In this document: in pieces, positions 1-64,000 of the stretch
Position numbering within the stretch: the first letter of the stretch is position 1
How the letters are laid out: every line of letters begins with the position of its first letter
Virus record (IMG/VR): IMGVR_UViG_2718218304_000001
Coordinates: 32,001-96,000 of that record
Length of the DNA stretch: 64,000 nt
Reading direction: 5' to 3' (one strand)
Source: a virus
Taxonomy: Duplodnaviria; Heunggongvirae; Uroviricota; Caudoviricetes
Translations under genes and position numbers: made by a program
The notes under the pieces: model-generated
The model's database searches: none
What the model was told of the DNA's origin: nothing
The model's input: only the letters and a program-made list of their open reading frames with translations

Positions 1-123
1 TCCCATGATGGTTTCCTTATTAAGTTGCTTCAGTGAAATCATTTTCACAAATCAGATAAGGCAGAAAACAAATTGTTATCGGGTATAAGAAAATGGCGCG
101 GTTTACGCGCCATTTAAAGAGGA

Positions 124-519
124 TTAAGCGAATACGCTTTCAGGGATTAAGGTGTCGGCAGGAATGCCAGAGGTAATGCGCAGACCGTACTGGCCAATCC
201 AGGTGGTGCTGGTGTTCAGGCTGGAGGCGAATACGGTGTTAACCATATTCATCATGGTTTCAAACACCTCTTCATCAACCTGGCGGAAGTAGCTCTCGAT
301 TTTCAGCAGCAGCGGGTCAGTTGCATCGAGAATGGACTGGTATTGAGTCGCGTACTCGCCGTCGGAGTCATCACCTTTACGCACGATCGTACTGGCCTGG
401 ACTTCGGCACCAGTTTCGGTGTTGTACGTAACAACGGTGATTTTTGCCACATTCTTACCTTCGGCGGTTTCAGAGGCATAGTAAACATCAACTGTCAGTT
501 TTTCGCGTTTAACGGTCAT
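124..519 (-). CDS. hypothetical acidic protein (start refined to internal Met)
   Basis: ORF track 124..585; the upstream part overlaps a promoter-like palindrome, and GGAGAG sits 7 nt before the ATG at 519 (protein starts MTVKREKL). No recognisable domain. Confidence 0.4.
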   Translation of the reverse strand: MTVKREKLTVDVYYASETAEGKNVAKITVVTYNTETGAEVQASTIVRKGDDSDGEYATQYQSILDATDPLLLKIESYFRQVDEEVFETMMNMVNTVFASSLNTSTTWIGQYGLRITSGIPADTLIPESVFA

Positions 520-580
520 TTCACTCTCCGTAGTGTTTTGGTTATTTTTATATTCTATGATAGTAAGTATGTACTTACAA

Positions 581-611
581 TACAAAAAAGCCCCGTAAGG
601 ATGGCGGGGCT
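581..611 (-). terminator. rho-independent terminator (hairpin GCCCCGTAAGGATGGCGGGGC + U-run on minus strand)
   Basis: GC-rich inverted repeat followed by T-run on the minus strand, just downstream of the 646..957 gene. Confidence 0.5.
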
Positions 612-645
612 GTCGTACTGTCGACTAATTACCACTTGCACATTA

Positions 646-957
646 TCAGGCTATTGCCATCACTGATGCTCTCTGAATTTCTTGCTGGGCCACGCGGTTA
701 ACTTCCATCAAAGCCAGTTCGAGCTGATGTTCCGGCCACATTCTTTGAAACGCCATCCAGCCTTTTCCACGCTGGCGACGAACATTCATTACATAACGAG
801 TAAAGGTGTTTTTATCGAAAGACACCGCTGTTTCACGGAACAGACGAATAGAAGTTCCATTGGCAACGATGTCTAGCAAAGTTAATTGAGCAACCAGTGC
901 AGGCTTCTCTTTTCTCTTCTGGTCTTTGTCCAGACCAAGAACCAATGATTTTTTCAT
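646..957 (-). CDS. hypothetical protein
   Basis: ORF track 646..987; start refined to the ATG at 957, which is preceded by GGAG. Motif-1 palindrome lies directly upstream. Confidence 0.35.
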   Translation of the reverse strand: MKKSLVLGLDKDQKRKEKPALVAQLTLLDIVANGTSIRLFRETAVSFDKNTFTRYVMNVRRQRGKGWMAFQRMWPEHQLELALMEVNRVAQQEIQRASVMAIA

Positions 958-1110
958 CACAACTCCGTAAACAACTTGTTTTCTCAATGGCGTAAATAAT
1001 ACCAGTAAGAAAACGGCTACAAAGCATAATGATCAGGTGCATGATCGATATGCAGGTTCCTCCCTGCGGCTATAGAGAAATTAAGCCAGCAATGCTGGCT
1101 TTGGTTGGGA

Positions 1111-1440
1111 TTACGCGAATACTTCAAGAAACTCCTGAACGTCCCAATGCTGGACAAGGTGAAGATAGACCTTAGAAATAACATCATTCTCGCTATCGCA
1201 TGTGAAGTAGTACTTCTGGCTGCGGTTGTATGTGTCCACACAAAATTCGCTCATATCCATAAAGTCAGCATCTTCACCCATGTCGCAAATCATCAAAGCA
1301 GGTGCATCATCACGAGTCATCAGCTCCAGCACCCATCTTGAATTAATCAGAGTGGAAGACCAACCTTCCAGCTCATAGAACTGGTCAAACTCTTTTTGAG
1401 TTAATTTCTTGATTTGGTTGATGTCGATATGTGCAAACAT
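1111..1440 (-). CDS. hypothetical acidic protein
   Basis: ORF track 1111..1461; start refined to the ATG at 1440 with AAGGAT upstream; motif-1 at 1451..1470. Acidic composition, no recognised domain. Confidence 0.35.
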   Translation of the reverse strand: MFAHIDINQIKKLTQKEFDQFYELEGWSSTLINSRWVLELMTRDDAPALMICDMGEDADFMDMSEFCVDTYNRSQKYYFTCDSENDVISKVYLHLVQHWDVQEFLEVFA

Positions 1441-1799
1441 AAAGCAATCCTTAAACAACATGTTTTCTTGATGGTGTTATTATCGCAATAACGCACAGGT
1501 GAAAAAGGATTTTATTCCGGTGAATGTGGTTTTGGCAGTGAGTTTTCAGGTTCAGTACCGAGTACACTTTTTACATTATTCTGATTTAGTGGCCGAAGGT
1601 GGCTGGTGGGCAGAATAATCCTCTCCCCGAAAACCTACTGAAATCGATTGTGACCCGTTGGCTGTCTGGCACAATTACGCTGTAACTGGGCATTCAGAGG
1701 GAATCCAGCGGTAAGTAAGTTCGCCTGCACGTGAGCGCCTCTCTTCTTCCCGCACATTACAGGTGGATAGCCGCAACTCTCCCTCTCGCTATACCGGTA

Positions 1800-1940
1800 C
1801 TCCACCGTTCCTGAACCGGCATCGAGCCTTCTCCCGAAATCCACACAGGCAACTCGACCGTTTCCCTGAAAACCTCCAGCCGTTCCCCGAAGGCAACCCA
1901 GCCGTTTCTGTAGCGGGATGCAACTTTTCCCTGTATGGAC
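1800..1940. repeat. array of ~6 imperfect direct repeats at ~22-bp spacing (core CCGTT(T)CCC(Y)GAAA)
   Basis: Read directly: ccgttcctgaacc, ccttctcccgaaatcc, ccgtttccctgaaaacc, ccgttccccgaaggcaacc, ccgtttctgtagcggg at ~22-bp intervals; a related unit near 1626. Confidence 0.45.
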
Positions 1941-1989
1941 CGAAGGCTGACCGTAGGGGTGTTACGGGGGATAAAATCAGGAGTTGAAT

Positions 1990-2020
1990 AAATACGAAAA
2001 AGGAGGCGACACCCCTCCTT
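1990..2020 (-). terminator. rho-independent terminator on minus strand (AGGAGG-loop-CCTCCT + U-run)
   Basis: Inverted repeat aggaggcgacacccctcct; on the minus strand it is followed by TTTTTCGTATTT. Confidence 0.5.
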
Positions 2021-2039
2021 CCCTCCCCACTTATACATA

Positions 2040-2860
2040 CCTGGCTTCTTCGCTATACATGTTGTGTTTTCTTCGTGTTTTATCTGTCTCAACCTCTCTA
2101 TAGGCGTTAATGCTCACCCCTTCCAGAACGTTCTATACGGCGACTATTTCTGTTGGTGAATTGGGCGTGTTGTTCTCTCTGTCGGTGTAAATGGTTTCGT
2201 TCGTTTTGCGGTGGTTCTTCTGTGGGGTGTTCTCGTCGTTTTGGTGATTGTTCTTCTCCGTCTATGGAGTAATGGCAGGTGGGCGATTCCTTTCGTTATT
2301 GTGTTTGAGTTGTTTGTCTGGAGTGTGTGAAAGGCTTTTGTAGTTATTCGTGTATTGGGTAATGGCGTTTCCCGTGATTGTTATGTTTCGTGTCTTTTGG
2401 GATTGAGAGAAACCTTGCGGTTACAGGCTTCGTTGGGGTTTCAGCGGTTCAGGTGTTTCTTCGCTGTTTGGGTAATGGCGTGTCGTGGGTATCGCGCGTA
2501 TGAATGTTTTCGGATTGCCTGTGAAAGTTAGGTTGGTTGTCCGGTAGCCTGGGAAGAAGAGGTGGGTCTTTTCGGTAGCCTGCCATAAAGAGGTTGGTTG
2601 TTTTGGGGAATGGCATATGTGTTATTTAGTTGTTTTGTTATGCCTGAAAATAAGTTGTTTATATGGTTGTGTAACGCAACGGGAACGATTTTGAGCGTGT
2701 GTTTTTGTTGGTAGTGTGTTGGATCGTCTGTGGTGAAAATTGGACGCTGTGGCGCTGTCTGCTGCGTAGAATTACGGGTATAAGCAGTGATGTGTGAAAA
2801 CGTCAATTTTTTAGACCAAATCGGGTGAAAGCGTTGACGTTTCGTTGATCTGTTATTCAG
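2040..2860 (-). other. ORF-free region with strong strand skew (plus strand G+T rich, minus strand C+A rich) and repeated GGGTAATGGCG-like units
   Basis: No credible ORF; the track ORF 2528..2884 is low-complexity. Bounded by a motif-1 copy at 2861..2890 and the minus-strand terminator at ~2000. Confidence 0.4.
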
Positions 2861-3015
2861 TTGTTTTCTTATTGGTATAAACAACGTTAACCTATTGATA
2901 TTTAAAGGTGTGATTGCAGGTATGGAAGGAGAGTAGTGGCGATCAACGGATTCTTATAGAAAAGAATCAAATTGTGACCGCCATTATCAACTGATTGATT
3001 TGTTTACTTGTGTAG

Positions 3016-3414
3016 TCAGTTCTCGAAATGAATAGGGTCAACGTAATGCCGCTCACCGCTTTTACCATTACACAGCACTGTAACTTTCGCCTTTTCACTC
3101 CAGGCTGAGTATAGAAAGTTCCCATCAGGTTGAACATGGTAACGAGAGAAGTAAACATCGCCGACTGAGGCGTCGAACATGTTCCTATCTTTTTCACTTT
3201 GGGCAAGCGAGATGGATATCACCGAATTCCCATTTGGGGAAACGATTTTAAATTTATTCCCTATATCCATAACAATATTGTAACCAGGTAATTGCTTGTG
3301 TGTTTCCGGATCTATTTTCATGCATCGTGGGTACACGATAGTGTTAGGCTCTTCAACTGGCGTGGCATTAGCAGAAAGCACAAAAAATATTAGTGCCAAT
3401 GGTGCATATTTCAT
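3016..3414 (-). CDS. secreted hypothetical protein (N-terminal signal peptide)
   Basis: ORF track; N-terminus MKYAPLALIFFVLSANA is signal-peptide-like. Confidence 0.4.
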   Translation of the reverse strand: MKYAPLALIFFVLSANATPVEEPNTIVYPRCMKIDPETHKQLPGYNIVMDIGNKFKIVSPNGNSVISISLAQSEKDRNMFDASVGDVYFSRYHVQPDGNFLYSAWSEKAKVTVLCNGKSGERHYVDPIHFEN

Positions 3415-3708
3415 TTATCCCTCACAATTTCCAATTTTCCAGACCATCGTCTATTTCAGCGTCAGGGTGGAATTGTACCGCATCAAATCCTACATCGAGC
3501 ACCTTTCGAATGTTCTTGATGGTTTGCTATGTGACACCGTAATCACGCAGCTTTTCTTCCCTCCCCTGACTCCCCCATACTCCGTTTCTGTACCCAATTG
3601 AGTCCGAGATCGTATGGTGCTCGAAACAGATATTTGGTAGACACTCAGAGTCATGCTGTGTAACGAGGGTAGGGCTACTAACTGTCGTCTTATACAATTT
3701 GGTGAGTT

Positions 3709-3957
3709 TCAGCATTTTACCACCCCGTTCGGAAACAACTCATTCGCCGTAGTTGATATAACCTCCCAATTAACGCCGACATCAGCGTTATGGCATTGTC
3801 TGATTTTTTGCATCACCTGTACGCATTGTTCATCAGTGAGATCTGTCCTTACTTCAGCAATATCTTCTTTGTGCCACATAACCATGAGTAAGGGTTCGTC
3901 TTCTGGATAGTTTTTCAGTTTCTCGATGATTTCTTTTGCTGTTCCAAACATCTTCAT
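3709..3957 (-). CDS. hypothetical acidic protein
   Basis: ORF track; GGAG before the ATG; motif-1 copy immediately upstream (3961..3980). Confidence 0.4.
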   Translation of the reverse strand: MKMFGTAKEIIEKLKNYPEDEPLLMVMWHKEDIAEVRTDLTDEQCVQVMQKIRQCHNADVGVNWEVISTTANELFPNGVVKC

Positions 3958-4059
3958 CTCCTAAACAATTTGTTTTCTTATATGACTTATTATCTCAATC
4001 AACAAAAGGTAGAAAACAAATTGTTTTAGAGTTTGTTAAAGTCAGAAGGGGTTGTGTCT

Positions 4060-4090
4060 ATATGAAAATGCCCAGCGTATTGCTGGGCAT
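4060..4090 (-). terminator. metG terminator hairpin (GCCCAGCGTATTGCTGGGC)
   Basis: Inverted repeat followed by a U-rich tract on the minus strand, directly after the metG stop. Confidence 0.55.
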
Positions 4091-4110
4091 TGTGAAGAAT
4101 GGTTGCTTAA

Positions 4111-6144
4111 TTACTTAACCTGGTGGCCAGGTTTAGCACCGACATCCGGGCTTAACAGGAAGATATCTTTCCCGCCAGGGCCAGCAGCCATCACCATGCC
4201 TTCGGAGATACCGAAGCGCATTTTACGCGGAGCCAGGTTAGCCACCATAATGGTGTGACGACCAATCAGTGCCTGTGGGTCTGGATAAGCAGAACGAATG
4301 CCGGAGAAGACATTGCGTTTTTCACCGCCGAGATCCAGCGTCAGGCGTAGCAGTTTGTCAGAACCTTCTACAAACTCTGCGTTTTCAATCAGCGCCACGC
4401 GCAGGTCAACTTTGGCGAAGTCGTCAAAGGTGATAGTTTCCTGAATCGGGTCGTCAGCCAGTGGGCCAGTTACCGGTGCGGCTGTGGCTTTCACTTCTTC
4501 TTTGGATGCTTCCACCAGTGCTTCAACCTGCTTCATATCGATGCGGTTATACAGTGCCTTGAACGGATTCACTTTATGGCCCAGCAGCGGTTGCTGGATA
4601 CCATCCCAGGTCAGTTCTGTATTCAGGAATGCTTCTGCACGTTCAGTCAGTTTCGGCAGTACCGGCTTCAAGTACGTCATCAGCACGCGGAACAGGTTAA
4701 TGCCCATAGAGCAAATCGCCTGCAGATCGGCATCGCGTCCTTCCTGCTTCGCCACCACCCACGGAGCCTGTTCATCGACATAGCGGTTAGCCAGGTCAGC
4801 CAATGCCATGATTTCACGGATAGCTTTACCAAATTCGCGGCTTTCCCATGCTTCACCAATCACTTCAGCAGCATCAGTGAAGGTTTTATACAGTTGCGGG
4901 TCAGCCAGTTCGCCTGCCAGCACACCGTCAAAACGCTTATTGATAAAGCCCGCGTTACGGGACGCCAGGTTAACCACTTTGTTAACGATATCGGCATTCA
5001 CACGCTGAACGAAATCCTCCAGGTTGAGATCGATATCATCAATACGCGAAGAGAGTTTCGCAGTGTAGTAGTAACGCAGGCTGTCAGCGTCAAAATGATT
5101 CAGCCAGGTGCTGGCTTTAATAAAGGTGCCGCGAGACTTGGACATCTTCGCGCCGTTCACCGTCACATAGCCATGAACAAACAGGTTGGTCGGCTTGCGG
5201 AAGTTGCTGCCTTCCAGCATGGCAGGCCAGAACAGGCTGTGGAAGTAAACAATATCTTTACCGATGAAGTGGTACAGCTCGGCGGTGGAGTCTTTCTTCC
5301 AGTATTCATCGAAGCTGGTGGTATCGCCGCGCTTGTCGCACAGATTCTTGAAGGAACCCATGTAGCCAATCGGCGCGTCCAGCCAGACGTAGAAATATTT
5401 GCCCGGCGCGTTCGGAATTTCAAAACCGAAGTAAGGCGCATCGCGGGATATATCCCACTGTTGCAGGCCGGATTCAAACCATTCCTGCATTTTGTTCGCC
5501 ACCTGCTCCTGCAACGCGCCGCTGCGGGTCCATGCCTGCAACATTTCGCTGAAAGAAGGTAGATCAAAGAAGAAGTGTTCGGAATCACGCATTACCGGGG
5601 TAGCGCCAGAAACCACCGATTTCGGCTCGATCAATTCAGTCGGGCTATATGTTGCGCCGCAGACTTCACAGTTATCGCCGTATTGATCTGGCGCTTTACA
5701 TTTCGGGCAGGTGCCTTTTACAAAACGATCCGGCAGGAACATGCCTTTTTCCGGGTCGTACAACTGAGAGATAGTGCGGTTTTTAATAAAACCGTTCTCT
5801 TTCAGGCGAGTATAGATAAGCTCAGACAACTGACGGTTCTCTTCGCTGTGCGTCGAGTGATAGTTGTCATAGCTGATGTTAAAGCCTGCGAAATCAGTCT
5901 GGTGTTCCTGACTCATTTCGCCAATCATCTGCTCCGGTGTGATACCAAGCTGCTGTGCTTTCAGCATGATCGGCGTACCGTGGGCATCGTCGGCACAGAT
6001 GAAATTAACCTCGTGGCCGCGCATTCGCTGGTAACGAACCCAGACATCAGCCTGGATGTGCTCCAGCATATGGCCGAGGTGGATTGAGCCGTTAGCGTAC
6101 GGCAGCGCGCACGTCACCAGAATTTTCTTCGCGACTTGGGTCAT
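4111..6144 (-). CDS. metG: methionyl-tRNA synthetase
   Basis: Translation starting [29 protein letters not shown] matches E. coli MetG over its full 677 aa as I recall it; the ORF-track start at 6273 is an upstream in-frame extension. Confidence 0.95.
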
Positions 6145-6301
6145 AGTAGGCATTACTTCTTTGTAGTGAAAAGGGGCTTGATAGTAACAAAATGGCCTTA
6201 TGTCTGCCATGTGATAACAGCATTTCTCATAAATGATTAAATGTCGTAGCTGGAGTACACTACAAGGCGACAATTGCGCAAATTAAAATAAAGGAGACGG
6301 G

Positions 6302-7402
6302 ATGAGCGAGTCCAAATCGCCGGATGCCCTGAGAGCAATGGTAGCCGGTACGCTGGCTAATTTTCAGCACCCAACCCTGAAACACAACCTGACTACGCTT
6401 AAAGCGTTACACCATGTTGCGTTGATGGATGACACACTGCATGTCGAACTAATCATGCCTTTCGTGTGGAATAAGCCTTTTGAAGACCTGAAAGAGCAAT
6501 GTAGTGGTGATCTGCTCCGTATCACTGGCGCAAAGGCTATTGACTGGAAGCTGTCGTACAACATTGCCACGCTTAAGCGCGTCAAAAACCAACCAGGCAT
6601 TAATGGCGTTAAGAACATTATCGCCGTCAGCTCAGGCAAGGGCGGCGTGGGTAAATCCTCCACGGCGGTAAACCTGGCACTGGCGTTGGCTGCTGAAGGT
6701 GCGAAAGTTGGTATTTTGGATGCCGATATCTATGGTCCATCAATTCCAACCATGCTGGGCGCGGAAAACCAACGTCCAACCTCACCGGACGGTACTCACA
6801 TGGCACCTATCATGTCTCATGGCCTGGCAACCAACTCTATTGGTTATCTGGTCACCGACGACAATGCAATGGTGTGGCGTGGACCGATGGCCAGCAAGGC
6901 GCTGATGCAGATGTTGCAGGAAACTCTATGGCCTGATCTGGACTATCTCGTTCTCGATATGCCGCCGGGCACTGGTGATATTCAGTTGACGCTGGCGCAG
7001 AACATTCCTGTAACTGGTGCGGTTGTGGTAACTACGCCGCAAGACATCGCGCTGATCGATGCGAAGAAAGGCATTGTGATGTTCGAAAAAGTCGAAGTGC
7101 CGGTACTGGGTATCGTCGAAAACATGAGTGTGCATATTTGCAGTAACTGCGGTCATCACGAGCCAATTTTTGGCACCGGTGGCGCACAGAAACTGGCCGA
7201 GAAATACAACACGCAGTTGTTAGGCCAAATGCCACTTCATATCTCTCTTCGTGAAGATCTGGATAACGGAACACCAACCGTTATTAGTCGTCCAGATAGC
7301 GAATTTACGGCTATTTATCGTGACCTCGCAGATCGCGTTGCCGCCCAAATGTATTGGCAAGGTGAAGTAATACCTGGCGAAATCGCATTCCGCGCAGTGT
7401 GA
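6302..7402 (+). CDS. apbC: Fe-S cluster carrier ATPase ApbC/Mrp
   Basis: Contains GKGGVGKS P-loop and CxxC; near-identical to E. coli Mrp/ApbC from memory. Confidence 0.95.
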   Translation: MSESKSPDALRAMVAGTLANFQHPTLKHNLTTLKALHHVALMDDTLHVELIMPFVWNKPFEDLKEQCSGDLLRITGAKAIDWKLSYNIATLKRVKNQPGINGVKNIIAVSSGKGGVGKSSTAVNLALALAAEGAKVGILDADIYGPSIPTMLGAENQRPTSPDGTHMAPIMSHGLATNSIGYLVTDDNAMVWRGPMASKALMQMLQETLWPDLDYLVLDMPPGTGDIQLTLAQNIPVTGAVVVTTPQDIALIDAKKGIVMFEKVEVPVLGIVENMSVHICSNCGHHEPIFGTGGAQKLAEKYNTQLLGQMPLHISLREDLDNGTPTVISRPDSEFTAIYRDLADRVAAQMYWQGEVIPGEIAFRAV

Positions 7403-7404
7403 TA

Positions 7405-7428
7405 AAAGGCGGTGCATTGCACCGCCTA
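7405..7428. terminator. bidirectional terminator hairpin between convergent apbC and the UmuD-like gene
   Basis: Inverted repeat ggcggtgcattgcaccgcc flanked by A/T runs. Confidence 0.5.
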
Positions 7429-7438
7429 ATCAGTTCTC

Positions 7439-7828
7439 CTACATCACGGGACAATCATCAAACTCGCCACTTCTTGCGTCGTTGATAATGTGAGTGATCA
7501 CACCAAACACGGCATTGCTGCCCGTGCATCCATCGTCATCCTTTGGCAATGCTTCCTTCTTACCGGTTCTTAAATCCTCCAGATGCTGACGTGGGTACTT
7601 CCGGTATCTTTTTACGCGATATTCCCCATCCAGAGCGCATACAAGCAGAGAACCATCAACCGGGGTAAGTGAGGAATCGACCACCAGCAATGCACCCTGT
7701 AATATTCCCTCACGATGATGACTATCAGCTGCCCTCATGAAGTAGGTCGCTGAAGGATGTCTAATTATCTGCTGATCAAGAGAAATACGGCTCTCAGCAT
7801 AATCCGCCGCAGGAGAAGGGAAGCCCAT
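7439..7828 (-). CDS. UmuD'-like S24 peptidase domain protein (lacks UmuD N-terminal arm; no umuC partner)
   Basis: MGFPSPAADYAE...HPSATYF...LLVVDS...DGEYRVKR aligns with UmuD from its Cys24-Gly25 cleavage site onward; Ser (ADSH) and Lys (RVKR) of the catalytic dyad are retained. Confidence 0.6.
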   Translation of the reverse strand: MGFPSPAADYAESRISLDQQIIRHPSATYFMRAADSHHREGILQGALLVVDSSLTPVDGSLLVCALDGEYRVKRYRKYPRQHLEDLRTGKKEALPKDDDGCTGSNAVFGVITHIINDARSGEFDDCPVM

Positions 7829-7926
7829 AGCGTTTTCACCTCAGAGTACTGTTTATCCATACAGTATACATTAAAGATGCTTGAAGTGTGCAATAGCGCG
7901 ATGCTTTGCGCTCGTCTGGTGGCGCG

Positions 7927-8178
7927 TTATTTTTTGGCTATATCTTCTTTCTGATATACCGGATCGTTTCCTTTTGGCAGCAGGAGGCTTAACTGCCGGT
8001 AGTGCCGTAGCCGTTCCATGAAATAGGTGCGCAGGTTCTCAGGTTGCTCACGGGCTACCTGTTCCGCTATGACGGGTATGTTCAATCGCTCTTTGTAGGC
8101 AACCCCCCTGGCAGCCAGGTCAACGTTAACTTTATTCCTTTCTTCCTGGCTTTTGGCTGCTATGTTCCAGTTGCTCAT
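7927..8178 (-). CDS. hypothetical protein
   Basis: ORF track only; no recognisable motifs. Confidence 0.2.
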
Positions 8179-8530
8179 GTTTAAGGCTCACATTTCCAGA
8201 TGGTATTCTGAACACCCGTACCAGGCGCAAGATGAGGGTTAGCGTTCGCGCTATGCAGATATACAGCTTTAGACTTTCCGTATTGCTGACAGGCTTTATC
8301 TGCGTTTTTTGGCAGGCTATCCAAGCCAATACCAGCCATCGAACTGGATGCTAACCTTTTCACCGTCATTGTATTGCACCATCGCACACCCAGACATAGC
8401 TAAAATCGCACCGACAATACCGCTTTTCCAAAAAGCTCTAATTAGGTCATTCGTTACCTAATGTCCGAACTGCTAAAGCATCCAAGTTGCTGTAGAATCA
8501 CATCCAATTACTTAAACCTGAAATAAGTGG

Positions 8531-10093
8531 ATGAAAATGACAAGTATTCAACAACGTGCAGAGCTTCATCGCCAGATCTGGCAAATTGCTAACGATGTCA
8601 GGGGTTCAGTCGATGGATGGGATTTTAAGCAGTACGTTTTGGGCGCGCTTTTTTACCGTTTTATCAGCGAAAATTTTTCCAGTTATATTGAAGCCGGTGA
8701 TGACAGTATCTGTTATGCGAAACTGGATGACAGCGTAATTACTGATGACATTAAAGACGATGCCATCAAAACTAAAGGCTACTTCATCTACCCCAGTCAG
8801 CTTTTCTGCAACGTAGCTGCGAAAGCAAATACTAATGACAGACTGAATGCAGATTTAAACAGCATCTTCGTTGCTATCGAAAGTTCTGCTTACGGTTATC
8901 CTTCAGAAGCTGACATCAAAGGTTTGTTTGCTGATTTCGATACCACCAGTAACCGCCTGGGTAACACCGTTAAAGATAAAAATGCCCGCTTGGCTGCGGT
9001 TCTGAAAGGGGTTGAAGGGCTAAAACTTGGTGACTTCCATGAACATCAGATTGACCTGTTCGGTGACGCCTATGAGTTCCTGATTTCTAACTATGCGGCG
9101 AATGCCGGTAAGTCCGGCGGCGAGTTCTTTACACCGCAGCACGTCTCTAAGCTGATTGCACAACTGGCTATGCACGGGCAGACCCACGTTAACAAAATCT
9201 ACGACCCGGCAGCAGGCTCCGGTTCGCTGTTGTTGCAGGCGAAAAAACAGTTTGATGACCATATCATCGAAGAAGGTTTTTTTGGTCAGGAAATCAACCA
9301 TACGACCTATAACCTGGCGCGTATGAACATGTTTTTGCACAACATCAACTACGACAAGTTTGATATCAAGCTGGGTAATACACTGACTGAGCCGCACTTC
9401 AGAGATGAAAAACCGTTTGATGCCATCGTTTCTAACCCGCCGTATTCGGTGAAATGGATTGGCAGCGATGACCCGACGCTGATTAACGATGAACGTTTTG
9501 CCCCGGCTGGCGTTCTGGCCCCCAAATCCAAAGCTGACTTTGCGTTTGTATTACATGCGCTGAACTATCTTTCGGCCAAAGGTCGCGCTGCGATTGTCTG
9601 CTTCCCAGGCATTTTTTACCGTGGCGGCGCGGAGCAGAAAATCCGTCAGTATCTGGTCGACAATAACTATGTCGAAACCGTGATTTCACTGGCACCGAAT
9701 CTGTTCTTTGGCACCACTATTGCCGTCAATATTCTGGTGCTGTCTAAACATAAAACGGATACCAAAGTTCAGTTTATTGATGCCAGCGAACTGTTCAAAA
9801 AAGAGACTAACAACAACATTCTGACCGATGCTCATATCGAACAGATTATGCAGGTATTTGCCAGCAAGGAAGATGTTGCTCATCTGGCGAAATCTGTTGC
9901 GTTTGAGACTGTTGTCGCGAATGACTATAACCTGTCGGTGAGCAGCTATGTGGAAGCGAAAGATACTCGCGAAATTATCGATATCGCTGAGCTGAATGCT
10001 GAGCTGAAAACCACGGTCAGCAAAATCGACCAGTTGCGTAAAGATATTGATGCGATTGTTGCTGAGATTGAAGGTAGCGAGGTACAGGCATGA
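8531..10093 (+). CDS. hsdM: type I restriction-modification methyltransferase subunit HsdM (type IC, EcoR124I-like)
   Basis: NPPY motif ([10 protein letters not shown]) and AdoMet-binding DPAAGSGS; sequence matches my recollection of EcoR124I HsdM. Confidence 0.9.
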
Positions 10094-11337
10094 GCGAGCT
10101 GAGTTATCTGGAAAAACTGCTGGATGGGGCTGAGGTTGAGTGGGTAGCATTAAATAAATTAGCAACTTTTTTAAAAGGGAAGTCTTTACCTAAAGAAAAA
10201 ATAACTCCAGATGGCAATAGATATTGTATTCATTACGGTGAGCTTTTCACTCATTATGGTCCCATAATTGACAAAGTATGCTCAAAAACAAACCAAGCAA
10301 TCAATGAGTCAATTCTATCTGAAAAAAATGATGTTCTAATGCCAACGTCAGACGTTACACCAAGAGGTTTGGCTACAGCTAGTTGCATTCAAGAAAGTGG
10401 CGTTATTTTAGGCGGCGATATTTTGATTATTAGATGCTCTGGTGTTGATGGTAGATATCTAAGTAATTTCATAATAAATAACAAAAAAAAGATATTGCAA
10501 ATGGTTAAAGGTTCTACTGTTTATCATTTGTATGCTAAAGATATAGGTAAATTACTTATCCCCATCCCTTGCCCCAACAACCCGGAAAAGTCGCTGGCTA
10601 TCCAGTCTGAAATCGTCAGGATTCTGGATAAATTTACTGCACTTACCGCTGAGCTTACCGCTGAGCTTAGCATGCGTAAAAAACAATACAACTACTATCG
10701 CGACCAGTTGTTGAGTTTTAAAGAGGGTGAGGTTGAGTGGAAAGCTTTGGGGGAAATTGGTGAAGTTCGTATGTGTAAACGAATCCTAAAATCACAAACA
10801 TCTTCTGAGGGAGAGATTCCATTTTATAAAATTGGGACATTTGGTAAGGAACCCGATTCCTATATATCTAGAAAACTATTTAATGAATTTAAAGAAAAAT
10901 ATAGTTATCCTAAAGTTGGCGAAGTATTGATTTCTGCCAGTGGGACCATCGGCAGGACTGTTATATTTGATGGTAGGGAATCATATTTCCAGGATAGCAA
11001 TATTGTCTGGATTGAAAATAATGAAAAAATAGTTTTAAATAAATATTTATTCTATTTCTATAAAATAGCAAAATGGGGAATATCTGAAGGTGGAACTATT
11101 AAAAGACTTTATAATGATAACTTAAGAAAACTTATGATACCAGTACCATTTCCTGATTCTCCTGAAAGATCGCTAGTTGAACAACAAAAAATAGTGAAAT
11201 TACTGGATAAATTTGATGCTTTGACCAATTCCATCACCGAAGGTCTTCCGCGTGAAATCGAGTTGCGCCAGAAACAATACGAGTACTATCGTGATTTACT
11301 GTTCAGTTTTCCCAAACCTGAAACTATCAGTAACTAA
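10090..11337 (+). CDS. hsdS: type I R-M specificity subunit HsdS (type IC)
   Basis: ATGA start/stop overlap with hsdM; two AT-rich target-recognition domains around a conserved central region with a TAELTAEL repeat. Confidence 0.85.
10642..10668 (+). repeat. 12-bp tandem repeat x2 (CTTACCGCTGAG) in the hsdS central region, encoding TAEL-TAEL
   Basis: Read directly; this repeat number is known in the EcoR124I/II family to set the spacer length of the recognition site. Confidence 0.8.
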
Positions 11338-11458
11338 TTGACCATTGCTACCGACCGGATCACCTTAACATCCGGTCTATATAGAGACTATTTTTTACAC
11401 GCCGGAAGTCGCCCTTAAAGCCCTTCCGGCCCTTGCCAGACGGCACAAAGGATGCGCT

Positions 11459-14400
11459 ATGACTCATCAGACACACACCATTGCTGAATCCAATAACTTT
11501 ATCGTTCTTGATAAGTACATCAAAGCCGAGCAAACAGGCGACAGCTACCAGAGCGAATCGGACCTGGAACGTGAACTGATTCAGGATCTGCGGAATCAGG
11601 GCTATGAATTTATTTCCGTAAAATCTCAGTCGGCGATGCTGGCCAACGTTCGGGAACAGCTTCAGAACCTCAATGGTGTGGTGTTTAATGACAGCGAATG
11701 GCGGCGTTTCACGGAGCAGTATCTGGATAACCCGAGCGATGGCATCCTGGATAAGACCCGTAAAATCCATATCGACTATATTTGCGACTTTATTTTTGAT
11801 GACGAGCGTCTTGAGAACATCTATTTGATAGATAAAAAGAATCTCATGCGCAACAAGGTGCAGATTATCCAGCAGTTTGAACAGACGGGTTCTCATGCTA
11901 ACCGTTATGACGTCACGATCCTGGTTAATGGCTTACCGCTGGTACAAATCGAACTGAAAAAGCGCGGCGTGGCGATTCGTGAGGCCTTTAACCAGATACA
12001 TCGTTACAGCAAAGAGAGTTTTAACAGCGAAAATTCTCTGTTTAAGTATCTGCAACTGTTTGTCATTTCCAACGGCACCGATACCCGTTACTTTGCCAAC
12101 ACGACAAAGCGCGATAAAAACAGTTTTGACTTCACCATGAATTGGGCGAAATCAGACAACACGCTGATTAAAGACCTCAAAGACTTTACCGCCACCTTTT
12201 TCCAGAAACATACCCTGCTTAATGTCTTAGTGAACTACAGCGTATTCGATGTTAGCCAAACGCTACTGGTGATGCGACCGTACCAGATTGCCGCCACTGA
12301 GCGCATTCTGTGGAAAATTAAGAGTTCCTTTACAGCGAAGAACTGGTCAAAACCGGAAAGCGGTGGGTATATCTGGCACACTACCGGTTCAGGTAAAACC
12401 CTCACCAGCTTTAAAGCCGCGCGTCTGGCAACAGAGCTGGACTTTATTGATAAAGTCTTCTTCGTGGTCGACAGGAAAGACCTCGATTACCAGACCATGA
12501 ATGAATATAAGCGTTTTTCGCCAGACAGCGTCAACGGCTCGGAAAATACCGCAGGTCTTAAACGCAATCTGGATAAGGACGATAACAAAATTATCGTCAC
12601 CACTATTCAGAAACTTAATAACCTGATGAAAGCAGAAAGCGACCTGCCTGTATACAATCAGCAAGTGGTGTTTATATTTGATGAATGTCACCGCAGCCAG
12701 TTTGGAGAAGCGCAGAAAAACCTGAAGAAGAAATTCAAACGCTATTATCAGTTTGGTTTTACCGGCACACCTATTTTCCCGGAAAACGCCTTAGGCTCAG
12801 AAACGACCGCCAGCGTATTTGGTCGTGAATTGCATTCGTATGTAATTACCGATGCGATTCGTGATGAAAAAGTGCTCAAATTCAAGGTGGACTACAACGA
12901 TGTGCGGCCACAGTTTAAATCTTTAGAGACAGAAACCGACGAGAAAAAACTGAGTGCGGCTGAAAATCAGCAGGCATTTCTTCATCCCATGCGTATACAG
13001 GAAATTACGCAATATATTCTGAATAACTTCCGCCAGAAGACCCACCGTACTTTCCCAGGTTCCAAAGGCTTTAATGCCATGCTGGCAGTGAGTAGCGTGG
13101 ATGCCGCGAAAGCCTATTACGCGACGTTTAAACGGTTACAAGAGGAAGCAGCTAATAAATCGGCTACCTATAAACCGCTGCGTGTTGCAACAATCTTCTC
13201 CTTTGCCGCCAATGAAGAACAAAATGCCATTGGTGAAATTTCCGATGAAACTTTTGATACCAGCGCAATGGACAGCAGTGCTAAAGAGTTTCTTGACGCT
13301 GCAATTCGTGAGTATAACAGCTATTTTAAAACTAACTTCAGCACCGACAGTAACGGTTTTCAGAACTACTATCGTGATTTAGCCCAACGGGTTAAAAATC
13401 AGGATATCGATCTGTTAATTGTCGTTGGGATGTTTTTAACCGGCTTCGACGCTCCAACATTGAACACGCTATTCGTCGATAAAAACTTGCGTTTTCACGG
13501 CCTGATGCAGGCATTCTCCCGTACCAACCGCATTTATGACGCTACTAAAACCTTCGGTAACATCGTCACTTTTCGGGATCTGGAACGCTCAACCATTGAT
13601 GCCATAACGCTGTTTGGTGATAAAAATACTAAAAATGTGGTGTTAGAAAAGAGTTATGCTGAGTATATGGAAGGCTTTACAGATGCTGCCACTGGTGAAG
13701 CTAAACGCGGCTTTATGGCAGTAGTTTCAGAACTGGAACAACGGTTCCCTGACCCTGCCAGTATTGAAAGTGAAAAAGAGAAGAAAGACTTCGTAAAACT
13801 GTTTGGTGAATACCTGCGTGCCGAGAACATCCTGCAAAACTATGATGAATTTGCCACGCTGAAAGCCCTGCAACAAATCGATCTTAGCGATCCTGTTGCG
13901 GTAGAAAAATTCAAAGCAGAACATTATGTGGATGATGAAAAGTTCGCTGAATTGCAAACAATTCGTCTCCCTGCTGAACGCAAGATTCAGGATTATCGTT
14001 CTGCCTATAACGATATTCGCGACTGGCAGCGCCGTGAGAAAGAAGCTGAGAAAAAAGAGAAATCAACCACTGACTGGGATGACGTAGTTTTTGAGGTCGA
14101 TTTGCTGAAGTCTCAGGAAATAAACCTGGATTATATCCTTGGACTGATTTTCGAACACAACAGACAAAATAAAGGCAAGGGCGAAATGATCGAAGAGGTC
14201 AAACGCTTAATTCGTTCAAGCCTGGGGAACCGGGCGAAAGAGGGCCTGGTGGTCGATTTTATTCAGCAAACGAACCTGGATGATTTACCAGACAAAGCCA
14301 GTATCATTGAGGCATTCTTTACGTTTGCTCAACGCGAACAGCAACGTGAAGCAGAAGCATTGATAAAAGAAGAAAATCTCAATGAAGAGGCGGCGAAACG

Positions 14401-14575
14401 CTATATTCGCACGTCTTTAAAACGCGAATACGCCACCGAAAATGGCACAGAATTAAACGAGACATTACCAAAACTTAGTCCGTTAAACCCGCAATATAAA
14501 ACGAAAAAACAGACCGTTTTCCAGAAAATCGTCACGTTTATTGAAAAGTTCAAAGGAGTAGGTGGGCAGATATAG
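11459..14575 (+). CDS. hsdR: type I R-M restriction subunit HsdR (helicase-nuclease)
   Basis: 1038 aa; Walker A TGSGKT and DECH box; only a 120-nt gap after hsdS. Confidence 0.9.
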
Positions 14576-14633
14576 TGTATTAATCTGAACCAGATCTGGC
14601 AGACATCTGTGCAAATTGCAGATAGCTGTCAGA

Positions 14634-15110
14634 TCAAACCATCGTAGGGATGTTTGTATCCACTTTGAACTCAGGTACACCAACGAACTCTTTAACCTTC
14701 ATCTGGTAGCCGGTTCTGTCAGTTTTGATGACTTCCTGTTTGCCCTCTATAAACTGCTCACGCCACTCGTCGCGACGGGAAGCTGGCATGATCAGCAAAA
14801 CGTTAGTCATATCCGTGACCTTCCTCCAGTACTCGGCCCAAATATTCTGTTTCACCCATTCCAGATCGACTTTATCCAGCCAAGCTCGATTCAAACGTGA
14901 GCGTTCTTCATCTGGTCGATGGTTCAGTTGCAGCAGGCGATTAATCATGTTGTGGCGTTCGTCGCCATAAACGAAGTCGTGAACCTGATACATGAAGGCG
15001 ATCTCTTTCTCGCACTCGGCTACGATTTCGTGGATGACGTTCATTTCCTGACGATAATCGATAGCAGTGTTTGAGTTGGTATCGTCGATGATGGAAAGAG
15101 CTGTATTCAT
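14634..15110 (-). CDS. hypothetical protein, convergent with hsdR
   Basis: ORF track; normal GC; no recognised domain. Confidence 0.35.
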   Translation of the reverse strand: MNTALSIIDDTNSNTAIDYRQEMNVIHEIVAECEKEIAFMYQVHDFVYGDERHNMINRLLQLNHRPDEERSRLNRAWLDKVDLEWVKQNIWAEYWRKVTDMTNVLLIMPASRRDEWREQFIEGKQEVIKTDRTGYQMKVKEFVGVPEFKVDTNIPTMV

Positions 15111-15213
15111 AATTGCACCATTAAGAAAAGATTTGTTTAATAGTGCAATTATTTCAAAAATGAAAAGGTGCTAAATAGAAATTAACAGGCAATCCTTTAA
15201 ATAAAGGTATTTG

Positions 15214-15828
15214 CTAATCATACTTTGAGGTATTTATAACCAGGATTTTGTTTGTATAAATCTTCTTAATATCCCATGTGACATTACCGGAATACCATTG
15301 ACCGTTATATACTTGGTTTCCAGTTGCACCGGTCATAGTTACATAGACAGGTCTGTCGTAATCGGTTCGTCTATAGTTATAAACCCCAACCATAGCAGGC
15401 ATTACTGCGCACGGATACCCCATATCTATTGTAAATTGTGGGTCAGTAATAGTGATAAGTTTTGCATCAAGGGGCATCATCTCACCGTGATACACCATTG
15501 CGCCTGCGCTGTTATACATGGCAATGCCATAGCCAGAATGTGGTAACACCATATCAGAAAAAGCATAAACTGTTATTGTTCCGGGGCTACCATTTACCTG
15601 ATGCAATCTGAGAGCATTGTATCCGTTACTATGTTCATGAATAAACATCATGTTCGCCTTATTGCTGCTTTTTATGAAGAAAAAGCATGATTTGTTTGAT
15701 GGGATTGATGTTTGAAAAACAGAACCTTTAGATGTAGACATTGTCCCTTTATTAATCAGATTTTGCGGAGTAAATTCAGGACTCATCCACAAACTTCCAT
15801 CTGATTGAGTAATTGACATCCCGAACAT
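15214..15828 (-). CDS. hypothetical Asn/Tyr/Gly/Thr-rich protein (AT-rich gene; start refined)
   Basis: The track start at 15885 is a non-ATG (TTG) codon preceded by an in-frame stop; the ATG at 15828 lies 2 nt after the stop of the upstream ORF. Confidence 0.35.
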   Translation of the reverse strand: MFGMSITQSDGSLWMSPEFTPQNLINKGTMSTSKGSVFQTSIPSNKSCFFFIKSSNKANMMFIHEHSNGYNALRLHQVNGSPGTITVYAFSDMVLPHSGYGIAMYNSAGAMVYHGEMMPLDAKLITITDPQFTIDMGYPCAVMPAMVGVYNYRRTDYDRPVYVTMTGATGNQVYNGQWYSGNVTWDIKKIYTNKILVINTSKYD

Positions 15829-15830
15829 AA

Positions 15831-16112
15831 TTATCCCCAGTATGTGTATATGTAAGAACCAAGCCCCGTATATAAATTTGACCAACTAACCGTATTTCCA
15901 TTAATAGTAACATTTGGAACAGGTAAATTGATGTAGTTGTCGTTGTTAAGAGGCATTAATGACCACACGGCATGTAGTGATTTACCCGGTGGCGGATTAG
16001 AGTACGTCTTAGAGCCTGATGACGCCGTAAATCGATCAAGAAAAAAAATAGGTGTAAGGAAGCCAGTAACGTTAATTCCTTTATTGTTGTAAATCCCTGT
16101 ACCGTATGCCAT
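15831..16112 (-). CDS. hypothetical Asn/Tyr-rich protein (AT-rich gene)
   Basis: ORF track; its stop is 2 nt from the next start, consistent with translational coupling. Confidence 0.35.
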   Translation of the reverse strand: MAYGTGIYNNKGINVTGFLTPIFFLDRFTASSGSKTYSNPPPGKSLHAVWSLMPLNNDNYINLPVPNVTINGNTVSWSNLYTGLGSYIYTYWG

Positions 16113-16166
16113 TTTTCACCCTTGTTTTTATCAACACAATATGGCCGATCATGCGGCCATATCAGA

Positions 16167-16736
16167 TCAATTAGAGCTTTGAAAGACTTTGTGTGGTTGT
16201 GTTGCGAGGTTATGTCGATGGCTTAACTCACGCATCATGTCTTCAAGGCGACTCTTTGTGTCGTCGAGTTGGTCGGCCATTGCTCCCAAAAGCTGACGAA
16301 CGGCCATCGGATCATCGCTGTTTAGTGATGGCATTTTATAACCCGCCTGAGAAGACATAAGATTGAACGCAGACATCAACATCGTTAGAGAGGATTTAAG
16401 CCCAGCAATTTCACGATCTTTGCTGGCAATAATCGCCTCACTCTTGTTAGTGTCATCAGTTCGTTGAGTCTCGCTCACCATATCCAAAGTCGCCTGCAAC
16501 TTATCAGCGCGCTCTTTTTCAGCAAGATAATGAACACCGAAATGATGTGCTAAAGCTACAACCTGAGTTGGCTCTTCAAAGGTGGACTCAAAATTAAGTG
16601 CTGTAACCACTCTCTCAAATATGGAAACGTCTTCTATTCCTCGAAGAATGGCTAACATTTTGACCAGTTCATTAGCATCCATTTCTTCGAATAAGGCGTT
16701 TTGTTCATCAGCTATCGCTTTGCATTTCTTGCACAT
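16167..16736 (-). CDS. hypothetical protein
   Basis: ORF track; motif-1 and AGGAAAAACAC-ATG context upstream. Confidence 0.4.
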   Translation of the reverse strand: MCKKCKAIADEQNALFEEMDANELVKMLAILRGIEDVSIFERVVTALNFESTFEEPTQVVALAHHFGVHYLAEKERADKLQATLDMVSETQRTDDTNKSEAIIASKDREIAGLKSSLTMLMSAFNLMSSQAGYKMPSLNSDDPMAVRQLLGAMADQLDDTKSRLEDMMRELSHRHNLATQPHKVFQSSN

Positions 16737-17033
16737 GTGTTTTTCCTAATGCTTAAACAAGTTGTTTTCTTATTGGCTTTATTGTGATGTGGCATAAAAG
16801 GGGAGCAAGCTAAACGTAAAGGTGCAAACTCTCTATTTCGGTCAACGAAACACAAGGGCCATTTGGCCCTTGTCATTAACACGTTGCTTTACGGACTAGC
16901 GGATAAGCGAAGTAGATCGCCAGACCAATGAGGACGCCATCAGAAATGACAGACATCATCTTTCCCGTAAAATCCACCAACACCGCTATCACCAGAAGAG
17001 CAATGACGGTCACAAGCCGGAATCTCTCAAGCA

Positions 17034-17459
17034 TTAGAGATAAGCATCCAGTGACAACTGAAGCGCCTGGGCGATCTTTTTCAGCGCCTGCTCTTCTGGT
17101 TCATCAATGCCGTCCTGGTCGGCAATATCAAGGCACAGACACAGTACATCTACTGCATCATCAGTCCCGGCCACATCCGCCAGCTCACGTAAAGCCTGGG
17201 CATTAGCACGGCGCGGTGAGGCTTCGTATTGAGCGCGGATATTGGCGCTCATCTGGGCAATCTCACCAGCAAAAGGAGAAAATGCAGGCAGAGCTGCAAT
17301 TGTTTTCTCAAGAATGGAAATTTCTTTTGCATCGCATGTACCGTTGGCATAGGAGATCATGTACCCGCCCCACACGGTGGCTTCAACCGCATCACGGTTC
17401 TCCATTTTTTTGACTTCGATAACAGCTTTACGAGTTTTCTTTTTGAAGAAACCTAACAT
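17034..17459 (-). CDS. TerB-like (tellurite-resistance TerB family) domain protein
   Basis: Acidic helical protein with TerB-like pattern (..DAKEISILEKTIAAL..DVLCLCLDIADQDG..EEQALKKIA); motif-1 upstream. Confidence 0.45.
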   Translation of the reverse strand: MLGFFKKKTRKAVIEVKKMENRDAVEATVWGGYMISYANGTCDAKEISILEKTIAALPAFSPFAGEIAQMSANIRAQYEASPRRANAQALRELADVAGTDDAVDVLCLCLDIADQDGIDEPEEQALKKIAQALQLSLDAYL

Positions 17460-17552
17460 GTGTTTTCCTTTTGCTATTTGTCAAAACAAATTGTTTTCTG
17501 GTTACATAAATTGCTTACGCAAAGACGGTCAATGCATATGCACTAACAACCG

Positions 17553-17741
17553 TCAGAAATAACCAAGTACCGAACCGACTGGAAAAATAAAAATCCCAAC
17601 TACACGAGCCAAGGTCATGCCAGCCTGAAACTGGAGATCACCTGAGCAAACGAGTTTTATAATGTTGGATACCCAACCGGCGGCCATGAGAGCCAGAATT
17701 GCCAGCCAAATTTTCCCAAAGTGATTTGAAAGCCAGTTCAT
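17553..17741 (-). CDS. small membrane protein (2 predicted TM helices)
   Basis: 62-aa hydrophobic ORF with stop/start overlap to the upstream gene. Confidence 0.3.
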   Translation of the reverse strand: MNWLSNHFGKIWLAILALMAAGWVSNIIKLVCSGDLQFQAGMTLARVVGIFIFPVGSVLGYF

Positions 17742-17750
17742 ACAACCACC

Positions 17751-18245
17751 TTAGTCACAACATGATCCTGAGTAACTGGATGAACTTGAGGTATCGCATC
17801 CACCGTCATCCCATCCAGAGTGACAGGACGCTCTACTGGAGTGGTGGTAATTGTCGTCGACGGAGGTGTGGTGATGGATGAACCCGGCATCAAAAGGCTC
17901 TGGCCGGCTGGAACGGCTACCGTCGCCAGTGAAACTATAATGAGAACGTAGGCCATTGGTTTCAGCCTCTTTCTTTGAAAATTTTCCATTCGAACTGTCC
18001 TTGTTGTTTTTCTCCTTCACTAAAGGCCGTGTACTTTTCGCTTCGCGTGAAGAACCAGAGGCAACAATCGCCCCCACGTTCGCAACAACTGACGCTTGAT
18101 TATCTAAACGTTCATTCAGCAACCGAACGGTAGTCTCTAGTTCATCAAGACGTGACATAACACGACCGCTAAACAATTCGGCCAAAATTTGACGTAAAGA
18201 ACGAGGACGTTTAGTTGCAGAAGTGAAATAGGTTTGACGTGCCAT
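17751..18245 (-). CDS. hypothetical protein (C-terminal half low-complexity; overlapping alternative ORF 17738..17989 encodes a signal-peptide protein)
   Basis: Two overlapping frames; the N-terminal ~85 aa look protein-like; cannot be resolved by eye. Confidence 0.25.
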   Translation of the reverse strand: MARQTYFTSATKRPRSLRQILAELFSGRVMSRLDELETTVRLLNERLDNQASVVANVGAIVASGSSREAKSTRPLVKEKNNKDSSNGKFSKKEAETNGLRSHYSFTGDGSRSSRPEPFDAGFIHHHTSVDDNYHHSSRASCHSGWDDGGCDTSSSSSYSGSCCD

Positions 18246-18393
18246 GTGGACTCCATCCAGTGTCAGAAAGAGTTGCGGCTGGCGATCGCCAGCCGCCTTT
18301 CTCGTTCCATCCTGGAACTGTGTCTTACCGACACATTGTCATCCTGACGCTGATAAGATACATGATTTAAAATGATAGGTAAACACTTACTTA

Positions 18394-18984
18394 CTACTTG
18401 TTATAAACAAAACCAATATCTTTCTTGTGAGGCATATCTGCTGCTGAAAAAGCTGCGATCTTCGCGAGTCGATCACATATTTCATTTTCACGATGCCCGG
18501 CGTGACCTTTAACCCACTTCCAGCGAACATTATGTCGACTTGCGGCCTCATCCAGACGCTTCCACAGATCAACATTCTTTACCGGTTTTTTGTCAGAAGT
18601 CATCCATCCATTGCGTTTCCACCATTTCATCCACTGTGTCATGCCGTTTTTCAGATACTGGCTATCAGAGTACAAAATAACGTTGCATGGATATTTCAAA
18701 CGCTCCAGCCCGATAAGTGCCCCCATCATCTCCATGCGGTTATTGGTGGTGCTATGAAAACCATCTGAGAACTCGCGTTCCTCACCACCATACTGGAGAA
18801 CTATACCGTAACCGCCCGGGCCACCCGGATTTTTAAGGCAAGAGCCATCACTGAAGATTTTCACGGTTTTAAGCTGGGGATTGAACTCTACGACAGGCGT
18901 TGTGGAATTGGTGCGGGGAGAATTTTTGTTTTTGTCATTTTTGCGAGTTTTTGCTTGCGATCGGGCTGGTGTCTTCGTCGTCAT
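18394..18984 (-). CDS. ribonuclease HI
   Basis: VKIFSDGSC...NNRMEMMGA...DSQYL...[15 protein letters not shown] closely parallels E. coli RnhA; start refined to the ATG at 18984 with GGAG upstream. Confidence 0.85.
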
Positions 18985-19570
18985 ATAAACTCCTGAATCA
19001 AGCGCCGCGCCGATTTTTTTTTCCTCGCGCGTGCGCACACGCGTGCGTGTTAATAATTATTAAAATAAACAAATTACTTCCCAGAACAGGTTTTTATAAA
19101 CCTGAACTGAACGAACGAAGTGAGTGAAGTTCACCTCGAACGAAGTGAGAGGTTGTCTTTTCAGGTAATACTCTCCCAGGGAGGTGAGTACAAAATTTCC
19201 TCACCAACCTGGTCGTTTCATAACCTGAAAAGTTATGACCTAAGTCTACTGCCAGCTTAGGCTTGGGAAGTTATGGATGACAGCACCCCAGAACCGAGAT
19301 CTTCCCACACTTTATGAAGGGGAGTACTGGATTCAACCTCTCGAAACACCCCAGACTCGACAATCATAAAGTGACCCTTGTCTCTGCTCACTTTGGTTCC
19401 CCCTTCCCCAACCCCTAAACGGTGCCGGTTCTACGCTGGTAGTGAGCTTTTTTAAACCTGACGCCAGTGACGCTTACCCCCACCCATCAGGTCGAGCCTC
19501 CAGTCTACGACTGGAAACTATCAGATCTTAGCACTTACAATTCACTTTATGAATAGTTTGTACTTATCTA

Positions 19571-19825
19571 TCATTTCGATTGATTATTTTTTCGACCATG
19601 TAGTTGAACATTCAAGGCAAACACCTCGTTGATCAACTCACCTAAAAGCTGTTCAACAAGTTCGCGATGCTCCCCAAGATGCAAGCACTTAATTGCCCAT
19701 TCGTACAAGTTGAAAGCCTGCTCACGATCTTTCATCATTTCACGAGCCTGGGCCAGAAAATCGCTCTCTACGAGCGCAACGACATTAGTCGGGTATGACA
19801 TGTTGGTTTCCTTAAAGTGGTTCAT
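19571..19825 (-). CDS. hypothetical small protein
   Basis: ORF track only. Confidence 0.3.
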   Translation of the reverse strand: MNHFKETNMSYPTNVVALVESDFLAQAREMMKDREQAFNLYEWAIKCLHLGEHRELVEQLLGELINEVFALNVQLHGRKNNQSK

Positions 19826-19987
19826 AAAATCGATTTTAAAGCGTCTGGGAAGGGGTTCTAGTGGATTCTGTAGTGGTGTTCAGGTCTGGGAGTCTCTGAT
19901 ATAAAACAGCCTGCTTCCGTATATTAATAATTAATATGTAGTTATTTATATATACAGAAGCAGGCTAATTACAGACGCCAGAACAAA

Positions 19988-20581
19988 CTAAGCAGCCTTC
20001 TTTGATTGTCTTTTTTTCCTGATCACATTCGCAGGATCATACCCTCCCAGACTTTTCATGACGTCCAAAGGGATCTTGCTTATAGAGTGCCCAGCGTCCT
20101 GACAGAATCCTCGAAAAACAACGAGCATACTGCCACCTGGGTTGATGTTTACTTCTACCTGACCCAGATTTACGTCAGGCTCGACAAACGCTACGCGGCC
20201 ACCAGACAGAATAATCGTCTCATTCGCACACTCTGTTGCACGCTCATACCACTTTGTATCTAGGGATTGAGGAATTAGCATCACTGTTGTAACTCCGCGA
20301 GCCTGCTCACGTATAGCCGCATCAATCCAGGGGTAGATTTTGGAGTAGGGTGGATTGAGGAAGGCAATTGTACCTGGCTGTCCCCATTCAGATTTCAAAG
20401 CATCACGCTCAACGCCTATGAAATTAGGCAGCTTTGCATTGTCCTTGTTGCAGGCAACGTCAACATCAAATGTCACTCCAAGATAACGTTGAATGGCAGA
20501 AAACAGCCAGTCAGGTGTTCTCCAGAGGTCACGAAGAGAGTTGTCACGCTTTCGCTGTTTGATTTTTTCGGCTGCAATCAT
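19988..20581 (-). CDS. phage-type DNA N6-adenine methyltransferase (Dam-like)
   Basis: FLNPPYS catalytic motif in a ~190-aa protein, typical of small phage Dam methyltransferases. Confidence 0.7.
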   Translation of the reverse strand: MIAAEKIKQRKRDNSLRDLWRTPDWLFSAIQRYLGVTFDVDVACNKDNAKLPNFIGVERDALKSEWGQPGTIAFLNPPYSKIYPWIDAAIREQARGVTTVMLIPQSLDTKWYERATECANETIILSGGRVAFVEPDVNLGQVEVNINPGGSMLVVFRGFCQDAGHSISKIPLDVMKSLGGYDPANVIRKKRQSKKAA

Positions 20582-20640
20582 CTTCTTTCTCGATAGGTAA
20601 GTAAATACCTATTTTTGCATTTGATTTTATGTCTGGCAAT

Positions 20641-20690
20641 CAAATAAAACGCGCCAGAAATGCAAACGAGAAGCTCTCTGGCGCGTTTTT
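20641..20690 (-). terminator. terminator hairpin (AAACGCGCCAGA...TCTGGCGCGTTT)
   Basis: Long inverted repeat plus U-run on the minus strand downstream of the 20765..21574 gene. Confidence 0.5.
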
Positions 20691-20764
20691 GTGGTGCTGG
20701 GTATGTGATTGGCTTACCCAGTACTATAAAGCTCTCTATGGGCTTTATTTTAAGTAGGGGAACG

Positions 20765-21574
20765 TCATCCAATAGTGTACTCCGCGACAAACTTCTTAAC
20801 GATCGGTGATTCTTCGTTCAATGTTAGATTTCCACCGTCTCTAACGGCAATTCCTGTCGCTGGAAATACAGCCATCATTTGCCCAGCCTGAGTTGACGCA
20901 GTGTTAAGCGGATACGGTTTTTCTGGATTGCTCATTAAAGCAATCTTAATACTATTACTTGTAGCCTTCTTTTCTGTGAGAAGGTGTCTCATGGAAATTA
21001 CCGTGTAAACACTAATATCTGGACCTCCGCTAAACCAATTAAGAAGGTTTAATATCTTATCCTTTGCTTTGACAGGCGCGTTATCGTAAGCGTCTAAGAA
21101 AATATCTTTTTCTAAGCCCGCTTTATTGAAAAACGAATCATCTTTATCACTTAAAGTAAAACGAGGACCTCTTGCAGTACGAGCTTTTTTATTTGTATTG
21201 CTATCATTTGACTGTTGAACTTTTAATTCATCATTAACCTCAACACACTCTTCAACCTCAATAAATCCCAATTGTTCTGGCTCGTTTTCGGCAGCTTCAA
21301 CACTTTCAGCGTTAATTACGTTTATAGGCTCATGCGCTAACTCCAACTCATTTAAAGCAGAGCTGAAATCACCTGCTTTTTCTTCATTGAAAAGTTCTTC
21401 GGCAACATCATCAGAACTCATGGCTACGCCAGCATCTAGGCCGAGCAGCAGATCGTCAATATCATCAGTATTTTCAACCTGTGCAGCTTTTTTTACTGGT
21501 TCATCAAGTGATTGCAACATGGCTGTCAGCTCGTCCAGATCATCATTTGTCATTACATTTTCAACCGAACTCAT
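20765..21574 (-). CDS. hypothetical acidic protein
   Basis: ORF track; Asp/Glu-rich N-terminal half. Confidence 0.4.
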   Translation of the reverse strand: MSSVENVMTNDDLDELTAMLQSLDEPVKKAAQVENTDDIDDLLLGLDAGVAMSSDDVAEELFNEEKAGDFSSALNELELAHEPINVINAESVEAAENEPEQLGFIEVEECVEVNDELKVQQSNDSNTNKKARTARGPRFTLSDKDDSFFNKAGLEKDIFLDAYDNAPVKAKDKILNLLNWFSGGPDISVYTVISMRHLLTEKKATSNSIKIALMSNPEKPYPLNTASTQAGQMMAVFPATGIAVRDGGNLTLNEESPIVKKFVAEYTIG

Positions 21575-21732
21575 GTAAGTCTCCTTCTGTTTGGTTACAT
21601 TTGCGTTTCGATGGCTGCATTTTGACTAAACCTATCAGGCGGAAAAGTATTAAATACAGGCAGAAAATGATTGAAAGGCGACTGTTCTTTAAAAAAAAGC
21701 CTACTTTAAACTTTTTAAAGTAGGCTTTTGTT

Positions 21733-22290
21733 TTACACAATTTCAGAGGGTAATTTAAAAAATCCGTACTTATTACGTGCCTTAAAGAAGCATTGCATCA
21801 TTAAGTTTGTGTCATATAAGGCACTATGTGCTTTGGCATGATCGTATATAAAGCCAAGAGAGAAGGCCAACTCTTCAAGGCGGGGACGTTTACCGTCTTC
21901 TGTGGCCCACAATCCCGATAACATAGTATCTATAACAGGAACTTCTGGCAGTCTTACTCCATACCCTGAAAACTCGTGTCGAATAAATGGTATATCAAAT
22001 GCTTCGCCGTTATGAGCAACCCACACACTACATGCCCCCATATAAGCGCCAATTTCGCTGGCATGATTTGACAACAAAGGTTCAGCTGCGAGCTGTTCCA
22101 ATGAAATGCCATGAACGGCTTGAGCTTTCGGATCTATGTTTCTGCGAGGGTTAAAACGCATCTCCAGACTATCAATATGTCTCTGTGTCTCCAGTTCATA
22201 GCGGGTAATTGCGATTTCAATAATTTTATGACCAGCAAGGAAATCCAGTCCCGTAGACTCGATATCGATGCCTGCAACAATCGTTGTCAT
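21733..22290 (-). CDS. DEDDh 3'-5' exonuclease (DnaQ/epsilon-like)
   Basis: Exo I DIESTG, Exo II HNGEAFDIPF, Exo III HSALYDT. Confidence 0.7.
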   Translation of the reverse strand: MTTIVAGIDIESTGLDFLAGHKIIEIAITRYELETQRHIDSLEMRFNPRRNIDPKAQAVHGISLEQLAAEPLLSNHASEIGAYMGACSVWVAHNGEAFDIPFIRHEFSGYGVRLPEVPVIDTMLSGLWATEDGKRPRLEELAFSLGFIYDHAKAHSALYDTNLMMQCFFKARNKYGFFKLPSEIV

Positions 22291-22299
22291 CAGAACTCC

Positions 22300-22719
22300 T
22301 TACAACTTCTTAGCGCCCTTAAGTAGTGCGCTACGTACAAATTGAGCCGCTTTTTTCAAAGTTTCTTCACTGGTTTCACAGACAATCGGATCTTTCCACT
22401 TACCTGACACAGTGTTGAGAATATTGATTTGGTTGCTATCCAGACAAACAGAGATATAAAGCACTGTGCCACCAGCCAGCATCAAATGCATAGGAAACAG
22501 AGGCTTTTTACTGCCTTCACTGAACTGAGACATGGCGATGTTAATGGCTTCACCCACTTGTGTACCAACAAGCCCCTGCGCAGTTTCGAATATGGCACGA
22601 ATAGCCAGACGAGCCTCTCGATCGCTCATAAGCGACCGGGAATGTTCGTCCGCTACACGAATCAAAGCCTCTGTTGTTTTCCGATCCAGTTCATCTTCAA
22701 GCAACATTTCACTAAACAT
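22300..22719 (-). CDS. hypothetical protein
   Basis: ORF track only. Confidence 0.3.
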   Translation of the reverse strand: MFSEMLLEDELDRKTTEALIRVADEHSRSLMSDREARLAIRAIFETAQGLVGTQVGEAINIAMSQFSEGSKKPLFPMHLMLAGGTVLYISVCLDSNQINILNTVSGKWKDPIVCETSEETLKKAAQFVRSALLKGAKKL

Positions 22720-22780
22720 TTTTTATCCTTAACCCATTTTGAGAGTTTTATTGTCGCAATGTCGAAGAGGCGAACAATTT

Positions 22781-23425
22781 CTAATGAACGGTCACTCGGC
22801 CACAGAACCGGTTTTCTATCTTTTCTACAGCGTTATCTAGCATTCTCATCACTGATCTGGCTCTTGCTTCAACCGTGCGATATCGGTTGGAAACGACGAA
22901 GGTTTGCAGATCTCCCCTTTGCGGATGCAGGTGAATTTTTGTCAGTTCCCCGCACATCAACGCATCAATACGAGCGACATACAGACGGTCTAATGATGCT
23001 CGTTGTGATCGCAAGTAATCTCGCTCTGAGAGAGCGACTCCCGGGCGTAAGCCAGCAATGGCGTTAAAGTTTGAAATAGCAGTTTTGTGGCAAAACTTTT
23101 CGATATCGAGGGCTAACTCAATACACCGATCTTCATTTGTATGGCCGACCAAATCCAACGTGTAGGCCATAACATCAGCAGGTGTGCGATCGATAACAAA
23201 GCCTTCAACACCACGCGTAAGTAGCTCTATATGCTTTGCTATTTCCATTTGAATCTGAAGCCGCTCATATAGAGGCATAGAATCACCTACTCGAACACCG
23301 AGGCGGCTCATCAAACTTCCGACACCAGCATCCACGTAAGGGATTCCGTAATGTTTGTCGATATATTTAGCCAGGGTTGTTTTCCCACTGCCCTGAGCAC
23401 CAGTGATCCCAATCCGGTAATCCAT
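22781..23425 (-). CDS. P-loop NTPase, putative nucleotide kinase
   Basis: Walker A GAQGSGKTT near the N-terminus; sits among nucleotide-metabolism genes. Confidence 0.45.
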   Translation of the reverse strand: MDYRIGITGAQGSGKTTLAKYIDKHYGIPYVDAGVGSLMSRLGVRVGDSMPLYERLQIQMEIAKHIELLTRGVEGFVIDRTPADVMAYTLDLVGHTNEDRCIELALDIEKFCHKTAISNFNAIAGLRPGVALSERDYLRSQRASLDRLYVARIDALMCGELTKIHLHPQRGDLQTFVVSNRYRTVEARARSVMRMLDNAVEKIENRFCGRVTVH

Positions 23426-23901
23426 TACGACCTTCTGTATACGATCTGCGAAAAGCCAGGCTCTTCCTCGCTGGCTCGTTGGGTATAAGCTGTTTCAACA
23501 GGCACAAAGCCTAAGTTACGCATCATGCTTGCCGGGAAGAATGCATCGGCGTTTGGTACATCAACGCCGATGTGGGAGAGCCAAATCTCTTCAACATGCG
23601 GCATGAATAGCGAGTAAATTTGTTCCCCGCCAATCACCCACACAGGCTCTGGTAATCGCAACACATCATCCACACCAGCAAGGTAGAATCCATTTGGTAC
23701 AAAGCCATGAGAGCGCGTCAAAACGAGGTTATGACGCTCTGGAAGAGGGCGTTTGAGACTTTCCATCGTTTTACGTCCCATAACGACAGTGGCGTTTTTG
23801 GTGAGTCTCTTAAATAGCTTCAGATCGGTAGAACAACGCCAGGGGAGTTCATTCGCTATGCCGATCTCATAGTTACGGCCAACAGCAGCGATCATCTTCA
23901 T
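23425..23901 (-). CDS. dihydrofolate reductase
   Basis: MKMIAAVGRNYEIG..LPW..VVMGRKT..LP.R.N.VLTR...WVIGGEQIY follows the FolA family pattern. Confidence 0.8.
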   Translation of the reverse strand: MKMIAAVGRNYEIGIANELPWRCSTDLKLFKRLTKNATVVMGRKTMESLKRPLPERHNLVLTRSHGFVPNGFYLAGVDDVLRLPEPVWVIGGEQIYSLFMPHVEEIWLSHIGVDVPNADAFFPASMMRNLGFVPVETAYTQRASEEEPGFSQIVYRRS

Positions 23902-24311
23902 TTGCTCACCTCATAGATGACCGGTCGATGGTGAGAGTCGGCTAAAGCGGCACGGAGTCGAGGATCGTGCACCAGCGCAGCGATAAGCAGATCGCCTTTA
24001 TGCTCCGCTAATGTGCGCTTAATATGCTTCTCATAACTGGTGCCATTCGGTACGAGATGAAGCCAGTCATAATCAACGCCAAAATCTTTCAGCCATCGTT
24101 TAGTTGGCGCTTCAAGAGTTTCAGAGCGGCTACTGATAAGCACCACTTCAGCCCCTGAGCGAGCAAAACCACGCAACATACGGCTGGTGGGGAAAATGAG
24201 TTCATCACCGGCAATGAGCTGGCCTGCATCCGCGTCAGATACTGATTTACGATGGCTGGCATTTGCCAGCACACCTTCAATTTCGCATAAGACATACATA
24301 CCTCTTGCCAT
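23898..24311 (-). CDS. hypothetical protein (possibly HAD-like fold, catalytic motif not evident)
   Basis: Start refined to the ATG at 24311, one nt after the thyA stop. Confidence 0.25.
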   Translation of the reverse strand: MARGMYVLCEIEGVLANASHRKSVSDADAGQLIAGDELIFPTSRMLRGFARSGAEVVLISSRSETLEAPTKRWLKDFGVDYDWLHLVPNGTSYEKHIKRTLAEHKGDLLIAALVHDPRLRAALADSHHRPVIYEVSK

Positions 24312-24312
24312 A

Positions 24313-25443
24313 TCACACCGCCACTGGAACCTTGATCCACGGTAGAGGGTCATAGCCAAGAATTAAAACCTCGTCCCATTTGAAATCATCCAACTCTGAC
24401 CATTCATGAGGGAAAATAACGACCGGATCTGAATGCTCTGGAGCCTGTCGCTTCATTAGCTCACACACACCTTCCATGTGGTTGTTGTACAAATGCACGT
24501 CAAAGCCAAAATGCACAAATGCACCGGCCATGTGACCCGTAATCTTCGCGAGAAAATGAGTGAGAATGCCATAGCCAGCAATATTGAATGGCATACCAAC
24601 AAAAGTGTCTACGCTACGCTGTACGAGGCAGGAGTTGAGGATGCGTTTGGGGATTCCAAGTTCATCCAGTTCAGCTTCAGTAACACTGCCGTCCATCTCC
24701 AGATCGTATAGCATCTTGGTGTAGATAGACTCGTAACCGAGGCGACTGTGTTGAAGACCAATGTCAGTTGCCATCGTTAAACGGGTTTCAAAATCCAGCT
24801 CACGACTCCACAAAGAGAAGACAAAGTGGCAAGGTGGCAGTTTCATATCCTCAAGCTCGCCTACGTTCCATGCGTTAAGCATGATGCGACGATCGGTAGG
24901 GTTCGTGCGCAGTGTATCGACAATACGCTGTAGCTGATCGATTTCACGGGACAGCACTACGCGATCTTCACTGATACCCAGGTATCCCTCGACTTTGTAC
25001 CCGCGTTCACGGAAAGTATCGATCTTGCTCAGATATTCACTATGGCTCACGATGCGGGTATCTTCCCATCGACGCCACTGCTTACCGTAAACCGGCCCCA
25101 AATCGCCATTCTCATCGGCCCATGCATCCCAAATCTTAACGCCGTTATCCTTGAGAAATTGGATGTTGCCCGTGCCTTTCAGATACCACTCAAGTTCGAC
25201 AAGTAGTGGCTTAAGATTTACCGCCTTTCCAGAAATAAGCGGCACAGTCCCACCAGTAAGCATGTAGTAAGAGGGAACGTAGCAGGTGCTTAAAGTACCA
25301 GTGCCTGTGCGATCATCAGCCTGCACGCCGCTTTTAAGCACCGTCTCAATAACTTTTGCATACGATGCGTTTGTTACCTGACCGTTCGTATGCTCACGAT
25401 TCAAAAGGAGTGACACAAAAACCTCACAAAGATAAGTAACCAC
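24313..25443 (-). CDS. thyA: thymidylate synthase (long form with two internal insertions)
   Basis: DRTGTGT, WADENGDLGPVYGKQWR, NAWNVGEL..PPCH, SVDTFVGMPFNIA, DVHLYNNH, GYDP match ThyA; 376 aa against ~264 in E. coli. Confidence 0.85.
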   Translation of the reverse strand: MVTYLCEVFVSLLLNREHTNGQVTNASYAKVIETVLKSGVQADDRTGTGTLSTCYVPSYYMLTGGTVPLISGKAVNLKPLLVELEWYLKGTGNIQFLKDNGVKIWDAWADENGDLGPVYGKQWRRWEDTRIVSHSEYLSKIDTFRERGYKVEGYLGISEDRVVLSREIDQLQRIVDTLRTNPTDRRIMLNAWNVGELEDMKLPPCHFVFSLWSRELDFETRLTMATDIGLQHSRLGYESIYTKMLYDLEMDGSVTEAELDELGIPKRILNSCLVQRSVDTFVGMPFNIAGYGILTHFLAKITGHMAGAFVHFGFDVHLYNNHMEGVCELMKRQAPEHSDPVVIFPHEWSELDDFKWDEVLILGYDPLPWIKVPVAV

Positions 25444-25493
25444 TTATTCATTGCGTGAGTTTACATTTATTGAGAGAACAAGACCAGACAGAT

Positions 25494-25520
25494 AAAAAAA
25501 TGGTGGCCATAGGCCACCAA
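25494..25520 (-). terminator. rho-independent terminator (TGGTGGCCATAGGCCACCA + U-run)
   Basis: Perfect hairpin flanked by A7 on the plus strand (U7 on the minus strand). Confidence 0.55.
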
Positions 25521-25587
25521 AAACGAATAGTTGTTTCAGAAATTTAACGCGCCAATGCAATATACACAGATAGATAACTACCTACAA

Positions 25588-26457
25588 TTATTTTTTGAAC
25601 ATTCCGTACATTGCTGAGGCTTTAGCTTGCTCAACAAAGGAGGATAAATCGACATCACTATAGGTTGGAGACTTCAGAATCTTTCCATCGGAAATTCGAA
25701 AACCGATCATCTTATCGGTGCCATCAGCATGGCGAAATCCCAGGTCAGAAGAGTCGTATTTGCAGTTGGCCACAGCATGGCGACGCTCTTCGGCATCTGC
25801 AGGCCATAATTTTGTCATGTTGGACCGATGAATTTCGCCAACCAGCTCGACGACATTGATACCGAGGAAATCAGCCAGTCGATAGGTCATCATGCACGCC
25901 ACATAGATTTTGTTCATTACACGGCGCAGTTCCTGAATCAGTTCAGAATCCTTAACAGTCTTGTTCTCAAGTTTATCTGCCAGCTCTTCGAGCATATATG
26001 ACGCCTCACGAGCTTCCTGAAATGGCATTGCCATATCATCGAAAACAGTGTTACCAGGCACAAAAATTGTCTGCATAAAGCGATCAATGCTCTGTTCCTG
26101 CGTGTAATAGGTCATGCCGGTAGAAATACCACCTTTGATGGCGACCATCGTACCAACACCAACGTATAAAAAGTCGGCCATTGCATCCAGCAGTTGCTCA
26201 ATATCCCCATTCATTGCAGCTGGAATACCTTCCACTACAGCTTCTTCATGAATCAGGCTTGCACGGAGACGAAGCAGCTCTGGTGTCGGCATAACGCGTC
26301 TCGGATGCTGGAAGAGTTCATGAAACTGATCGACCATCTTGTAAATACTTTCAGTAGCTACACCATGACCTTCATGCAACTCATATGGTTCTGGCTTAAA
26401 TCCAATGAGACGATCGGTGGCAAGTTTCAGGTGGTCAGTCAGTTTGGTAAAGTTCAT
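25588..26457 (-). CDS. MazG-like nucleotide pyrophosphohydrolase (tandem domains, tentative)
   Basis: EExxE-type acidic helices (IHEEAVVEG, LEELADKLE); tentative. Confidence 0.4.
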   Translation of the reverse strand: MNFTKLTDHLKLATDRLIGFKPEPYELHEGHGVATESIYKMVDQFHELFQHPRRVMPTPELLRLRASLIHEEAVVEGIPAAMNGDIEQLLDAMADFLYVGVGTMVAIKGGISTGMTYYTQEQSIDRFMQTIFVPGNTVFDDMAMPFQEAREASYMLEELADKLENKTVKDSELIQELRRVMNKIYVACMMTYRLADFLGINVVELVGEIHRSNMTKLWPADAEERRHAVANCKYDSSDLGFRHADGTDKMIGFRISDGKILKSPTYSDVDLSSFVEQAKASAMYGMFKK

Positions 26458-26534
26458 GCTAGTTTTGTTCCTTCTTAATTCTTGTGATCCATTGTGGCCC
26501 AGCGTTGCCAGGCCACATAATGCTTTGTATCGGT

Positions 26535-27677
26535 TTACAGGTCTGCAAACTGGCTTAGAGAAGCCTTATCCACGGTAGAATCGATCTGACCTACCAGATA
26601 TGTGCTTTGCTCTGCCTCTTGTGGCGCAATTTGCAGTGTGTCGGTTAACAACCACTTGTTCATCCAGACCAGCGGATCAGTGGTAACTTCTGGAAATAAA
26701 GCCTTCAGGCCAAGACGATTCATAGCCAGATTGGTGCGGTATTTTACATAGGTTTTGAGAATATCCGCGTTTAAACCAATCATCGAACCGTCTTTGAAGA
26801 GATAGTCTGCCCAGTTCATTTCTTGTTCGGCGACTGATTTCATGGTGTCGTAAATGACGTTTTCTTCATCAGCAGCAATCTCTTTCCACAATAAACCTTC
26901 GCGACCGGTACGCATGAAGCGGATCATGCGTTCAGTTCCTTCGCAATGCAGAGCTTCATCACGGGCAATAAAGCGCATAATTTTGGTGTTACCCTCAAGC
27001 AACTTCCGTTCACCAAAGGCAAACGTACATGCAAAACTTACGTAGAAACGGATCGCCTCAAGCGCATTAATGGACACCAACGTGCGGAAAAGCTGACGAT
27101 GCAAAGGGTATGGCTCCCAGCCATATTCATTTACGTACAGACGCTCAAATTCCTTCTCACCTAACGACTGGCGCTCGCAGGTCATCCCATAAAGCCTGTC
27201 ATATTCAGCAGAGATACTGATCGCTCGGTTGATGATTTCTTCATCCGTAACAATACCGTCAAAAACAATGCTCGGATCGTCCACCATGCCACGAATAATG
27301 TGGGTGTAGCTGCGGCTATGGATAGTCTCAGAGAAAGACCACGTTTCAACCCACGTTTCCAGTTCAGGAATAGAGATAAGCGGCAGAAGCGTTGCATTTG
27401 GGCTACGTCCCTGAACTGAATCGAGTAACGTTTGATAACGGAGATTGCTCAGAAAAATGTGACGTTCGTGGTCCCGCAGCTTCGTGTTGAAGTCGATACG
27501 ATCACTCGAAATATCAACTTCTTCCGGCCGCCAGAAGAAAGACAATTGACGTTCAATCAACTTTTCAAAATCACGGTATTTTTGCTGATCGTAACGTGCC
27601 ACGTTGACAGATTGTCCGAGGAACATAGGCTCTTTGGTTGCATCATTAGCACCCAAACGGAACGTTGAATATGACAT
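26535..27677 (-). CDS. nrdB: ribonucleotide reductase class Ia beta subunit
   Basis: 380 aa with a diiron/tyrosyl-radical subunit pattern; directly downstream of nrdA. Confidence 0.85.
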
Positions 27678-27783
27678 GTGTTTTTCCTTTTTCTTTTTTA
27701 GTGCGTTTAAACAAGTTGTTATCTTATGTGTTTAAACAAGGCTTACAAATCAAAGAGAAGGTGGGGATATCCCCCACCATATG

Positions 27784-30099
27784 TCAGATTTTGCAGGCTC
27801 CGTCGCACTCATCTTCTGGCTCGACGGCTACAGCTTGCGTCAGTGGATTCTGCGGTTCGTCGTCATCACGCTTTCCTGCCCCATCTCTGGTGTTGTGGTA
27901 GTAAAGCGTTTTAACTCCCATCTTGTAGGCGAGAAGCAAATCTGACAGTAGCGTCATCATTGGGACTTTATCGCCTTCAAAGCGAGAAGGGTCATAGTTG
28001 GTATTGGCTGAAATAGCCTGGTCAAAGAACTTCTGGATGATCGCCACCTTTGTCAGATAGCCGCGGTTGTCCGGCATATCCCACAGGTATTCATACTGTT
28101 CCTTCAGTTTTTCAAACTCAGGCACGACCATCTTAACGATGCCGTCCTTAGAAGATTTCACCGACACCGGGCCACGAGGCGGTTCGATGCCGTTGGTGGA
28201 ATTAGTGATCTGGCTGGAAGTCTCGCATGGCATTTGTGCCGTCAGTGTGGAGTTGCGAAGGCCGTATTTTGCAATACGTTCACGCAGTTCTTCCCACGGC
28301 ATCTTTAACTCAAAGTTGGTTTCGCCACTTTCGTCTAATGAAGAACGGTAATGGTCGATCGGCAACTGACCAATTGCGTACTTGGTCTGCTCAAACCAGT
28401 CACACTCACCTTTTGCTTCAGCAAGTCGGCAGCTGGCATCAAGAAGGTAATACTGGATAGCTTCGAACGTTTCATGCACCAGTTTATTGTCAGCGGTATC
28501 AGAATAACGAACGCCATTCTTTGCCAGGTAATAAGCAAAGTTGGTTACACCAATTCCCAAGCTACGACGAGCTTTGGCAGGCACTTCGGCTGCCTCCATC
28601 GGATAGTCTTGATAATCCAGTAACGAATCCAGTGCAGCAACGGCATAGAACGCCACCTCTTTAAGAGACTCCAGTGAACGGATGGCTCCGAGGTTAAAAG
28701 CGGATAAAGTGCATAGCGCGATCTCACCGTTCGGGTCGTCGGTAAATGCCAGTGGACGAGTGGGTAGAGTGATCTCCATGCACAGGTTTGACTGGCGAAC
28801 AGGTGCAAGAGCAGGAATGAAAGCGCCATGCTCGTTAATATGATCGACGTTCGCAATATAAATTCGGCCCGTGGACGCTCGTTCCTGCATCAGAGATGAG
28901 AACAGCTCAATGGCAGGTACTGACTTCTTGCGAATTGAATCATCGGCTTCGTATTTATGGTACAGCTTTTCAAACAGATCCTGGTCTGTGAAGAAGGCTT
29001 CGTACATATCAGGCACATCATGCGGGCTGAACAGAGTGATGTTCTCGCTTCTGACGAGTCGACGGTACATTAGACGGTTACTCATGACGCCGTAATCAAG
29101 ATGGCGAACGCGGTTTTCATCAATACCACGGTTATTTTTCACCACCAGCAGACTTTCAACTTCAAGATGCCAGATCGGGTAAAACGCTGTTGCTGCGCCA
29201 CCACGAACACCACCTTGCGAGCAAGATTTAACAGCAGTCTGGAAATGCTTCAGGAATGGAATAACTCCGGTATGGGTGGCTTCACCATTGCGGATCTCAC
29301 TGCCCAGCGCACGGATACGGCCAAAACCAATACCAATTCCAGCACGACGTGAAACGTAGTCGATAATTGCGGCTGAAGCTGCACTAATCCCTTTCAGACT
29401 ATCGCCAGACTCAATCAGCACACAACTGGAGAACTGACGGGTTGGAGTACGGACGCCGGCCATGATTGGTGTGGGCAGAGACAGTTTGAACGTACTTGTA
29501 ACGTCATAGAAACCTTTGACCATCTCCATACGTGTTTTGCCCGCGCAGTCGTCTTCCCAATTCTGGAACAGACACATGCCCACCAGCATATAGATATGTT
29601 GCGGGCCTTCGTGAATCTCACCAGTAACACGGTTTTGAACGAGGTATTTGCTTTGCAACTGCACCGTAGCTGCATAGCCAAAAAGATCGTCACGTTTCGG
29701 CTTAATGTAATTGCCGAGTTCTTCGATCTCTTCAAACGAATAATGTGTCAGCAAATCCTTGTCATAAACGCCCTTGTTAACGTTCTTGACAATGTGTTGG
29801 TAGAAGTTCGGATAGTCGTAACGACCGAAGGCATCTTTGCGGATTTTAAAAATGTTCAGGCGGGCAGCCACCTGTGAGTAATTTGGTGCTTCTGGTGAGA
29901 TCAAATCAGCGGCAGATTTAACCAAAGCCTCATGCAACTGGCTGGTGGTAATCCCATCAAAAATGCTGGCCGCAGCTCCCATTGCTACAGCGGATGCGCT
30001 TACACCACGAATGCCTTCTACGCCATACATTACGACGCGGTTGTATTTTTCTTCGGATAACGGCTCTGTTTGGCCGTTACGTTTTACGATGCTTATCAT
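27784..30099 (-). CDS. nrdA: ribonucleotide reductase class Ia alpha subunit
   Basis: 771 aa; N-terminal ATP-cone and a C-terminal Cys pair (CDGACKI). Confidence 0.9.
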   Translation of the reverse strand: MISIVKRNGQTEPLSEEKYNRVVMYGVEGIRGVSASAVAMGAAASIFDGITTSQLHEALVKSAADLISPEAPNYSQVAARLNIFKIRKDAFGRYDYPNFYQHIVKNVNKGVYDKDLLTHYSFEEIEELGNYIKPKRDDLFGYAATVQLQSKYLVQNRVTGEIHEGPQHIYMLVGMCLFQNWEDDCAGKTRMEMVKGFYDVTSTFKLSLPTPIMAGVRTPTRQFSSCVLIESGDSLKGISAASAAIIDYVSRRAGIGIGFGRIRALGSEIRNGEATHTGVIPFLKHFQTAVKSCSQGGVRGGAATAFYPIWHLEVESLLVVKNNRGIDENRVRHLDYGVMSNRLMYRRLVRSENITLFSPHDVPDMYEAFFTDQDLFEKLYHKYEADDSIRKKSVPAIELFSSLMQERASTGRIYIANVDHINEHGAFIPALAPVRQSNLCMEITLPTRPLAFTDDPNGEIALCTLSAFNLGAIRSLESLKEVAFYAVAALDSLLDYQDYPMEAAEVPAKARRSLGIGVTNFAYYLAKNGVRYSDTADNKLVHETFEAIQYYLLDASCRLAEAKGECDWFEQTKYAIGQLPIDHYRSSLDESGETNFELKMPWEELRERIAKYGLRNSTLTAQMPCETSSQITNSTNGIEPPRGPVSVKSSKDGIVKMVVPEFEKLKEQYEYLWDMPDNRGYLTKVAIIQKFFDQAISANTNYDPSRFEGDKVPMMTLLSDLLLAYKMGVKTLYYHNTRDGAGKRDDDEPQNPLTQAVAVEPEDECDGACKI

Positions 30100-30140
30100 G
30101 TATCACCAAATAAAGAGGGCCACTAAATATAGTGGCCCAT

Positions 30141-30170
30141 GTTAATAGATAAGTACTTACCTATCAATGA
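30141..30170 (-). promoter_or_regulatory. sigma70-like promoter overlapping a palindrome (TTGATA-17 bp-TAACAT) upstream of nrdA
   Basis: Minus strand reads TTGATAGGTAAGTACTTATCTATTAACAT; member of the motif-2 family. Confidence 0.4.
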
Positions 30171-30172
30171 AA

Positions 30173-30742
30173 TCAAATGAGAGACTTAAGAACATCGCGC
30201 ACCTGGCGGAACTGATCTGTTTGCATACCGGTATGGATGGCAGCCACCGCATCAGCCAAATGTTCGTTTTTGTTCACGAGAACATCCTGTCCAGATTGCT
30301 TACGACGCAGCCACGGTGCTTTAGGGTGTTTTTTCGTAGCCCACTGGATAATCTCTTCTTTCGATGTAGTAAGTTTATTGCCGACAAAATGCTTGATTTC
30401 GTTTGGAGTAACCTGGATCAATGGCTTATCCACACACGCAAGTACACCGATACAAATACCGTAAGACGTCTGCGAACGAGAGTTTTGGCTCCCAACCGGT
30501 AGCTCACAAAAAACCATATTTGCCTTATCAATGATTGGCTTCGCAACACGCCATATTTCACTGGCGCGGCGCAGATCGTCACTGTTCACACGAACGGTCT
30601 TTTTGTTACTCCCCGCTTTAGTCTCAACAAGAGTAAGGCCGTGAATCTCAAGTTCGTCCGTTTCAAGGTCTAAAGTGCCCACAGCAAGCCCAAAGTTGCT
30701 CATAGAGGGATCAACACCAACTACGCTGATTTTTTTACTCAT
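30173..30742 (-). CDS. RuvC-like Holliday junction resolvase
   Basis: N-terminal VVGVDPS acidic motif and RNase-H-like pattern. Confidence 0.5.
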   Translation of the reverse strand: MSKKISVVGVDPSMSNFGLAVGTLDLETDELEIHGLTLVETKAGSNKKTVRVNSDDLRRASEIWRVAKPIIDKANMVFCELPVGSQNSRSQTSYGICIGVLACVDKPLIQVTPNEIKHFVGNKLTTSKEEIIQWATKKHPKAPWLRRKQSGQDVLVNKNEHLADAVAAIHTGMQTDQFRQVRDVLKSLI

Positions 30743-30751
30743 ATAGTCTCC

Positions 30752-31495
30752 TTACCATGTTCCCCATATAGGGTTTTCCAATAATCTCGCCTCCAACGAA
30801 TTGGCTACTATTGCCGTTTGCAACGTTGGTTGGGGATAGTTTGCAAAGTCTGAATACTCATTTTCCTGCGTGACACGTTTATCTACGGCATGTTTAACGC
30901 CACTTGCTATGAAATGACGCATGATGCCCAACAGCCTCCGACTGTCTGCACTATCGTTTGCTAAAACATGAGGGAGCTGAAGTTCGATTTCTACCATTTC
31001 TCCATACTTACCAACAAACTGTAGTTTGTCCGCACTGTACTTTTTATCCCTCCTTTGGATAAGGAAACCAGTAAAAGCATCACCTGGCGATGCCAAACTA
31101 TCCACCCGCTTATTGGCAAGTCGAATAAGGTTCGTGAAAGCCATACAGAGATGCGCATCCATTGCCCCAAAGAACCCTTCGCTATCAATGTTAAGATCTT
31201 CAGTTTCATGGGTTGCGATAAACCCAGGCCCGACGTTGGGGAGATATCCCCCCTCAACAAAAGGATTAATCAGGATCGGCGCAATACATCCAGGTGGTAG
31301 TGATTTCAAACTTTGCATCAATGGTGTCTCGGATATTAGACCAAGCAACGCGGCGAATTGCACTCCGTCAATATTGTTGCTGCCCCACAGAATACGTGGA
31401 GCCGCACCATTGGAGGTATGCCCATTGATCAGTTTTATCGACTGCATCACTGCAAATACCTGCAAAAACTGCGAGCGGCTTAATTTAAACGACAT
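30752..31495 (-). CDS. hypothetical protein
   Basis: ORF track only; within the recombination gene block. Confidence 0.3.
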   Translation of the reverse strand: MSFKLSRSQFLQVFAVMQSIKLINGHTSNGAAPRILWGSNNIDGVQFAALLGLISETPLMQSLKSLPPGCIAPILINPFVEGGYLPNVGPGFIATHETEDLNIDSEGFFGAMDAHLCMAFTNLIRLANKRVDSLASPGDAFTGFLIQRRDKKYSADKLQFVGKYGEMVEIELQLPHVLANDSADSRRLLGIMRHFIASGVKHAVDKRVTQENEYSDFANYPQPTLQTAIVANSLEARLLENPIWGTW

Positions 31496-33401
31496 AGCTG
31501 CGCCCCTCTTTAACTTCCAGCGTAATAGTTTCCCGGAACCACGACTTCATCTCTTTATGGGAGATAATCAGCACAGTACCTCGCTCGCGAGCTTTGGACT
31601 CCAGAATACCCATGAGGCGTTCAAGACCGGCTGTATCGAGTGCATCGTCAATTTCGTCGCCGATAAACAAATCGATGTTTTTACTCGCCCGGTTACTAAC
31701 CAGATCCTGCAATGCCAAAGAACACGCAATGCGAACCTTCCGCTTCTCACCACCAGAGAGGGTTTGGAACGACTTACTTGAACCTTTCTTCTGCACACTA
31801 ATGTTGAATTTGTCGCGATACTCACCTTTTTTAGTGACATCCATCGTCGACCACTCAGCAGTAATATTCCCGTCAGACAACGTATTGAGATACTCGGCAG
31901 TGCGTGTATTCAGGAAAGGCGTAACAGACGTCAAAATATGAGAACGCACCCCGGCAGGAGAGTAGACCTGACGAGCTTTTTCCAATAGCAACGTTTGTTC
32001 CTGAATAGCCTTCAACTCATCTTTTAAGGACTTGAAGGTAGACTTACTGGATACCAGGTTATCTTCGTGTCTGGCGATAAGAGCAATAAACGGATTAATC
32101 TCTTTTGATATACGATCGACCTCAGTACGAGCACGAGTCACAAGAGACTCAATAGCAACAACCTCCTTCTCACGATGACGCAAAGATGAGAGTTGTTTCG
32201 TAAGCTCTTCAATCCGGGCAATGATAGCCGTTACATCAGGTGTCGTTTTAACAAGGGCAGACTCAATGCTTAACGCTTTCTCAAGATTCGTTTTGTGTTT
32301 AGCCATTGCCTCTGCAAGTGTCTTCGCCTGACCAATTTCCTGACGTGCTTGTTCAATGAAATTCTCCTTCACCGTTGATAGATCTTCTTCGCAGTAGGCT
32401 TTGCCACAAGTAGGGCATGGTGATCCCACTTTAGTACCAACCTCTTCTGCTTTGGTCTTAAAATTACGCGCGCGGTTCATTGCATCAGCCTGACTATTTT
32501 CTGTAGCTTTGATGCTTGCCCGAATATCAGTTATCGCACCACGAACTTTGAGCAACTTGGCGTCATGTTCTTCTTTTGAGGCTAACTTTTTGCGCTCACT
32601 TTCGATTGCCTTCTCGGTATCACGTATCTGTTCGGGAAGAGTGCGGATCTCAAGTTCAACTTCCGTTAACTCAACTTCGGCACTGGCCAGCCCAGCCAGG
32701 GCATCGTCATAACGTTTAGAACGCTCTTGCTCCCATGATTCAGAGGAGGCTTTCGCTGACTCAATTTCTGACTGTGTTGCCTCAATGGTCGAGATTGTCG
32801 ACTCCAATTTGGTTTTAACCACATCCATACGTGCGGCAGCTGCATTAGCTCGCTCACGAGCAATAGCGTAGGCGCGTGTCAGTCTGTCAACGCCAGCGGC
32901 TTCTTCTACGATGGTTTTGAGGTTTTTGTCGGACATTCCAGGTAAATCTGGCATAGCTTCTTGGCTCGCATAGATGGAAGCCATGAAAACCTCTTTAGAT
33001 GCACCGATCAGACGCTCGACGAACTCCTGCGTCAGCGCATCTTTGCCTTTCGTCATATCGCCATCTTCACCACGAACGATAAGACGATTTTTGAACTCTT
33101 TGTGTTTACGGTGACGAATGATTGCGTATCTCTTGCCTTCATCCTCGATGGTTACTGCAACACGACAGTTCTTTTCATGGTCGGTAGACAACACATCGTC
33201 ACCCTTCACACCATGAGCTGTTTCGCCATAAAGACACCACATCAGGCTATTCATTAGAGTTGACTTTCCAGAGCCATTACTTGATGCGGAACTATCATCA
33301 CTATTAACACCCTGAATGAGCACTAAACCACGCTGATCTAACTCGACCTCCGCGCTGGCGATAGCCATAAAATTCTCAACCTGGAGCTTTAAAAACTTCA
33401 T
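31485..33401 (-). CDS. SbcC/Rad50-like ATPase (recombination nuclease subunit)
   Basis: N-terminal Walker A GVNSDDSSASSNGSGKST, long coiled-coil middle, C-terminal LSGGE signature. Confidence 0.8.
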   Translation of the reverse strand: MKFLKLQVENFMAIASAEVELDQRGLVLIQGVNSDDSSASSNGSGKSTLMNSLMWCLYGETAHGVKGDDVLSTDHEKNCRVAVTIEDEGKRYAIIRHRKHKEFKNRLIVRGEDGDMTKGKDALTQEFVERLIGASKEVFMASIYASQEAMPDLPGMSDKNLKTIVEEAAGVDRLTRAYAIARERANAAAARMDVVKTKLESTISTIEATQSEIESAKASSESWEQERSKRYDDALAGLASAEVELTEVELEIRTLPEQIRDTEKAIESERKKLASKEEHDAKLLKVRGAITDIRASIKATENSQADAMNRARNFKTKAEEVGTKVGSPCPTCGKAYCEEDLSTVKENFIEQARQEIGQAKTLAEAMAKHKTNLEKALSIESALVKTTPDVTAIIARIEELTKQLSSLRHREKEVVAIESLVTRARTEVDRISKEINPFIALIARHEDNLVSSKSTFKSLKDELKAIQEQTLLLEKARQVYSPAGVRSHILTSVTPFLNTRTAEYLNTLSDGNITAEWSTMDVTKKGEYRDKFNISVQKKGSSKSFQTLSGGEKRKVRIACSLALQDLVSNRASKNIDLFIGDEIDDALDTAGLERLMGILESKARERGTVLIISHKEMKSWFRETITLEVKEGRSYVV

Positions 33402-33630
33402 ATAACACCTCTGATACCGTGTGTTAGCTTTTGGCCTTCTTTCAATCTGAACTCCGTATGCGCCGGGAAGGATCTGCGCCTCAATACGCCTTTTCTTGTT
33501 AACCTTCCAAGATAAAACGCTACGGGATTTCCTTGTGGCGGGTAGGGCTTGTGAAACATCACCGTCTGGCCTCGTTCAAGTCTTTTCATCGTGATGGCAA
33601 AGTCTCGAAAGCTCCCATAACGACTTTGCT

Positions 33631-34716
33631 TCACACAGCCTCCGAACTCTCCGCTTCGGTGAGGATTTCCTGACACAAAATATCCAATTTGCTCAGATCA
33701 AATCCGCCGTCAGTATCGTGGACAATCTTGCAATAAGCAGATACCGACTCTCCCAGGCTATCGATTTTGCTGGTTTCAGTTGTGCTGGCTGTCCCTTCCA
33801 TCATTGATGACTTACGGATGAAGTTGCACACGACACCTTTTGCACCCATTGTTTTGAGGATGTTCTGGTACTTAATGCCTTCTTCATCGTTCTCAATTAC
33901 GGCGCGGAAACGCACGTAGTTGCCGCGAATTTGGTCATCAGCAACATCATCTTCCAGGTTAATGAATTTAGGCGCACTGGTTTCGTAGTGACTGAAACTG
34001 CCGTCCGGGTTTACGATCATGTAGCCAGCCAGAGATCCAACATCTCCCCAATTTTGATGAGTCAGTGCACCGACACTGATAACTCCAGGAATGACCTCTT
34101 TGTGGTTGTGGTAATGCCCACTAAGCACGAGACGAAAGCCGATATCCTTTAACTCCTGCGCATCGATACCGACGTCAGGCATTGTTGGAATGGCTTTGTT
34201 AATGGATGTATGGATAACAACGTCATGATTATCACCTTCTACGCTCTTACGTAATGCTTTCAGATCGCTGATAAGCTCCGCATGATTGTTACGCCAGCTA
34301 ATCAGGTGGACAGTCACATCACCAATTTTTATTGAGTGTGGGCGCTTGCCACATACGATTACCACGCCGATAGAACTCAGCGATGCTGCTGCGTTGGCGC
34401 TATATACTGAATCGTTGGTTTCAAGATCGTGATTACCGGCCAGCATTACTACTGTCAGATCAAGCTCGTTGATAATCCACTTGTACGTTTCAGTTACGTA
34501 ATGCAAAACAGAAGGGGACACAGTTCCTCGGACGTGAAATGTATCACCGGCAACCAACATGTACTTACAACCGGCCTTCTTCATGGCGATGGCTGCTTCT
34601 TTCGTTGCTTCCAACTGTATTTCAAGTCTGGAGTTAAGCCCCTCAGCGTTCGTCGTGGAGAACGCATCCCATTTGTGGTAGTGGCAGTCAGAAATGACGC
34701 CGTATGGCAAAGTCAT
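33631..34716 (-). CDS. SbcD/Mre11-like nuclease (calcineurin-like phosphoesterase)
   Basis: Metallophosphatase motifs (GDTFH, GNHD) at the N-terminus; upstream of the SbcC-like gene. Confidence 0.75.
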   Translation of the reverse strand: MTLPYGVISDCHYHKWDAFSTTNAEGLNSRLEIQLEATKEAAIAMKKAGCKYMLVAGDTFHVRGTVSPSVLHYVTETYKWIINELDLTVVMLAGNHDLETNDSVYSANAAASLSSIGVVIVCGKRPHSIKIGDVTVHLISWRNNHAELISDLKALRKSVEGDNHDVVIHTSINKAIPTMPDVGIDAQELKDIGFRLVLSGHYHNHKEVIPGVISVGALTHQNWGDVGSLAGYMIVNPDGSFSHYETSAPKFINLEDDVADDQIRGNYVRFRAVIENDEEGIKYQNILKTMGAKGVVCNFIRKSSMMEGTASTTETSKIDSLGESVSAYCKIVHDTDGGFDLSKLDILCQEILTEAESSEAV

Positions 34717-34970
34717 GTGTTTTTCCTTTGTGGTTATTTTGATACAAATTCTAAGAGCAATGAGGAGGTAAACAACTATGCATAACGGTATGTTAGGAAT
34801 GAAACGAGCGCCTTAATATACAAAATTTATAAGTAAGTATATACCTATTTATCGTGGCGCAACTTTGCTTGTCTGTATGACTAAAAATAAGACAGGATCA
34901 CTGTAGAACGCTATGAGAGCTATTTTGAGGGGGCGTAGATTCTATCTACGCCAATATACGATCTGGAGGG

Positions 34971-35615
34971 TTACAGCGCGTCAGTGGGCTTTTTACGCGC
35001 TGCGTTTATGCTTATGACGCCAGCTTTTGGACGTGGGTCAACAAGGTTAAGCTCTTCTTCACTGTGGTATTCGAGGTCGAACTCACGTTTTACATGTCTG
35101 ATGTAGATTGCGGTGAGCAGGCTATCTTTGGTCAGAAAGTGTCCGTAGGATTTGCGGATCACTTCTTCTACCTTCTCGATTTTCTCACCACCCATACAGA
35201 GATGATTAAACCGGCTGTGTTTCCGCAACATTTCGTCTACTGGGCCTGAGTAAACCTTGTCTACTTTCCCAAAACGGATGATTTTCCCTGTGTCTGCGGA
35301 TACGAGGCAAATCAGCTTGTCTGGTGATAAACGATCTCGCCACGTCACACCTGAACGGAGTGTGTTGAAGTAGGGAGCATCCAATCCGATGATCGGTTTA
35401 CGAAATGCGAGTAATGGAACGTACCTGATGCAACTGTTTAAATGAAAATTCACACCAGCCTTATCAAGTTTAATTCTGGTTTCGTAGATCGGGCACTTTG
35501 CCGCTATACCGCAGATGTCACAAAGCAACTTCTGCTTATTCAGGTTGGAATTTGATTCGATAGTGTAGGAGCCGTCTTCAAGACGACGAACCCAGCGCGT
35601 GCGTTTTAGATCCAT
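34971..35615 (-). CDS. hypothetical protein
   Basis: ORF track only. Confidence 0.3.
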   Translation of the reverse strand: MDLKRTRWVRRLEDGSYTIESNSNLNKQKLLCDICGIAAKCPIYETRIKLDKAGVNFHLNSCIRYVPLLAFRKPIIGLDAPYFNTLRSGVTWRDRLSPDKLICLVSADTGKIIRFGKVDKVYSGPVDEMLRKHSRFNHLCMGGEKIEKVEEVIRKSYGHFLTKDSLLTAIYIRHVKREFDLEYHSEEELNLVDPRPKAGVISINAARKKPTDAL

Positions 35616-35814
35616 ATGTCATTTTTCTGTGATTGTTAGCCGAGGCAACGATAACCCACCAGGTGCGCCGAAGGTAGTAAATGCCTGTTTTAATTATTCA
35701 CATATCCACAGGATAGATCCTAATAAAGAGATCCATAGATAGATCCTTGTATAGATCAAATAAGATCCCCGATCGCTGTAAGCCGCGCCACGACTGGTCT
35801 GAAGCCATGTTCAT

Positions 35815-35925
35815 GTATGCTGTCAGCGGTAATTGATAGTCTGTCAGCGGTTCACCGTATGCTGCCAACTGTTTTTGGTATTCTGTCAGCGGCAAATCAA
35901 GTATGCTGTCAGCGGTTGAATGACA
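35815..35925 (+). repeat. upstream iteron cluster (~5 copies, consensus TATGCTGTCAGCGGT)
   Basis: Direct repeats read in sequence immediately 5' of the rep start. Confidence 0.7.
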
Positions 35926-35936
35926 AAGGTGTCCAC

Positions 35937-37031
35937 ATGTCCACAAAAAATAAAAAAGGTAAAAATAACAAAGAAGTAGAAGATAATCTCGACAACTTTG
36001 AAGAAGGTTCCCTTGAATTGTACACAGGGGAACTTGTCCCTAATAGCAACAATACAGTCCAACCAATTGCGTTGATGCGGCTGGGATTGTTCGTGCCCAC
36101 GCTCAAGGGGACAAAATACAGCAAGCGTAACAAGCCAAATGAGATCGATGCTTCAAAGGAGCTTGTCCAGCTCGAAGTAGCCCGTTCTGAAGGCTATTCC
36201 GATATCAAGATAACCGGTCCTCGTCTCGACATGGATCATGATTTCAAAACGTGGGTGGGCGTTGTGCGTTCGCTGGCAGAATACGGCGAACCTAATGGTC
36301 GTGTCGAGTTAAGCATCACGAAATTTGCGAAGTTTTGTGGCTATCCATCGTCACAGATCCGCAAAACACTCCGCGACCGGCTTACAAACAGTCTTTTGAA
36401 GATCATGCGTACAACTCTGTCTTTCCAGAGAACGTATGAAGAAAAGAACGTCGACGGCTCTAACAAGATCTCGCTTCTGATGGTGCACCTCATCAATAGC
36501 GTGGACTACAACGAGCAGAAAGATACGGTGGTGTTCTATGCAGAACCGAAGCTGGCCGAACTATATCGCTTTGACCATAAGGTTCTTTTGCAGTTAAAGG
36601 TTATCAATAAGCTACCACGCAAAGAAACAGCACAGGCTCTGTACACCTTCATCGAAAGTCTTCCAACCAAGCCTGCGCCGGTATCGCTTGCTCGATTGCG
36701 TGCGCGACTCAATTTGAGTAGCAGGAATGTCAGCTCGCAGAATCAGACTATACGTAACGGCTTAAAAGCTCTCCAAGATTTGGGCTATCTCGAATACAGC
36801 GAGATTAAGCGTGGGCGGTCGATCTATATCCAGATTCACAGCCGCAATCCAAAACTTAAAGTCGCACCGCCAAAACCTGAAGACATCGAACCCAAAAAAC
36901 CAGATGAGAAAGCCGGGGAAATTGATGCTAAACAGAACATTATCAACAAGATAACTGAACTTTCGCAGAATTTGACGCCTGAAAATATCAAGATGATTGA
37001 GATCCTTTCCAATAGTCTCAAACTGCTTTGA
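35937..37031 (+). CDS. plasmid-type replication initiator (Rep), iteron-binding
   Basis: Basic N-terminus; flanked on both sides by iteron arrays (P1 RepA-like organisation); start refined to the ATG at 35937 after AAAGGTG. Confidence 0.6.
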   Translation: MSTKNKKGKNNKEVEDNLDNFEEGSLELYTGELVPNSNNTVQPIALMRLGLFVPTLKGTKYSKRNKPNEIDASKELVQLEVARSEGYSDIKITGPRLDMDHDFKTWVGVVRSLAEYGEPNGRVELSITKFAKFCGYPSSQIRKTLRDRLTNSLLKIMRTTLSFQRTYEEKNVDGSNKISLLMVHLINSVDYNEQKDTVVFYAEPKLAELYRFDHKVLLQLKVINKLPRKETAQALYTFIESLPTKPAPVSLARLRARLNLSSRNVSSQNQTIRNGLKALQDLGYLEYSEIKRGRSIYIQIHSRNPKLKVAPPKPEDIEPKKPDEKAGEIDAKQNIINKITELSQNLTPENIKMIEILSNSLKLL

Positions 37032-37032
37032 T

Positions 37033-37560
37033 ATGCTGTCAGCGGTGAAATGTATGCTATCAGCGGCTATTTTTCTGAAAAGTATGCTGTGAACGGTTAA
37101 AGATATGCTACCAGCGGTATAGTGAGATGAACGTATGCTGTGGGCGGTAAATCATCTATCACCACTCAATGCTCTTTTATACCTCCCCAGTGGTTACTAA
37201 CCTCGAAGAGTGCATTCCATATAGGTTTGCGCTCACTAACATTCTATTCCCATTGCGCTGATTGCTTGTAGTGAAAGGCATTTATTGCCTGCTGCTCCCT
37301 GATAGAACGTATGCTGTCAGCGGTGTTTTATTGAGGAATTTTTGTTTGGATATGCTATCAGCGGTAATTAATGGTATATGTCAGACCTTCGTATGCTGCC
37401 AGCGGTAATTTTGTTCTGGTTATACCCATACCGGTACACATTATTCATGCAATGTCTTAAGTATGCTGTCAGCGGTAAAAAATCGAGTAAAGTATGCTGT
37501 GAGCGGTGAGATAGACTCTCGATATGCTATCAGCGGTAGTTGATTGTGTATGCTGTTAGC
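37033..37560 (+). repeat. downstream iteron array (~12 copies of (G/A)TATGCTGTCAGCGGT with variants)
   Basis: Copies near 37033, 37053, 37085, 37105, 37133, 37310, 37352, 37393, 37462, 37491, 37521, 37546. Confidence 0.75.
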
Positions 37561-37610
37561 GGTGACGACTATGAAATATGACTGCGGCACGTTCCGCAGT
37601 CAGTTTGCAT

Positions 37611-37823
37611 TTAGTGTATTTTCTTTAACAGACCCCAAAGTGTTCCGGCTTTTGTAGTCAGTTTTCCTGTTTCTGGATCGTACATACGCCATTCACGCCG
37701 CTGGTGGACGATATACCCATCTTCACGTTCCAGACGCTCAAGAATGCCAGACTGCTTGAAACCCTTAGCACGCCAGTATCCGCTTGTTTTCTCGATTTCC
37801 AGACCTGCCAGTGTTAATGCCAT
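37611..37823 (-). CDS. hypothetical small protein
   Basis: ORF track; stop/start overlap with the upstream gene. Confidence 0.3.
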   Translation of the reverse strand: MALTLAGLEIEKTSGYWRAKGFKQSGILERLEREDGYIVHQRREWRMYDPETGKLTTKAGTLWGLLKKIH

Positions 37824-38158
37824 TATCCAACCTCCTTGCAGTCATCGAAAAGGTAGCTTTGCTGAGAAGCGTGAACGCCATAGAAGCCCTTGTATTTGTT
37901 GTATACGAAGTGGTCTTCTCCGACGCCGGTTAATTTGCCATTACGGTTTGTGAGATATGGGGATGACAATACTCGATCGTCACGCACAACATAGAACTGG
38001 TCGCCGCTGTCTACGACCATCGCTCCATATGGTGCTTTTATGACGTCGGTAAGAGCGCCATTCTTAACGTCGGCTACAGACATTTCACACTGATAAACAG
38101 TGGTGTCGGCCACAACGATCGAGGAAAGGAACAACAGAGCGAATGGGATGGCCTTCAT
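37823..38158 (-). CDS. secreted hypothetical protein (signal peptide)
   Basis: N-terminus MKAIPFALLFLSSIVVA. Confidence 0.4.
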   Translation of the reverse strand: MKAIPFALLFLSSIVVADTTVYQCEMSVADVKNGALTDVIKAPYGAMVVDSGDQFYVVRDDRVLSSPYLTNRNGKLTGVGEDHFVYNKYKGFYGVHASQQSYLFDDCKEVG

Positions 38159-38334
38159 GCTGCCACCTCTTTGATTACATCAAATGCTGAATTAAATACG
38201 AGCACGATAGCCAAAGCGTTTATGACTACGTCGTTCACCGGGGAAAAGACTTTACGAATGACACCGGTGAAAATGCAGTCGATGACAAAAGCTATTGAAA
38301 CGATGAGTAACAAGTATTCAATAAAAATCTTCAT
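38158..38334 (-). CDS. small hydrophobic membrane protein (58 aa; below the ORF-track cutoff)
   Basis: Translated by hand: MKIFIEYLLLIVSIAFVIDCIF...; ATGA overlap with the downstream gene. Confidence 0.3.
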
Positions 38335-38373
38335 GATAGGTAGATACTAACTTATATAAATTTTACTATAAAC

Positions 38374-38649
38374 TCACTCAAAAGTGCTGATGCTTAAAAT
38401 ACGCTCAAGATGTGCGGCATCTTCATCACTGATTTGTTGAGTCTCTTCTACGTACCAACAGTTGCCGTTATGCCAACAAACACCATCATCATCAACTATC
38501 ACTGAAACAGCGTCATGACCTGTATATTCAACGAGAATACGCTGGATCAGCGCGTCAGTTTCTTCGTCGTTAAGGCCATCAGCTTTGACCATAAAAAGCG
38601 GAAACACGTCATAGACAGTGCTGGTAACGATTCGAACTAAAACTCTCAT
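38374..38649 (-). CDS. hypothetical protein
   Basis: ORF track only. Confidence 0.3.
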   Translation of the reverse strand: MRVLVRIVTSTVYDVFPLFMVKADGLNDEETDALIQRILVEYTGHDAVSVIVDDDGVCWHNGNCWYVEETQQISDEDAAHLERILSISTFE

Positions 38650-38704
38650 GTGTTTTTCCTTTTGTGGTTAGTGTTTACTTATTTTGTTAGTTATGAATAG
38701 GCGA

Positions 38705-39130
38705 TCAATCTTCTTGTTTAGGGAAAAACTGTTCAATAACTCTGTCAACGGCTGTGTCTATATGGAGTAGATGCCACACAACCATATCTTTGCTTCCCAT
38801 GCCTTGTGTGAATATCACGTCATACTTACGCCATGCGCAGTGGAACCAATATGCTGAGTCATCAATTGGTAAATCCTCTCCCGCCTCTTTGAAGTATTTC
38901 AGCAGCATTGCCTGCTCTGCCGTTGGCGTTGGACCTATTTCCTGAGCGTACATACGGATGAATCGCTGCCAGTCTGTCTCGTCGGGGGTTGGATCTGGTG
39001 GGGTCATTTCTGCGATAGCGTTTCGTAGCTGATGCGCCCAATCAGGTTCAGGAAAGCCTTTTGCTACTTCATCATCAATAACATCCAGAGCCACGTTTGC
39101 GGCATCGTAGAGTTTCTTAATAGCTGTCAT
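38705..39130 (-). CDS. hypothetical protein
   Basis: ORF track; motif-1 and AAGGAT immediately upstream. Confidence 0.35.
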   Translation of the reverse strand: MTAIKKLYDAANVALDVIDDEVAKGFPEPDWAHQLRNAIAEMTPPDPTPDETDWQRFIRMYAQEIGPTPTAEQAMLLKYFKEAGEDLPIDDSAYWFHCAWRKYDVIFTQGMGSKDMVVWHLLHIDTAVDRVIEQFFPKQED

Positions 39131-39209
39131 GTTTTCTTATCCTTTTAAACAAATTGTTTTCTTAATAAGATAATTGCGATAAAAAAGGCGTCCTGTGGAC
39201 GCCTTGTGT

Positions 39210-41549
39210 TTACTCTTCTACTGACTCGGTGGGGTTGTCTTTTGCTCTTCGGTCGTCGATTGCCTGCAAAGCCGCAATGATTTCAGCCAGTGGCTTCTCC
39301 CGATACATCTCGACGATCTGCGATTTGGTGTATTTCTTGTCACCAATTTCAACTCGCCCGCTGGCGTTCTTTGGCAGGTATCCTTCTTCCAGCATGTACT
39401 CGACGAGCGATTCGATAACGTCGAGGCCACGAGTAGGATCGAAGTAGAATTTCCAGGTGCATTTGCCATACGGTGGTGCAACTTTGTTTTTGATGCATTC
39501 TGCGCCTACGTCCTGGCCGATCTTCTCTTTACCATCCTTCATCACCGATGCACCAAGACGGATACGTACAGAAGCGTAGAACTTCGGTGAATCTCCACCT
39601 GGCGACGTAGTAGGGTCGCCAAACATTACACCGATTTTTGTGCGAACCTGATTCAAGAAGATGATGCAGGCGTTGTATTTGCGTGCCCACAAAGCCAGAG
39701 TAGGGAAGTTCGCACTCGTCGCACGAGCCAGTGCCGTATTGTCGTTCATGTTTAGCTGATCTTTGTCTTTGGCAGTGCCTTCAGCCATCTTTTCGAACTT
39801 CTCGGCTTTGGAGTTCGGAACCATAGACGCAAGAGAGTCAGCCACGATACAGATAGGTGCTGATTCGGGGATAAGCTCTTCATCACGAACCAATTTAAGT
39901 ATTGTGCCGATCAACTCTACAGAGTCTTCGAAGGTATCTGGCTGCTTGTATACCCACTGACCGTCGTCTTCGTCGGCGTTCAGTCCGTTCGCTACCGCCA
40001 GACCAACGTCGAAACTGTTTTCGTGGTCAAGGAATACGGCCAGACCATCCTGTTTTTGTGCTGACACCATCGCAGCCGTCGCGAGGAATGTGTTGTGGCT
40101 GATAATCCCGTTAGACCAGAAAGAGTGTGTTTCCGGCATCGCTACGTCGAACGTTGGTGCTTCACCTTCCTCAATAGCCACGACTTCGTCGTAGAACAAG
40201 TTAGAGTCAATTACCGCTGCCAGTTGTGCAAACAGATGCTCGTTAAAACGATTCTTTCTGCCAATGAAGGAGACATAGATTTCTCGCAGTTTGTCTATTC
40301 CGACACGATCGCCGCGGCCAATAACGTGATCTACCAGAACGTAGTCTTTACGAGAGGTCTTGGTGAGTGACTCGTAGAGTGATTTCACTAAGCCGCTGAT
40401 GTGCGGAACGTAGCCTAAATAAGTGCGGTCAAAACTAATGTCCCGTTTGGTTGCCACTGCTAAACGAGCCGGAGACTCGAACCCAATCGTTGACAGGAAA
40501 AGGTCGTAGTTAGAGCCACTGAATGACAGCCGGTAATATATGTTTTTATAACCTGCGACGTGTTTTTCAGAGATAGTTGACGTAATCCCCAGATTCAGGA
40601 GCATGAGGCGAATTTGCTGTAGCAGCAGCCCACTCGCGCTCACAACCTCAATGCAGCGACCATCATTGACGTGGCATTCCAGCTCAAAGTAGCCGCGAAG
40701 GAATGCAATTTGAGCCTCGCTATTGGCGCGACGCACACTCAACGGAACCTGCTTGCCAGCAGCTTTCTCATACTCCAGACCATATTCTTTAAAAAGCAGC
40801 GAACGCACCTCTTTGCTAAACAGCACATGGTCTTCCGAGCCGTTATGTTTTCTCGTAACTGGCATCTTGTCTGATACCAGCGAAATGAGGCGGTAGTACT
40901 CATCCTTGATGAAAGGATCTGTGTTAGAAAAATTCACTGAATTTTCAGAGGCCACGTATCCGTCAGCAATTAAATAGCCCATCAGTTTTGCGATATTGGC
41001 ATCCAGGTGCTGATCGCCGAATTGATGTGTGCCAACCATTGAAGGAATCGTGTCGCCTACACTGATTTTTTCAGCATGTCGCCAGACGACATTACCTAAG
41101 TCGTCAACCACACGGATTGGGTGACGGAACGTAGCCTCGATATAACCGCCTGATGCCAGCTTAATACGCTTGAATTTGCGACGGTTGTTCCATGTCAGGT
41201 GTGAGGTCTTCTCTATCACGCCATTTTCATTGATGAGTCCAACGTTATGCTCTACATCGCGAGTAGTGCATGTCGCTTTGTACCCTTCAATCTCAAACAA
41301 CTCTTTCACTGTTACCATTCCACGCTCCGTCAGCAGCATGGTGTCTGCGGTAACACATTTCCCCGCGCTTGGTGGCCCGAATACTTCTACGATACGACCA
41401 CATGGGAAACCGCCATCGTAACGACCGGAAATAGCTTTGTTTAACGGAGGAAAGCCTGTGTCAATCCAATGAGTTACTTTCTGAATTTCGTCGTTGCTAC
41501 CGATTTTCTTTTTCAGAGCAAGTGCCAGTGCGGATTTTCCTTTTGCCAT
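39210..41549 (-). CDS. RecA/UvsX-like recombinase interrupted by an intein
   Basis: Exteins total ~357 aa and read GRIVEVFGPPSAGK|T...FLNQVRTKIGVMFGDPTTSPGGDSPKFYASVRIRLG, paralleling RecA (GRIVEIYGPESSGKTT...[32 protein letters not shown]). Confidence 0.8.
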   Translation of the reverse strand: MAKGKSALALALKKKIGSNDEIQKVTHWIDTGFPPLNKAISGRYDGGFPCGRIVEVFGPPSAGKCVTADTMLLTERGMVTVKELFEIEGYKATCTTRDVEHNVGLINENGVIEKTSHLTWNNRRKFKRIKLASGGYIEATFRHPIRVVDDLGNVVWRHAEKISVGDTIPSMVGTHQFGDQHLDANIAKLMGYLIADGYVASENSVNFSNTDPFIKDEYYRLISLVSDKMPVTRKHNGSEDHVLFSKEVRSLLFKEYGLEYEKAAGKQVPLSVRRANSEAQIAFLRGYFELECHVNDGRCIEVVSASGLLLQQIRLMLLNLGITSTISEKHVAGYKNIYYRLSFSGSNYDLFLSTIGFESPARLAVATKRDISFDRTYLGYVPHISGLVKSLYESLTKTSRKDYVLVDHVIGRGDRVGIDKLREIYVSFIGRKNRFNEHLFAQLAAVIDSNLFYDEVVAIEEGEAPTFDVAMPETHSFWSNGIISHNTFLATAAMVSAQKQDGLAVFLDHENSFDVGLAVANGLNADEDDGQWVYKQPDTFEDSVELIGTILKLVRDEELIPESAPICIVADSLASMVPNSKAEKFEKMAEGTAKDKDQLNMNDNTALARATSANFPTLALWARKYNACIIFLNQVRTKIGVMFGDPTTSPGGDSPKFYASVRIRLGASVMKDGKEKIGQDVGAECIKNKVAPPYGKCTWKFYFDPTRGLDVIESLVEYMLEEGYLPKNASGRVEIGDKKYTKSQIVEMYREKPLAEIIAALQAIDDRRAKDNPTESVEE
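40092..41357 (-). mobile_element. intein (422 aa) with LAGLIDADG homing endonuclease, inserted in the P-loop of the RecA-like gene
   Basis: Starts with Cys right after GPPSAGK, ends ...IISHN followed by Thr; internal LMGYLIADGYV and FLRGYFELECHV blocks. Confidence 0.75.
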
Positions 41550-41551
41550 GA

Positions 41552-41824
41552 TCAGGCTCCTTTTGTTTCGTTGATTCGTTTTAAAGCGGCGGATTCGTCG
41601 AATACAATCGCATCGTGATTAAGGAGTCTGGATACACGAGCGAGGATTTTTACGACCTGCTCGCTGACTAATCCAAACTCGCGATCTGTCGCTTTCATTC
41701 CGGCAGCGCCTAGAATTGACGGCAGTGCGATGACAGCGTACTCACCGTGATAAAAGACAATCTCTTTTGCCAGTTGGGTGGGGGTGGTTGTAGCGCCATT
41801 AATAATCGATTTAAGCATTAGCAA
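41552..41824 (-). CDS. hypothetical protein
   Basis: ORF track only. Confidence 0.3.
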   Translation of the reverse strand: MLMLKSIINGATTTPTQLAKEIVFYHGEYAVIALPSILGAAGMKATDREFGLVSEQVVKILARVSRLLNHDAIVFDESAALKRINETKGA

Positions 41825-42813
41825 TACCTTTCGAATGGAAGAACAAACACTTCAAGGTCTTCAAGGAACGAACGGAAATTCAGCTCGTAGCACAGTTGCT
41901 CGAATGCTTTCACGTCACGATTGCCTTTGATTGTTTCGATTTCGGTAGGCGGAAACTTCGTCTCAATCAGGTTCATTAGCGTGATGTTTCTCTTGAACGC
42001 TTCGAGCATTCGACAGCCTGTTTTCTCGTTGAAGGCATTCTTCGCTAGTTTGTTGAAGGCGGTCTTATGGCGTCCTTTGTCAACCACGATTGAGCCGTCG
42101 TTGATGCCGCGTACCATCGTTGCGACACTTCCCCATTCATGCAGCAGCTCTTTCGCACCGCCAGCACCAATGCCACCAACACCGCTAATGTTGTCCGATT
42201 TATCGCCTTGTAATGCTTTTGCTTCCAAAAATGCGCGAGGAGTAGCGAATCCTGTCAGCTCCGCAAATTGCTCAAAATTAACCTGCTTGTTTTTGGCGTC
42301 TTCGCGCAGGCTTACCCAGCTTACGTTTTCGCGAACTAACTGAAGCCAGTCGCTATCGCCTGTTAACAGATAGATGTGTTCAACGGTTGGCTGCGGTGCC
42401 ATGCGGGATACCAGCAGCCCGGCCAGATCATCCGCTTCTGCATCTTTTGCAATGAGTTGGGTAACTCCAAGCGCGGTCATCATTTTGAGGATGTATGGCT
42501 TCTGGATAGCAAAGCCTTCCTTCATCTTTTTCATATCAGGATCGTCGTCGCGATTTGCCTTGTAGTCCGGGTAAAAGTCGCGACGCTTGTCACTAAATCC
42601 ATCCCAAAGAATCATAGGTCGGGCATGGAGGATGGAGGCATAACGACGGACGTTCTTAACAAAGCCGAAAGCAGCCTGTACTTCCATTTCGCCGTTGTGC
42701 AATTTGTCAGATTGTTGGTGGTAATAACCCAGGCTATTGCCATCTACGAAGAGATAATTCACCGGTACATTCCTTCCAAAAAGTAAGGCGTCCGTAGACG
42801 CCTTACTGGTCAC
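41818..42813 (-). CDS. 5'-3' exonuclease / flap endonuclease (PIN-like)
   Basis: FVDGNSLGYY, LTGDSDWLQL, LQGDKSDNISGVGGIG motifs. Confidence 0.8.
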   Translation of the reverse strand: MTSKASTDALLFGRNVPVNYLFVDGNSLGYYHQQSDKLHNGEMEVQAAFGFVKNVRRYASILHARPMILWDGFSDKRRDFYPDYKANRDDDPDMKKMKEGFAIQKPYILKMMTALGVTQLIAKDAEADDLAGLLVSRMAPQPTVEHIYLLTGDSDWLQLVRENVSWVSLREDAKNKQVNFEQFAELTGFATPRAFLEAKALQGDKSDNISGVGGIGAGGAKELLHEWGSVATMVRGINDGSIVVDKGRHKTAFNKLAKNAFNEKTGCRMLEAFKRNITLMNLIETKFPPTEIETIKGNRDVKAFEQLCYELNFRSFLEDLEVFVLPFERYC

Positions 42814-42822
42814 GTAATGGGA

Positions 42823-43851
42823 TTACAGAGAGTCCAGCTCTCTCAGTAGGTCATCCAGACCTTCATCTTCCGTCGCAGATGCGGTTGCTACAGATGTCGC
42901 TGCGACTGCTTCAGACTCTTTGACTGATACGGCAACGGCAGCGGAACTTGCCTCTGGTTTAAATTCAGTTTCAACGGCACGGAGGATTTCTTCATCAACC
43001 AGACTGGTTGGTTCAGAAGCCGGTGTGTGCGCGGTTGCTACAGCCGTCGCTCCTTCTGTATGACCAGTGACAGAGCCAAATCCAGGTAGTGCCGCAGCCG
43101 ATGTTTTCGCGGTTGAGGAAATTGCTGGTGCAGATGCTGCGGCAGTTGGTGCAGCGATGCCAATCAGACGACCCATAGTGCGAACTGTCGACAGAAGACG
43201 AGTTTCATCAGCCTGATTTGCGTATGCGATCAGATCATGCTGGGTGTTCCAGAATTTATCTTCGATATCGCCTTTGTAGACTTTACGCTTAGGCGAGACG
43301 TCATATTTGGTATCGCGACCAGAGCCAGTACGTTTAATCAGGAATGCGTAGCCTTCCTCTTTGCTCAGTGGATTGCCGATATCATCAGCGATGTCTTCGG
43401 TGATTGCTTTGCAGATATCATCGAATACAGTAGACGGCAGCTCGATTAACTGGCATTTCTCAGCATCTGCGAAATCCTCACGAGCAGAAAGAATGCCGTT
43501 GACCAGGTAGCGAGGAGTGGCACGCATTTGACCGATGCGTTCTTCCATTGCTTTGTTACCCTTGTGACGAGCGCGACCTTCCATCACCATTTCGCATAGC
43601 TGACAAGCGCGACCATGAGTATGTTGCTCACAAATATAAGCGATGGTTGCTTCTTTACCTTCCTCGTTCTGATACTTAACGTAGTGCATACCGAAAGTCT
43701 GGAAGAACTTACCGTTTGGGTCGTCCTTATTCGGGAAGATACGGATATAGTTGACGCCATCTTTTAAGCGAGTCAGATCAACGTTGTTACCACGTTTGGC
43801 GGCAATGTCTTCACGAGTTTTGTTAAGCAAATCAAGTAATGTCTTAGACAT
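42823..43851 (-). CDS. ssDNA-binding protein, T4 gp32-like (putative Zn site, acidic C-tail)
   Basis: C..H.H...C..C cluster (YICEQHTHGRACQLC) and a C-terminal acidic tail (EDEGLDDLLRELDSL). Confidence 0.5.
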   Translation of the reverse strand: MSKTLLDLLNKTREDIAAKRGNNVDLTRLKDGVNYIRIFPNKDDPNGKFFQTFGMHYVKYQNEEGKEATIAYICEQHTHGRACQLCEMVMEGRARHKGNKAMEERIGQMRATPRYLVNGILSAREDFADAEKCQLIELPSTVFDDICKAITEDIADDIGNPLSKEEGYAFLIKRTGSGRDTKYDVSPKRKVYKGDIEDKFWNTQHDLIAYANQADETRLLSTVRTMGRLIGIAAPTAAASAPAISSTAKTSAAALPGFGSVTGHTEGATAVATAHTPASEPTSLVDEEILRAVETEFKPEASSAAVAVSVKESEAVAATSVATASATEDEGLDDLLRELDSL

Positions 43852-43968
43852 GTGTTTCTCCTTGTTGTGATTTGGCCGATGGCGCTATGCGCGTTGGGCT
43901 TTCGTTCATTCGTGGCTCTTTCGAGCTGTTAAATGATAGATCAGCACTTACTTATTATCTATCAAAAA

Positions 43969-44400
43969 TCAACGGGGAGTAATAAAGCGTTCAGAGCCTA
44001 ATCGCTCTAATTCAACGATGGCCATCTTTGACGCCTGAACGATCATGTCTCTGCGATGCGAAAAGGCGGCGACAGCATGTTTGTATATGTCTGCGATGTG
44101 CCGTGCTTCATCCAACTTCTGCCGTTTAGACAGATACTGTGGGTTTGTTTTAACCTTAGCGTCCAGTACAGACTCGTTGAACTTAATGCCGTTCATACTC
44201 AAGTTCTTACGCTCTGTGTCGTATAGCTTTGCTTCAACAGCTTCAAGGTTAAGTTTTGCCTCTGCGACATCTCGATCTGCCTGCGCTAGTTTTGACCCAT
44301 ACTCCATTAAAAGCCGTGGCTGTTTACGCCATACTTCCTCAAGGTTGTCGCGGTCGAACTCCAGATCGGCCATGATTTTAGAAAAAATATCAGTGTTCAC
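43969..44400 (-). CDS. hypothetical protein
   Basis: ORF track only. Confidence 0.3.
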   Translation of the reverse strand: MNTDIFSKIMADLEFDRDNLEEVWRKQPRLLMEYGSKLAQADRDVAEAKLNLEAVEAKLYDTERKNLSMNGIKFNESVLDAKVKTNPQYLSKRQKLDEARHIADIYKHAVAAFSHRRDMIVQASKMAIVELERLGSERFITPR

Positions 44401-44654
44401 TCTAATAGGTTCCTACTTATAAAATCTGTATCAATTATATCAAACAGAGAACGGGTTTATGGCGTCATGTCAACTTTGTTCAGGGGAAAATATTGAGATC
44501 ACCGAAGATAATTAGTTGTCTTATTTTGGTAAGCTGTGCTGACCATCTTTAGGTCACATACATGAGATGGATGGGGGTGTGGCATGAACGGATGAAATTC
44601 AGTCGCCGTTGACAGATGTCAACACTGTGAATAGAATACTATTATCGGAGGCGA

Positions 44655-44879
44655 ATGAAGCAACATCCGAATAAGCATATTCAAGCAGCCATTGACTATG
44701 CATTAAGTAAAGGCTGGATCTGGGTAGCAGCTGGTGGTGCTGCACATTGTTTTTGCAGACTGCGATGCGGTAATCCAGAAGGTGAACACAAAACTCACCA
44801 AATGAGCGTATGGTCGACTCCGGGTAATCCCGAAAACCATGCCAAACAGATCAAACGAATGGTTGATCGTTGTAAATGA
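44655..44879 (+). CDS. putative HicA-like toxin (tentative)
   Basis: 74 aa; GW...GGAAH...KQIKR pattern loosely resembles the HicA/YcfA family; the only plus-strand pair in a minus-strand block. Confidence 0.3.
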   Translation: MKQHPNKHIQAAIDYALSKGWIWVAAGGAAHCFCRLRCGNPEGEHKTHQMSVWSTPGNPENHAKQIKRMVDRCK

Positions 44880-44903
44880 TTTCAAGGCGGCATTAGCCGC
44901 CTT

Positions 44904-45503
44904 TTGCAGAAACTGTCCAACTATCTTCAAAGGAAAACTATGGCGCTTTATAACTTCACTCTGACGCTCTCAGGCGTATCGTATGAGACGGAAGGACTGG
45001 AAGACGCGCTGTACCAAAACGGCTGTGACGATGCGCTAATTTGCGCATATGGAAACTCCGTCTATGTAGAATTTGACCGCGAAGCACAATCACTTGATGC
45101 AGCTATCGCATCTGCGGTCGACAATATTGAATCAGCCGGTATCGGTGCAATTGTTGAATCCGTCGACTCGGCTCTTGTGGGCTTAAGCGATATCGCGGAA
45201 CTGACAGACCTGTCTCGCCAGGCAGTGGCGTTGCTCAAAGACGGTAAGCGCGGAAGCGGCGACTTCCCTTGCCCTGTACAACGCATAAAAGGCCAGTCTC
45301 CTCTCTGGGATTGGGCTGATGTGGCTGAATGGCTCATGAATAACGGACGACTTAAAGAGGGCGATCAAATTGTCCAAAATGCCCGAACTTTGAGTAAATG
45401 GAATCTGGCGCTTCGAAACAGCGTCTCGAAAGATTTCAACGAAATAGAGCAAATTGCGGAGAAACTGATTAAACGCCGCAAAGATATTGCGAAATGCGCA
45501 TAA
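44904..45503 (+). CDS. putative HicB-like antitoxin with C-terminal DNA-binding region (tentative)
   Basis: N-terminal HicB-like segment, then an HTH-like LSRQAVALLKDG..; 24-nt gap after the upstream small gene. Confidence 0.35.
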   Translation: MQKLSNYLQRKTMALYNFTLTLSGVSYETEGLEDALYQNGCDDALICAYGNSVYVEFDREAQSLDAAIASAVDNIESAGIGAIVESVDSALVGLSDIAELTDLSRQAVALLKDGKRGSGDFPCPVQRIKGQSPLWDWADVAEWLMNNGRLKEGDQIVQNARTLSKWNLALRNSVSKDFNEIEQIAEKLIKRRKDIAKCA

Positions 45504-45832
45504 TGATGCCCGCCAATTGGCGGGCATCTGTTCTCTGTAAAGGTGTCTGGCATCGTCTGGTTCGTTAACGTTTACTAAACCAATGGTGACAAAAATTAGT
45601 TATCTTTGAAAAATAAAGGTTGCATGAAAAGAAGGGGTATGCGTTAATAGCATCGTTGGTTTGCAAGACAGACCTTATGTAAGCAGTTTTAGTAAAGCAG
45701 TCTCAGTTCAGTGTTATCTTCTGATTTCCCTTCTTCGTGAGTCTCCTCCTTAAGTGCCTAAGTAAGTCCCAATCTATACAGATCAAATTCTCGCCGCACT
45801 ATGTGGCTCACAAAATTAAGAAGGTAATATCT

Positions 45833-46048
45833 ATGTCTAATAAAATGACTGGTTTAGTAAAATGGTTTAACTCTGATAAAGGCTTTGGCTTTATTTCTCC
45901 TGCTGATGGCAGTAAAGATGTTTTTGTACATTTTTCGGCAATTCAGAGTAATAATTTCCGCACTTTGGAAGAAGGCCAGCAGGTCGAATTCTCTATCGAG
46001 AATGGGGCTAAAGGCCCAGCAGCAGCAAATGTCGTTGCTCTAAGCTGA
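45833..46048 (+). CDS. cold-shock protein, CspA family
   Basis: [23 protein letters not shown]...VFVHFSAIQ; start refined from the track (45737) to the ATG at 45833, preceded by AAGG and a long 5' leader. Confidence 0.85.
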
Positions 46049-46326
46049 TTCAACGCTGATGATCCTCATTTCTACAATAACGAAGACGGTGTAAGCCTGA
46101 GTGGATAGATTTGTAGGATTGTACAAGTTGAATAAATTAGCATGGTAAGGCCATGCTAATTAAATCGACACAACGGCCAGTTTATTCCATAAAAGTGAAT
46201 TGCCCATTGTGGCGAAATGCGGGGTTGCCGCATGAATAGTCAAAGGCAGAAGCTAACTGCCGGCATGGCAAAACAAAGTGCGTAAGAGGAGTGACTTCCT
46301 CAACAAGCGCCATAATTCTTTATAAA

Positions 46327-46350
46327 CCCGCCAACAGGCGGGTTTTCTTT
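46327..46350 (+). terminator. rho-independent terminator (CCCGCCAACAGGCGGG + TTTTCTTT)
   Basis: Perfect hairpin plus T-run between the csp gene and the 3' end of the polymerase gene. Confidence 0.6.
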
Positions 46351-46351
46351 A

Positions 46352-49300
46352 TTACTTATTTATTGTCTCCGCGATATCAGCCAGAATGGCCTCCAGTCGC
46401 TCTCCTTCTTCCGGTCGGAAGTACAGGATATTCGGGTTAAATCCGTAGAAGACGGTTGCATCAAGCTCTGGGAAGTACTCCTTACGACCAATCAGATCTG
46501 ATGGTTTACTCTTATTGTTAAATAGTGCGGTTGAACGACTACCACACGTCAAAATGTAGGTTGGTCGTACAAGATTAATTTCTTCCCGCATAAAGTCTGT
46601 GAACTGGCCTATCTCGTCTTTGGTATAGTCTTTCTCTTTGTCCTTAACCTTCTTACAAACACCCGTGACATAAAGATCGCCCATGCGCAGATCTCCAACT
46701 GTCAGTAGTTTTGCCTTAAAGTCGTCGTATCCGTTCTCCATGAAGTAGCCGGTACGAGCGTCATTGCCGTTCGCATTGTCCAGAATGATCATGATTTTGG
46801 GTTTAATACCAATAGTCGGGCGTATCAACTCCTCACCCAAGCCCATTTCATCCGCCATACGTGTCATGAGTACGTTGATTTCGGCAGAACGCTTAGGATT
46901 CATTTCGAACGGACGTGATGCTTTAACAGCGTCAATGATGAGATTGCCCATCAGCTCAGCCTGGTCGCGCAGTCGTTCAGGATCAGTTGCTGGCAGACTG
47001 CCTGGCTCAATTGACGCAAAAGCCCCTACTTTATGAAGCGACTCGCGTACACGACTGTTACATGCACGCTTCTCGACCGCTTCATCGAATTGTGCCACTG
47101 ACTCGAATTTGCCACCAACTTTCTCACGCGCACGCATAATTGCCTGACAACCATTTTCAGAACAGCCTTTCACAGCAGAGAATGGCGCATACAGTGCCTG
47201 ACTGCCGTCTTCGAGTGTGCGGATCTCAATTCGGTTAGATGACACATTAACGTCTGGTGGCAATACGCGAATGCCATAGGTCAGCGCATCCTTCACCAGC
47301 CCCTGATGCTTATCCTCGCCCAGAATGGTGAGCGCAGCTGCGAAGAACTCAGCAGGGTAGTGCGTCTTTAGCCACATAGACTGATAACTGATTAAAGAAT
47401 AAGCAACGGAGTGTGATTTATTGAAGGCATATCCACCGAACTTCTCAAAGGCGTCCCATATTTCTTGGGCTTTTTCCTTACTGAGACCTTCTTGTTCAGA
47501 GACGATCTCCACGTAGTCTATGCCGTCACTAATAGCCTCGCTGTAGCTTCTACGCTTACCGTCTGAGCAATCCAGTTTTGCGTGTTTGTGAACCTCTACA
47601 GTACCTCCATTTTTGAGTGACAGTGTCACCCAGCCTGCTTGTGCTCGTTCTACAAAATCGCTGCCGATCGCTTTCATCTTATCCATGTTCTTTTTACCGA
47701 TAGCGGAACGCAGAGCGTCTGCTTCGGCCATAGAGAACCCGGCAAGTACTCGGGAACTTTGCATGATTTGTTCCTGATAGAGCAAAACACCATTAGTCTC
47801 CCGGGTGACTTCCTCAAGACGCGGATGAATTGAATGTGGAGCCATGAAGCCTTTGGCCACGGAGACATAGTCGTCCAACATGCCGGATTGGATCGGGCCA
47901 GGTCGGAAGAGTGCGGTCGTGGCGACAACGGTTTTAAAGCTCATTGGCTCAATGCCACCGCCTAGATCTTTAAGCAGCTTGCGCATGGGGCCGGACTCCA
48001 GCTGGAATACGCCCTGTGTATACCCTGCAGCAAAACCATCCAGCACCTTGCGATCTTCAAGAGAAATGGCATCAAGATTGATATCTTCACCTGTGTTCTC
48101 TTTTATGTAGCGTTTTGCACTATCGAGCAAATCGAGAGTTGCCAGGCCAAGCACGTCCAGCTTAATTAGGCCCATAGCCTCGCAGTAACGCTTATCAAAT
48201 GCGATACAACGCGCGTCACCACGGCGCTCAACCGGTGTACGTTCTGTCAGAGGAACACCTGCTACAATCATCCCTGCCGCATGTCTACCAAAGCCACGCA
48301 TAAGGCTTTGTAACTTGCAGGCTGCATTGAATGCATCAGGATATTTTGTTGCGTATTTGTCGAGACTTGCCAGTTGTTCGCGCAGCTCTTCCAATGGAAG
48401 GCTATCATCCTCGACGTTCTTCAGTTCTTTTGATACCGCCATATCTGCGGACTCCACACCATAAATACGAGCGGTGTCACGTAGTGCAGAGGCTGCGCCC
48501 AGGTAGGTGAAGTTCGGAATGCCTGCAACGTAATCTTCGCCGTAGCGTTCATTCAGATACTCGATCACCTCATGGCGACGTGCCTGGCTGAAGTCCAAAT
48601 CCGCATCTGGCAAGTCGAGACGCTCAGGGTTGATGAAACGTTCAAACAGAAGACCGTGACGGATAGGGTCGACGTTGGTTATGCCTATGCACCATGCCAC
48701 CAAAGAGCCAGCGGAGGAACCACGACCAGGCCCGACAGGAATGCCAGTTTCACGGCTGTGATTCATCAGATCGCGTACCATCAGGAAGTAACCACAAAAT
48801 CCCAGGCGAGTAAGCGTGTCCATTTCGTACTTAAGTCGCTCAACATAAACCCTGTTCTCAGAAGCCGGTGGTGTGTATCCAAACTCTTTTGTGGTAAGAC
48901 GTTTACGCAGCCCTGCAACAGCCAGTTTCATCAGCGTTGCAGGTTCGTCGTCTGCCATCTTGGGCAGTGCTGGTGGCAATTCATGCCAGCGCCATGTACA
49001 GGCTTCGATAATGGAGTCCTGCGTTGTTGAGGCCATTGCAGCTGTTACCGGCACATCCATGCGAACGGAGAAGGCTTTAAGCGCCTCAAGGAGATGGCGG
49101 CGACCATTGACGGCGTTATCTCGCTGGTGGGGTATACGCAGACGATGCGGCTGGTCGATTTTTATGTTGTTCGTAACCATGTGCGCAATGTCTTTAATGT
49201 CTGCATCGTCGATCGATTCGTAATAAGCGGGATAGAACGCTACTGGCTCTATTTTCAGTGCGCTGGCTACTTTCATCGCTCGGACGTTAATCTGGTCGTA

Positions 49301-49858
49301 GAATGGGGTAGGGTGCGGATAAACCACGCTATAGAAGTTGTCTTTCCCGCCCGCTGTAATCAGTGAGCTTATGATTTTTGCAAAATCGTTGCGTTGGAAC
49401 ACGCTACCGATGTCGGAAGTGAGCAGGATGATGTTGCCTTTGGCATATGTAGAAACCAACTGTTCGAGCGAGAGACGCGGTACAAAGTAGAACTGTTCTC
49501 GTGTGTTGGCCACCGTCATTAGTTCGCAGATGTCGCGATATCCTTGCTCATTTTTAATTAGAGCGGTAAACGAGTAGTTACGTCCCCGCTCTAATGATTC
49601 CATACATCTCATAGATTCTTTAGCAAGTTTAGCCCGGTGCTCGTATGTGGGATCATCAACGATATTTAGTTTCACACCACAAATAACCGCCATGTCGTCA
49701 CCAGCGGCACGTTGTAGTGGAATAACACTCGCAATATTCATGCTATCTGCTGAAATTACAGCGGTGTAGCCAGCTTCTCTGGCAATCTTCACCGCGTTTT
49801 CTGCTTTTAGAGCCGACTCCCCAAGTGAGAAGTCAGTTCGAACCATCAGTGCTTTCAT
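46352..49858 (-). CDS. DNA polymerase III alpha-type (DnaE-like) replicative polymerase with PHP domain
   Basis: GPGRGSSAGSLVAWCIGIT and FNKSHSVAYSLISYQSMWLK signatures; the C-terminal ~190 aa does not resemble the host DnaE C-terminus. Confidence 0.85.
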   Translation of the reverse strand: MKALMVRTDFSLGESALKAENAVKIAREAGYTAVISADSMNIASVIPLQRAAGDDMAVICGVKLNIVDDPTYEHRAKLAKESMRCMESLERGRNYSFTALIKNEQGYRDICELMTVANTREQFYFVPRLSLEQLVSTYAKGNIILLTSDIGSVFQRNDFAKIISSLITAGGKDNFYSVVYPHPTPFYDQINVRAMKVASALKIEPVAFYPAYYESIDDADIKDIAHMVTNNIKIDQPHRLRIPHQRDNAVNGRRHLLEALKAFSVRMDVPVTAAMASTTQDSIIEACTWRWHELPPALPKMADDEPATLMKLAVAGLRKRLTTKEFGYTPPASENRVYVERLKYEMDTLTRLGFCGYFLMVRDLMNHSRETGIPVGPGRGSSAGSLVAWCIGITNVDPIRHGLLFERFINPERLDLPDADLDFSQARRHEVIEYLNERYGEDYVAGIPNFTYLGAASALRDTARIYGVESADMAVSKELKNVEDDSLPLEELREQLASLDKYATKYPDAFNAACKLQSLMRGFGRHAAGMIVAGVPLTERTPVERRGDARCIAFDKRYCEAMGLIKLDVLGLATLDLLDSAKRYIKENTGEDINLDAISLEDRKVLDGFAAGYTQGVFQLESGPMRKLLKDLGGGIEPMSFKTVVATTALFRPGPIQSGMLDDYVSVAKGFMAPHSIHPRLEEVTRETNGVLLYQEQIMQSSRVLAGFSMAEADALRSAIGKKNMDKMKAIGSDFVERAQAGWVTLSLKNGGTVEVHKHAKLDCSDGKRRSYSEAISDGIDYVEIVSEQEGLSKEKAQEIWDAFEKFGGYAFNKSHSVAYSLISYQSMWLKTHYPAEFFAAALTILGEDKHQGLVKDALTYGIRVLPPDVNVSSNRIEIRTLEDGSQALYAPFSAVKGCSENGCQAIMRAREKVGGKFESVAQFDEAVEKRACNSRVRESLHKVGAFASIEPGSLPATDPERLRDQAELMGNLIIDAVKASRPFEMNPKRSAEINVLMTRMADEMGLGEELIRPTIGIKPKIMIILDNANGNDARTGYFMENGYDDFKAKLLTVGDLRMGDLYVTGVCKKVKDKEKDYTKDEIGQFTDFMREEINLVRPTYILTCGSRSTALFNNKSKPSDLIGRKEYFPELDATVFYGFNPNILYFRPEEGERLEAILADIAETINK

Positions 49859-50042
49859 GTGTTTTTACCTTTATGGTTTTTTTGATTTTGTCATTGGGGA
49901 AGCCTACGAACTTCCCATACATCGAAATCGCAACTTCTTTTGCTGATTGGTGACAATCGGGCTTGTCTGGACATACCAGACAAGCCTTACCAGTTTCAGA
50001 AGCCGCGATAAGAGAGCCGAAACATCCTTTACGCACGATCAA
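49833..50042 (-). CDS. small Cys-containing hypothetical protein
   Basis: 69 aa with several Cys; overlaps the polymerase start by 26 nt. Confidence 0.25.
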   Translation of the reverse strand: MIVRKGCFGSLIAASETGKACLVCPDKPDCHQSAKEVAISMYGKFVGFPNDKIKKTIKVKTHESTDGSN

Positions 50043-51274
50043 CCAAATATTTTTTGAACAACTTCACGAGCCGCTTGTGCAGAAGCTGAAGGGAGTTTGT
50101 TAATGAAAGAACGCTCAATACCTGTCACAAAGTCGCCTCGCATCATTCCAATCTTGGCCGACAACAAAAGTTCACGAGGGCCAATTGGCTGACTGATAAG
50201 GTGTTCTTCGTATCCATCGCGAACGATACCGGCAAACTTAACCATCTTTTCTGCGTATTCATCCACGATGCCGGCATTTATCAACATGTTGATCTCTGCC
50301 TCTTTGCTCATGTATTTCACATTCGAAACGATGCCAAAACGCGAAAAGTTCGCGGCGTTCTGGATGTTTGTACCCTGGTACAAGCCGGTTTCATCACCAG
50401 ATCCGTTCGTGTTGCCAGTGCCAATGAAAGCAAACCGGTCATGCGGAGTAATGCGACGCCATTCTGGAGTCGCCTCTTTGATGACCAACGCTTCACCTTC
50501 CAGCACTGGCTGATACACGCCAAGAATCTGTGGAAACGCAAAGTCGTATTCATCCGCGAGGTAAACCCAGCCATGCTTCATTGCGAGCGCAAGCAAGCCA
50601 GGCTCGAAATACGTAGAGCCATCACGCGCCAGAATTTGCCCCGTAACATGTGCCTCTTCCATTGATGCTGTATGTTGGGCACGGATCAACGGACGATTGA
50701 GCAAAGCACATAGCTGTGTAGGCAATGTCGATTTGCCTGTTCCTGCATGACCCCACAAATAGCCAGGTATGCCAAGTTCAAGCATCATGAAAATATCTTT
50801 GATCAGTTCGAAGTCGCCATATACGTAGCCCTTCTTCACTTCTGGAACGAACTCTGGATACGGCGTATTGACGTTGACGCTAACCATGAGCGGCGTCCCA
50901 CGTTTTGTTCCGAGTTCTTCCACCGTTACGTTTAGCAGTTCGTGAGCTGCGACCAGATCTGTCTTGTACTCAACTGTGCCTGTGTAGCCAGGGCTACTGG
51001 TCAAGCCAGAAGATTTGGCCATTTCGCTTTTTTGCTCGGCACGTTTAGCTTGAATTGCATCAAGTGCCTTTTTCGATAGCGTTGGTTCATCTGGAAACTG
51101 CGTTGTGTACATTTTCAGTACGGTGTCAGGATCGGCATCTTTTACTGACTCAGGAATGCCCTCGCAATTACCATTGGCTACATGGGACTTAAAATAGTGA
51201 AATGATTTGCCGCACCACTTGCAAACAAGGTAATCAGAATGATTTTTTTCATTTTGCAGTGCAGTAGTCGTCAT
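50039..51274 (-). CDS. MoxR/CobS-like AAA+ ATPase with N-terminal Cys motif
   Basis: Walker A GHAGTGKST, Walker B-like YLADEYD. Confidence 0.6.
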   Translation of the reverse strand: MTTTALQNEKNHSDYLVCKWCGKSFHYFKSHVANGNCEGIPESVKDADPDTVLKMYTTQFPDEPTLSKKALDAIQAKRAEQKSEMAKSSGLTSSPGYTGTVEYKTDLVAAHELLNVTVEELGTKRGTPLMVSVNVNTPYPEFVPEVKKGYVYGDFELIKDIFMMLELGIPGYLWGHAGTGKSTLPTQLCALLNRPLIRAQHTASMEEAHVTGQILARDGSTYFEPGLLALAMKHGWVYLADEYDFAFPQILGVYQPVLEGEALVIKEATPEWRRITPHDRFAFIGTGNTNGSGDETGLYQGTNIQNAANFSRFGIVSNVKYMSKEAEINMLINAGIVDEYAEKMVKFAGIVRDGYEEHLISQPIGPRELLLSAKIGMMRGDFVTGIERSFINKLPSASAQAAREVVQKIFG

Positions 51275-51369
51275 GCGTTTTTCCTTTGTTCTCTAATGAG
51301 CGTTCAACTTCTTATATAAATATACCATTAACTATCGTAAGTAGTTACTTATCATCAAGGCTGTTTTAT

Positions 51370-53478
51370 TCACTTCAAAATGATACGAGATAGTTCAGTA
51401 ACTACAGATGAACCAAGACTATCAACGCTCGTTACCAGGGCATGATTTGAGTAAAATCTCTCCGGTGCGTCAGTCATGATGCCAATTGCCATCAAATCAA
51501 TGTCAGTCTGCGTTTCAATTTGCTTCGCAACCGAACGCAAATGAGCGTCAAAACCTCTCCCAACAGCCCACGGCTCGCCATCGCTCAGAACAAGCATGAT
51601 CTTCCTGTCCTCCATGCGACCGGAAAATAACGATGCAAGGCTGGCTATGCTTTCACCATCCACGTTATTAAGAAGTGGGAATGTGTAGCCTACGCACCCC
51701 ATACGTGAGCGAACTTCGCGAGAATTTACCTTTTCATTCCAATTTTTGATGATAGGTAGCATTAAAGATTCAAAGCGAGAGAACTCATACTTGACAGCCT
51801 TAAGTTCTCCTGCCGCCATATGACTACCAAATGTAGTGAAGCCGGTGATAATGTTGGGAACATTTATTCGATCAAGGGCATCGGCGATGGTATATGCACT
51901 TGCAAGAGCCAATTGTATCGTTATACCCCTCATTGAACCTGATAAATCAATCACTTGTTGAACACAGGCGTTAACGGCTTTAGATTCTTCTTTTTTACGA
52001 AACACGCGATCATCATTCATTGCTAATCTGTAGATACTAGAACCATGAATGCGCCCCCGACGCTGGCCCGGTATAAACTGAACTCTGTTTCTGCTTGCTA
52101 TTGCTCGCTCCAGGTCTTTTGCCAGCGTCGACGAAACACCTGACGAAAGATGCTTTTCAATATATTTGTCGAAGAGCTGGTTGCCTTCAGGAACGATGCG
52201 ATAGCGGCTGATTGGACATCCTCCTAAATCAATATCGGAGAATGTTTTAATAAGCCGTTTGATATGGGCTTCTGCCTGATCAATCGAGCCGATGAAGTCG
52301 TATGAGCGATTGTATGGCCTGTATTCGCTTTTCGAGCTTTCTGTTAACTCGCTTTTAATCGTTTCGGATAGAGCATCTTCTGTCATGCCTCCGACTTCAT
52401 CTTCTATGCTATCCAGCTCCTCTAAAGCCTCTTCCAGACTCATTTTTGACGGAGTTGGGATATCTGAAGAGCCGTCTTCTGTCGTTTTTCTTTTTTCGTG
52501 GTCAGCGGTAAATGATTCTGACACCGCGTTATCAGAAGCATCAGAATCTGATACCTCTTTATCATTTTCTGTATCATCGAATATTGTTTCTGATGATTCA
52601 GAATTATCTGAATCATCATCGTCGTTATTATCATGTTTGTGCTTACTGTGTGATTCTGATTTGATAGATTTGTGATTATCTAACGCTGAGGGTGTCTCAT
52701 GATCTTCGTTGTCTTCATTGTTTTCTCCAGAGGCATCCGTCTGGTCAGCGTCTGAAGGATCGGAAGTTTTTCCCGGAGCTGACTCCTTACCTTTGCTTTC
52801 ACTTTCACTGTCTTTGAGGATCTTAGCTATGATCGCAGCCACCTTTACACAATCCTCGGTGCAAGACATGTTACGCACGGCCACATCGATACCATGTTCT
52901 TTTAATAATGAAATTGGTTTCTCAATGACAGGCCAATATTCATCCATGAAATCTACGAACGGTGCTTGGCCATCCCAGGCTCTTACAACCGGACAGAGAA
53001 AGAAGTTTAGAAAAAGCGCGCGCTGATCTTTGCCACAATAAGCAATAGCCTCTGAAGCCTTTGGTTTAAAGACTTTTTCGATTATAAGGCGCTGAGTTGC
53101 CATCAGATTACGTCTTGTTCCGTTAAAGACCTGACCCATTTTTCGCTCGATGAACACGTCTTCTAAGGCATTCCATAGCGACCAGGAAGGAACGCGTCCT
53201 TTTTCTCTCATTTTGTTGGACACACGAATATCGGTAAACAAAATGTGAGCAACCTCATGATCGAGAAATCCGCGCACAGCATTCATCAATGCCGGTGTTG
53301 CGTTATCCGGGATTGATGGGATGTTTACGAGAATTGGCTCTCCATCATCGTTATAGCGTACATAAGCGTCGTCCCCTCGTTCTGCAACAGGGATGTTTTT
53401 ACCTGAAAGGAGAGCGACTACTCGTTTTACACTGTCACGGAAGTCCTGAACCTCTTTGATGGAACGTTTTTTAGACAT
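51370..53478 (-). CDS. CobT-like protein with C-terminal von Willebrand A domain and acidic low-complexity linker
   Basis: MIDAS-like DLSGS motif near the C-terminus; long Asp/Ser/Glu-rich middle segment. Confidence 0.55.
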   Translation of the reverse strand: MSKKRSIKEVQDFRDSVKRVVALLSGKNIPVAERGDDAYVRYNDDGEPILVNIPSIPDNATPALMNAVRGFLDHEVAHILFTDIRVSNKMREKGRVPSWSLWNALEDVFIERKMGQVFNGTRRNLMATQRLIIEKVFKPKASEAIAYCGKDQRALFLNFFLCPVVRAWDGQAPFVDFMDEYWPVIEKPISLLKEHGIDVAVRNMSCTEDCVKVAAIIAKILKDSESESKGKESAPGKTSDPSDADQTDASGENNEDNEDHETPSALDNHKSIKSESHSKHKHDNNDDDDSDNSESSETIFDDTENDKEVSDSDASDNAVSESFTADHEKRKTTEDGSSDIPTPSKMSLEEALEELDSIEDEVGGMTEDALSETIKSELTESSKSEYRPYNRSYDFIGSIDQAEAHIKRLIKTFSDIDLGGCPISRYRIVPEGNQLFDKYIEKHLSSGVSSTLAKDLERAIASRNRVQFIPGQRRGRIHGSSIYRLAMNDDRVFRKKEESKAVNACVQQVIDLSGSMRGITIQLALASAYTIADALDRINVPNIITGFTTFGSHMAAGELKAVKYEFSRFESLMLPIIKNWNEKVNSREVRSRMGCVGYTFPLLNNVDGESIASLASLFSGRMEDRKIMLVLSDGEPWAVGRGFDAHLRSVAKQIETQTDIDLMAIGIMTDAPERFYSNHALVTSVDSLGSSVVTELSRIILK

Positions 53479-53576
53479 GGCTAATCCTTTGTTATGAAAA
53501 CAAATTATTTACTAGTGTGTTTAATGTAGCACTGCGCGAACAGGGAACTAAGCCATTCGCGCAGGGAGAAGAGGGG

Positions 53577-53789
53577 TTAACAGATTCTGACGGCTAAAGA
53601 CCAGGAGCCGGTATTGAGAAGCGTGAAGCGTTTGTTGTTAAGTTCGAATATAAAGCCAGTTGTGTCATTCACACCAACCTGAATCTGCTCATTCGGTAGA
53701 TCGGTGAGGATGTCAGCTACACACTCATCAGCTAATTTCTGTACGTGTCCGATCTCAAGAGCGATTAGGCTGGAAATAGTGGTGTTCAT
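53577..53789 (-). CDS. hypothetical small protein
   Basis: ORF track only. Confidence 0.3.
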   Translation of the reverse strand: MNTTISSLIALEIGHVQKLADECVADILTDLPNEQIQVGVNDTTGFIFELNNKRFTLLNTGSWSLAVRIC

Positions 53790-54040
53790 TCAATCAATCC
53801 ATTCTAACTTATACTATGGTAAGGAATACTACTAAAATTTGTATCAATACTGAATACATTCATATCATATGCAAGTTGATTTTCTTACCTGTTTTGGGCT
53901 AATTTTTCTCCGTGCAATGGCCTTTAACCGGTCTTTTAAGTGCCTATCGAAAAAAATGATAATAGCTTTACAACCCTAACCTTTGATGTAATATCGGTAA
54001 GCACTTACCAGAGAGAATTGAACGCGCAAAGGTTGTAACC

Positions 54041-54427
54041 ATGTCTGATAACAAGATTGAATTTATAGAAAGTCGCTACGCTGCTTTTATCGCAGGGTTG
54101 ATTGAATCCTCACCTATGAGTCAGGCCCAAATAGCCAGACTTATTGGTTATAAAAATGCCAACAACCTTTCTTTAATTAAAAGTGGCAAAATTCCTTTGC
54201 CTATCGATAAGGTTCGTCCGTTGGCGCTGGCGCTGGGTATTGAGCCAAGTCGTCTTATGATGATGGTGCTGGAAGAACGCCAACCTGAACTCGCAGCATT
54301 TTTATACAAAGAAGGCACCGCTCCTCTTAACGAGGACGAAAAACAGGTTCTTGCTGCATATAACGAGCGATTCGGTAAAGAGAAAGGCGCATCACAAAAG
54401 GTTGTTGAGGCCATAAAGTCTCTATGA
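54041..54427 (+). CDS. helix-turn-helix (XRE-like) DNA-binding regulator
   Basis: MSQAQIARLIGYKNANNLSLIKSGK is HTH-like; convergent with the recombinase gene. Confidence 0.5.
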   Translation: MSDNKIEFIESRYAAFIAGLIESSPMSQAQIARLIGYKNANNLSLIKSGKIPLPIDKVRPLALALGIEPSRLMMMVLEERQPELAAFLYKEGTAPLNEDEKQVLAAYNERFGKEKGASQKVVEAIKSL

Positions 54428-55525
54428 AAAATTTACACGAATAAGCTCTGTTGATAGACGATCTCCCTTGAATTTGTGGTCAATTTCGTCTAAATCCGGT
54501 TGCTCTACGATTGATGCGATGTACGTCGAGAAACTTTCTAAGGCGTCTCGCATCTCGTCCATATAATCGTGCCGGTCGTAGACTCGATCTATCCCCTCAA
54601 GACTGTGGTTCATGATTTTGCGTGATACCTCCTGGCTTATGCCTAATGCTGGGAAGTAACTACGCGCAGTACGGCGCAAGTCTCGGGGTGTAAATGGCTC
54701 AAGCTCCATCAGTTCTGGTCGTTCCAGAATACGACGTAATGCCTGGGCTATTGCCACTTTAGACATAGGAAGGTCTTTCCCGATTTTTTTATTCGAAGGC
54801 ACGAGCCACTGGCTGTCTTTACCATATTCGAACAACTCTTCAATACAAGTGCGCATTAATGAGCTTAAAGGCAGAGAATGCTCACGGGCAGATTTGTTCC
54901 TCTTGCCTTGATTCCAAACCCCACGCTTAAGATTGAACTCACTTTTTTTAGCCCGCAGTACTTCGTCAGGTCGTCTTGCGGATACAAGACATAGCCTGGC
55001 AGCCCATTTTGTACCAGCACACACATTGAAGTAGTCCCATATATTCCAGAACACCCATACCTCTGCGTCGGTCAGCTTCCGCTCGCGAGGTGTGGGCTTT
55101 GCGCCACCGGCAACTTTGTTAAGTGACATATCGTTTAACGGTGACACGTCTATCATCCCCTGGAAGGCGCACCAGCTAAGGAACTGCTTCATCAGAGAGA
55201 AAACGCGGCGGCCCATAACAATTTTGCCATCCAGTATTAGTGGGTTGACCAGTTGGTTCACCATGAACCTATTAATGTCACTTACTTTTACATCGGCAAT
55301 GTGCGGCAAAACATGTATCAAAATACAATGAACAGCGATCTCTGGCCGACGTCTGGTTATCAGCAGAGATAAGCGAGTGAATAACATGAATGCGTCCGAG
55401 AATCTCATGTCATTGCTAACCTGCGAGATCATAACGGCCTGCATTTGAGATGCTCTTTCGAGATACTCTATCGCCTCTTTTGAGGTGTTCTCCGCAGCGC
55501 GTGCTCTGTCAAAGCTATTTTTCAT
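54422..55525 (-). CDS. tyrosine site-specific recombinase (integrase or resolvase)
   Basis: C-terminal catalytic region with RDLRRTA...MNHS...RVYDRHDY (R..H..R..Y). Confidence 0.8.
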   Translation of the reverse strand: MKNSFDRARAAENTSKEAIEYLERASQMQAVMISQVSNDMRFSDAFMLFTRLSLLITRRRPEIAVHCILIHVLPHIADVKVSDINRFMVNQLVNPLILDGKIVMGRRVFSLMKQFLSWCAFQGMIDVSPLNDMSLNKVAGGAKPTPRERKLTDAEVWVFWNIWDYFNVCAGTKWAARLCLVSARRPDEVLRAKKSEFNLKRGVWNQGKRNKSAREHSLPLSSLMRTCIEELFEYGKDSQWLVPSNKKIGKDLPMSKVAIAQALRRILERPELMELEPFTPRDLRRTARSYFPALGISQEVSRKIMNHSLEGIDRVYDRHDYMDEMRDALESFSTYIASIVEQPDLDEIDHKFKGDRLSTELIRVNFS

Positions 55526-55623
55526 ATGACAATCACCGAGTTACGCCGATGTACTGTATAAGTAAACAGTATATTAGGCATAGATTCTTATAGGATCAAG
55601 AGTAAAAGTAACTCATTTTTACT

Positions 55624-55656
55624 AATGATTCCATACATAGTAGGTATGGAATCATT
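55624..55656. promoter_or_regulatory. lox-like recombination site candidate: perfect 13-bp inverted repeat around a 7-bp spacer
   Basis: AATGATTCCATAC-ATAGTAG-GTATGGAATCATT, ~100 bp upstream of the recombinase start. Confidence 0.5.
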
Positions 55657-55735
55657 TTGACGTTGTTTTTTGAATTTTAAGGGAAATGGGAGTGAGTTTG
55701 GTGGGAATAAAAACGGCTCCTGTGAGCCGTTAAAA

Positions 55736-55981
55736 TCAGAGGGTGCTGACGTATGCAGCCAGTTCTGTGTATCCGCCAATCGGCTGGCCATCGATCAGCA
55801 CCTGGGGGATAGTCTCTACCGGTTTACCAACAATTTCACTTAGTTTTTCCTTGTCGATACCGGCAGTGGTGATGTCGATGTACTCATAATCACCGTAGCC
55901 ATGTCCCTTTAGTTGCTTCGCCAGCTCGACCGCACGTTTGCAGTATGAGCAGTTATCTCGTCCGTAGATAGTGATCGTCAT
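55736..55981 (-). CDS. glutaredoxin-like protein
   Basis: CSYC active-site motif near the N-terminus of an 81-aa protein. Confidence 0.65.
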   Translation of the reverse strand: MTITIYGRDNCSYCKRAVELAKQLKGHGYGDYEYIDITTAGIDKEKLSEIVGKPVETIPQVLIDGQPIGGYTELAAYVSTL

Positions 55982-56328
55982 TGCTTTGCCTCATGCCACT
56001 TTTGCTTCAGGAGATAGCCTTCCAGGGGCCAGATTTGATCGATAGCATCTTTTCGAGCGTACTCGCGACCAACATCAAAGTTGAAGATTTCTGGTCTTAC
56101 GCACGCAGATTTTCCCGTTACGGTATATCCATTTTTGAGAACCATAACGCAGAACGTTAAGAGTTTTAACGACTCATGACCTTTGTCGATATCTGTTTTT
56201 GAATTGTAAACAGAGATGAAGTTATCCCCGTGGCTGGCATCATATGCAGTGAAATAATGTTCACTTTGAATGAGTTGTTCAATGTGTTCAGGGGTGACTT
56301 TTAGTGGTGTGTTATCTTTGCTGGTCAT
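55978..56328 (-). CDS. hypothetical protein
   Basis: ORF track; stop/start overlap with the glutaredoxin-like gene. Confidence 0.3.
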   Translation of the reverse strand: MTSKDNTPLKVTPEHIEQLIQSEHYFTAYDASHGDNFISVYNSKTDIDKGHESLKLLTFCVMVLKNGYTVTGKSACVRPEIFNFDVGREYARKDAIDQIWPLEGYLLKQKWHEAKQ

Positions 56329-56549
56329 TATTTCTTCCTACAAAGTTCGTAGACTTGACTCTTTCAGTTGCAAAAAAGGGGCCGAAGCCCCTTTGAATTT
56401 TGCGCTGAAAAAAAGTGTTGCTAGGATGTTAGCAAGCTATGGTTAAGAACGTCTGCCGTAATTGTCTATCACAGCGTTGAGCGGTCTGGTTTATGTTAGC
56501 GGAGTCTTAATCTGGGTGATTAAAAGGCCAAACCGCTCAACGCTGTGTC

Positions 56550-56636
56550 TGGCGGAGAGTAATGGAATCGAACCATCATCGCTTGCGCAATGGGACGGTT
56601 TTCAAGACCGCTTGAGCACCATGCTCCCTACTCTCC
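56550..56636 (-). tRNA. tRNA-Ser (anticodon UGA), long variable arm
   Basis: Hand-folded: acceptor GGAGAGT/ACTCTCC, anticodon loop CUUGAAA, T-loop TTCGATT, encoded CCA; D-arm is atypical. Confidence 0.5.
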
Positions 56637-56956
56637 AGCTATTGTGATGGTCGGTGCTGAACTCCGACACAGGGTTGTAGCAAGCCCCGCAAAGCGCGCA
56701 CTACTGTAGTTGCGGCACATCAGCCTGTGCATTCATCACAACGGTAAGATCACTACCTTTCGACCAGTCATTGTGCACATGAACGACGATTAACCGTAAT
56801 GATCTTATCGTTGTGTTGTGAAGCCAGATGCTTATCTTCTGGTTGCTTCAAAGAGCTGCACTTCCTCACAACGGTAAGAGCACTGGTCTGACTCTATCGA
56901 TTTACGGGCTTGTGGGTCAGTATCGCCGATTCGCCCAATGCTCTTACCTGTTGTGT

Positions 56957-57032
56957 TGGTGCCGGTTAACGGGATCGAACCGCTGACATCCTGCTTACAA
57001 GGCAGACGCTCTACCAACTGAGCTAAACCGGC
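56957..57032 (-). tRNA. tRNA-Thr (anticodon UGU)
   Basis: Hand-folded: acceptor GCCGGTT/AACCGGC, D-arm GCTCAGTTGGTAGAGC, anticodon loop CUUGUAA, T-loop TTCGATC, CCA. Confidence 0.7.
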
Positions 57033-57036
57033 AATT

Positions 57037-57123
57037 TGGTGGGGAGTGATGGAGTCGAACCACCCGAGTCGCAATGACAGTAGATTTACAGTCTACCCCG
57101 CTGCCCCTACGGACTAACTCCCC
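57037..57123 (-). tRNA. tRNA-Tyr (anticodon GUA), long variable arm
   Basis: Hand-folded: acceptor GGGGAGT/ACTCCCC, anticodon loop CUGUAAA, T-loop TTCGACT, CCA. Confidence 0.6.
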
Positions 57124-57128
57124 TAAAT

Positions 57129-57203
57129 TGGCGATGGTGGGTGGATTCGAACCACCGACCAGTTGGTTAACAGCCAACTGCTCTACCGCTGAGCTACACC
57201 ATC
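57129..57203 (-). tRNA. tRNA-Asn (anticodon GUU)
   Basis: Hand-folded: acceptor GATGGTG/CACCATC, D-arm GCTCAGCGGTAGAGC, anticodon loop CUGUUAA, T-loop TTCGAAT, CCA. Confidence 0.7.
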
Positions 57204-57981
57204 AATTCAGCACTGCCAGTATTTATTACTCAACAGTGCCAATCGCGACGGTTTAGTTTCTGCCAGGAAACGCACCGCTACTTGCACTTTTCGTTAGTGC
57301 CAGACGCTTTCGACTTCGCTCAATAGTAGAAGGCAAAATCTTTAAGTAGATGATGTTTCTGAGGACAGCACCTACTTTGTAATTTATACAATGTGATGTA
57401 TGGAATCATTTGTTGTGAAAACAGGCACCAATGGCAACAGTGGTTAAACCTACACAACAATCCTGTCTTCACAACGTTGAGGCCACTACTCCGATTGAAT
57501 GTTTGCCCAACATGTTACATATCAACGCTCGCCGGTATCTCTGTGAATAGAACCTTAGAATTGATAAAAATGTAATGGCCTCAACGTTGTGTGCTGGCTA
57601 ACCATACCAGCCGGGCTACGTCGCCGCTTTTTAACCCAGTATAAACGACATAATTGAACAAAATGACGTAACAGGATGGGCGGTCAGTGGCTAAGAATCC
57701 GGGAGTCATATGGAGTTGAAAATATACCAACCGCCCATTCTGTTACTTCATCGGAGGGAACATGAATGTTCCCTCCTGCGTTCTGCAATCACACTCGCTC
57801 AGTGTGTCCCATTTCGGTAACGAGGCTGGAAACTGACCTCGCTGGTGTTTGGCTTATTAGGCTACTGCCAGATAGACTTCTTCGTTTGCACTTGTATTTA
57901 AGTTCAAACAGTCGCGTCTCAACGAAAACAAAGTCATCTTATACATAAAAGATAAGTAAGTAAATACTTATCACCATGTTT

Positions 57982-58272
57982 TTATTCGGTTGTGACTTTT
58001 TTGATCAAGGCCACTCTACGACTAGGTGTTCTTGTGATGGTGGCAGTGAATCGTTTCGCTTGGATAGTAATGGTTTCGTTCTCCTTAAGTTGCCCGTAGC
58101 GAGTTTCCACCAGGGTGCCAAGACGCCACAGACCATCATCGATACGTTTATGACTGGCAAATTTAATCAGCAGCAGTTTTACGACTAACTGACCTACGTA
58201 AAAGGCGAATGCGACTCCGGCCGCTAAGAAATAGGTGGCCAACCACCAGTCCCAAGAAGTTAAATTGCTCAT
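57982..58272 (-). CDS. membrane-anchored hypothetical protein
   Basis: N-terminal hydrophobic helix (WWLATYFLAAGVAFAFYVGQLVV). Confidence 0.35.
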   Translation of the reverse strand: MSNLTSWDWWLATYFLAAGVAFAFYVGQLVVKLLLIKFASHKRIDDGLWRLGTLVETRYGQLKENETITIQAKRFTATITRTPSRRVALIKKVTTE

Positions 58273-58417
58273 TTTCTAACCTTTGTTTCATGAACTACCC
58301 GATACACACGCTTTCCGATGCACAGTGTTTTGGTTTTAAGTTCCTGCTTAATTAAATCACGACAGATGCCGAAGCCGATAAGGAAGCCACCCATAAAAGC
58401 TAATGAGATGTATGGAA

Positions 58418-58633
58418 TCATTTTAACGCTCCTGATTCTACTAATTGCTGTAGCAATACTTTCCCTTTATCAGTTAACTGGTAGTTGGCCGAACACCACG
58501 TTTCAGAAACGTTTGCAACCAACCCTAACCGCTCTAACTTAGCTCGCGTTTTAGGCTTCCAGTACTCAGGGAACTCCGGCCACTTACTTATTTCATGAAG
58601 CGTTTCTTTCTCCCGTTTACTTAATACGATCAT
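58418..58633 (-). CDS. hypothetical small protein
   Basis: ORF track; stop/start overlap with the ligase gene. Confidence 0.3.
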   Translation of the reverse strand: MIVLSKREKETLHEISKWPEFPEYWKPKTRAKLERLGLVANVSETWCSANYQLTDKGKVLLQQLVESGALK

Positions 58634-59952
58634 TCTTTATCTCCGATTCGATCTTCGGTATCGCGTAAGCAACGCGGCCATTTCAGTCGTGGGTGGCGTA
58701 AGCTGCCATCCGGCGTTTTCTCGTGACAATGAACCTCGACAATACGACCACGGTACTTCTCTTTGTTGTTCCAGATCTCGTCCAGATATTTATGCTTAAT
58801 GCCGCTCGCACGAACAATCACACCGTTTTCAAGGCGAATAACAATTTTTCCAAGCGTGTTGGCAAAACCAGAGTCCGGGTCGCCAGGCTCAAAGTCGATA
58901 ATTTCACCATCTTCTGAATCTTCGTCTTTTAACTTCCACCAGCTGCGGGTACGTTTAAACTCGTAAACAGAGTTCGGATCTTTGCCCATCTCCCCTTCTT
59001 CGTTATCGTCCAGGCGTTTCATGAAGCGTTCGATGAAGTCTTCGTGGCTATGGATGATGTAGAACGGATGAAGGTGGATATCTTGCGCATAATCTTCCAC
59101 GCAAGTGTTGCGGAACAACGCCACCAGCATAGCCAGGCGCTCTTTCAGCTTCATACCGGTCTTCAGGTACTCTTTGCTTTTTGCTTGAGCACGCCACTCC
59201 GGTAAGAAGAAATCGAAAATGTGGTAAACGGCACCAATGGCTTTCACGTTCTTCTTACGAAGCGCCGACACTGACTGGTTGAATGTACCTGCAGTGCCCT
59301 CTCCATCGAAGAAGATGTGATTGAAGCCGGAGAGTCTGCCCCGCTCCAGCATGGCTGGTTTAAGGTGATCGAGTGACGTAATCGGATTGCCGGTGCGCGT
59401 CAGGAAATTGACCTCACCCTCGTCCACGATGACTTCGCAGATAACCCGGAGACCATCGAGTTTGAGACTGCCGATCATTGGCCACTTGGCCTTTGGATTT
59501 GGTTTAAATGGGTATTTGTCGCCTTTCTCCTTGTACGGAGACGCCAGCTGTACCTCAAACTTCGGAATTGGGTTTTTGAACACCTTGTTGCACAGGCTGA
59601 TGCCGACACCGGCTTTCGGATCTTTCAGCAGGAAGCGACGAAACACGTCCTGCCCGTCAGCGCACATCGAGGCAACGAGTGATTCGACAGCAGCAATAGC
59701 GATGTTCCCGGTCAGTTCGCGCGCTGCCAGCTTCTCCAGCAGATCTACTACCTTCTGGTCGCTGGGTACGGAAGTATCGAGTGGCTCGGCCACTTTGTAC
59801 TTCTTCACACCGAATCGAATGAATGGATTGAGCATTAGCGAGACCATGCTCTGTTCAAATTCATCCAGATTGGCCAGCGCCTCTTTCTTGGCGTTGGTTC
59901 CCATCGTTTTAATAGCATCCAGCTTGTGCTTTAGGGCGATCAGTTTTTCCAT
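58630..59952 (-). CDS. ATP-dependent DNA ligase
   Basis: Adenylation motif I KLDGLR (SLKLDGLRV) in a 440-aa protein. Confidence 0.8.
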   Translation of the reverse strand: MEKLIALKHKLDAIKTMGTNAKKEALANLDEFEQSMVSLMLNPFIRFGVKKYKVAEPLDTSVPSDQKVVDLLEKLAARELTGNIAIAAVESLVASMCADGQDVFRRFLLKDPKAGVGISLCNKVFKNPIPKFEVQLASPYKEKGDKYPFKPNPKAKWPMIGSLKLDGLRVICEVIVDEGEVNFLTRTGNPITSLDHLKPAMLERGRLSGFNHIFFDGEGTAGTFNQSVSALRKKNVKAIGAVYHIFDFFLPEWRAQAKSKEYLKTGMKLKERLAMLVALFRNTCVEDYAQDIHLHPFYIIHSHEDFIERFMKRLDDNEEGEMGKDPNSVYEFKRTRSWWKLKDEDSEDGEIIDFEPGDPDSGFANTLGKIVIRLENGVIVRASGIKHKYLDEIWNNKEKYRGRIVEVHCHEKTPDGSLRHPRLKWPRCLRDTEDRIGDKE

Positions 59953-59958
59953 TAGTGT

Positions 59959-60462
59959 TTAACCTCCATCGGTCGCTCGGGAGTTTTCATGTGTTTTCTT
60001 TGGTTGCTTCTTCAATGAGTGCCGCGTACACGTCAGTGATCGACGCCAGTGAATCGGTGGGCTTGGTTTCGGATTTAGCAGGTTCTGTTTTCTTCGTGCG
60101 ATGAATAAGACTGTCAATTGTCGCGGAGTTTCGCTTCCGGGGGGCGTTCTGGCATGGTCGTTTTGCTCTTCCACTTCTTTGATAAGTGAAGACATATCGA
60201 TGAAGTAGAGCTGTTCGCCTTTGCGGATCTCTTCGACCATCATTTTCAGTGCCTGACATTTACCAGCAGCAATAGCCGCAGCACAGGACTGGAACGATGT
60301 AGCCGGGAGACGTTTTTCTTTATAGGCGAGGATCGTGTGTTGGCAGACTGTATAGCTGCAATGAGCCTCATGGCCGTTGAGCTTCACTTCCGGGCAGCGC
60401 AGCGAATAACCGTTGTTTCCGGAGATAGACGGGATTTTCGACAAATCTGTTCTTGTGGACAT
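59959..60462 (-). pseudogene. Cys/His-rich hypothetical gene with a frame break at a C6 homopolymer
   Basis: The N-terminal ~105 aa look protein-like, then the frame turns into a Pro/Arg-rich tail; a +1 shift at the G6 run 60139..60144 (C6 on the coding strand) joins a well-formed C-terminus ending at 59987. Confidence 0.35.
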
Positions 60463-60542
60463 GCTTCTAACCGTAATCTTGTACTTACTTATTAATCGCA
60501 GTTTAAAGAAGCCCCACGAGGGGCTAAATGTTTTATCGAGGC

Positions 60543-61355
60543 TTACCAGGTCGCCCAGCCAGTCATTTTGTCCTGAGCAGCTTCGAACCGGTATGGGTCC
60601 AGTAAATCGTTGGCATGGTGGACGGCGTAGGATTTGGCTTCTTGTTTAATCATGGGTAATTCGTTGGCCAGACGAGCCACTTGCCCTGCAAAACTGGCGA
60701 GTACTCCGTCACATGCCTGACCCGCGTCGACAATGATGCGCACCAGGTCTAAGTCGCTGCGGCACATATCGCAGATAATGCCGTATTCCACCTCACGAAT
60801 GCGCTCAACGGCTTTTTTGATATCGCCACTGACCACCAATTCCAGCAAACCAGGTGGAGTTGTCAGATCTGTTACGCGCTCGGTAACTTCAGACTGTTCG
60901 ACAATACTCAGGAACGCCGCGATGGACGGGTCATCCGCCACACCAGCTCTGACTTTGAGCGTGCGAAGAGTTGCGTCGACAATATCCTCAAACCGTTCAC
61001 CTTCATCGCACACAGTCTGATTGGTGTAGACAGTCTGATTAGTGTAGACAATGCGACCGTCGTACCATGCACCGGTACTCACTTCGACCGTTGCGTCTTT
61101 CATCTCGCGAGAGAACGCCACAAGTGCCGCGCGTTTCTGCTTAACACCTGGCAACTCCGGGGACTCTCCAAAACGAACCCAGACCTGCATGTATTTCGAG
61201 CCTTCCGAAAGAGGTGCGGCGCTCACGGACGTGGCGATATGCTCCAGCGCAGTTTGGATCGCCTCGTCGATAATCTTCTGGCGCTCTTCTGTATCAATTT
61301 CTACGCCGGATTTGTCGATGATGTCGCAGACTAACTTCTGAAATTCTTCTTTCAT
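60543..61355 (-). CDS. hypothetical protein containing an 18-bp tandem duplication (VYTNQT x2)
   Basis: ORF track; tandem repeat read at 61013..61048. Confidence 0.4.
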   Translation of the reverse strand: MKEEFQKLVCDIIDKSGVEIDTEERQKIIDEAIQTALEHIATSVSAAPLSEGSKYMQVWVRFGESPELPGVKQKRAALVAFSREMKDATVEVSTGAWYDGRIVYTNQTVYTNQTVCDEGERFEDIVDATLRTLKVRAGVADDPSIAAFLSIVEQSEVTERVTDLTTPPGLLELVVSGDIKKAVERIREVEYGIICDMCRSDLDLVRIIVDAGQACDGVLASFAGQVARLANELPMIKQEAKSYAVHHANDLLDPYRFEAAQDKMTGWATW

Positions 61356-61449
61356 AGCAACTCCTGACTAACAGATGAAAGTATTCTTTCAGAAAAATAA
61401 GTAAGTATCTACTTATTATATCGGGCGCAATAGTCTGCTATACGAAGAA

Positions 61450-61830
61450 GCCAGGCGTAAAAACCACTCGGATGCACATCCAGCACCCGACAAAGCAGTC
61501 GGACAGGCCAGCAATGGGTGTTGTCACGGATAAAGGCGTACCTCAGTCGGACAGCTTTGCGAAGTACGCCGCGCTTTTTTTAATATGTCCCGTTCGTCGG
61601 TAACCCGCTTCAGCTCTTTCTGGAGACGGCGGATCTCGGCCTGAGCATCTGACTGTTCTTTATTAGTGGAAGAATCCGGACCGTACTTCTTTATCCAGGA
61701 GTAAAGGCTGTGGGTGGTGATATCGAGACGTGTTGCAACGCTGGCAACAGAATAACCGCGATCAACAACCTGTTTGACTGCTTCAATTTTTAAACTCTTC
61801 GGGATAACGCTTACCGCTCATGGGCACCTC
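61450..61830 (-). mobile_element. IS3-family insertion sequence remnant (orfA frameshifted, orfB cut after ~40 codons)
   Basis: Minus strand encodes MSGKRYPEEFK then a frame break at an A5 run, continuing IEAVKQVVDRGYSVASVATRL...RRLQKELKRVTDERDILKK; an A7G slippery-type heptamer; orfB-like RYAFIRDNTHCWPVRLLCRVLDVHPSGFYAW ends near 61445. Confidence 0.55.
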
Positions 61831-62027
61831 TCTTTAAGTCATCTTAAATGACTCTGAGGTGTCTATTAAACCTGTGGCGATTCAATACACTAAATCAATA
61901 AGTTGGTAGCATTACCGATGAATTTGACAATTTAAACTAAAAAATAAACTACGAAGTAATTTTAATGTTATGTTTCCATATACATGGTATACTGTCCCCA
62001 TGAATATCCAGACAGTTGGTTACAGCG

Positions 62028-63013
62028 CCTGCTGGGCAAAAAAACCATGGAAAACGAGCTGCTGAAAGAAGCCGTTGAATATGGCCGACAAAAAAAGTGG
62101 ATAGCGCACGTGCCCTTGTTGCCGGAGGATGGTGAATGAGCCTTGTCAGTCGTTGCCTCCGGGTCTCACGTGCGCAACTGCATGCCATGGCCCGTCGGTC
62201 GAAGGGCTGGCAGGATCGTCGGTGCAAGCGCAAGCCTGATGATACTGAAGCGCTGGCTCGTATCCATACCGTTATCGACGATCTGCCCACCTATGGTTAT
62301 CGTCGTGTATGGGTACTGCTGCGCAGACAATCAGAAACTGACGACATGGCGGTGATCAATGCCAAACGCGTATACCGCATCATGCGTCAGAATGCGCTGC
62401 TGCTTGAGCGTAAACCGGCAATACCGCCCTCGAAGCGGGCGCATAGAGGGAAAGTGGCCGTTGGAGAAAGTAACCAGCGGTGGTGCTCCGACGGCTTCGG
62501 GTTCAGCTGTGATAACGGTGAAAAACTGCGGATCACGTTCGCGCTGGACTGTTGCGAGCGCGAGGCACTTCACTGGGCAGCAAGTACCGGTGGATATGAC
62601 AGTGAAACCGTGCAGGACGTCATGCTGGGTGCAGTAGAGCGTCGCTTCGGTAACAGGCTGCCGACATCCCCCGTTGAGTGGCTGACAGACAACGGTTCAG
62701 CCTACCGTTCTCATCAGACGCGTCAGTTCGCCAGAATGGTAGGACTGGAGCCAAAACATACGGCGGTACGTAGTCCAGAAAGCAACGGAATGGCGGAGAG
62801 CTTCGTGAAAACGATGAAGCGCGACTACATCAGTATCATGCCAAAACCTGACGGGTTAACAGCGGCAAAGAACCTTGCGGAGGCCTTCGAACATTACAAC
62901 GAATGGCATCCGCACAGTGCACTGGGATATCGTTCTCCACGGGAATATCTGCGGCGGCGAACCAGTAATGGGTTAAGCGATAAAAAGTGTCTGGAAATAT
63001 AGGGGCCAATCCA
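62028..63013 (+). mobile_element. IS2-like insertion sequence, 5'-truncated
   Basis: Only the last ~36 codons of the orfA equivalent remain ([24 protein letters not shown]...); full orfB; right end TGGATTGGCCCCTATATTTCCAGACA matches the IS2 terminal repeat as I recall it. Confidence 0.75.
62136..63002 (+). CDS. insD: IS2-type transposase OrfB (DDE)
   Basis: 288 aa, highly similar to IS2 InsD from memory (NQRWCSDGF...LTDNGS...[15 protein letters not shown]). Confidence 0.8.
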
Positions 63014-63143
63014 CATGGAAATGTTTTTGATTAAAATAAAAAATATTCTTTTATATTGCTCTATCATTTTTATTTTTAGTAATTTATTAGCAAGAGATTG
63101 CGATCTCTTTTTTAGTTAAAGCAAATTAGTTAAGGATTAGTCT

Positions 63144-63695
63144 ATGAAACGTTCAATTATTGCGGCTACTGTATTAGCATCTCTTTTTATGAGCGCAGGA
63201 TCATTTGCAGCAGAAGGGAGTACAGAGGGTCAGTTAACTATTAACGGTAAAGTCACAGAGACTACATGTCAGTTCCTGAGCGGTAGTGAGAATACAACAA
63301 TTTCGATGAGCGAAATTGGTCGTGATCAATTTGAAAATGTAGAAGTTGGCTCCCCCGTTACCACTTATTCAAATACAACATCTTTACCACTAAAAGTTAA
63401 ATGTCCCGGAGAAAAAAAACCAAGAATTACCTTCTCCAGCACCCAATTTGAAGGAACGGGTTCAAATGTTACTCGCAATACTGGTGATGCTAGCGGTGTC
63501 GGTTTCGCTGTTTTTTTGGGGAAAGGTACTGATTCTAGCAAGCGGATTTCTGGTAATAGTCCTATTGAGTTAACATCAGCTACTAATAATGGTGAATATG
63601 AGTTGCATTTTACGGCGCAATACGCAAAAGCAGCTGATGATGTGAGTACTGGCGAAGTTAGTTCTGCGATAACAATGACCGTTGTAACAGATTAA
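63144..63695 (+). CDS. yehD: fimbrial major subunit (YehD-like, chaperone-usher pilin)
   Basis: Signal peptide MKRSIIAATVLASLFMSAGSFA and a pilin-like C-terminus; position matches the yeh operon next to mrp-metG in E. coli K-12. Confidence 0.6.
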   Translation: MKRSIIAATVLASLFMSAGSFAAEGSTEGQLTINGKVTETTCQFLSGSENTTISMSEIGRDQFENVEVGSPVTTYSNTTSLPLKVKCPGEKKPRITFSSTQFEGTGSNVTRNTGDASGVGFAVFLGKGTDSSKRISGNSPIELTSATNNGEYELHFTAQYAKAADDVSTGEVSSAITMTVVTD

Positions 63696-63750
63696 CATGA
63701 TGTTTATCGGCGGCTTCGGTCGCCGATTTTCAATCGCAAGGATTGTTATC

Positions 63751-64000
63751 ATGAAAAAATTAATAGCCTTCTTACTAACCGTAACGGTCCCATCTGCGTG
63801 GGGCGGTGTCTATATTTACGGCACTCGCGTTATTTATCCGGAACAGAAAAAAGAGATTGCAGTTCAGTTAATGAATGAAGGTGAGCGTAGTGCTCTTGTT
63901 CAGTCGTGGATTGATGATGGCGATGCCAGCCTTCCTCCGGAAAAGATTAGTGTACCTTTTGTGCTGACTCCACCGGTAGTTCATGTTAGTAAGGGTGAAG
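63751..64000 (+). CDS. yehC: periplasmic fimbrial chaperone (PapD-like, YehC-like), 3'-partial at window end
   Basis: MKKLIAFLLTVTVPSAWGGVYIYGTRVIYPEQKKEIAVQLMNEG is a PapD-like N-terminus; runs off the window. Confidence 0.6.
   Translation, partial: MKKLIAFLLTVTVPSAWGGVYIYGTRVIYPEQKKEIAVQLMNEGERSALVQSWIDDGDASLPPEKISVPFVLTPPVVHVSKGE

Follow-up and report, generated by a model that had tools for sequence, protein, structure and literature searches.

The window analyzed here is a stretch of 64,000 nucleotides from an SSU5-like phage-plasmid of E. coli, which over the region of interest is 99% identical to Escherichia phage Cyrano. Four open reading frames in the ORF listing of the window, all on the minus strand and at exactly the coordinates given below, are considered here. 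The first, orf70 (53577-53789; 70 aa), heads the array and is divergent from an HTH repressor gene. It is followed by a gene for a CobT-like adaptor of 702 aa (51370-53478), comprising a putative zincin-type N-domain, an acidic linker, a shaft and a vWA/MIDAS domain; by that for a CobS-like, MoxR-class AAA+ ATPase of 411 aa (50039-51274); and by orf69 (49833-50042), which encodes a small Cys4 protein of 69 aa (GCFGS...CxxC...C). The last gene of the array, dnaE (46352-49858, also minus strand), is a linked neighbor outside the pair, and its product is a Pol III alpha-type replicase with Pfam PHP, DNA_pol3_alpha, finger and HHH_6 domains. The order orf70-cobT-cobS-orf69-dnaE is shared by 80 related IMG/VR loci. 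Co-occurrence across related elements, proposed originally as a check, bears out the association, with the order cobT-cobS-orf69-dnaE fixed in 78-80 of the 80.

The cobS stop overlaps the start of orf69, which itself overlaps the start of dnaE by 26 nt, and orf69 is predicted to be translationally coupled to both neighbors. Just beyond the dnaE stop lies a GC-rich hairpin (46324-46345), at which the transcription unit may end, and which is terminator-like as scored on the plus strand only, with its T-run on the plus side and a palindromic stem. On the minus strand from 53789 to 46352 there is no comparable terminator-like site, bar a weak one within dnaE, in a scan that as a whole was not above chance. 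Given the lack of an internal terminator-like site, and the overlap of orf69 with both cobS and dnaE, the cobT/cobS pair and the DnaE replicase of the phage are probably expressed together.

Both small flanking genes belong to PHROG families, orf70 to phrog_2627 (1e-39; CYRAN_46 in phage Cyrano) and orf69 to phrog_6337 (2e-44; the counterpart of SSU5_051), and are found in 75 and 78 of the 80 related loci, respectively; they are therefore real genes, and not chance ORFs. No convincing Pfam match was found for orf70, which is missing from the genome of SSU5 itself and appears to be fast-evolving, with identities of 43-97% across related loci, vs. 77-100% for cobS. Metagenomic relatives, a Rhizobium phage and Pseudomonas phage ZY21 encode, between their cobS and dnaE genes, proteins of 167-180 aa to which the N-terminus of orf69 is homologous; orf69 is a shortened representative of this conserved family, whose genes are invariably found immediately upstream of dnaE.

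The CobS-like ATPase and its probable N-terminal zinc finger

The 411-aa protein matches Pfam AAA_5 (2.1e-15) and phrog_249, and solved Brucella CobS aligns with its residues 142-411 at 4.6e-26. In an AF2 model its fold matches those of NorQ and CbbQ (TM scores of 0.85-0.88), and CbbQ_C is matched by 17 of 24 CobS-like homologues. The initial assignment as a MoxR/CobS-like AAA+ ATPase thus holds, both by sequence and by the structure prediction suggested alongside it, and the locus presents the attributes of a MoxR/vWA pair, namely an AAA_5 ATPase, a MoxR-like fold and an adjacent vWA protein with a full MIDAS. The AAA+ core (50042-50851; aa 142-411) contains Walker A at G175-S182, including K181 (50729-50752), Walker B at D241/E242 (50549-50554), sensor-1 N288, the arginine finger R312 and sensor-2 R367. 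These residues align with G71-S78, D141/E142, N186, R210 and R271 of Brucella CobS, and are invariant in 24 homologues (alignment A1).

The N-terminal Cys motif noted from the outset is present as C18-x2-C21...H31...C37, within a finger at 51095-51235 (aa 14-60) of which C37 is the probable fourth ligand. The consensus CX2CX9HX4H occurs in 71 of 113 homologues, and Cys is the fourth ligand in 25 of the 113, this ATPase included; in some homologues the second finger Cys is replaced by Asp, a substitution also shown by Mesorhizobium Ros homologues. Ros (2jsp) is the best PDB match to the finger-family profile (5.6e-4), with ligands aligned. ROS_MUCR (PF05443) is the commonest Pfam match of the ATPase N-terminal fragments (11/18; best 1.7e-5), all of these matches falling under the gathering score of 25.4 bits, and the finger region is modeled by AF2 with pLDDT of 76-93. 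Together, these results point to a Ros/MucR-type zinc finger that is likely DNA-binding. CobS_N (PF12556) is unmatched among the families listed for 24 family members, whereas cellular CobS adjoining cobT has CobS_N followed by AAA_5. As the finger is missing from cyanophage and ICP2 CobS, DNA tethering would not be general to viral CobST.

Variation of the ATPase N-terminal extension between phage lineages is as expected of targeting modules, and raises an alternative in which an early AAA+/protease pair removes or degrades host nucleoid silencers, restriction or immune proteins, and in which DNA-binding host factors are targeted through the zinc finger and through the linker, acidic and hence DNA-like. 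The pair lies at the start of an array whose first gene is small and fast-evolving and adjoins a repressor gene, a position that would suit such a host-takeover or anti-defense effector, as would the description of Ros/MucR proteins as H-NS-like silencers with which a Ros-like finger could compete. However, counter-defense genes are typically variable accessory genes, whereas both large genes are strongly conserved core genes, cobS showing the identities given above and being a core gene in cyanophages. Similarities to ArdC and AcrIIA26 are marginal, and in PADLOC-DB three of the four proteins are unmatched, the fourth giving one marginal DrmE match in the CobT linker (E 0.0027, 14 bits). We therefore find no support for the conflict-system role that the original prediction, leaving the function open, named alongside a chaperone/chelatase one, there being no convincing match to a defense-system model, and we regard a host-takeover function as unlikely.

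The CobT-like protein and its zincin motif

The 702-aa protein is CobT-like, as anticipated, with matches to Pfam CobT_C (4e-82; 275 bits against a gathering score of 21), CobT (3e-27; 96 bits against 26.1) and phrog_1576, while solved CobT (9uka_G) matches residues 440-697 at 6e-17. It has the three parts that define the CobT superfamily, i.e., the N-domain, an acidic linker, and a vWA domain with MIDAS. The linker (52339-52803; aa 226-380), described at first as Asp/Ser/Glu-rich, is presumably disordered, carries 49 D/E vs. 13 K/R for a net charge of -36, and varies in length, relatives' proteins ranging from 649 to 790 aa; that of cellular CobT is disordered and has about 90 residues (bioRxiv 10.64898/2026.07.21.739949). 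The shaft segment and C-terminal vWA domain (51370-52158; aa 441-702) include the expected DLSGS (51934-51948; aa 511-515), and the five MIDAS residues, D511, S513, S515, N605 and D633, align with Brucella CobT D422, S424, S426, N518 and D546, as does the shaft region. All five are invariant in alignment A3, and DxSxS is found in 127/127 representatives. As an acidic linker and vWA domain also occur in true CobT, neither discriminates the viral pair from the B12 enzyme.

The N-domain (52804-53478; aa 1-225) is more informative on this point. Its fold appears to resemble that of M48 zincins, and HEVAH (53245-53259; aa 74-78) provides the zincin HExxH motif, with N103, E106, D107 and E111 downstream, the combination of HExxH and a downstream Glu by which gluzincin/M48-like zincins are recognized. 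HExxH is present, as part of an HExxH...NxxED...E motif, in 126 of 127 full-length family representatives; H74, E75, H78, N103, D107 and E111 are invariant even when ICP2 CobT and the cyanophage 'peptidase' are aligned, and E106 is invariant in alignment A6 and nearly so in alignment A4. In two cellular CobTs this position is occupied by SMALR, suggesting that selection has maintained the zincin site in viruses and that cellular forms have lost it. Because the site is complete (H74-E75-x-x-H78 plus E106/E111), the viral N-domain probably functions as a Zn-metallopeptidase or, at a minimum, provides a zinc site. Both His residues are missing in Pseudomonas phage ZY21 and one representative, and catalysis may therefore be dispensable in some lineages.

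If HExxH were only a structural or metal-handling site, then the pair could act as a non-proteolytic, MoxR-type maturation chaperone that inserts metal into, or reactivates, a phage replication or nucleotide enzyme, candidate clients being the DnaE PHP domain, class Ia RNR and SbcCD. NorQ/NorD, CbbQ/CbbO and CoxD/CoxE do as much for their own clients. This would accord with the ATPase being closest in structure to NorQ and CbbQ, with metal insertion or enzyme remodeling as the MoxR-vWA paradigm, with the neighbors of the pair, which are DnaE here but gp46/47 and the clamp genes in T4-like phages, and with the presence of NrdAB and glutaredoxin genes in the phage. Yet the metal-insertion adaptors CobT, NorD and CbbO need no zincin site, cellular CobT having lost HExxH, and the near-universal viral H-E-x-x-H with downstream Glu would be best explained by catalysis. 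Further, no one candidate client is common to SSU5-like, ICP2-like and T4-like phages. We consider a maturation chaperone rather unlikely.

The cobaltochelatase annotation

The pair is usually annotated as a cobaltochelatase, and a role in B12 synthesis has been proposed (Liu et al., 2021). A genuine CobS/CobT of this kind would be an auxiliary metabolic gene product that hijacks host CobN and boosts vitamin B12 synthesis during infection, which we hold to be very improbable. Homology to CobS and CobT does run through the motor, shaft and vWA parts, and some CobST phages infect B12 producers (cyanobacteria, Rhizobium and Pseudomonas). However, scores against the equivalog models are far under cut-off, at 87.2 bits vs. 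558.55 for TIGR01650 (CobS) and 75.5 bits vs. 759.05 for TIGR01651 (CobT), and neither viral protein is orthologous to the cobaltochelatase subunits. A probable zinc finger stands in place of CobS_N, and the viral protein keeps the protease motif that cellular CobT has lost. According to the literature, E. coli salvages cobinamide only and is without corrin-ring synthesis, and hence without the cobaltochelatase substrate; B12 production in this host requires heterologous cobN, cobS and cobT. In phage Cyrano, cobN and B12-dependent enzymes are absent from the annotation, the RNR is class Ia NrdAB, and a glutaredoxin is also encoded. More broadly, >1000 enterobacterial and Acinetobacter plasmids bear the cobT/cobS pair, the B12 puzzle was already pointed out for cyanophages in 2005, and the published claim owes much to confusion with the CobS and CobT of Salmonella nomenclature. 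The original prediction had named clear cobaltochelatase orthology, with no linkage to neighboring genes, as the finding that would count against it; we observe scores far under the equivalog cut-offs, and tight linkage to the neighbors.

Linkage to replication genes

In every relative examined dnaE lies directly downstream of the cobT/cobS pair, and gene order is retained at CobS identities down to 35-46%, in metagenomic elements, Pseudomonas phage ZY21 and a Rhizobium phage. Other phages place the pair similarly: in ICP2 (PolA) it precedes primase, helicase and polymerase genes, in T4-like cyanophages (PolB) it has gp46/47 on one side and the genes for the gp45 clamp and clamp loader on the other, and in a Cobavirinae phage it adjoins DNA polymerase and primase/helicase genes. 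Synteny within the SSU5/Nickievirus/Rhizobium-phage group may reflect common descent instead of functional coupling, and phage 'early' genes, whatever their function, cluster with replication genes.

The same arrangement bears on the proposal that the MoxR-vWA-metallopeptidase pair of T4-like jumbo phages has a virion role, by analogy with the MoxR/vWA pair of Acidianus two-tailed virus (Iyer et al., 2021). The T4-like pair covered by that proposal is homologous to the present one, and a chaperone with a processing protease would suit morphogenesis. In Cyrano, however, the structural genes occupy 0.1-28 kb and the pair lies apart from them at 43-46.6 kb, inside the replication/recombination block; the ICP2, T4-like and Cobavirinae pairs are likewise among replication genes, and a DNA-binding-type finger is unexpected on a capsid or tail chaperone. 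A function in virion assembly accordingly seems quite improbable.

Proposed function

The protease motif, the likely DNA-binding finger and the DNA-polymerase operon together suggest that the most likely task of the pair is to act on proteins while phage DNA is being replicated, and not to make B12. We tentatively favor, at a little short of an even chance, a virus-type CobS/CobT-like system that is not a cobaltochelatase, but an ATP-driven, DNA-tethered remodeling protease serving phage replication. What the analysis shows is the homology, the conserved catalytic, MIDAS and zincin residues, the domain layout, the gene linkage and the lack of annotated B12 context in Cyrano; how the complex is arranged, that it binds DNA and cleaves proteins, and its tie to replication are aspects of this model that we infer. 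If the viral proteins assemble as their homologues do in the solved Brucella CobST complex, a ring of six CobS-like AAA+ subunits would be docked by one or two CobT-like subunits via the N-domain, such that the CobT shaft, which precedes the vWA domain, enters the ring pore. The Ros/MucR-type finger, flexibly tethered at the N-terminus of each ATPase subunit, would probably anchor the ring to DNA, and the MIDAS face of the vWA domain could then take hold of an acidic residue on a protein bound at or close to DNA under replication. The ring, hydrolyzing ATP, would pull on or remodel the captured protein through the CobT-like adaptor, and the zincin domain would cleave it, so that a replication-associated complex may be assembled, activated or cleared.

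Comparison with known systems

The Brucella CobSTN structures (PDB 9ujv, 9uka; bioRxiv 10.64898/2026.07.21.739949) share with the viral proteins the same AAA+ core with identical catalytic residues, as well as the CobT layout of M48-like N-domain, disordered acidic linker, shaft, and vWA domain with five-residue MIDAS, at about 30% identity. The genes are adjacent in both, although the viral order is cobT then cobS and the cellular order cobS then cobT; viral CobT has HExxH where the cellular N-domain has SMALR, and viral CobS a Ros-like finger where the cellular protein has CobS_N. Unlike the CobNST holoenzyme, the Cyrano pair has neither an annotated CobN partner nor a host corrin pathway. 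Of the same kind are the pairs of T4-like cyanophages and jumbo phages, and of ICP2, in which a CobS-like ATPase likewise lies beside an HExxH...NxxED...E protein among replication genes. ICP2 CobT has CobT_C, like the 702-aa protein, whereas the T4-like adaptor has diverged so far that no Pfam family matches it and only its HExxH region aligns. The ATPases of both differ in having other N-terminal extensions and no zinc finger, and their polymerases are PolB (T4-like) and PolA (ICP2), in contrast to DnaE here.

NorQ/NorD and CbbQ/CbbO, whose ATPases are the best structural matches noted above, share the logic of motor, adaptor and client with a vWA/MIDAS adaptor, but NorD and CbbO are without a zincin domain, neither pair has a DNA-binding module, and the clients are metabolic enzymes (nitric oxide reductase and Rubisco). 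The AAA_5 modules of Midasin/Rea1 match the 411-aa ATPase at 1e-11. Midasin arranges six such modules in a ring, to which it adds an extended linker rich in Asp/Glu and, at the C-terminus, a MIDAS domain by which assembly factors are gripped and pulled away, so that its functional layout is that of CobS6 plus CobT; it differs as a single giant eukaryotic chain working on pre-ribosomes and lacking a peptidase domain. Ros/MucR domains have the same CX2CX9HX4H spacing and flanking residues as the ATPase finger family, but are stand-alone regulators, whereas the viral module, of some 50 residues and putatively DNA-binding, is fused to the N-terminus of an AAA+ ATPase. FtsH, and p97/Cdc48 with SPRTN/Wss1, may be likened to the pair by analogy alone, as ATP-driven unfoldases working with an HExxH protease; homology of the FtsH and SPRTN/Wss1 proteases is limited to the zincin fold, and the motor belongs to a different AAA+ clade. 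Of these, p97-SPRTN acts on DNA-bound proteins during replication.

Organization of the gene array

The four minus-strand ORFs of the original prediction were all recovered: orf70 (53577-53789, 70 aa), the CobT-like adaptor gene (51370-53478, 702 aa), the CobS-like ATPase gene (50039-51274, 411 aa) and orf69 (49833-50042, 69 aa), followed in the array by dnaE, which encodes a DnaE-type polymerase (46352-49858, minus strand, 1168 aa). The cobS stop overlaps the start of orf69, which in turn shares 26 nt with the start of dnaE, and good Shine-Dalgarno sequences serve cobT, cobS and dnaE. Because the genes overlap and lack internal terminator-like sites, we regard the array as a probable operon; a promoter and terminator scan gave no excess over shuffled expectation. 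In the gap between orf70 and cobT lies a 9-bp inverted repeat (53532-53564, minus strand; CTGCGCGAA...TTCGCGCAG) with a 15-nt loop and no following T-run, which, judged by its sequence, could form an RNA hairpin or serve as an operator.

With identities over this region of 99% to Escherichia phage Cyrano and 74% to Salmonella phage SSU5, the window is assigned to an SSU5-like phage-plasmid. Upstream of the array come an oppositely oriented HTH repressor gene, a gene for an integrase and four clustered tRNA genes (Ser-TGA, Thr-TGT, Tyr-GTA and Asn-GTT; 56550-57203, minus strand); for this cluster the Cyrano annotation gives three tRNAs, lacking Tyr, and the examined stretch of SSU5 only tRNA-Asn. 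Elsewhere the window holds a complete type I restriction-modification system (8531-14575, plus strand; HsdM, 520 aa; HsdS, 415 aa; HsdR, 1038 aa), genes absent from the Cyrano annotation at the matching position, which looks like defence cargo peculiar to this phage-plasmid variant. Also uncommon as phage-plasmid cargo are a methionyl-tRNA synthetase of full length (4111-6273, minus strand) and, next to it, a P-loop ATPase of the Mrp/NUBPL iron-sulfur-carrier type (6302-7402, plus strand; 'MinD' in the Cyrano annotation).

The small genes differ in their conservation. orf69 is 81-100% identical among related IMG/VR loci, and its N-terminal motif, GC[FY]GS...CxxC...C, shares homology with the beginning of proteins of 167-180 aa that distant relatives encode at the same position, directly 5' of dnaE; orf69 probably encodes a polymerase-associated factor in truncated form. 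orf70, the first gene of the array, opposite the repressor gene, occurs throughout the enterobacterial group, diverges fast (43-97% identity) and was not found in SSU5. Pfam gave no useful match to orf69, its longer relatives or orf70, and a marginal resemblance of orf70 to DNA_pol3_beta (E 0.07) was dismissed as noise. Some distant relatives, though not the window, have a sigma-70-region-2-like protein inserted between cobS and the orf69-family gene (locus L083, 11182-11856; locus L088, 10209-10844).

A CobS-like ATPase with a probable Ros-type finger

In the 411-aa protein Pfam identifies an AAA_5 domain, and the solved structure of Brucella cobaltochelatase CobS is matched over residues 142-411 (4.6e-26). 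Catalytic residues reported for the latter in the 2026 CobSTN structural study (bioRxiv 10.64898/2026.07.21.739949), comprising Walker A G71-S78, Walker B D141/E142, sensor-1 N186, Arg finger R210 and sensor-2 R271, have aligned and invariant viral counterparts in K181, D241/E242, N288, R312 and R367. The fold predicted by AlphaFold (pLDDT 86) resembles those of NorQ and CbbQ, both MoxR ATPases, with TM 0.85-0.88 on superposition. The viral protein nonetheless scores just 87 bits against the CobS equivalog cut-off of 558, and CobS_N, a domain of cellular CobS, is absent from the Pfam families listed for the 24 family members.

In place of CobS_N, residues 14-60 form a putative zinc finger, confidently modelled and joined to the rest of the protein by disordered residues 89-99. 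The family consensus, KIxCxxCGxxxHxIxxHLKxxH...YxxxYPDAP (CX2CX9HX4H), spaces its ligands as prokaryotic zinc fingers of the Ros/MucR type do. A profile of 18 CobS N-termini found Ros (2jsp) as its top PDB match (E 5.6e-4, ligands aligned), and ROS_MUCR was the commonest Pfam match (11 of 18 N-terminal fragments; best 1.7e-5), every one under the gathering score. Among 113 full-length homologues the canonical motif is present in 71, a Cys fourth ligand in 25, including the window protein, and a second Cys replaced by Asp in eight. By contrast, CobS of cyanophages and of phage ICP2, whose alignment to the window protein begins at about residue 115-142, bears other N-terminal extensions without Cys motifs.

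A CobT-like adaptor with an intact zincin motif

Both Pfam CobT (N-domain) and Pfam CobT_C (vWA) hit the 702-aa protein far over threshold, and its residues 440-697 match solved CobT, yet it attains 75 bits against a CobT equivalog cut-off of 759. The Brucella MIDAS metal site (D422, S424, S426, N518 and D546 in the CobSTN study) corresponds to D511, S513, S515, N605 and D633, which are invariant across diverse relatives, and the "shaft" segment that is inserted into the CobS ring in the CobSTN structures is also kept. The linker (residues 226-380; net charge -36) differs in length among relatives; a full-length homologue search was swamped by near relatives varying in this linker, and diversity was sampled instead with a 50%-cluster search seeded with the N-domain alone.

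The N-domain carries an HExxH zincin motif (H74-E-V-A-H78), followed by N103, E106, D107 and E111. Exhaustive search of 1.8 billion cluster representatives yielded 1151 N-domain relatives; among the full-length proteins in the best 150 of these, G-x-x-D-H-E-x-x-H is present in 126 of 127 and DxSxS in all 127. The zincin residues stayed invariant when ICP2 CobT and the cyanophage S-RSM4 "peptidase", whose gene adjoins cobS, were added; the histidines are lost in Pseudomonas phage ZY21 and one further representative. At the same position, two aligned cellular CobT N-domains read S-M-A-L-R; both derive from genomes with cobT placed after a cobS that encodes CobS_N, and their gene calls were frameshifted. 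Single-sequence and profile searches of the PDB with the viral N-domain did not find cellular CobT_N, and when the Brucella vWA sequence was the query, every CobT call recovered was truncated at the N-terminus; the authors of the CobSTN study independently likened CobT_N to M48C. The near-universal HExxH, the SMALR of the two cellular proteins and this M48C likeness together argue that the viral protein is a CobT relative whose predicted zincin site is intact and under selection, and that real CobT, as read from two cellular sequences, is a predicted dead zincin. Separately, N-domain profile positions 91-140 (window residues ~100-150), covering the NxxEDxFIE...G segment, have the anti-CRISPR AcrIIA26 as best PDB sequence match (9zq6_B, E 0.0015), which may be chance.

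Association with replication genes

A related-locus search with the CobS alignment, which recovered near-identical SSU5-like loci only, provided the linkage count: the 80 related IMG/VR loci share a fixed gene order, int-rep-orf70-cobT-cobS-orf69-dnaE, with cobT and cobS present in 80, orf69 in 78 and dnaE in 79. At 35-46% CobS identity, a core of cobT, cobS, small genes, dnaE, gp32-type SSB, 5'-3' exonuclease and RecA is kept in metagenomic elements of ~100 kb, Pseudomonas phage ZY21 and Rhizobium phage RHph_N1_10, and these together with the SSU5-like group may be one old lineage. The association extends to other polymerases, as the pair sits inside replication modules of unrelated phages: in ICP2, CobT-CobS are followed by two small ORFs, primase, helicase and PolA; in T4-like S-RSM4 and an Ochrobactrum jumbo phage the pair lies between gp47-gp46 and the gp45 clamp and gp44/62 clamp loader; and in a Cobavirinae phage it adjoins DNA polymerase and primase/helicase. 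(We discarded the notion that Cobavirinae are named for cobalt chelatase, as the name derives from a cobalamin-dependent RNR.) In the T4-like adaptor, which has no match in Pfam, we confirmed the zincin and DWSGS motifs alone, its vWA assignment being from the literature.

DnaE of two distant relatives (L083, 12387-15809; L085, 11739-15083) ends in a uracil-DNA-glycosylase domain (PF03167), and the window DnaE, extended at its C-terminus by a similar length, has no UDG match there at E <= 0.01. The window RecA homologue (39210-41549, minus strand, 779 aa) is split by an intein that includes a homing-endonuclease domain of the LAGLIDADG type (Pfam matches: RecA, Intein_splicing, LAGLIDADG_3).

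Functional interpretation

Phage 'cobS', a core gene of marine T4-like cyanophages, has been classed as an auxiliary metabolic gene since 2005, and phage records label both large genes 'porphyrin biosynthesis protein'. That the pair serves B12 metabolism is nevertheless very improbable. The Cyrano annotation includes neither CobN nor any B12-dependent enzyme, its ribonucleotide reductase being class Ia NrdAB; E. coli, according to the literature, salvages cobinamide without synthesizing the corrin ring, and makes B12 only when supplied with cobN, cobS, cobT and the rest of the pathway; and a CobT-like gene occurs in 1012 PLSDB plasmids, mostly of Klebsiella, Escherichia, Acinetobacter, Enterobacter, Yersinia (including Yersinia pestis) and Salmonella. 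The discoverers of cyanophage cobS themselves remarked on the misfit, noting that phage RNRs are class I and the rationale unclear. The Cyrano labels 'cobalamin synthetase' and 'dimethylbenzimidazole phosphoribosyltransferase' (OV696614; CYRAN_47 and CYRAN_48, window 50039-53478) are wrong for the pair, as both names belong to unrelated proteins of Salmonella nomenclature, CobS (cobalamin synthase, 'final step') and CobT (DMB phosphoribosyltransferase); the same confusion occurs in PMC11288001 and PMC1079782, and in several viromics studies.

We tentatively favour, without giving it the better part of our confidence, a reading in which the pair is an ATP-driven, DNA-tethered remodelling protease acting in phage DNA replication. 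By homology with CobST, a CobS-like hexamer would bind the adaptor through its N-domain and shaft, with the MIDAS site holding the client. The putative Ros-type finger argues that, in the window's lineage, the ring would be kept on DNA; a cleaving activity of the machine is suggested by its intact zincin site; and probable co-transcription with the replicase, together with the recurrent replication context, argues that the client would be a replication-associated protein. A maturation chaperone without proteolytic activity, serving a replication or nucleotide enzyme, seems unlikely, and an effector for host takeover or anti-defence slightly more so; a known defence system was ruled out by a PADLOC scan without usable match. 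The virion-assembly chaperone or protease proposed by Iyer et al., who published the MoxR-vWA-metallopeptidase reading for T4-like phages, we consider improbable.

The gene pair itself is already known and long annotated. Our literature search found no experimental paper on phage CobS or CobT function, nor any account of zincins predicted to be live in viruses but dead in cells, of a Ros/MucR-type finger fused to the ATPase, or of the three-polymerase-family argument for a replication role. If the remodelling-protease reading is true, viromics counts of cobS/cobT as B12 metabolism are mis-assignments, and a widespread, conserved step in phage DNA replication is still undescribed. With the solved CobSTN structures as an exact template, trap and point mutants can be designed, and the E. 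coli phage-plasmid is tractable. A broader proposal, which we advance as speculative and on balance unlikely, is that viral cobS/cobT, from T4-like cyanophages, where they are core, through ICP2-like podoviruses to the SSU5-like phage-plasmids, over 1000 of them, in Enterobacteriaceae and Acinetobacter, are not metabolic; they would encode a hitherto overlooked accessory of the replisome, a zincin protease driven by an AAA+ motor, which would clear the way for phage replication by stripping off and cutting a DNA-bound protein and would, in the SSU5 group, be tethered to DNA by the Ros-type finger. Such a machine would be the viral counterpart of eukaryotic p97-SPRTN/Wss1, and cellular CobST a derived form in which the protease has been inactivated.

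Follow-up and report, generated by a model that had tools for sequence, protein, structure and literature searches.

A 13-7-13 palindrome beside the tyrosine recombinase gene of SSU5/pSLy3-type phage-plasmids is a candidate core site for plasmid multimer resolution

Introduction

What is the function of a perfect palindrome, built like loxP, FRT, or dif, that lies just upstream of a tyrosine recombinase gene (int), and why do single copies of its arm recur elsewhere in the same element? We examined this question in the window, that is, the whole 64-kb stretch of DNA that was analyzed, which is from a phage-plasmid of the SSU5/pSLy3 type. Phage-plasmids of the SSU5/pSLy3/pKpn/pHCM2/pMT1 type are common, being present in ~4.5% of the complete E. 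coli genomes examined and among ~790 PLSDB plasmids, and bring resistance and virulence cargo. In the literature searched, we found no description of the recombinase target of SSU5/pSLy3-type phage-plasmids.

Results

The palindrome, its flanks, and the int promoter

The features of the locus are collected in Table 1. An earlier note on this DNA had described a perfect 13-7-13 palindrome about 100 bp upstream of the recombinase gene; it is there, 98 bp from the start codon, and the lengths of its arms and spacer match those of established tyrosine-recombinase sites. Both sides of the palindrome were also conserved. On the int-distal side, information content was raised from positions -24 to -1 and was about zero past -25 across 47 non-redundant flanks (<75% identity). 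Beyond these 24 bp lay unrelated cargo, with more than 30 unrelated sequences adjoining the flank, and many E. coli plasmid alignments stop at window positions 55656-55659. A cargo hot spot has its precise boundary at the site. The ~24 bp of distal and ~20 bp of proximal flank appear to be part of the site. They would make it more elaborate than loxP, so that host factors or a control of directionality could play a part. The palindrome was rejected as a terminator or promoter, as no terminator-like or promoter-like match was present there, and Rfam returned the tRNAs and otherwise weak, chance-level matches only.

Between int and its weak promoter is a LexA-box-like sequence, of which CTG-N10-CAG with TA flanks was kept in nearly all lineages of 57-100% Int identity, with a variable center. 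Judging by this box, int expression is probably SOS-linked. For a housekeeping resolvase, repression by LexA would be unusual.

Table 1. Features of the palindrome locus (window coordinates)
Feature	Position	Strand	Remarks
int, tyrosine recombinase gene (Int, 367 aa)	54422..55525	-	Pfam PF00589, E 2.9e-10
Putative core site, perfect 13-7-13 palindrome	55624..55656		Near end 98 bp upstream of int start codon (55525)
int-proximal arm AATGATTCCATAC	55624-55636		Part of core site
Spacer ATAGTAG, 7 bp	55637-55643		Part of core site
int-distal arm GTATGGAATCATT	55644-55656		Part of core site
int-distal flank, conserved 24 bp	55657..55680		Minus-strand consensus towards arm: tCAgATTTcAAAAAAAcgcccttt
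int-proximal flank, conserved, ~20 bp	55604..55623		A-run +5..+8, TAT +14..+16, T +19 (21 non-redundant flanks)
LexA-box-like sequence TACTGTATAAGTAAACAGTA	55552..55571		Between weak sigma-70-like promoter and int start
Weak sigma-70-like int promoter	-35 55594-55599, -10 55571-55576	-	Hexamers score under scan threshold
HTH regulator gene	54041..54427	+	Convergent with int; syntenic with int in phage-plasmids
Operator-like palindrome GGTAAGCACTTACC	53996-54009		In HTH gene's own promoter
Four tRNA genes (Ser, Thr, Tyr, Asn)	56550..57203	-	Between palindrome and 57396 copy
Copy A	58408..58422	-	ATGA stop/start overlap and first five codons (MIPYI) of 50-aa membrane-protein gene (58269-58421)
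Copy B	57396..57410	-	ATGATTCCATACAT on minus strand, towards palindrome; non-coding, ~190 bp upstream of tRNA cluster
Copy C	49593..49607	+	ATGATTCCATACAT on plus strand, towards palindrome; antisense in dnaE codons 84-89 (GCMESL)

Linkage to int and co-variation of the arms

Across ~200 related loci and another nine replicons, the palindrome lay upstream of an int homolog every time. Likewise, all 106 matches to GATTCCATAC-N7-GTATGGAATC on viral contigs with enough flanking DNA had an int homolog downstream at a distance of 46-102 bp, in constant orientation. Relatives that keep the recombinase without the site, which the earlier note had said would speak against its proposal, were looked for among these loci, and none was seen. 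The arms were invariant at Int identities between 100% and 56%. A lineage of 57-59% Int identity had its outer arm bases changed on both arms (TGTGATTCC...GGAATCACA), and in lineages of 44-53%, the core of both arms was changed symmetrically (TGACTCCAGAC...GTCTGGAGTCA) with the geometry unchanged; Photorhabdus carried an intermediate arm form. The spacer was always 7 bp long and occurred in at least 12 different sequences, and a flipped version was also seen. This strict linkage in every lineage and context examined, with symmetric co-variation of the arms and a drifting spacer, upholds the assignment to the lox/FRT/dif type.

The pair was also found without phage genes on large replicons of Pantoea (507 kb), Rahnella (722 kb), and Erwinia/Pantoea; from their size, these replicons of 0.4-0.7 Mb would be plasmids. 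Recent exchange at the site between lineages was rejected, as the shared distal flanks were about as diverged as int and there was no clean recombinant.

Single-arm copies of the site

The exact 15-mer ATGTATGGAATCATT occurs on the plus strand at copies A and B, and a further exact copy, C, lies on the minus strand within dnaE (46352..49858, minus strand). The earlier note had reported the first two at 57397..57411 and 58407..58422. Both are real and exact over 15 nt, with each coordinate pair one base off at one end, and the copy in dnaE had been missed. The flanks ctaatga and ttttaacg, said to be common to copy A and the full site, are so in the window and are not kept in other lineages. One 13-mer has five exact occurrences in 64 kb, where by arithmetic ~0.002 would be expected per extra copy, and this cannot be chance. 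A motif test at two mismatches (6 matches against 1.98 expected) is uninformative taken alone. A complete close-relative plasmid of 109,468 bp contained the palindrome and three single copies only, all within 9 kb.

Across more than 200 loci, copies A, B, and C were constant in position, flanks, and orientation. The core of copy B, TGATTCCATACAT(C), was invariant in all lineages with GATTCCATAC arms (56-100% Int identity) and had variable flanks; the SSU5 copy carries a single A>G change. The five codons at copy A were nearly invariant among 33 distinct homologs. Because the protein N-terminus was kept although the DNA was not (L091), and because TAC>TAT variants were found in two lineages, nucleotide constraint on copy A is only partly separable from coding. 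Copy C, which in dnaE codons reads TGT ATG GAA TCA TT, was invariant in 34 distinct dnaE sequences of 79-100% identity that had been extracted without conditioning on the motif. It sits in a loop whose protein sequence is hypervariable, adjacent synonymous sites vary freely, and it was missing where DnaE identity was 65% or lower.

No variant-motif single copies were found in L215, L220, L221, or the complete Providencia plasmid. Changed-arm lineages are without any single copies, so co-variation of the copies with changed arms could not be used as support. In Klebsiella-type lineages, a fifth copy within int (+606) was rejected as a coding coincidence of a conserved VWNQG motif; the codons there vary freely and do not track changed arms. 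A 71-aa winged-helix-like protein, the stop codon of which overlaps copy A, was rejected as the binder, being missing in a lineage that keeps A and B.

A, B, and C are conserved, clade-specific additions that are dispensable for the core system, and they probably bind the same protein as the palindrome. We tentatively raise, as a minority view, the reading that they are Int-binding half-sites with a non-classical job, for example if SOS-induced Int acted on the replication and tRNA operons as a roadblock or an architectural factor (compare XerD at XDS), or that they are rare sfx-like partners for induced rearrangement. Half-sites conserved within coding DNA raise the question of why. A pure resolution model leaves the single-arm copies unexplained.

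The recombinase and where it occurs

The catalytic residues of Int (R185, K211, R284/R285, H307, and Y316) were invariant or near-invariant among the 34 homologs compared. An AlphaFold2 model (pLDDT 85.8) had an all-helical N-terminus, and its top Foldseek match was lambda Int residues 75-356 (TM 0.77), with further matches to Tn1549 Int, XerH, IntI, and Cre. Cre came only from rank 34 on, at 8-12% identity, and phmmer against all PDB chains detected no sequence homology between Int and Cre (no match at E ≤ 1). Neither Pfam nor the model gave PF13356 or a comparable arm-binding domain in Int; a PF13356-type domain is present in more distant homologs (P0114-P0120). Int is modeled as a core-binding plus catalytic tyrosine recombinase fold. 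Four features of a simple tyrosine-recombinase site were found together: inverted arms within the usual ~11-14 bp, an unconstrained spacer within 6-8 bp, a co-varying cognate recombinase, and a catalytic set and fold.

The palindrome might instead be attP-like, with Int integrating the phage-plasmid, or part of it, into a chromosome or another replicon. In both sequence and fold, Int is closest to integrative enzymes (lambda, Gifsy-1, P22-type) and not to Cre, conserved flanks are also a property of attP sites, SOS control would fit an excision/integration switch, and the int block, when compared with SSU5, starts exactly at the tRNA-Asn 3' end. The distribution of the element argues the other way. 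The gene and site were carried by 246-250 of 5,426 complete E. coli genomes, always plasmid-borne and with one site each, and searches of these 5,426 genomes for int or the 45-nt site yielded 262-500 plasmid places and 0 chromosomal ones. Moreover, in every replicon examined, the large ones included, the palindrome was intact and never split into attL and attR, Int is without the arm-binding domain, and no Xis-like partner was identified. We consider an integrative role unlikely.

With high probability, the palindrome is the adjacent recombinase's own site. The full reading we favor, as the probable though by no means certain one, is that it is a core site that resolves plasmid multimers as Cre/loxP does in P1. 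Two Int monomers would sit on the inverted arms of 13 bp, and strand exchange would take place over the 7-bp spacer, as it does at loxP, FRT, or dif. Acting at the palindrome, Int would convert plasmid multimers to monomers, and possibly also concatemers arising from replication or infection. Resolution is the most likely job because the phage-plasmid is extrachromosomal and each copy of it has exactly one site, and the resolution role that the earlier note had suggested fits such an always-plasmid element. The comparisons show that site and recombinase are linked, that the arms co-vary, that the fold and catalytic residues of Int are intact, and that occurrence is limited to plasmids and to a single copy; from these we infer Int binding, strand exchange, and the resolution function. 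Dimers or resolution products were not visible in the assemblies.

Cargo and predicted rearrangement junctions

The tRNA genes are bracketed as the earlier note described, all four lying between the palindrome and copy B, and the interval between these two is a variable cargo region of 1.3-6.7 kb. Int might recombine the palindrome with single-arm copies or with incoming circles, as in an excisable or invertible cassette or integron-like capture, thereby moving the tRNA genes and cargo or inverting the int-dnaE segment, perhaps upon SOS induction. Several observations are consistent with this: A, B, and C are all directed at the palindrome, in the E. coli lineage the arm is followed by an identical 7 nt, ATCTCAT, in A and C, and Rci/sfx shows that single-arm sites can work for some tyrosine recombinases. 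The probably LexA-controlled int and its highly expressed adjacent cargo are also integron-like (PMC9928086).

Such recombination predicts a deletion junction TTTCACAACAAATGATTCCATACCTACTATGTATGGAATCATT, an inversion junction GCTCTAATGATTCCATACATC[A/T]CATTGTATAAATTAC, and also TTTCACAACAAATGATTCCATAC-CTACTAT-GTATGGAATCATT. No junction of a deletion or an inversion turned up in over 200 loci and 246 genomes, in which the flanks of A, B, and C were always parental. The far end of the palindrome-adjacent cargo had no second site, not even a degenerate one, and the cargo varied at no fewer than three separate insertion points. In most lineages, the 7 nt after the arm were not common to the copies, changed-arm lineages have no copies to recombine with, and inversion via copy C would disrupt dnaE. 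The earlier suggestion that the single copies bound an excisable or invertible tRNA cassette is disfavored by the lack of junctions and of a second cargo site, by the constant positions of the copies, by their confinement to one clade, and by the location of one of them within an essential-looking polymerase gene. Int-mediated movement or inversion of these segments therefore seems improbable to us.

The neighboring HTH gene and regulatory alternatives

The palindrome and single copies could instead be repressor operators only, bound by the HTH protein or by Int as a regulator with no recombination, like the mono- and bivalent P1 C1 operators; P1 provides the precedent of asymmetric operators that occur singly or in pairs. 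In every phage-plasmid lineage, the HTH gene keeps its synteny with int, and the two diverge together. On large non-phage replicons, however, int and the palindrome occur without a convergent HTH gene beside int, and the HTH promoter has a different conserved palindrome of its own, an operator-like palindrome/TTACTTA motif that every lineage retains, the changed-arm ones too. For these two reasons, the HTH regulator was rejected as the palindrome binder. In favor of operators, phage SSU5, which is without int and HTH, still has the single-arm copies; it was rejected as evidence of Int-independent single copies, being a unique deletion derivative whose int-less junction occurs in no PLSDB plasmid. 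Against operators, the palindrome lies upstream of the -35 hexamer, no site overlaps a promoter-like match, the sites are clustered in 9 kb of a 109-kb genome and not dispersed, and an HTH dimer would not typically bind 13-bp arms whose centers are 20 bp apart. A purely regulatory role is doubtful in our judgment.

Least credible of all is an RNA-level element in which A and B transcripts pair with copy C in dnaE mRNA, a leader RNA regulates the polymerase, and the palindrome is an RNA hairpin: A and B are exactly complementary to C over 14-15 nt with all transcripts from the same strand, the sole natural copy B change (A>G in SSU5) would retain a G-U pair, and copy B lies within a highly structured non-coding leader, but the identical arm sequence in an int-linked DNA palindrome is left unexplained, copy B is kept in lineages without copy C, no compensatory changes were seen, and the palindrome is upstream of the int promoter, behind a terminator.

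Discussion

If the palindrome is the core site of Int, a close functional parallel would be Cre/loxP of P1, a plasmid prophage whose genome likewise has a single simple site, two inverted 13-bp arms around a short spacer, next to a tyrosine recombinase gene. The expected role in both is multimer resolution or cyclization. The two differ in spacer length (7 bp here, 8 in loxP), in the conserved 24- and 20-bp flanks that appear to belong to the site here, in the LexA box before int, and in the extra single-arm copies kilobases away. Int itself has no detectable sequence similarity to Cre and is structurally nearer to lambda Int. Similar to XerCD/dif and cer/psi, dimer resolution would take place at a short core with inverted arms and a 6-8 bp spacer, and, as in cer/psi, accessory sequence beside the core could favor resolution. 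Xer, however, comprises two host enzymes and different arms, whereas the recombinase here is a single plasmid-encoded enzyme and the core is perfectly symmetric; the flanks are far shorter than the ~180-bp cer accessory region, and no ArgR or PepA boxes were recognized at the site.

Lambda Int/attP shares the best fold match (core-binding and catalytic domains), the 7-bp overlap length, and conserved flanking DNA, but Int here has no N-terminal arm-binding domain and the site no arm-type repeats. In addition, unlike lambda attP, the arms are 13-bp perfect inverted repeats, and the element was never found integrated nor the site split. An integron (IntI/attI/attC) has the same arrangement of a LexA-controlled tyrosine recombinase with a site directly upstream and then variable, highly expressed cargo; the cargo here differs in having no attC-like or second sites and several unrelated insertion points, and the site is a perfect duplex palindrome. 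For the single copies, the Rci/sfx shufflon of R64, the FRT third element, and the Bacillus XerD-binding sites (XDS) are precedents for single-arm or unpaired elements near a full site. Unlike these, the copies here have no common spacer, lie 1.7-6 kb from the full site, and include one in coding sequence, and in contrast to the Rci/sfx shufflon, no inversion isoforms were present in more than 200 loci. Dispersed operators of the P1 C1 type differ as well, since the present sites have no promoter-like matches and are confined to 9 kb of the 109-kb genome.

Naming the site gives a testable maintenance function to a persistent gene of SSU5/pSLy3-type phage-plasmids. This compact recombinase/site pair, unrelated to Cre in sequence, occurs naturally with at least two arm specificities and many different spacers, and could also be a source of orthogonal genome-engineering tools.

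A lox-like palindrome travels with a tyrosine recombinase gene

The window comes from a ~109-kb E. coli phage-plasmid of the SSU5/pSLy3 type, and phage Cyrano (pLF82) and CMS-2020a share 98% identity with it. The palindrome region was matched in 793 PLSDB plasmids (Escherichia, Klebsiella, Enterobacter, Yersinia, Salmonella). Between 46 and 60 kb, all genes lie on the minus strand except one, a convergent HTH gene. Upstream of the tyrosine recombinase gene, int, we observed the 13-7-13 palindrome that the earlier note had called lox-like. Elsewhere in the window, ORFs at ~4100–7400 correspond to metG (methionyl-tRNA synthetase) and apbC as annotated on the near-identical p204A1-109K, host-like genes that are unusual phage-plasmid cargo.

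Features around int, in window positions
Feature	Position	Strand	Remark
int, recombinase gene	54422-55525	-	gene call
Convergent HTH gene	54041-54427	+	convergent with int
Palindrome AATGATTCCATAC-ATAGTAG-GTATGGAATCATT	55624-55656		98 bp upstream of int start
LexA box TACTGTATAAGTAAACAGTA	55552-55571		near-consensus
int promoter-like pair	-10 55571-55576; -35 55594-55599	-	weak
Copy A	58408-58422	ATGATTCCATACAT reads on -	exact 15-nt single arm
Copy B	57396-57410	ATGATTCCATACAT reads on -	exact 15-nt single arm; non-coding
Copy C	49593-49607	ATGATTCCATACAT reads on +	inside dnaE

Two samples were compared: 63 viral-contig loci fetched around int homologs, and all 106 viral-contig matches to GATTCCATAC-N7-GTATGGAATC. 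Wherever these 106 matches had enough flanking DNA, the palindrome preceded an int homolog by 46–102 bp, with the same orientation throughout, and Int identity across these loci ranged from 56 to 100%. The pair was also present amid metabolic and transport genes on a 507-kb Pantoea vagans replicon, a 722-kb Rahnella replicon, and 106–437-kb Erwinia/Pantoea contigs, and neither phage genes nor the convergent HTH gene were found next to int on these replicons, which we infer from their size to be plasmids. The int–palindrome pair is autonomous.

The arms were unchanged over the whole 56–100% Int identity range, and the 7-bp spacer took many forms, including CTACTAT, CTATTAA, TTGTAAG, TTGGTAG, TCTATAG, TTATATA, TATGTAA, TTCTTAG, and TCCTTAG. 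As this asymmetric spacer occurs both ways round relative to int in three lineages, its polarity relative to the flanks appears unconstrained; the flips might, for example, have arisen through inversion of the loop that the perfect arms enclose. The flipped pairs were CTATTAA/TTAATAG, CTATAGA/TCTATAG, and TTATATA/TATATAA (loci L055/L069, L091/L100/L124/L146, and L098/L111 versus their relatives). A lineage at 57–59% Int identity had the outermost arm bases altered on both sides (TGTGATTCC...GGAATCACA). At 44–53% identity (three viral contigs, a Providencia plasmid, a Xenorhabdus phage-plasmid, and Pantoea/Erwinia/Rahnella replicons), geometry and position were the same and both arms read (G/A)TGACTCCAGAC...GTCTGGAGTCA, with intermediate arms in a Photorhabdus element. 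Symmetric arm changes are what would be expected of a dimeric protein site co-evolving with its protein.

Int is the favored palindrome binder

Because the HTH gene lies alongside int in all phage-plasmid lineages, its product was considered as a candidate binder. The HTH promoter has another palindrome, GGTAAGCACTTACC (53996–54009), directly following a TTTACA-N16-TAATAT promoter-like pair and probably an autoregulatory operator of the HTH protein; the TTACTTA motif at this promoter was kept in every lineage, including those with changed int-palindrome arms. This distinct palindrome, together with the int–palindrome pairs that have no HTH neighbor, points to Int instead. The properties of Int fit such a role: it carries a PF00589 domain, and R185, K211, R284/R285, H307, and Y316 are invariant or near-invariant in 34 Int homologs. 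For the confident AlphaFold2 model (pLDDT 85.8), the top structural match was lambda Int residues 75–356 (TM 0.77), then Tn1549 Int, XerH, and IntI, with Cre a weak match; no PDB relatives were found by phmmer. The N-terminal 60 residues are predicted to be helical, and the arm-binding domain PF13356, which more distant homologs carry, was not found in Int.

The LexA box has the weak promoter-like pair on one side and the int start on the other, and CTG-N10-CAG with TA flanks was kept in nearly all lineages at 57–100% Int identity, the center varying. From the position and conservation of this box, int is probably under SOS control.

The site borders variable cargo

Across 47 non-redundant flanks on the side away from int, conservation extended from −24 to −1 (tCAgATTTcAAAAAAAcgcccttt) and then dropped to zero; ~20 bp were also conserved on the int side, and the site as conserved exceeds the 33-bp core. 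The distal flank adjoins more than 30 sequences that are unrelated to one another, and many E. coli plasmid alignments stop at 55656–55659, which marks the site as one edge of a cargo hot spot. Cargo directly past the 24-bp flank differs among relatives and includes hypothetical genes as well as toxin-antitoxin genes of the YafO type. In Cyrano (OV696614, locus L001), the cargo gene CYRAN_43 occupies 9294–9848, a position equivalent to window ~55680. This gene was the top-expressed prophage gene in lysogen RNA-seq, at a reported 723x prophage background (PMC9928086).

The suggestion that the tRNA/cargo segment is an excisable or invertible cassette found no support. The interval from copy B to the palindrome was 1.75–5 kb among E. 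coli-lineage loci, with differences mapping to at least three places: beside the palindrome flank, in the gp49 slot (56371–55994), and within the tRNA cluster. Where cargo adjoins the palindrome, its far end showed no second site, degenerate ones included. There was no deletion product, since none of ~200 distal flanks was that of A or B, and no inversion product, since A, B, and C always had parental flanks.

Single-arm copies are confined to one clade

Both single-arm copies described in the earlier note, A and B, were borne out as exact matches; copy C had been missed. All three point toward the palindrome, as the strands on which ATGATTCCATACAT reads indicate. In the complete relative p204A1-109K (109,468 bp), the palindrome and A, B, and C are the only copies, all within 9 kb. 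Among dnaE segments whose extraction did not depend on the motif, TGT ATG GAA TCA TT of copy C was invariant in 34 distinct sequences (DnaE 79–100% identical), in a DnaE loop where neighboring residues and synonymous sites vary freely and which is entirely different in more distant DnaEs. One dnaE (L030, IMGVR_UViG_2802429232_000002) has a 9-nt tandem duplication, ATGAGATGT, beside copy C, adding three residues to the loop. Every lineage with GATTCCATAC arms had the same copy B core, with differing flanks. Copy A forms codons 1–5 of a 50-aa gene, and protein and translation-start constraint partly explain its conservation; its exact motif was lost in two lineages. We regard the single-arm copies as real elements; they match the arms, cluster near the full site, and converge on it, which together suggests the same binder as for the palindrome. 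They are confined to one clade and were not found in variant-arm lineages, the complete Providencia plasmid included, and so are not part of the core system.

The palindrome, int, and the HTH gene are all missing from phage SSU5, which has A and C exact and B with one change. In this genome (NC_018843 42601–42662, locus L065), 62 bp stand in place of window 57128–53577 (3.55 kb), the difference beginning precisely at the tRNA-Asn 3′ end, and the int-less junction was in no PLSDB plasmid. SSU5 looks like a unique deletion derivative that lost the recombinase and regulator module, so it is hardly informative on any Int dependence of the copies.

A plasmid-borne site

Of 5,426 complete E. coli genomes, 246 carried int and 250 the 45-nt site, every occurrence being on a plasmid, with exactly one site per plasmid. 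As these genomes had no chromosomal match to the site (sensitivity ~20 nt) and the palindrome was intact in all replicons examined, an integrative role is unsupported. Multimer resolution or cyclisation is the function we infer, which a lox-like site present once on an extrachromosomal replicon would fit.

The system is proposed to work as Cre/loxP does in P1, although it falls outside the Cre protein family. Its distinguishing features are the 7-bp spacer, conserved flanks, the LexA box conserved before int in most lineages, and remote half-sites, and modeled Int is structurally nearer lambda Int, yet without the arm-binding domain. A literature search found no paper on this site or on the role of this recombinase. 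The half-sites are the feature that could set the system apart from the known kind.

Two further observations were made. A 570-nt non-coding stretch at 57411–57981 is dense with long inverted repeats, such as CACAACGTTGAGGCC...GGCCTCAACGTTGTG and GGAGGGAACAT/ATGTTCCCTCC (57753–57776), and has a weak tmRNA-like Rfam match at 57806–57908 (E 0.014); its recurrent CACAAC motifs appear again in hairpins between tRNA-Ser and tRNA-Thr (56700–56960), and both stretches may be structured RNA or degenerate tRNA-like elements. In Xenorhabdus contig NJCW01000016.1 (L230), a CobS-like AAA ATPase gene (14481–16802) adjoining cobT has a LAGLIDADG domain, which suggests an intein or homing-endonuclease insertion in this lineage.

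What the first reader, a model, noticed from the sequence alone, without database searches (positions are those of the whole stretch)
56470..57590. tRNA cluster interleaved with long-stem hairpin repeats (candidate small stable RNAs)
Between tRNA-Ser and tRNA-Thr four copies of CACAACGGTAAGA(T/G)CACT alternate in orientation (near 56745 direct, 56800 inverted, 56865 direct, 56940 inverted), giving two ~100-nt hairpins with 18-bp stems. A 14-bp stem hairpin flanks tRNA-Ser at 56470..56548, and a 15-bp perfect inverted repeat CACAACGTTGAGGCC...GGCCTCAACGTTGTG spans 57468..57590. Phage tRNA clusters such as that of T4 are known to co-encode small stable RNAs; these could be such RNAs, processing signals, or decayed tRNA genes.
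Basis: partly seen in the sequence, partly recalled or inferred. Interest (0 to 1): 0.5.

Follow-up and report, generated by a model that had tools for sequence, protein, structure and literature searches.

The report
Structured RNA modules between phage-plasmid tRNAs
The spacers of this phage-plasmid's tRNA cluster are built from two conserved, unannotated kinds of folded RNA module (20-bp hairpins and cloverleaf-like units) that also occur in phage P1 and related regions of about one in seven complete E. coli genomes; what they do is untested.

Summary
Four hairpins with about 20-bp stems, all starting CACA(A/G)CG and ending CG(Y)TGTG, lie at 56470-56547, 56737-56815, 56867-56955 and 57470-57591. 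Nothing similar occurs elsewhere in the 64 kb. The four tRNAs (Asn, Tyr, Thr, Ser) are on the minus strand.

The window is an SSU5-like E. coli phage-plasmid. The same hairpins ("H") recur in SSU5-like and P1-like phage-plasmids, in P1 itself, and in some Enterobacterales prophages. Across 33 distinct variants, 13 of 20 stem pairs show compensatory changes.

It is cloverleaf-like, with a covarying closing stem, two hairpins and complementary loops. H and L alternate and share their CACAAC/GTTGTG ends.

G·U pairs and one-strand model hits place the structure on the tRNA-sense RNA. The window's L is 97% identical to P1's, more conserved than the tRNAs. Rfam and ARAGORN recognise neither module.

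Best reading, inferred and not tested: the modules are co-transcribed RNAs. H acts as endonuclease punctuation (RNase III, possibly RNase P) that frees the tRNAs and tRNA-like L RNAs. The trans function is unknown.

The parts
57663..57751 (-). Upstream long hairpin (22-bp stem, 45-nt loop) of a different sequence family. It is part of the structured leader.
   Evidence: Inverted repeat I2, 91% complementary. Present in the MFE and centroid fold. Conserved in phage Cyrano and in Klebsiella relatives.
57593..57611 (-). 5-bp stem with a 9-nt loop, sitting 1 nt before the CACAAC of hairpin D. It resembles the 3' hairpin of an L module, so it may be a degenerate L end.
   Evidence: Read directly from the sequence. 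Present in the fold. The assignment to L is an inference.
57470..57591 (-). H module D: 122-nt hairpin with a 20-bp stem (U17·G on the minus strand) and an 82-nt structured loop.
   Evidence: Orthologues of 112-122 nt have covarying stems (GGCC / AGCC-GGCT / GACC-GGTC) and a conserved CACAGAG in the loop.
57412..57475 (-). Short L-like module: 64 nt closed by a 14-bp stem (GUUGUGAAGACAGG / CCUGUUUUCACAAC). Its first 6 nt are the last 6 nt of hairpin D.
   Evidence: Inverted repeat I10. Fold z-score -3.3.
57129..57203 (-). tRNA-Asn (GUU)
   Evidence: ARAGORN. Rfam tRNA, 75.5 bits.
57037..57123 (-). tRNA-Tyr (GUA). It is absent as a precise cassette in phage Cyrano.
56957..57032 (-). tRNA-Thr (UGU)
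56867..56955 (-). H module C: 89-nt hairpin that starts 1 nt after the CCA of tRNA-Thr. 20-bp stem with a bulged A7 and U17·G.
   Evidence: Covariance model R1 scores 43.0 bits on the minus strand against 34.6 on the plus strand.
56815..56872 (-). Short L module (58 nt): GUUGUGAGG...[CCAGA AGAUAAGCA UCUGG]CUUCACAAC. It shares its terminal 6-mers with H modules C and B.
   Evidence: It is 57/58 identical to the P1 copy. The P1 and Klebsiella copies hit L model R2 at 28-37 bits.
56737..56815 (-). H module B: 79-nt hairpin with a 20-bp stem (one A·C mismatch, U17·G).
   Evidence: R1 scores 47.2 bits on the minus strand against 39.1 on the plus strand.
56641..56742 (-). L module, long type (102 nt), cloverleaf-like. 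It has a 9-bp closing stem (GUUGUGAUG/CAUCACAAU), a 5' hairpin with loop GGCUGA, two central arms, and a 3' hairpin with loop AGUUCAGCA. The two loops are complementary (GCUGA/UCAGC).
   Evidence: R2 scores 45.2 bits, minus strand only. Fold. Covariation. It is 99/102 identical to P1.
56550..56636 (-). tRNA-Ser (UGA), a class II tRNA
   Evidence: ARAGORN. Rfam scores it only as tRNA-Sec-like, 44.6 bits.
56470..56547 (-). H module A: 78-nt hairpin that starts 2 nt after the CCA of tRNA-Ser. 20-bp stem with U17·G. The loop has a covarying sub-hairpin and a conserved AAGACUCCGC.
   Evidence: R1 scores 46.4 bits on the minus strand against 39.7 on the plus strand.
56369..56436 (-). Two intrinsic-terminator-like hairpins that end the unit on the minus strand: UUGCUA-ACAUCC-UAGCAA followed by a U7 run, and GGGGC-UUCG-GCCCC followed by a U6 run.
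   Evidence: Read directly from the sequence. Rfam gives a local match to a terminator stem at 56373-56396 on the minus strand. The consensus scan did not list them.

Best explanation
The roughly 1.4-kb gene-free stretch around the four tRNAs is most likely one highly structured minus-strand transcript. In it, the tRNAs are interleaved with two families of conserved non-coding RNA modules.

- H modules are hairpins with a stem of about 20 bp and a variable, partly structured loop.
- L modules are cloverleaf-like RNAs: a closing stem, a 5' hairpin and a 3' hairpin whose loops can pair with each other, and a hypervariable middle.

H and L alternate. The GUUGUG that ends an H stem begins the next L stem, and the CACAAC that ends an L stem begins the next H.

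Shown here: the structures are conserved and covary, they lie on the tRNA-sense strand, and the family is widespread.

Inferred mechanism: the 20-bp H duplexes, which abut the tRNA 3' CCA with a gap of only 0-2 nt, are cut by a host structure-specific endonuclease. RNase III is the most likely enzyme, because it cleaves helices of about 20 bp or more. RNase P is an alternative, because H occupies the slot and spacing of a 'next tRNA'. Cutting would separate the tRNAs and L RNAs and leave short tails that exonucleases can trim. The released L RNAs, and possibly the tops of the H hairpins, would be small stable tRNA-like RNAs whose trans function is unknown.
For: Anatomy:
- Four H hairpins lie only in this region of the window.
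- H starts 1-2 nt after the CCA of tRNA-Thr and tRNA-Ser. In Klebsiella relatives it overlaps the CCA of tRNA-Asn by 2 nt.
- That leaves no single-stranded room for an RNase E cut between the CCA and the helix. This last step is my inference from textbook E. coli tRNA-processing knowledge.

H stem (33 distinct arms):
- 95.5% of cells are paired, against 79.9% in shuffles and 34-54% with slid partners.
- 13 of 20 pairs have changes on both sides.
- Pair 17 is U·G 14, U:A 10, C:G 9, and never A·C.
- G·U versus A·C events by subfamily are 31:8 on the tRNA-sense strand.
- Model R1 scores the minus strand 7-8 bits higher than the plus strand.

L module (18 sequences):
- 98.6% of cells are paired, against 23-50% with slid partners.
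- 9 of 24 pairs are compensatory.
- The loop-loop pair varies G:C 11, A:U 4, G·U 3.
- In the window, the L model hit only the minus (tRNA-sense) strand. Across the relatives each L location was hit on one strand only.

Folding:
- Both halves of the region fold far better than shuffled sequence, z = -6.4 and -6.8. The H hairpins appear in the centroid structures.

Conservation:
- The window's L modules are 97-98% identical to P1's. tRNA-Thr and tRNA-Asn are 95% and 89% identical, and only four short segments of the window match the 5-kb P1 locus.
- In P1 the modules lie in the C1-controlled ban operon, on the strand of the tRNAs.
- No convincing ORF covers the spacers.
Against: - There are no expression, end-mapping or nuclease data, so processing by RNase III or RNase P is pure inference.
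- If pair 17 and the two top-of-stem pairs are left out, the G·U versus A·C bias in H is only 10:7. For H alone, RNA and DNA structure are therefore not cleanly separated. L carries most of the strand evidence.
- I built the H and L alignments by pairing from the ends and by selecting well-paired copies. This inflates the percentage paired, although not the diversity of pair types.
- Phage Cyrano has tRNA-Thr and tRNA-Ser only 8 nt apart with no H between them, so H is dispensable for making these tRNAs.
- Arrays exist with no tRNA nearby, so tRNA processing cannot be the whole function.
- H stems lack a 3' CCA-like tail, which argues against efficient RNase P recognition.
- No sigma-70-like promoter was found near the region, so the transcription unit is not defined.
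Confidence: 0.5

Rival explanations
1. tRNA-mimic or decoy array. The L modules, and some H loops, are tRNA-like RNAs whose hypervariable middles evolve in an arms race. For example, they could titrate host tRNA-targeting defence nucleases or other tRNA-binding factors. H would then only punctuate them. This extends the best explanation rather than excluding it.
For: - L has a cloverleaf-like layout with loop-loop pairing reminiscent of the tRNA elbow.
- Some relatives' H loops contain perfect T-arm hairpins (G-UUCGACU-C with a 5-6-bp stem).
- ARAGORN at 80% threshold calls a P1 H module a weak tRNA-Tyr.
- The array content is extremely variable between close relatives: the Thr-Ser spacer ranges from 8 to 733 nt.
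- In relatives the arrays sit next to variable defence genes such as AbiH and AbiGi.
- Arrays also exist without any tRNA.
- A paper abstract describes mycobacterial tRNA arrays as a putative anti-defence system (PMC12803027 abstract).
Against: - No anticodon-loop-like element is conserved in L.
- The Rfam tRNA model does not score L or H even at E<10.
- The L closing stem plus 3' hairpin stack is 14 bp, not the 12 bp of a tRNA.
- No target is known. The idea is purely contextual.
Confidence: 0.15
2. DNA-level recombination boundaries. The conserved CACAAC/GTTGTG ends and the 20-bp inverted arms are sites for site-specific or short-homology recombination. They would shuffle tRNA and spacer cassettes between phage-plasmids, by analogy with integron attC sites, shufflon sfx repeats or T4 PeSL cassettes. 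The RNA structure would be incidental.
For: - Every module is bounded by CACAAY or RTTGTG. Relatives differ by whole modules.
- Cyrano's deletion leaves a single CACAAT.
- The same modules occur in unrelated P1-like and SSU5-like backbones.
- A tyrosine recombinase gene lies about 1 kb away at 54422-55525.
- The termini contain the AAC...GTT triplets found in attC sites (from memory of the attC consensus RYYYAAC/GTTRRRY).
Against: - No inversion polymorphism was seen. In more than 60 loci every H loop has the same orientation relative to the tRNAs.
- The recombinase is a generic integrase with only a weak PRK09692 match, with no match to any other NCBIfam model, so nothing marks it as integron (IntI) or shufflon (Rci) type. 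No recombinase gene is annotated within the 5-kb P1 stretch examined around the array.
- The core matches the attC consensus only 5 of 7, and there are no extrahelical bases or unpaired central spacer.
- Deletion products keep no hybrid hairpin.
- L's internal helices and its loop-loop covariation have no DNA-site explanation.
- Shuffling at the only conserved sequences is expected from ordinary homologous recombination.
Confidence: 0.12
3. Structured filler. The modules only need to be folded, so that the long untranslated stretch around the tRNAs escapes Rho-dependent termination and nuclease attack. This would keep downstream genes expressed (ban in P1). The modules would have no specific trans function and no specific processing role.
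For: - The whole non-coding region is unusually structured (z = -6.4 and -6.8).
- In P1 and in the prophage locus L075, the arrays form long leaders upstream of protein genes.
- Loops and middle segments are free to vary.
- Some H 3' arms read UGCUCUUAC or UGCUCUUUC, which resembles the boxA antitermination element (the boxA consensus is from memory).
Against: - Filler would not need conserved termini, a fixed stem length, conserved loop motifs (GRCUGA, AGWUCAGYA, AAGACUCCGC) or 97% identity between P1 and this plasmid.
- In this window the unit ends in terminators with no downstream gene in the same transcript to protect.
- The boxA-like string is buried in a 20-bp helix and is present in only about a third of subfamilies.
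Confidence: 0.1
4. Miniature transposable elements (MITE-like), or decaying tRNA pseudogenes with no function.
For: - H has 20-bp terminal inverted repeats around a variable core, and it is present or absent between relatives.
- tRNA-like fragments occur in some loops.
Against: - No target-site duplications were found, and copies occur only inside these arrays. There are none elsewhere in 64 kb, and the region matches chromosomes at only 13 of 780 places in E. coli.
- Compensatory substitutions and conserved wobble pairs show selection on the structure.
- The L modules are more conserved than the tRNAs.
Confidence: 0.04

Closest known systems
RNase III processing stems of polycistronic stable-RNA and phage transcripts (E. 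coli rrn operon stems, T7 early-region R sites). Recalled from established knowledge, not tested here.
   Same: Both are long duplexes of about 20 bp that flank or separate stable RNAs in one transcript, and tRNAs are embedded in the same operon. Here too, flanking arms of neighbouring H modules can pair to enclose the unit between them.
   Different: No cleavage data exist here. These are stand-alone hairpins with large structured loops that alternate with a second module type, and they share no sequence with known sites.
Small stable RNAs of the phage T4 tRNA cluster (species 1 and 2; rnaC and rnaD). Recalled from memory.
   Same: They are non-tRNA stable RNAs encoded inside a phage tRNA cluster and co-transcribed with the tRNAs, and their function is still unknown.
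   Different: I had no T4 sequence to hand, so homology was not tested. T4 has two single genes, not a modular alternating array that is shuffled between relatives.
GOLLD and ROOL large phage non-coding RNAs
   Same: They are encoded in phages and prophages 'often near tRNA islands', they are highly structured, and their function is unknown (PMC12286853).
   Different: They are 580-800-nt single ornate RNAs that form multimeric cages. The Rfam models for them do not match here. The present elements are 58-150-nt modules arranged in tandem.
Bacterial Y RNAs (YrlA / Yrn1)
   Same: They are 80-130 nt with a long stem formed by the 5' and 3' ends plus a tRNA-like domain. They can be made in a polycistronic precursor with a tRNA, and RNase P can cut them (PMC4201824).
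   Different: The Ro-binding motif GNCGAAN0-1G is absent from the H and L stems. No Ro60/Rsr gene was looked for, and E. coli is not known to me to have one (from memory). The Rfam YrlA model gives only a 15-bit hit, and that hit lies on the true tRNAs.
tRNA-operon spacers that act as RNAs in their own right (the 3'ETS-leuZ sponge of E. coli). Recalled from memory.
   Same: Spacer RNA released during tRNA-operon processing has a function of its own.
   Different: That spacer is a short unstructured segment that binds Hfq and small RNAs. Here the spacers are long helices and cloverleaf-like folds, and no target is known.
Integron attC sites and shufflon sfx repeats
   Same: Both are imperfect inverted repeats of 57-141 nt with conserved ends and a variable middle. 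Structure is conserved more than sequence, and they bound exchangeable cassettes.
   Different: These work at the DNA level and need a dedicated recombinase. Here there are no extrahelical bases, no inversions, no integron (IntI) or shufflon (Rci) recombinase, and no hybrid sites after deletion.

Membership tests
tRNA (for H and L modules) | Cloverleaf with a 7-bp acceptor stem, D, anticodon and T arms, recognised by tRNA models | tested here: not met
   ARAGORN finds only the four tRNAs at default, 90% and 80% thresholds. The Rfam tRNA model gives no hit on H or L even at E<=10. One P1 H module is called a weak tRNA-Tyr at 80% threshold.
Any curated Rfam family (including C4, DicF, YrlA, GOLLD, ROOL, STAXI and ribozymes) | Covariance-model match at or near the gathering score | tested here: not met
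   Only tRNAs and a cspA thermoregulator reach the gathering score. Over the hairpins at E<=10 there are only 13-18-bit noise hits. Twelve related loci gave tRNAs only.
RNase III substrate | About two turns (20 bp or more) of near-perfect double-stranded RNA | tested here: met
   The stems are 20 bp with at most 2 mismatches or 1 bulge on the minus-strand RNA.
RNase III substrate | Staggered double-strand cleavage by RNase III in vivo or in vitro | not testable with these tools
   This needs end-mapping in wild-type versus rnc strains, or an enzyme assay.
RNase P substrate (tRNA-like minihelix, 4.5S-like) | A helix starting at the cleavage site, with a T-loop-like cap and a 3' RCCA tail | tested here: inconclusive
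   H occupies the slot of a 'next tRNA', 0-2 nt after the CCA. This resembles the 4-5-nt tRNA-tRNA spacing. However, the 3' flanks are AGGAAG, AUGAAU, AUAGAC and AAGACA, with no CCA. A T-loop is present in only a few relatives.
Intrinsic terminator | Short GC-rich hairpin followed by a U-run | tested here: not met
   No U-run follows any H. Terminator-like hairpins lie separately at 56369-56436.
Integron attC | R''/R' core sites RYYYAAC / GTTRRRY | tested here: inconclusive
   TCACAAC / GTTGTGT keep the AAC/GTT triplets but break the R/Y pattern at 2 of 7 positions. The consensus is from memory.
Integron attC | Extrahelical bases and an unpaired central spacer; an IntI integrase and a promoterless ORF cassette | tested here: not met
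   The stems are near-perfect. The neighbouring recombinase is a generic integrase. The units between sites are RNAs, not ORFs.
Shufflon / DNA-inversion system | Segments between inverted sites are found in both orientations | tested here: not met
   All H loops and L bodies keep one orientation relative to the tRNAs in more than 60 loci.
MITE | Terminal inverted repeats | tested here: met
   20-bp inverted arms.
MITE | Target-site duplication and dispersed genomic copies | tested here: not met
   The flanks show no duplication beyond the shared CACAAC of the array itself. No copies lie elsewhere in the window.
Y RNA (YrlA) | GNCGAAN0-1G Ro-binding motif in the 5' strand of the terminal stem | tested here: not met
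   The H 5' arms read CACAAC(A)GKURAG and the L 5' ends read GUUGUGRUGAAU. Neither contains the motif (the motif is from PMC4201824).
Y RNA (YrlA) | Encoded next to a Ro60/Rsr (TROVE) gene | not tested
   The annotated neighbours are Gp49-family, glutaredoxin, integrase, ligase and helicase genes. I ran no TROVE search.
T4 species 1/2 stable RNAs | Sequence or structure homology to rnaC/rnaD | not tested
   No T4 sequence was fetched. Only the location inside a phage tRNA cluster is shared.

The most novel reading that the evidence does not exclude
The H/L arrays are a previously unrecognised class of phage-plasmid and prophage RNA island. It is a tandem, recombinationally shuffled battery of tRNA-mimicking RNAs (L) separated by self-contained processing hairpins (H). 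Together with the genuine tRNAs, it would act in the phage-host conflict over tRNA-targeting immunity, for example as decoys or sponges. This would make P1's so-called plp/upl region an RNA locus rather than protein-coding.
Probability: 0.15. Interest if true: 0.85.

Novelty: new variant of a known kind. Interest (0 to 1): 0.6.

Why it matters
Phage tRNA clusters are increasingly viewed as counter-defence tools. The non-tRNA RNAs that travel with them (T4 species 1/2, GOLLD, ROOL) have stayed unexplained for decades.

This report describes a compact, alignable two-module RNA family that:
- sits in the classic model phage P1 and in SSU5-like phage-plasmids;
- lies in a region to which 741 of 5,426 complete E. 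coli genomes hold related sequence;
- is more conserved than the neighbouring tRNAs;
- is currently annotated as nothing, or as two doubtful antisense ORFs in P1.

Because P1 genetics and E. coli RNase mutants are readily available, the function of tRNA-cluster companion RNAs becomes directly testable. The result also warns annotators that plp and upl may not be genes.

Tried and rejected
- Known RNA families: Rfam at gathering score and at E<=10 on the window, and at gathering score on 12 related loci, found nothing except tRNAs.
- Hidden tRNAs: ARAGORN at lowered thresholds finds nothing credible in the window. At 70% it returns noise on both strands.
- ORFs in the spacers: only short overlapping ORFs on both strands, none convincing.
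- Promoter and terminator scan: no sigma-70-like promoter in 56200-58300. The scan also missed the obvious terminators, which I read by eye.
- Motif enrichment: TCACAACG alone is not enriched in the window (4 found against 2.5 expected). The signal is in the paired arrangement.
- Shufflon or inversion idea: rejected, because no orientation variants exist.
- attC idea: rejected on anatomy and on recombinase type.
- Y RNA idea: the motif is absent.
- MAFFT on the hairpin arms mis-registered the bulged subfamily, so I rebuilt the alignment with only the paired positions. This makes the alignment structure-guided.
- Covariance model R1 missed hairpin D, probably because of its 82-nt loop insertion.
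- Species-representative genome scan: only about 6 real members, all Enterobacterales, and 6 chance matches.
- Literature: four full-text searches on P1, phage-plasmid tRNAs and non-coding RNA found no description of these elements. The P1 genome paper was not held.
- H_A arm resemblance to the tRNA-Ser anticodon-stem region (AGCGGUCU), and the boxA-like string in some H arms: noted, but each could be chance.
Full report
**What the window is.** The 1.5 kb around the finding is 100% identical to plasmids of 101-120 kb in E. coli. The annotated neighbours are a DnaB-like helicase, ATP-dependent DNA ligase, CobT-related protein, Gp49-family protein, glutaredoxin and a tyrosine recombinase, almost all on the minus strand. 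My knowledge of these elements identifies this as an SSU5/pHCM2-like phage-plasmid. Related sequence is found in 741 of 5,426 complete E. coli genomes, at 767 places on plasmids and 13 on chromosomes, and in 1,057 PLSDB plasmids of Escherichia, Klebsiella, Salmonella and others.

**Check of the observation.** ARAGORN finds four tRNAs, all on the minus strand: Ser(UGA) 56550-56636, Thr(UGU) 56957-57032, Tyr(GUA) 57037-57123 and Asn(GUU) 57129-57203.

The four inverted repeats exist as described, but their stems are 20 bp rather than 14-18 bp:
- A, 56470-56547 (78 nt)
- B, 56737-56815 (79 nt)
- C, 56867-56955 (89 nt, one bulged base)
- D, 57470-57591 (122 nt)

All four begin CACA(A/G)CG and end CG(Y)TGTG. 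No other such pair exists in the 64 kb, and a covariance model of the stem finds nothing else above 13.5 bits.

Read on the minus strand, hairpin C starts 1 nt after the CCA of tRNA-Thr and hairpin A starts 2 nt after the CCA of tRNA-Ser. The unit ends in two terminator-like hairpins with U-runs at 56369-56436 (local Rfam terminator match).

**The hairpins are a conserved family ("H modules").**
- Distribution. An exact-pattern scan of IMG/VR returned 61 loci. A scan of species-representative genomes returned about six real members, all Enterobacterales: Escherichia, Pantoea, Mixta, a Citrobacter chromosome and one uncultured genome. It also returned six chance hits.
- Two unrelated backbones. 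H modules occur in both SSU5-like and P1-like phage-plasmids. They also occur in the P1 reference genome, upstream of tRNA-Asn and from tRNA-Thr to tciA, inside the C1-controlled ban operon.
- P1 annotation. In P1 this stretch is annotated as the ORFs plp and upl on the opposite strand, and plp overlaps tRNA-Thr. I think these ORFs are doubtful.
- Covariation. In 33 distinct H stems, 95.5% of cells pair, against 79.9% after shuffling partners and 34-54% with slid partners. Thirteen of 20 pairs show changes on both sides.
- Pair 17 is U·G 14, U:A 10 and C:G 9, and never A·C.
- Caveat. I built this alignment by pairing from the ends, and I removed the bulged base because MAFFT mis-registered it. 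The percentage paired therefore leans towards the structure. The variety of pair types does not.

Between the GTTGTG that ends an H and the next CACAAY lies a second conserved unit.

The long form (window 56641-56742, minus strand) has these parts:
- a 9-bp closing stem, GUUGUGRUG/CAYCACAAY;
- a 3-nt junction;
- a 5-bp hairpin with loop GRCUGA;
- one or two variable central arms;
- a 5-bp hairpin with loop AGWUCAGYA that abuts the closing stem.

This gives a cloverleaf-like fold.

The two conserved loops are complementary (GCUGA/UCAGC). In other subfamilies they read ACUGA/UCAGU, and G·U intermediates also occur. Across 18 sequences, 98.6% of cells pair, against 23-50% with slid partners. Nine of 24 pairs are compensatory, and the loop-loop pair varies G:C 11, A:U 4, G·U 3.

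An L covariance model hits the window once, on the minus strand only. It gives 60 hits in related loci, one strand per location, including a 58-nt short form and a second long subtype. The window has the short form at 56815-56872, and a 64-nt short L-like hairpin at 57412-57475 that overlaps the 3' end of hairpin D.

**Architecture.**
- Variation between relatives. The Thr-Ser spacer ranges from 8 nt (phage Cyrano, which keeps only ACACAATT) to 733 nt. It is always a chain of H-L-H-L units bounded by CACAAY and RTTGTG.
- Shared ends. The 6-mers are shared between neighbouring modules: the end of an H stem is the start of the next L stem, and the reverse.
- Pairing registers. At any moment either the H register or the full L closing stem can form. 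Covariation at L-stem positions 7 and 9, which lie outside the shared 6-mer, supports the L stem independently.
- Inference from the shared base sequence. All H stems share the base sequence CACAAC-GKURAG. The 3' arm of one H is therefore also largely complementary to the 5' arm of the next. If the H stems were cut, each L would be enclosed by a longer stem. This is my inference, not a result.
- Position of H. It follows a tRNA or an L at 0-2 nt. This resembles the 4-5-nt spacing between the adjacent tRNAs.
- Overall fold. The whole non-coding stretch folds far better than shuffled sequence (z = -6.4 for 56440-56960 and -6.8 for 57204-57800). The H hairpins appear in the centroid structures.

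**RNA or DNA?** The evidence favours RNA on the tRNA-sense strand.
- G·U versus A·C events in H are 31:8 by subfamily (p about 1e-4). The ratio falls to 10:7 if pair 17 and the two top-of-stem pairs are excluded.
- The H model scores the minus strand 7-8 bits higher than the plus strand.
- The L model matches only the tRNA-sense strand in the window, and L has many G·U cells but few non-pairs.
- L's internal helices and loop-loop pairing make no sense as DNA sites.
- No loop or segment is ever found inverted. This argues against a shufflon-like system.
- The nearby recombinase is a generic integrase.

**Conservation.** The window's long L is 99/102 identical to P1's, and the short L is 57/58 identical. 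tRNA-Thr is 72/76 and tRNA-Asn 68/76. Only four short segments of the window match the 5-kb P1 locus. Either the modules move between phage-plasmid families, or they are under very strong constraint, or both.

**Relation to tRNAs.** Neither ARAGORN nor Rfam accepts H or L as a tRNA. There are traces of tRNA parts, however:
- perfect T-arm-like hairpins in some relatives' H loops;
- a weak tRNA-Tyr call on a P1 H module;
- a T-arm/acceptor-like AAGACUCCGC conserved in the loop of hairpin A across three diverged subtypes, next to a covarying sub-hairpin.

Arrays also exist without any tRNA. One example lies directly downstream of a CI-like repressor gene in a prophage-like contig.

**Mechanism.**
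- Shown: the structure, its conservation, its strand and its position.
- Inferred: the modules are parts of one polycistronic RNA. A 20-bp helix that begins 0-2 nt after the CCA leaves no single-stranded site for RNase E and would block 3' exonucleases. A structure-specific endonuclease is therefore needed to free the tRNA.
- Candidate enzymes: RNase III is the obvious one for duplexes of 20 bp or more. RNase P is possible because H sits where a 'next tRNA' would, but H lacks a CCA-like tail.
- Expected products: tRNAs, stem-closed L RNAs and H tops.
- Against 'processing only': Cyrano makes do without H between Thr and Ser, and tRNA-free arrays exist. The L and H RNAs probably therefore have a function of their own. 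A tRNA-mimic or decoy role in the conflict with host defences is attractive but untested.

**Comparison with known systems.**
- Closest in logic: RNase III punctuation stems of rrn and T7 transcripts, the T4 tRNA-cluster stable RNAs, and GOLLD/ROOL ('often near tRNA islands', function unknown; PMC12286853).
- Also close: Y RNAs, which have a long stem plus a tRNA-like domain and can be co-transcribed with a tRNA. Their Ro-binding motif is absent here (PMC4201824).
- Literature: no Rfam family matches. Four full-text searches found no description of these elements. The P1 genome paper was not available to me, so prior mention there cannot be excluded.

**Verdict.** It is a new, widespread two-module family of structured RNAs embedded in phage-plasmid tRNA clusters and early leaders. 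That makes it a new variant of the known theme of 'companion RNAs of phage tRNA clusters'. The function is inferred, not shown.

Noticed in passing
L070 (phage P1 NC_005856) 1973-2542, i.e. P1 69472-70041: The P1 ORFs plp and upl are annotated antisense to the H/L RNA modules, and plp overlaps the 3' end of tRNA-Thr. They may be spurious calls over a structured RNA locus.
   Followed up: partly
window 45655-46073 (+): A full-length match to the cspA 5'-UTR thermoregulator (RF01766, 185.7 bits) sits on a phage-plasmid. This implies a plasmid-borne cold-shock gene with its RNA thermosensor.
   Followed up: no
window 57663-57776 (-): Upstream of hairpin D there is another long hairpin (22-bp stem, different sequence family). 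Directly next to it is a perfect 11-bp palindrome, GGAGGGAACAT/ATGTTCCCTCC. Both are conserved in phage Cyrano.
   Followed up: partly
window 56935-56955 and the 3' arms of many H modules in relatives (alignment A3): About a third of H subfamilies read UGCUCUUAC or UGCUCUUUC in the 3' arm. This resembles the boxA antitermination element (CGCUCUUA / UGCUCUUUAACAA, from memory). The string is buried in the helix, so this may be coincidence.
   Followed up: no
window 56470-56636; L007 2247-2381: The 3' arm of hairpin A (AGACCGCU) is complementary to AGCGGUCU in the D/anticodon-stem region of the adjacent tRNA-Ser. The H 5' arms (GGUAAGAGCAYUGG) resemble the generic tRNA D-arm segment GGUAGAGCA. 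This is a possible evolutionary origin or an alternative pairing.
   Followed up: no
L005 3867-4132, L007 2540-3412, L003/L004 downstream ORFs: Immediately downstream of the tRNA/H/L array, relatives carry different genes (AbiGi-family antitoxin, AbiH, unrelated hypothetical proteins). The window has Gp49/GrxA there. The array borders a variable, defence-type hotspot.
   Followed up: no
L075 3452-5691: An H/L array with no tRNA lies directly downstream of a CI-like repressor (HTH_3 plus Peptidase_S24) on the same strand, and upstream of an ORF with no Pfam match. This is the position that rexAB occupies in lambda (from memory).
   Followed up: partly
L015 6990-7060 and L020 (reverse complement): An H hairpin is followed by a tRNA 3'-half-like fragment (GCGGGTTCAACTCCCGC...CGACCA) that ARAGORN does not call. 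It may be an attachment-site remnant or a degenerate tRNA.
   Followed up: no
window 17029-17446: This segment is 78% identical to the P1 tciA (TerB-like) region. It is a second segment shared between this SSU5-like plasmid and P1, far from the tRNA array.
   Followed up: no
window 57037-57123 versus L002 (Cyrano): tRNA-Tyr is present or absent as a precise cassette with 4-5-nt spacers between otherwise near-identical genomes. One P1-like plasmid (L006) has tRNA-Arg(UCU) in the place of tRNA-Asn.
   Followed up: no

Follow-up and report, generated by a model that had tools for sequence, protein, structure and literature searches.

A heritable one-base deletion in a cytosine run truncates, and probably inactivates, a small gene beside the DNA ligase of an SSU5-like phage-plasmid

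The frame break upstream of the ligase gene in the stretch of DNA analysed here (64,000 nucleotides, referred to as the window) is, with a probability of about 0.85, a genuine inherited one-base deletion produced by slippage in the C7 run of a small accessory gene of the replication module. We observed the deletion at this position as a heritable allele that accounts for about 18% of the contigs with an uninterrupted run, and indels were seen to recur at the run. The gene is probably a C-terminally truncated and inactivated allele, i.e., a pseudogene; its function would have been lost, and the gene appears to be dispensable for plasmid maintenance. The retained N-terminal domain could keep activity, and the frequency of the null allele (about 18%) might mean that it is neutral or even favored rather than decaying. 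The frameshifted status of the gene was already known, as RefSeq flags the copies with a C6 run. For annotation, the ORF at 59959..60462 is best described as a frameshifted allele of the SSU5_043 family; it should not be entered as a new 167-aa protein, as a recoding site, or as an assembly error.

The frame break and the interrupted gene

The window is an SSU5-like phage-plasmid of Escherichia coli, a group described in PMC7969092. Its neighboring genes encode a DnaB-like helicase, a primase, and the ATP-dependent ligase, together with a tRNA cluster, a CobT-like protein, and DnaE; further neighbors are a homing endonuclease inside a RecA-like gene and tail fiber genes. The features around the frame break are as follows.

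58630..59952, minus strand: ATP-dependent DNA ligase, 440 aa (Pfam PF01068, E value of 1.1e-11; phrog_114, E value of 8e-124)
59959..60462, minus strand: 167-aa ORF from the ORF listing, ending ...EEQNDHARTPPGSETPRQ...
59987..60259, minus strand: overlapping ORF from the ORF listing, C-terminal end ...IDSLIHRTKKTEPAKSETKPTDSLASITDVYAALIEEATKENT
59987..60138, minus strand: displaced original frame: basic linker (variable) and C-terminal helix (conserved), ITDVYAALIEEATKENT
60139..60144, minus strand: C6 homopolymer (G6 on the plus strand), codons 107-108, Pro-Pro
60139..60462, minus strand: retained coding part, with the N-terminal domain (residues about 10-103)
60543..61355, minus strand: upstream neighbor, 270 aa, phrog_4248 (function unknown, E value of 5e-142)
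62136..63002, with a frameshifted fragment near 61600..61940: remnants of IS3-family transposases
63144..63695: major subunit at the start of a fimbrial operon

The sequence-only reading had placed a frame break in a C6 homopolymer within a Cys/His-rich gene upstream of the ligase, and this description was borne out. The minus strand reads ...GAC CAT GCC AGA ACG CCC CCC GGA AGC GAA..., the ligase gene lies directly downstream, and five Cys and three His residues within the first 70 residues make the Cys/His-rich label a fair one. Relative to the C7 of intact relatives, the site of the one-base deletion is the C6 run at codons 107-108. The 167-aa ORF therefore consists of 108 authentic residues followed by 59 out-of-frame residues (GSETPRQLTV...SRATDGG), the part after the run being GSETPRQLTVLFIARRKQ...SRATDGG. 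The original frame past the run, which ends with a TGA stop at 59987..59989, is untranslated in the C6 allele; it is kept 3' of the run in all full-length homologs. As had been predicted, one extra C restores a well-formed C terminus, the insertion yielding a 158-aa protein that is identical to WP_185081212.1 of plasmid pYLPI6a. The C6 run by itself is unremarkable, three such runs being observed in the window versus about 10 expected. What goes beyond chance is that the conserved C terminus of the family lies in the other frame directly 3' of the run.

The repaired protein aligned over residues 1-158 of 158 with positions 1-154 of 155 of the phrog_5055 profile (E value of 1.7e-91) and partially with phrog_4558, both of which are PHROG families of unknown function. 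Its protein identity to SSU5_043 was 90.5%. No match to Pfam, NCBIfam, or PADLOC was found for the repaired protein or its distant homologs, and PDB sequence profiles gave no match at E values up to 10. A profile search of 1.84 billion cluster representatives recovered 190 relatives, mostly of 170-230 aa, and the profile matched distant members out to positions 150-154. An alignment of 88 family members showed no variation at C23, C40, C60, C69, or E78.

In the close homologs, a variable basic linker joins a conserved N-terminal domain to the C-terminal motif ITDVYAALIEExTKENT, which is conserved in 21 homologs and out of frame in the window; the peptide DVYAALIEEATK is part of this conserved C terminus. 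AlphaFold2 modeling from the 21 close sequences was poor (pLDDT of 48), whereas the model obtained from 88 diverse sequences was usable (pLDDT of 79). In this model the N-terminal domain is a beta-hairpin followed by four helices, with a pLDDT above 90 over residues 11-100. The frame break at residues 107-108 falls just past the last helix of this domain, so that the domain survives in the C6 allele and the basic linker and the C-terminal helix are lost. Since the shifted frame has no early stop, a 167-aa chimera can still be produced, its N-terminal domain being intact. Compared with phrog_5055, phrog_4558, and SSU5_043, the window copy differs in being frameshifted after residue 108 and in lacking the C-terminal helix.

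Allele states in relatives and the history of the run

The 551 bases around the gene matched 46 E. coli plasmids and no chromosomes among the RefSeq complete genomes, as well as 256 PLSDB plasmids from Enterobacter, Escherichia, Salmonella, Yersinia, Citrobacter, and other hosts. Against Salmonella phage SSU5 the same 551 bases were 91.8% identical. Five of the 46 E. coli RefSeq plasmids matched the window exactly over 121 bases around the run, 31 were one base longer than the window at the run, and 10 carried a more divergent allele. When seven plasmids of the one-base-longer group were read directly, all seven had a 7-base form, either C7 or CTCCCCC; C7 was read in pYLPI6a, pTB212, C1 p1, pYUXYEH3934-1, and pRHB03-C12_2, and CTCCCCC was found at the site in S56 plasmid B and pQL57EC-2 (QL57EC). 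A C6 run was read directly in 7/7 complete plasmids, namely, pYPE3-114k, pYY76-1-1, p2017-01-4CC_1, pCUPF07B, and pYUYZPE244-1, together with pLAO59 (Laos) and the Enterobacter plasmid pTAir-3, both of which were reached via PLSDB. In the first five of these, the RefSeq annotation (PGAP) tags the identical sequence as "hypothetical protein, frameshifted." For the complete C6 plasmids, the recorded countries of origin are China, Viet Nam, Laos, and Thailand.

An intact CDS of 477 nt and 158 aa was present in pYLPI6a, pTB212, C1 p1, S56 plasmid B, pQL57EC-2, pRHB03-C12_2, and SSU5; in SSU5 the 158-aa product is SSU5_043, and the site reads CTTACCC. The pYLPI6a gene differs from the window gene solely by one more C. 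In alignments with relatives the disruption occupied just one gap column within the C run, a length not divisible by three. Intact products were found on 183, 218, 223, and 356 contigs in a collection of 15 billion proteins (NCBI, ENA, and Logan), from which all contig counts given here were taken. The question raised earlier, whether homologs show the same short product, was answered positively for one sub-lineage only, most homologs being full length.

The uninterrupted C7 run is considered derived because outgroups carry T at run position 2, and sequence comparison indicates that C6 in turn is derived from C7. Under the scheme that we propose, the run would have originated in an E. coli sub-lineage when a T was replaced by C (CTCCCCC to CCCCCCC, Leu107Pro). 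A single C would then have been lost on one haplotype, most likely by replication slippage in the C7 run, with strand slippage as the likely mutational origin, and the C6 allele would have spread, with recombination, among plasmids carrying a yehD-type fimbrial operon. The C6 carriers were observed on two downstream backbones, with the break inside the ligase gene at window 59038..59185. Upstream of this break all C6 carriers are nearly identical; downstream of it they fall into pYPE3/pCUPF07B/pQL57EC-like and pYY76-1/pLAO59/pYLPI6a-like backbones. Two backbones require either recombination or a second origin of C6, and recombination fits these heavily recombining elements, with the single origin of C6 resting on just two linked single nucleotide polymorphisms (SNPs). 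The C6 run together with T at window 60043 can serve as a lineage marker for fimbria-carrying SSU5-like phage-plasmids, which are often multidrug resistant. The complete plasmids bearing the C6 marker come from Asian livestock, food, and humans, with recorded origins in East and South-East Asia.

Indels were not confined to the C6 allele. The predicted C8 product (116 aa) was found on three contigs and the predicted C5 product (115 aa) on one. All three C8 contigs carry CCCCCCCC, and they fall on two different haplotypes. A CTCCCCC-to-CTCCCC deletion producing the same shifted frame was present in DRR317776, DRR317783, and SRR12298537; their haplotype is set apart by positions 60143, 60127, 60043, and 60040 and by another gene upstream. 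A further T+C4 allele in ERR13326640 was discounted as an independent event, the contig also having a split ligase gene and a split upstream gene and being probably a noisy assembly. The run is therefore a site of recurrent indels, and of the indel alleles only C6 has expanded.

Pairing with the ligase and the surrounding element

In the window, 34 nt separate the original stop (59987..59989) from the downstream ligase ATG (59950..59952). The shifted ORF reads through the ligase Shine-Dalgarno sequence GGAGG (59963..59967) and ends with a TAA stop at 59959..59961. Ribosomes translating the C6 allele should thus terminate 6 nt short of the ATG, and no polar effect on the ligase is expected; in the C8 allele, translation would end 42 codons ahead of the normal stop. 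We speculate that nonpolarity on the ligase might help explain the tolerance of C6; hitch-hiking on successful resistance plasmids explains the frequency of C6 equally well.

The genomic context of distant homologs was obtained by tblastn against annotated phages. In Stenotrophomonas phage ANB28 the family member lies between the primase gene (upstream) and the ligase gene, the 455-aa downstream gene having been confirmed as a phrog_114 ligase. In Pseudomonas phage hairong (Nickievirus) it is downstream of the primase gene and directly upstream of a phrog_114 ATP-dependent ligase. The same pair of family member and ligase was present in ANB28, hairong, Cyrano, and pJN2-26, and in all four the stop codon either overlaps the start codon or lies within 4 nt of it. 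SSU5-like elements likewise have the family member directly upstream of the ligase. The pairs are located as follows.

59987..60462 with 58630..59952, both minus strand: window
3935-5900: locus L045
4001-6028: locus L046
Loci L047 and L048: the same pair

The conserved pairing suggests a functional link to the ligase and makes the family a candidate ligase or replisome partner. This pairing, which extends across phages of Enterobacterales, Stenotrophomonas, and Pseudomonas, is a more interesting lead than the frame break itself.

Several further observations were made on the surroundings of the gene. A yehD-type chaperone-usher fimbrial operon and IS3 remnants are inserted beside the replication module at window 61400..64000, and this insertion is present in all C6 carriers. 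In dozens of SSU5-like E. coli plasmids, megablast similarity to the window breaks off exactly at 60042, about 18 codons before the stop of the gene, which places a mosaic junction inside the coding sequence; the conserved C-terminal helix moves together with the ligase module, and the rest of the gene lies in the variable module. In pTAir-3 (L006) an 82-nt tandem duplication at approximately window 60478 takes in the ribosome-binding region together with the first codons of the gene. Between the broken gene and the 270-aa phrog_4248 gene, which is annotated as encoding a hypothetical protein in all relatives, lies an 80-nt gap that contains a GC-rich hairpin (AGCCCCACGAGGGGCT) at window 60510..60525. 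This hairpin is terminator-like on the plus strand and lies just upstream of the ribosome-binding site of the broken gene on the minus strand.

Four tRNA genes are present at window 56550..57203 on the minus strand (Ser-TGA, Thr-TGT, Tyr-GTA, and Asn-GTT). The relatives have Asn only or Asn-Thr-Ser; the tRNA complement therefore varies, tRNA-Tyr being additional in the window and Ser lying at a different place. The mobile endonucleases in replication genes also differ among relatives: pCUPF07B has a dnaE gene split by an HNH endonuclease, and the recA-like region of relatives contains a LAGLIDADG homing endonuclease. The mobile-endonuclease loci are as follows.

30237-34549: pCUPF07B (locus L009)
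38040-40379: locus L008

Alternative explanations and comparison with known systems

Homopolymers are classic sites of indel errors in long-read and pyrosequencing data, and the sequence-only reading had offered such an error, the true sequence being C7, as one account of the frame break. In its favor, the nearest intact allele, that of pYLPI6a, is separated from the window within the gene by the one C alone. However, C6 was read in 17 other assemblies, comprising the seven complete plasmids and 10 further assemblies examined at the DNA level; the latter had been fetched for their 167-aa product, and all were C6 in the same fimbrial-operon context. The exact 167-aa product was found on 92 contigs, compared with 183 and 218 (401) for two intact C7 products. 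The window also showed no sign of indel noise, with 26 mismatches and no gaps over 6,874 aligned bases (57127..64000) against pCUPF07B, and its flanks were closest to those of C6 carriers, with five mismatches and no gaps in 8 kb against ERR4221187. Furthermore, the window carries the complete haplotype linked to C6. When 40 sequences were aligned over 2.2 kb, all C6 copies had T at window 60043 and a non-A allele at 59572, and every C7 copy departed from this haplotype at 60043 or 59572. Among the sequences read directly, there were eight C6 runs on T60043, one C7 on T60043, and four C7 on C60043 (exact P of approximately 0.007, calculated by hand). Since random errors would not be confined to one haplotype, these data contradict a sequencing or assembly error, which we consider very improbable, and favor the inherited deletion.

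The same haplotype data bear on slipped-strand phase variation, in which the C run would act as a contingency tract switching the full-length protein reversibly between C7 and C6 or C8. In its favor, length variants C5, C6, C7, and C8 all exist in the population, C8 arose on at least two haplotypes with an equivalent deletion (CTCCCCC to CTCCCC) on a third, and C6 makes up about 18% of contigs with an uninterrupted run. A switch is not supported, however: the tract state followed the flanking haplotype in 40/40 sequences, at few informative SNPs, and no C7 on the C6 haplotype and no revertant appeared among these 40 sequences, a small sample. One expanded allele dominates the length distribution rather than a spread of lengths, and the tract is short, with C7 in intact alleles and C6 in the window; known poly-G/C contingency loci usually have eight or more bases. 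Most of the wider family has no run, and 92%-identity alleles of Enterobacter, Salmonella, and Citrobacter encode Leu-Thr at the site. Phase variation is therefore unlikely. We likewise give a low probability to the proposal that the run is a recurrent mutational switch in a ligase partner and that C6 is a selected functional variant rather than a decaying pseudogene. If this were true, C6 would persist at about 18% by dropping the C-terminal helix while keeping coupled expression of the ligase, and would alter the ligase module during replication in the plasmid state; C8, with its earlier stop, would stay rare. Programmed recoding, by a -1 slip of the ribosome or RNA polymerase on CCC CCC G in C6 or by a +1 slip on CCC-CGG in intact alleles with both products being used, is the least credible of these proposals. 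tRNA-Pro on CCC-C is prone to frameshifting, GGA and CGG are rare codons in E. coli, and the out-of-frame tail stays open over 60 codons, to a point 6 nt short of the ligase ATG. Against this, most alleles are simply in frame and the slippery site is not conserved, the site being CTTACCC in SSU5, CTCCCCC in S56 and QL57EC, and other codons in Cyrano, pJN2-26, and ECL411. Only the E. coli allele group has the long open out-of-frame tail; the +1 frame closes after six codons in SSU5, Cyrano, and the Enterobacter plasmid ECL411, and an open +1 frame of such length occurred in 33% of codon-order shuffles. For the same two reasons, dual coding of the out-of-frame tail was rejected. A 3' RNA stimulator was sought in 111 nt (16 upstream to 89 downstream of the run), which folded no better than shuffles (minimum free energy of -11 kcal/mol, z = +0.68, with 150 of 200 shuffles folding as well). 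With relatives in frame without the slippery run, no 3' structure in this segment, and an alternative frame that is not conserved, the recoding suggestion is contradicted, and the inherited deletion remains the preferred reading. An IS1 "programmed frameshift" is annotated in relatives and is unrelated to the broken gene.

The C run shares features with several known systems. Like the contingency loci of Neisseria, Haemophilus, and Campylobacter, it is an in-gene C run with C5-C8 variants and recurring indels. Unlike them, the tract has 7 bases, arose recently by point mutation, is bound to a haplotype, and gave no evidence of reversion in the 40 sequences, and the gene is part of a phage replication module instead of having a surface or restriction function. 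As in dnaX, prfB, IS3 transposases, and tail chaperone G/GT, two overlapping frames meet at a slippery-looking run; the programmed frameshifts in those genes differ from the present case, which lacks a conserved slip site and a stimulator and in which the family as a whole does not need two frames. With the "frameshifted" pseudogenes of PGAP the C6 allele shares a one-base homopolymer indel relative to intact orthologs; it differs in its high frequency (about 18% of the uninterrupted-run group), in its spread onto two plasmid backbones, and in the lack of an early stop in the shifted frame.
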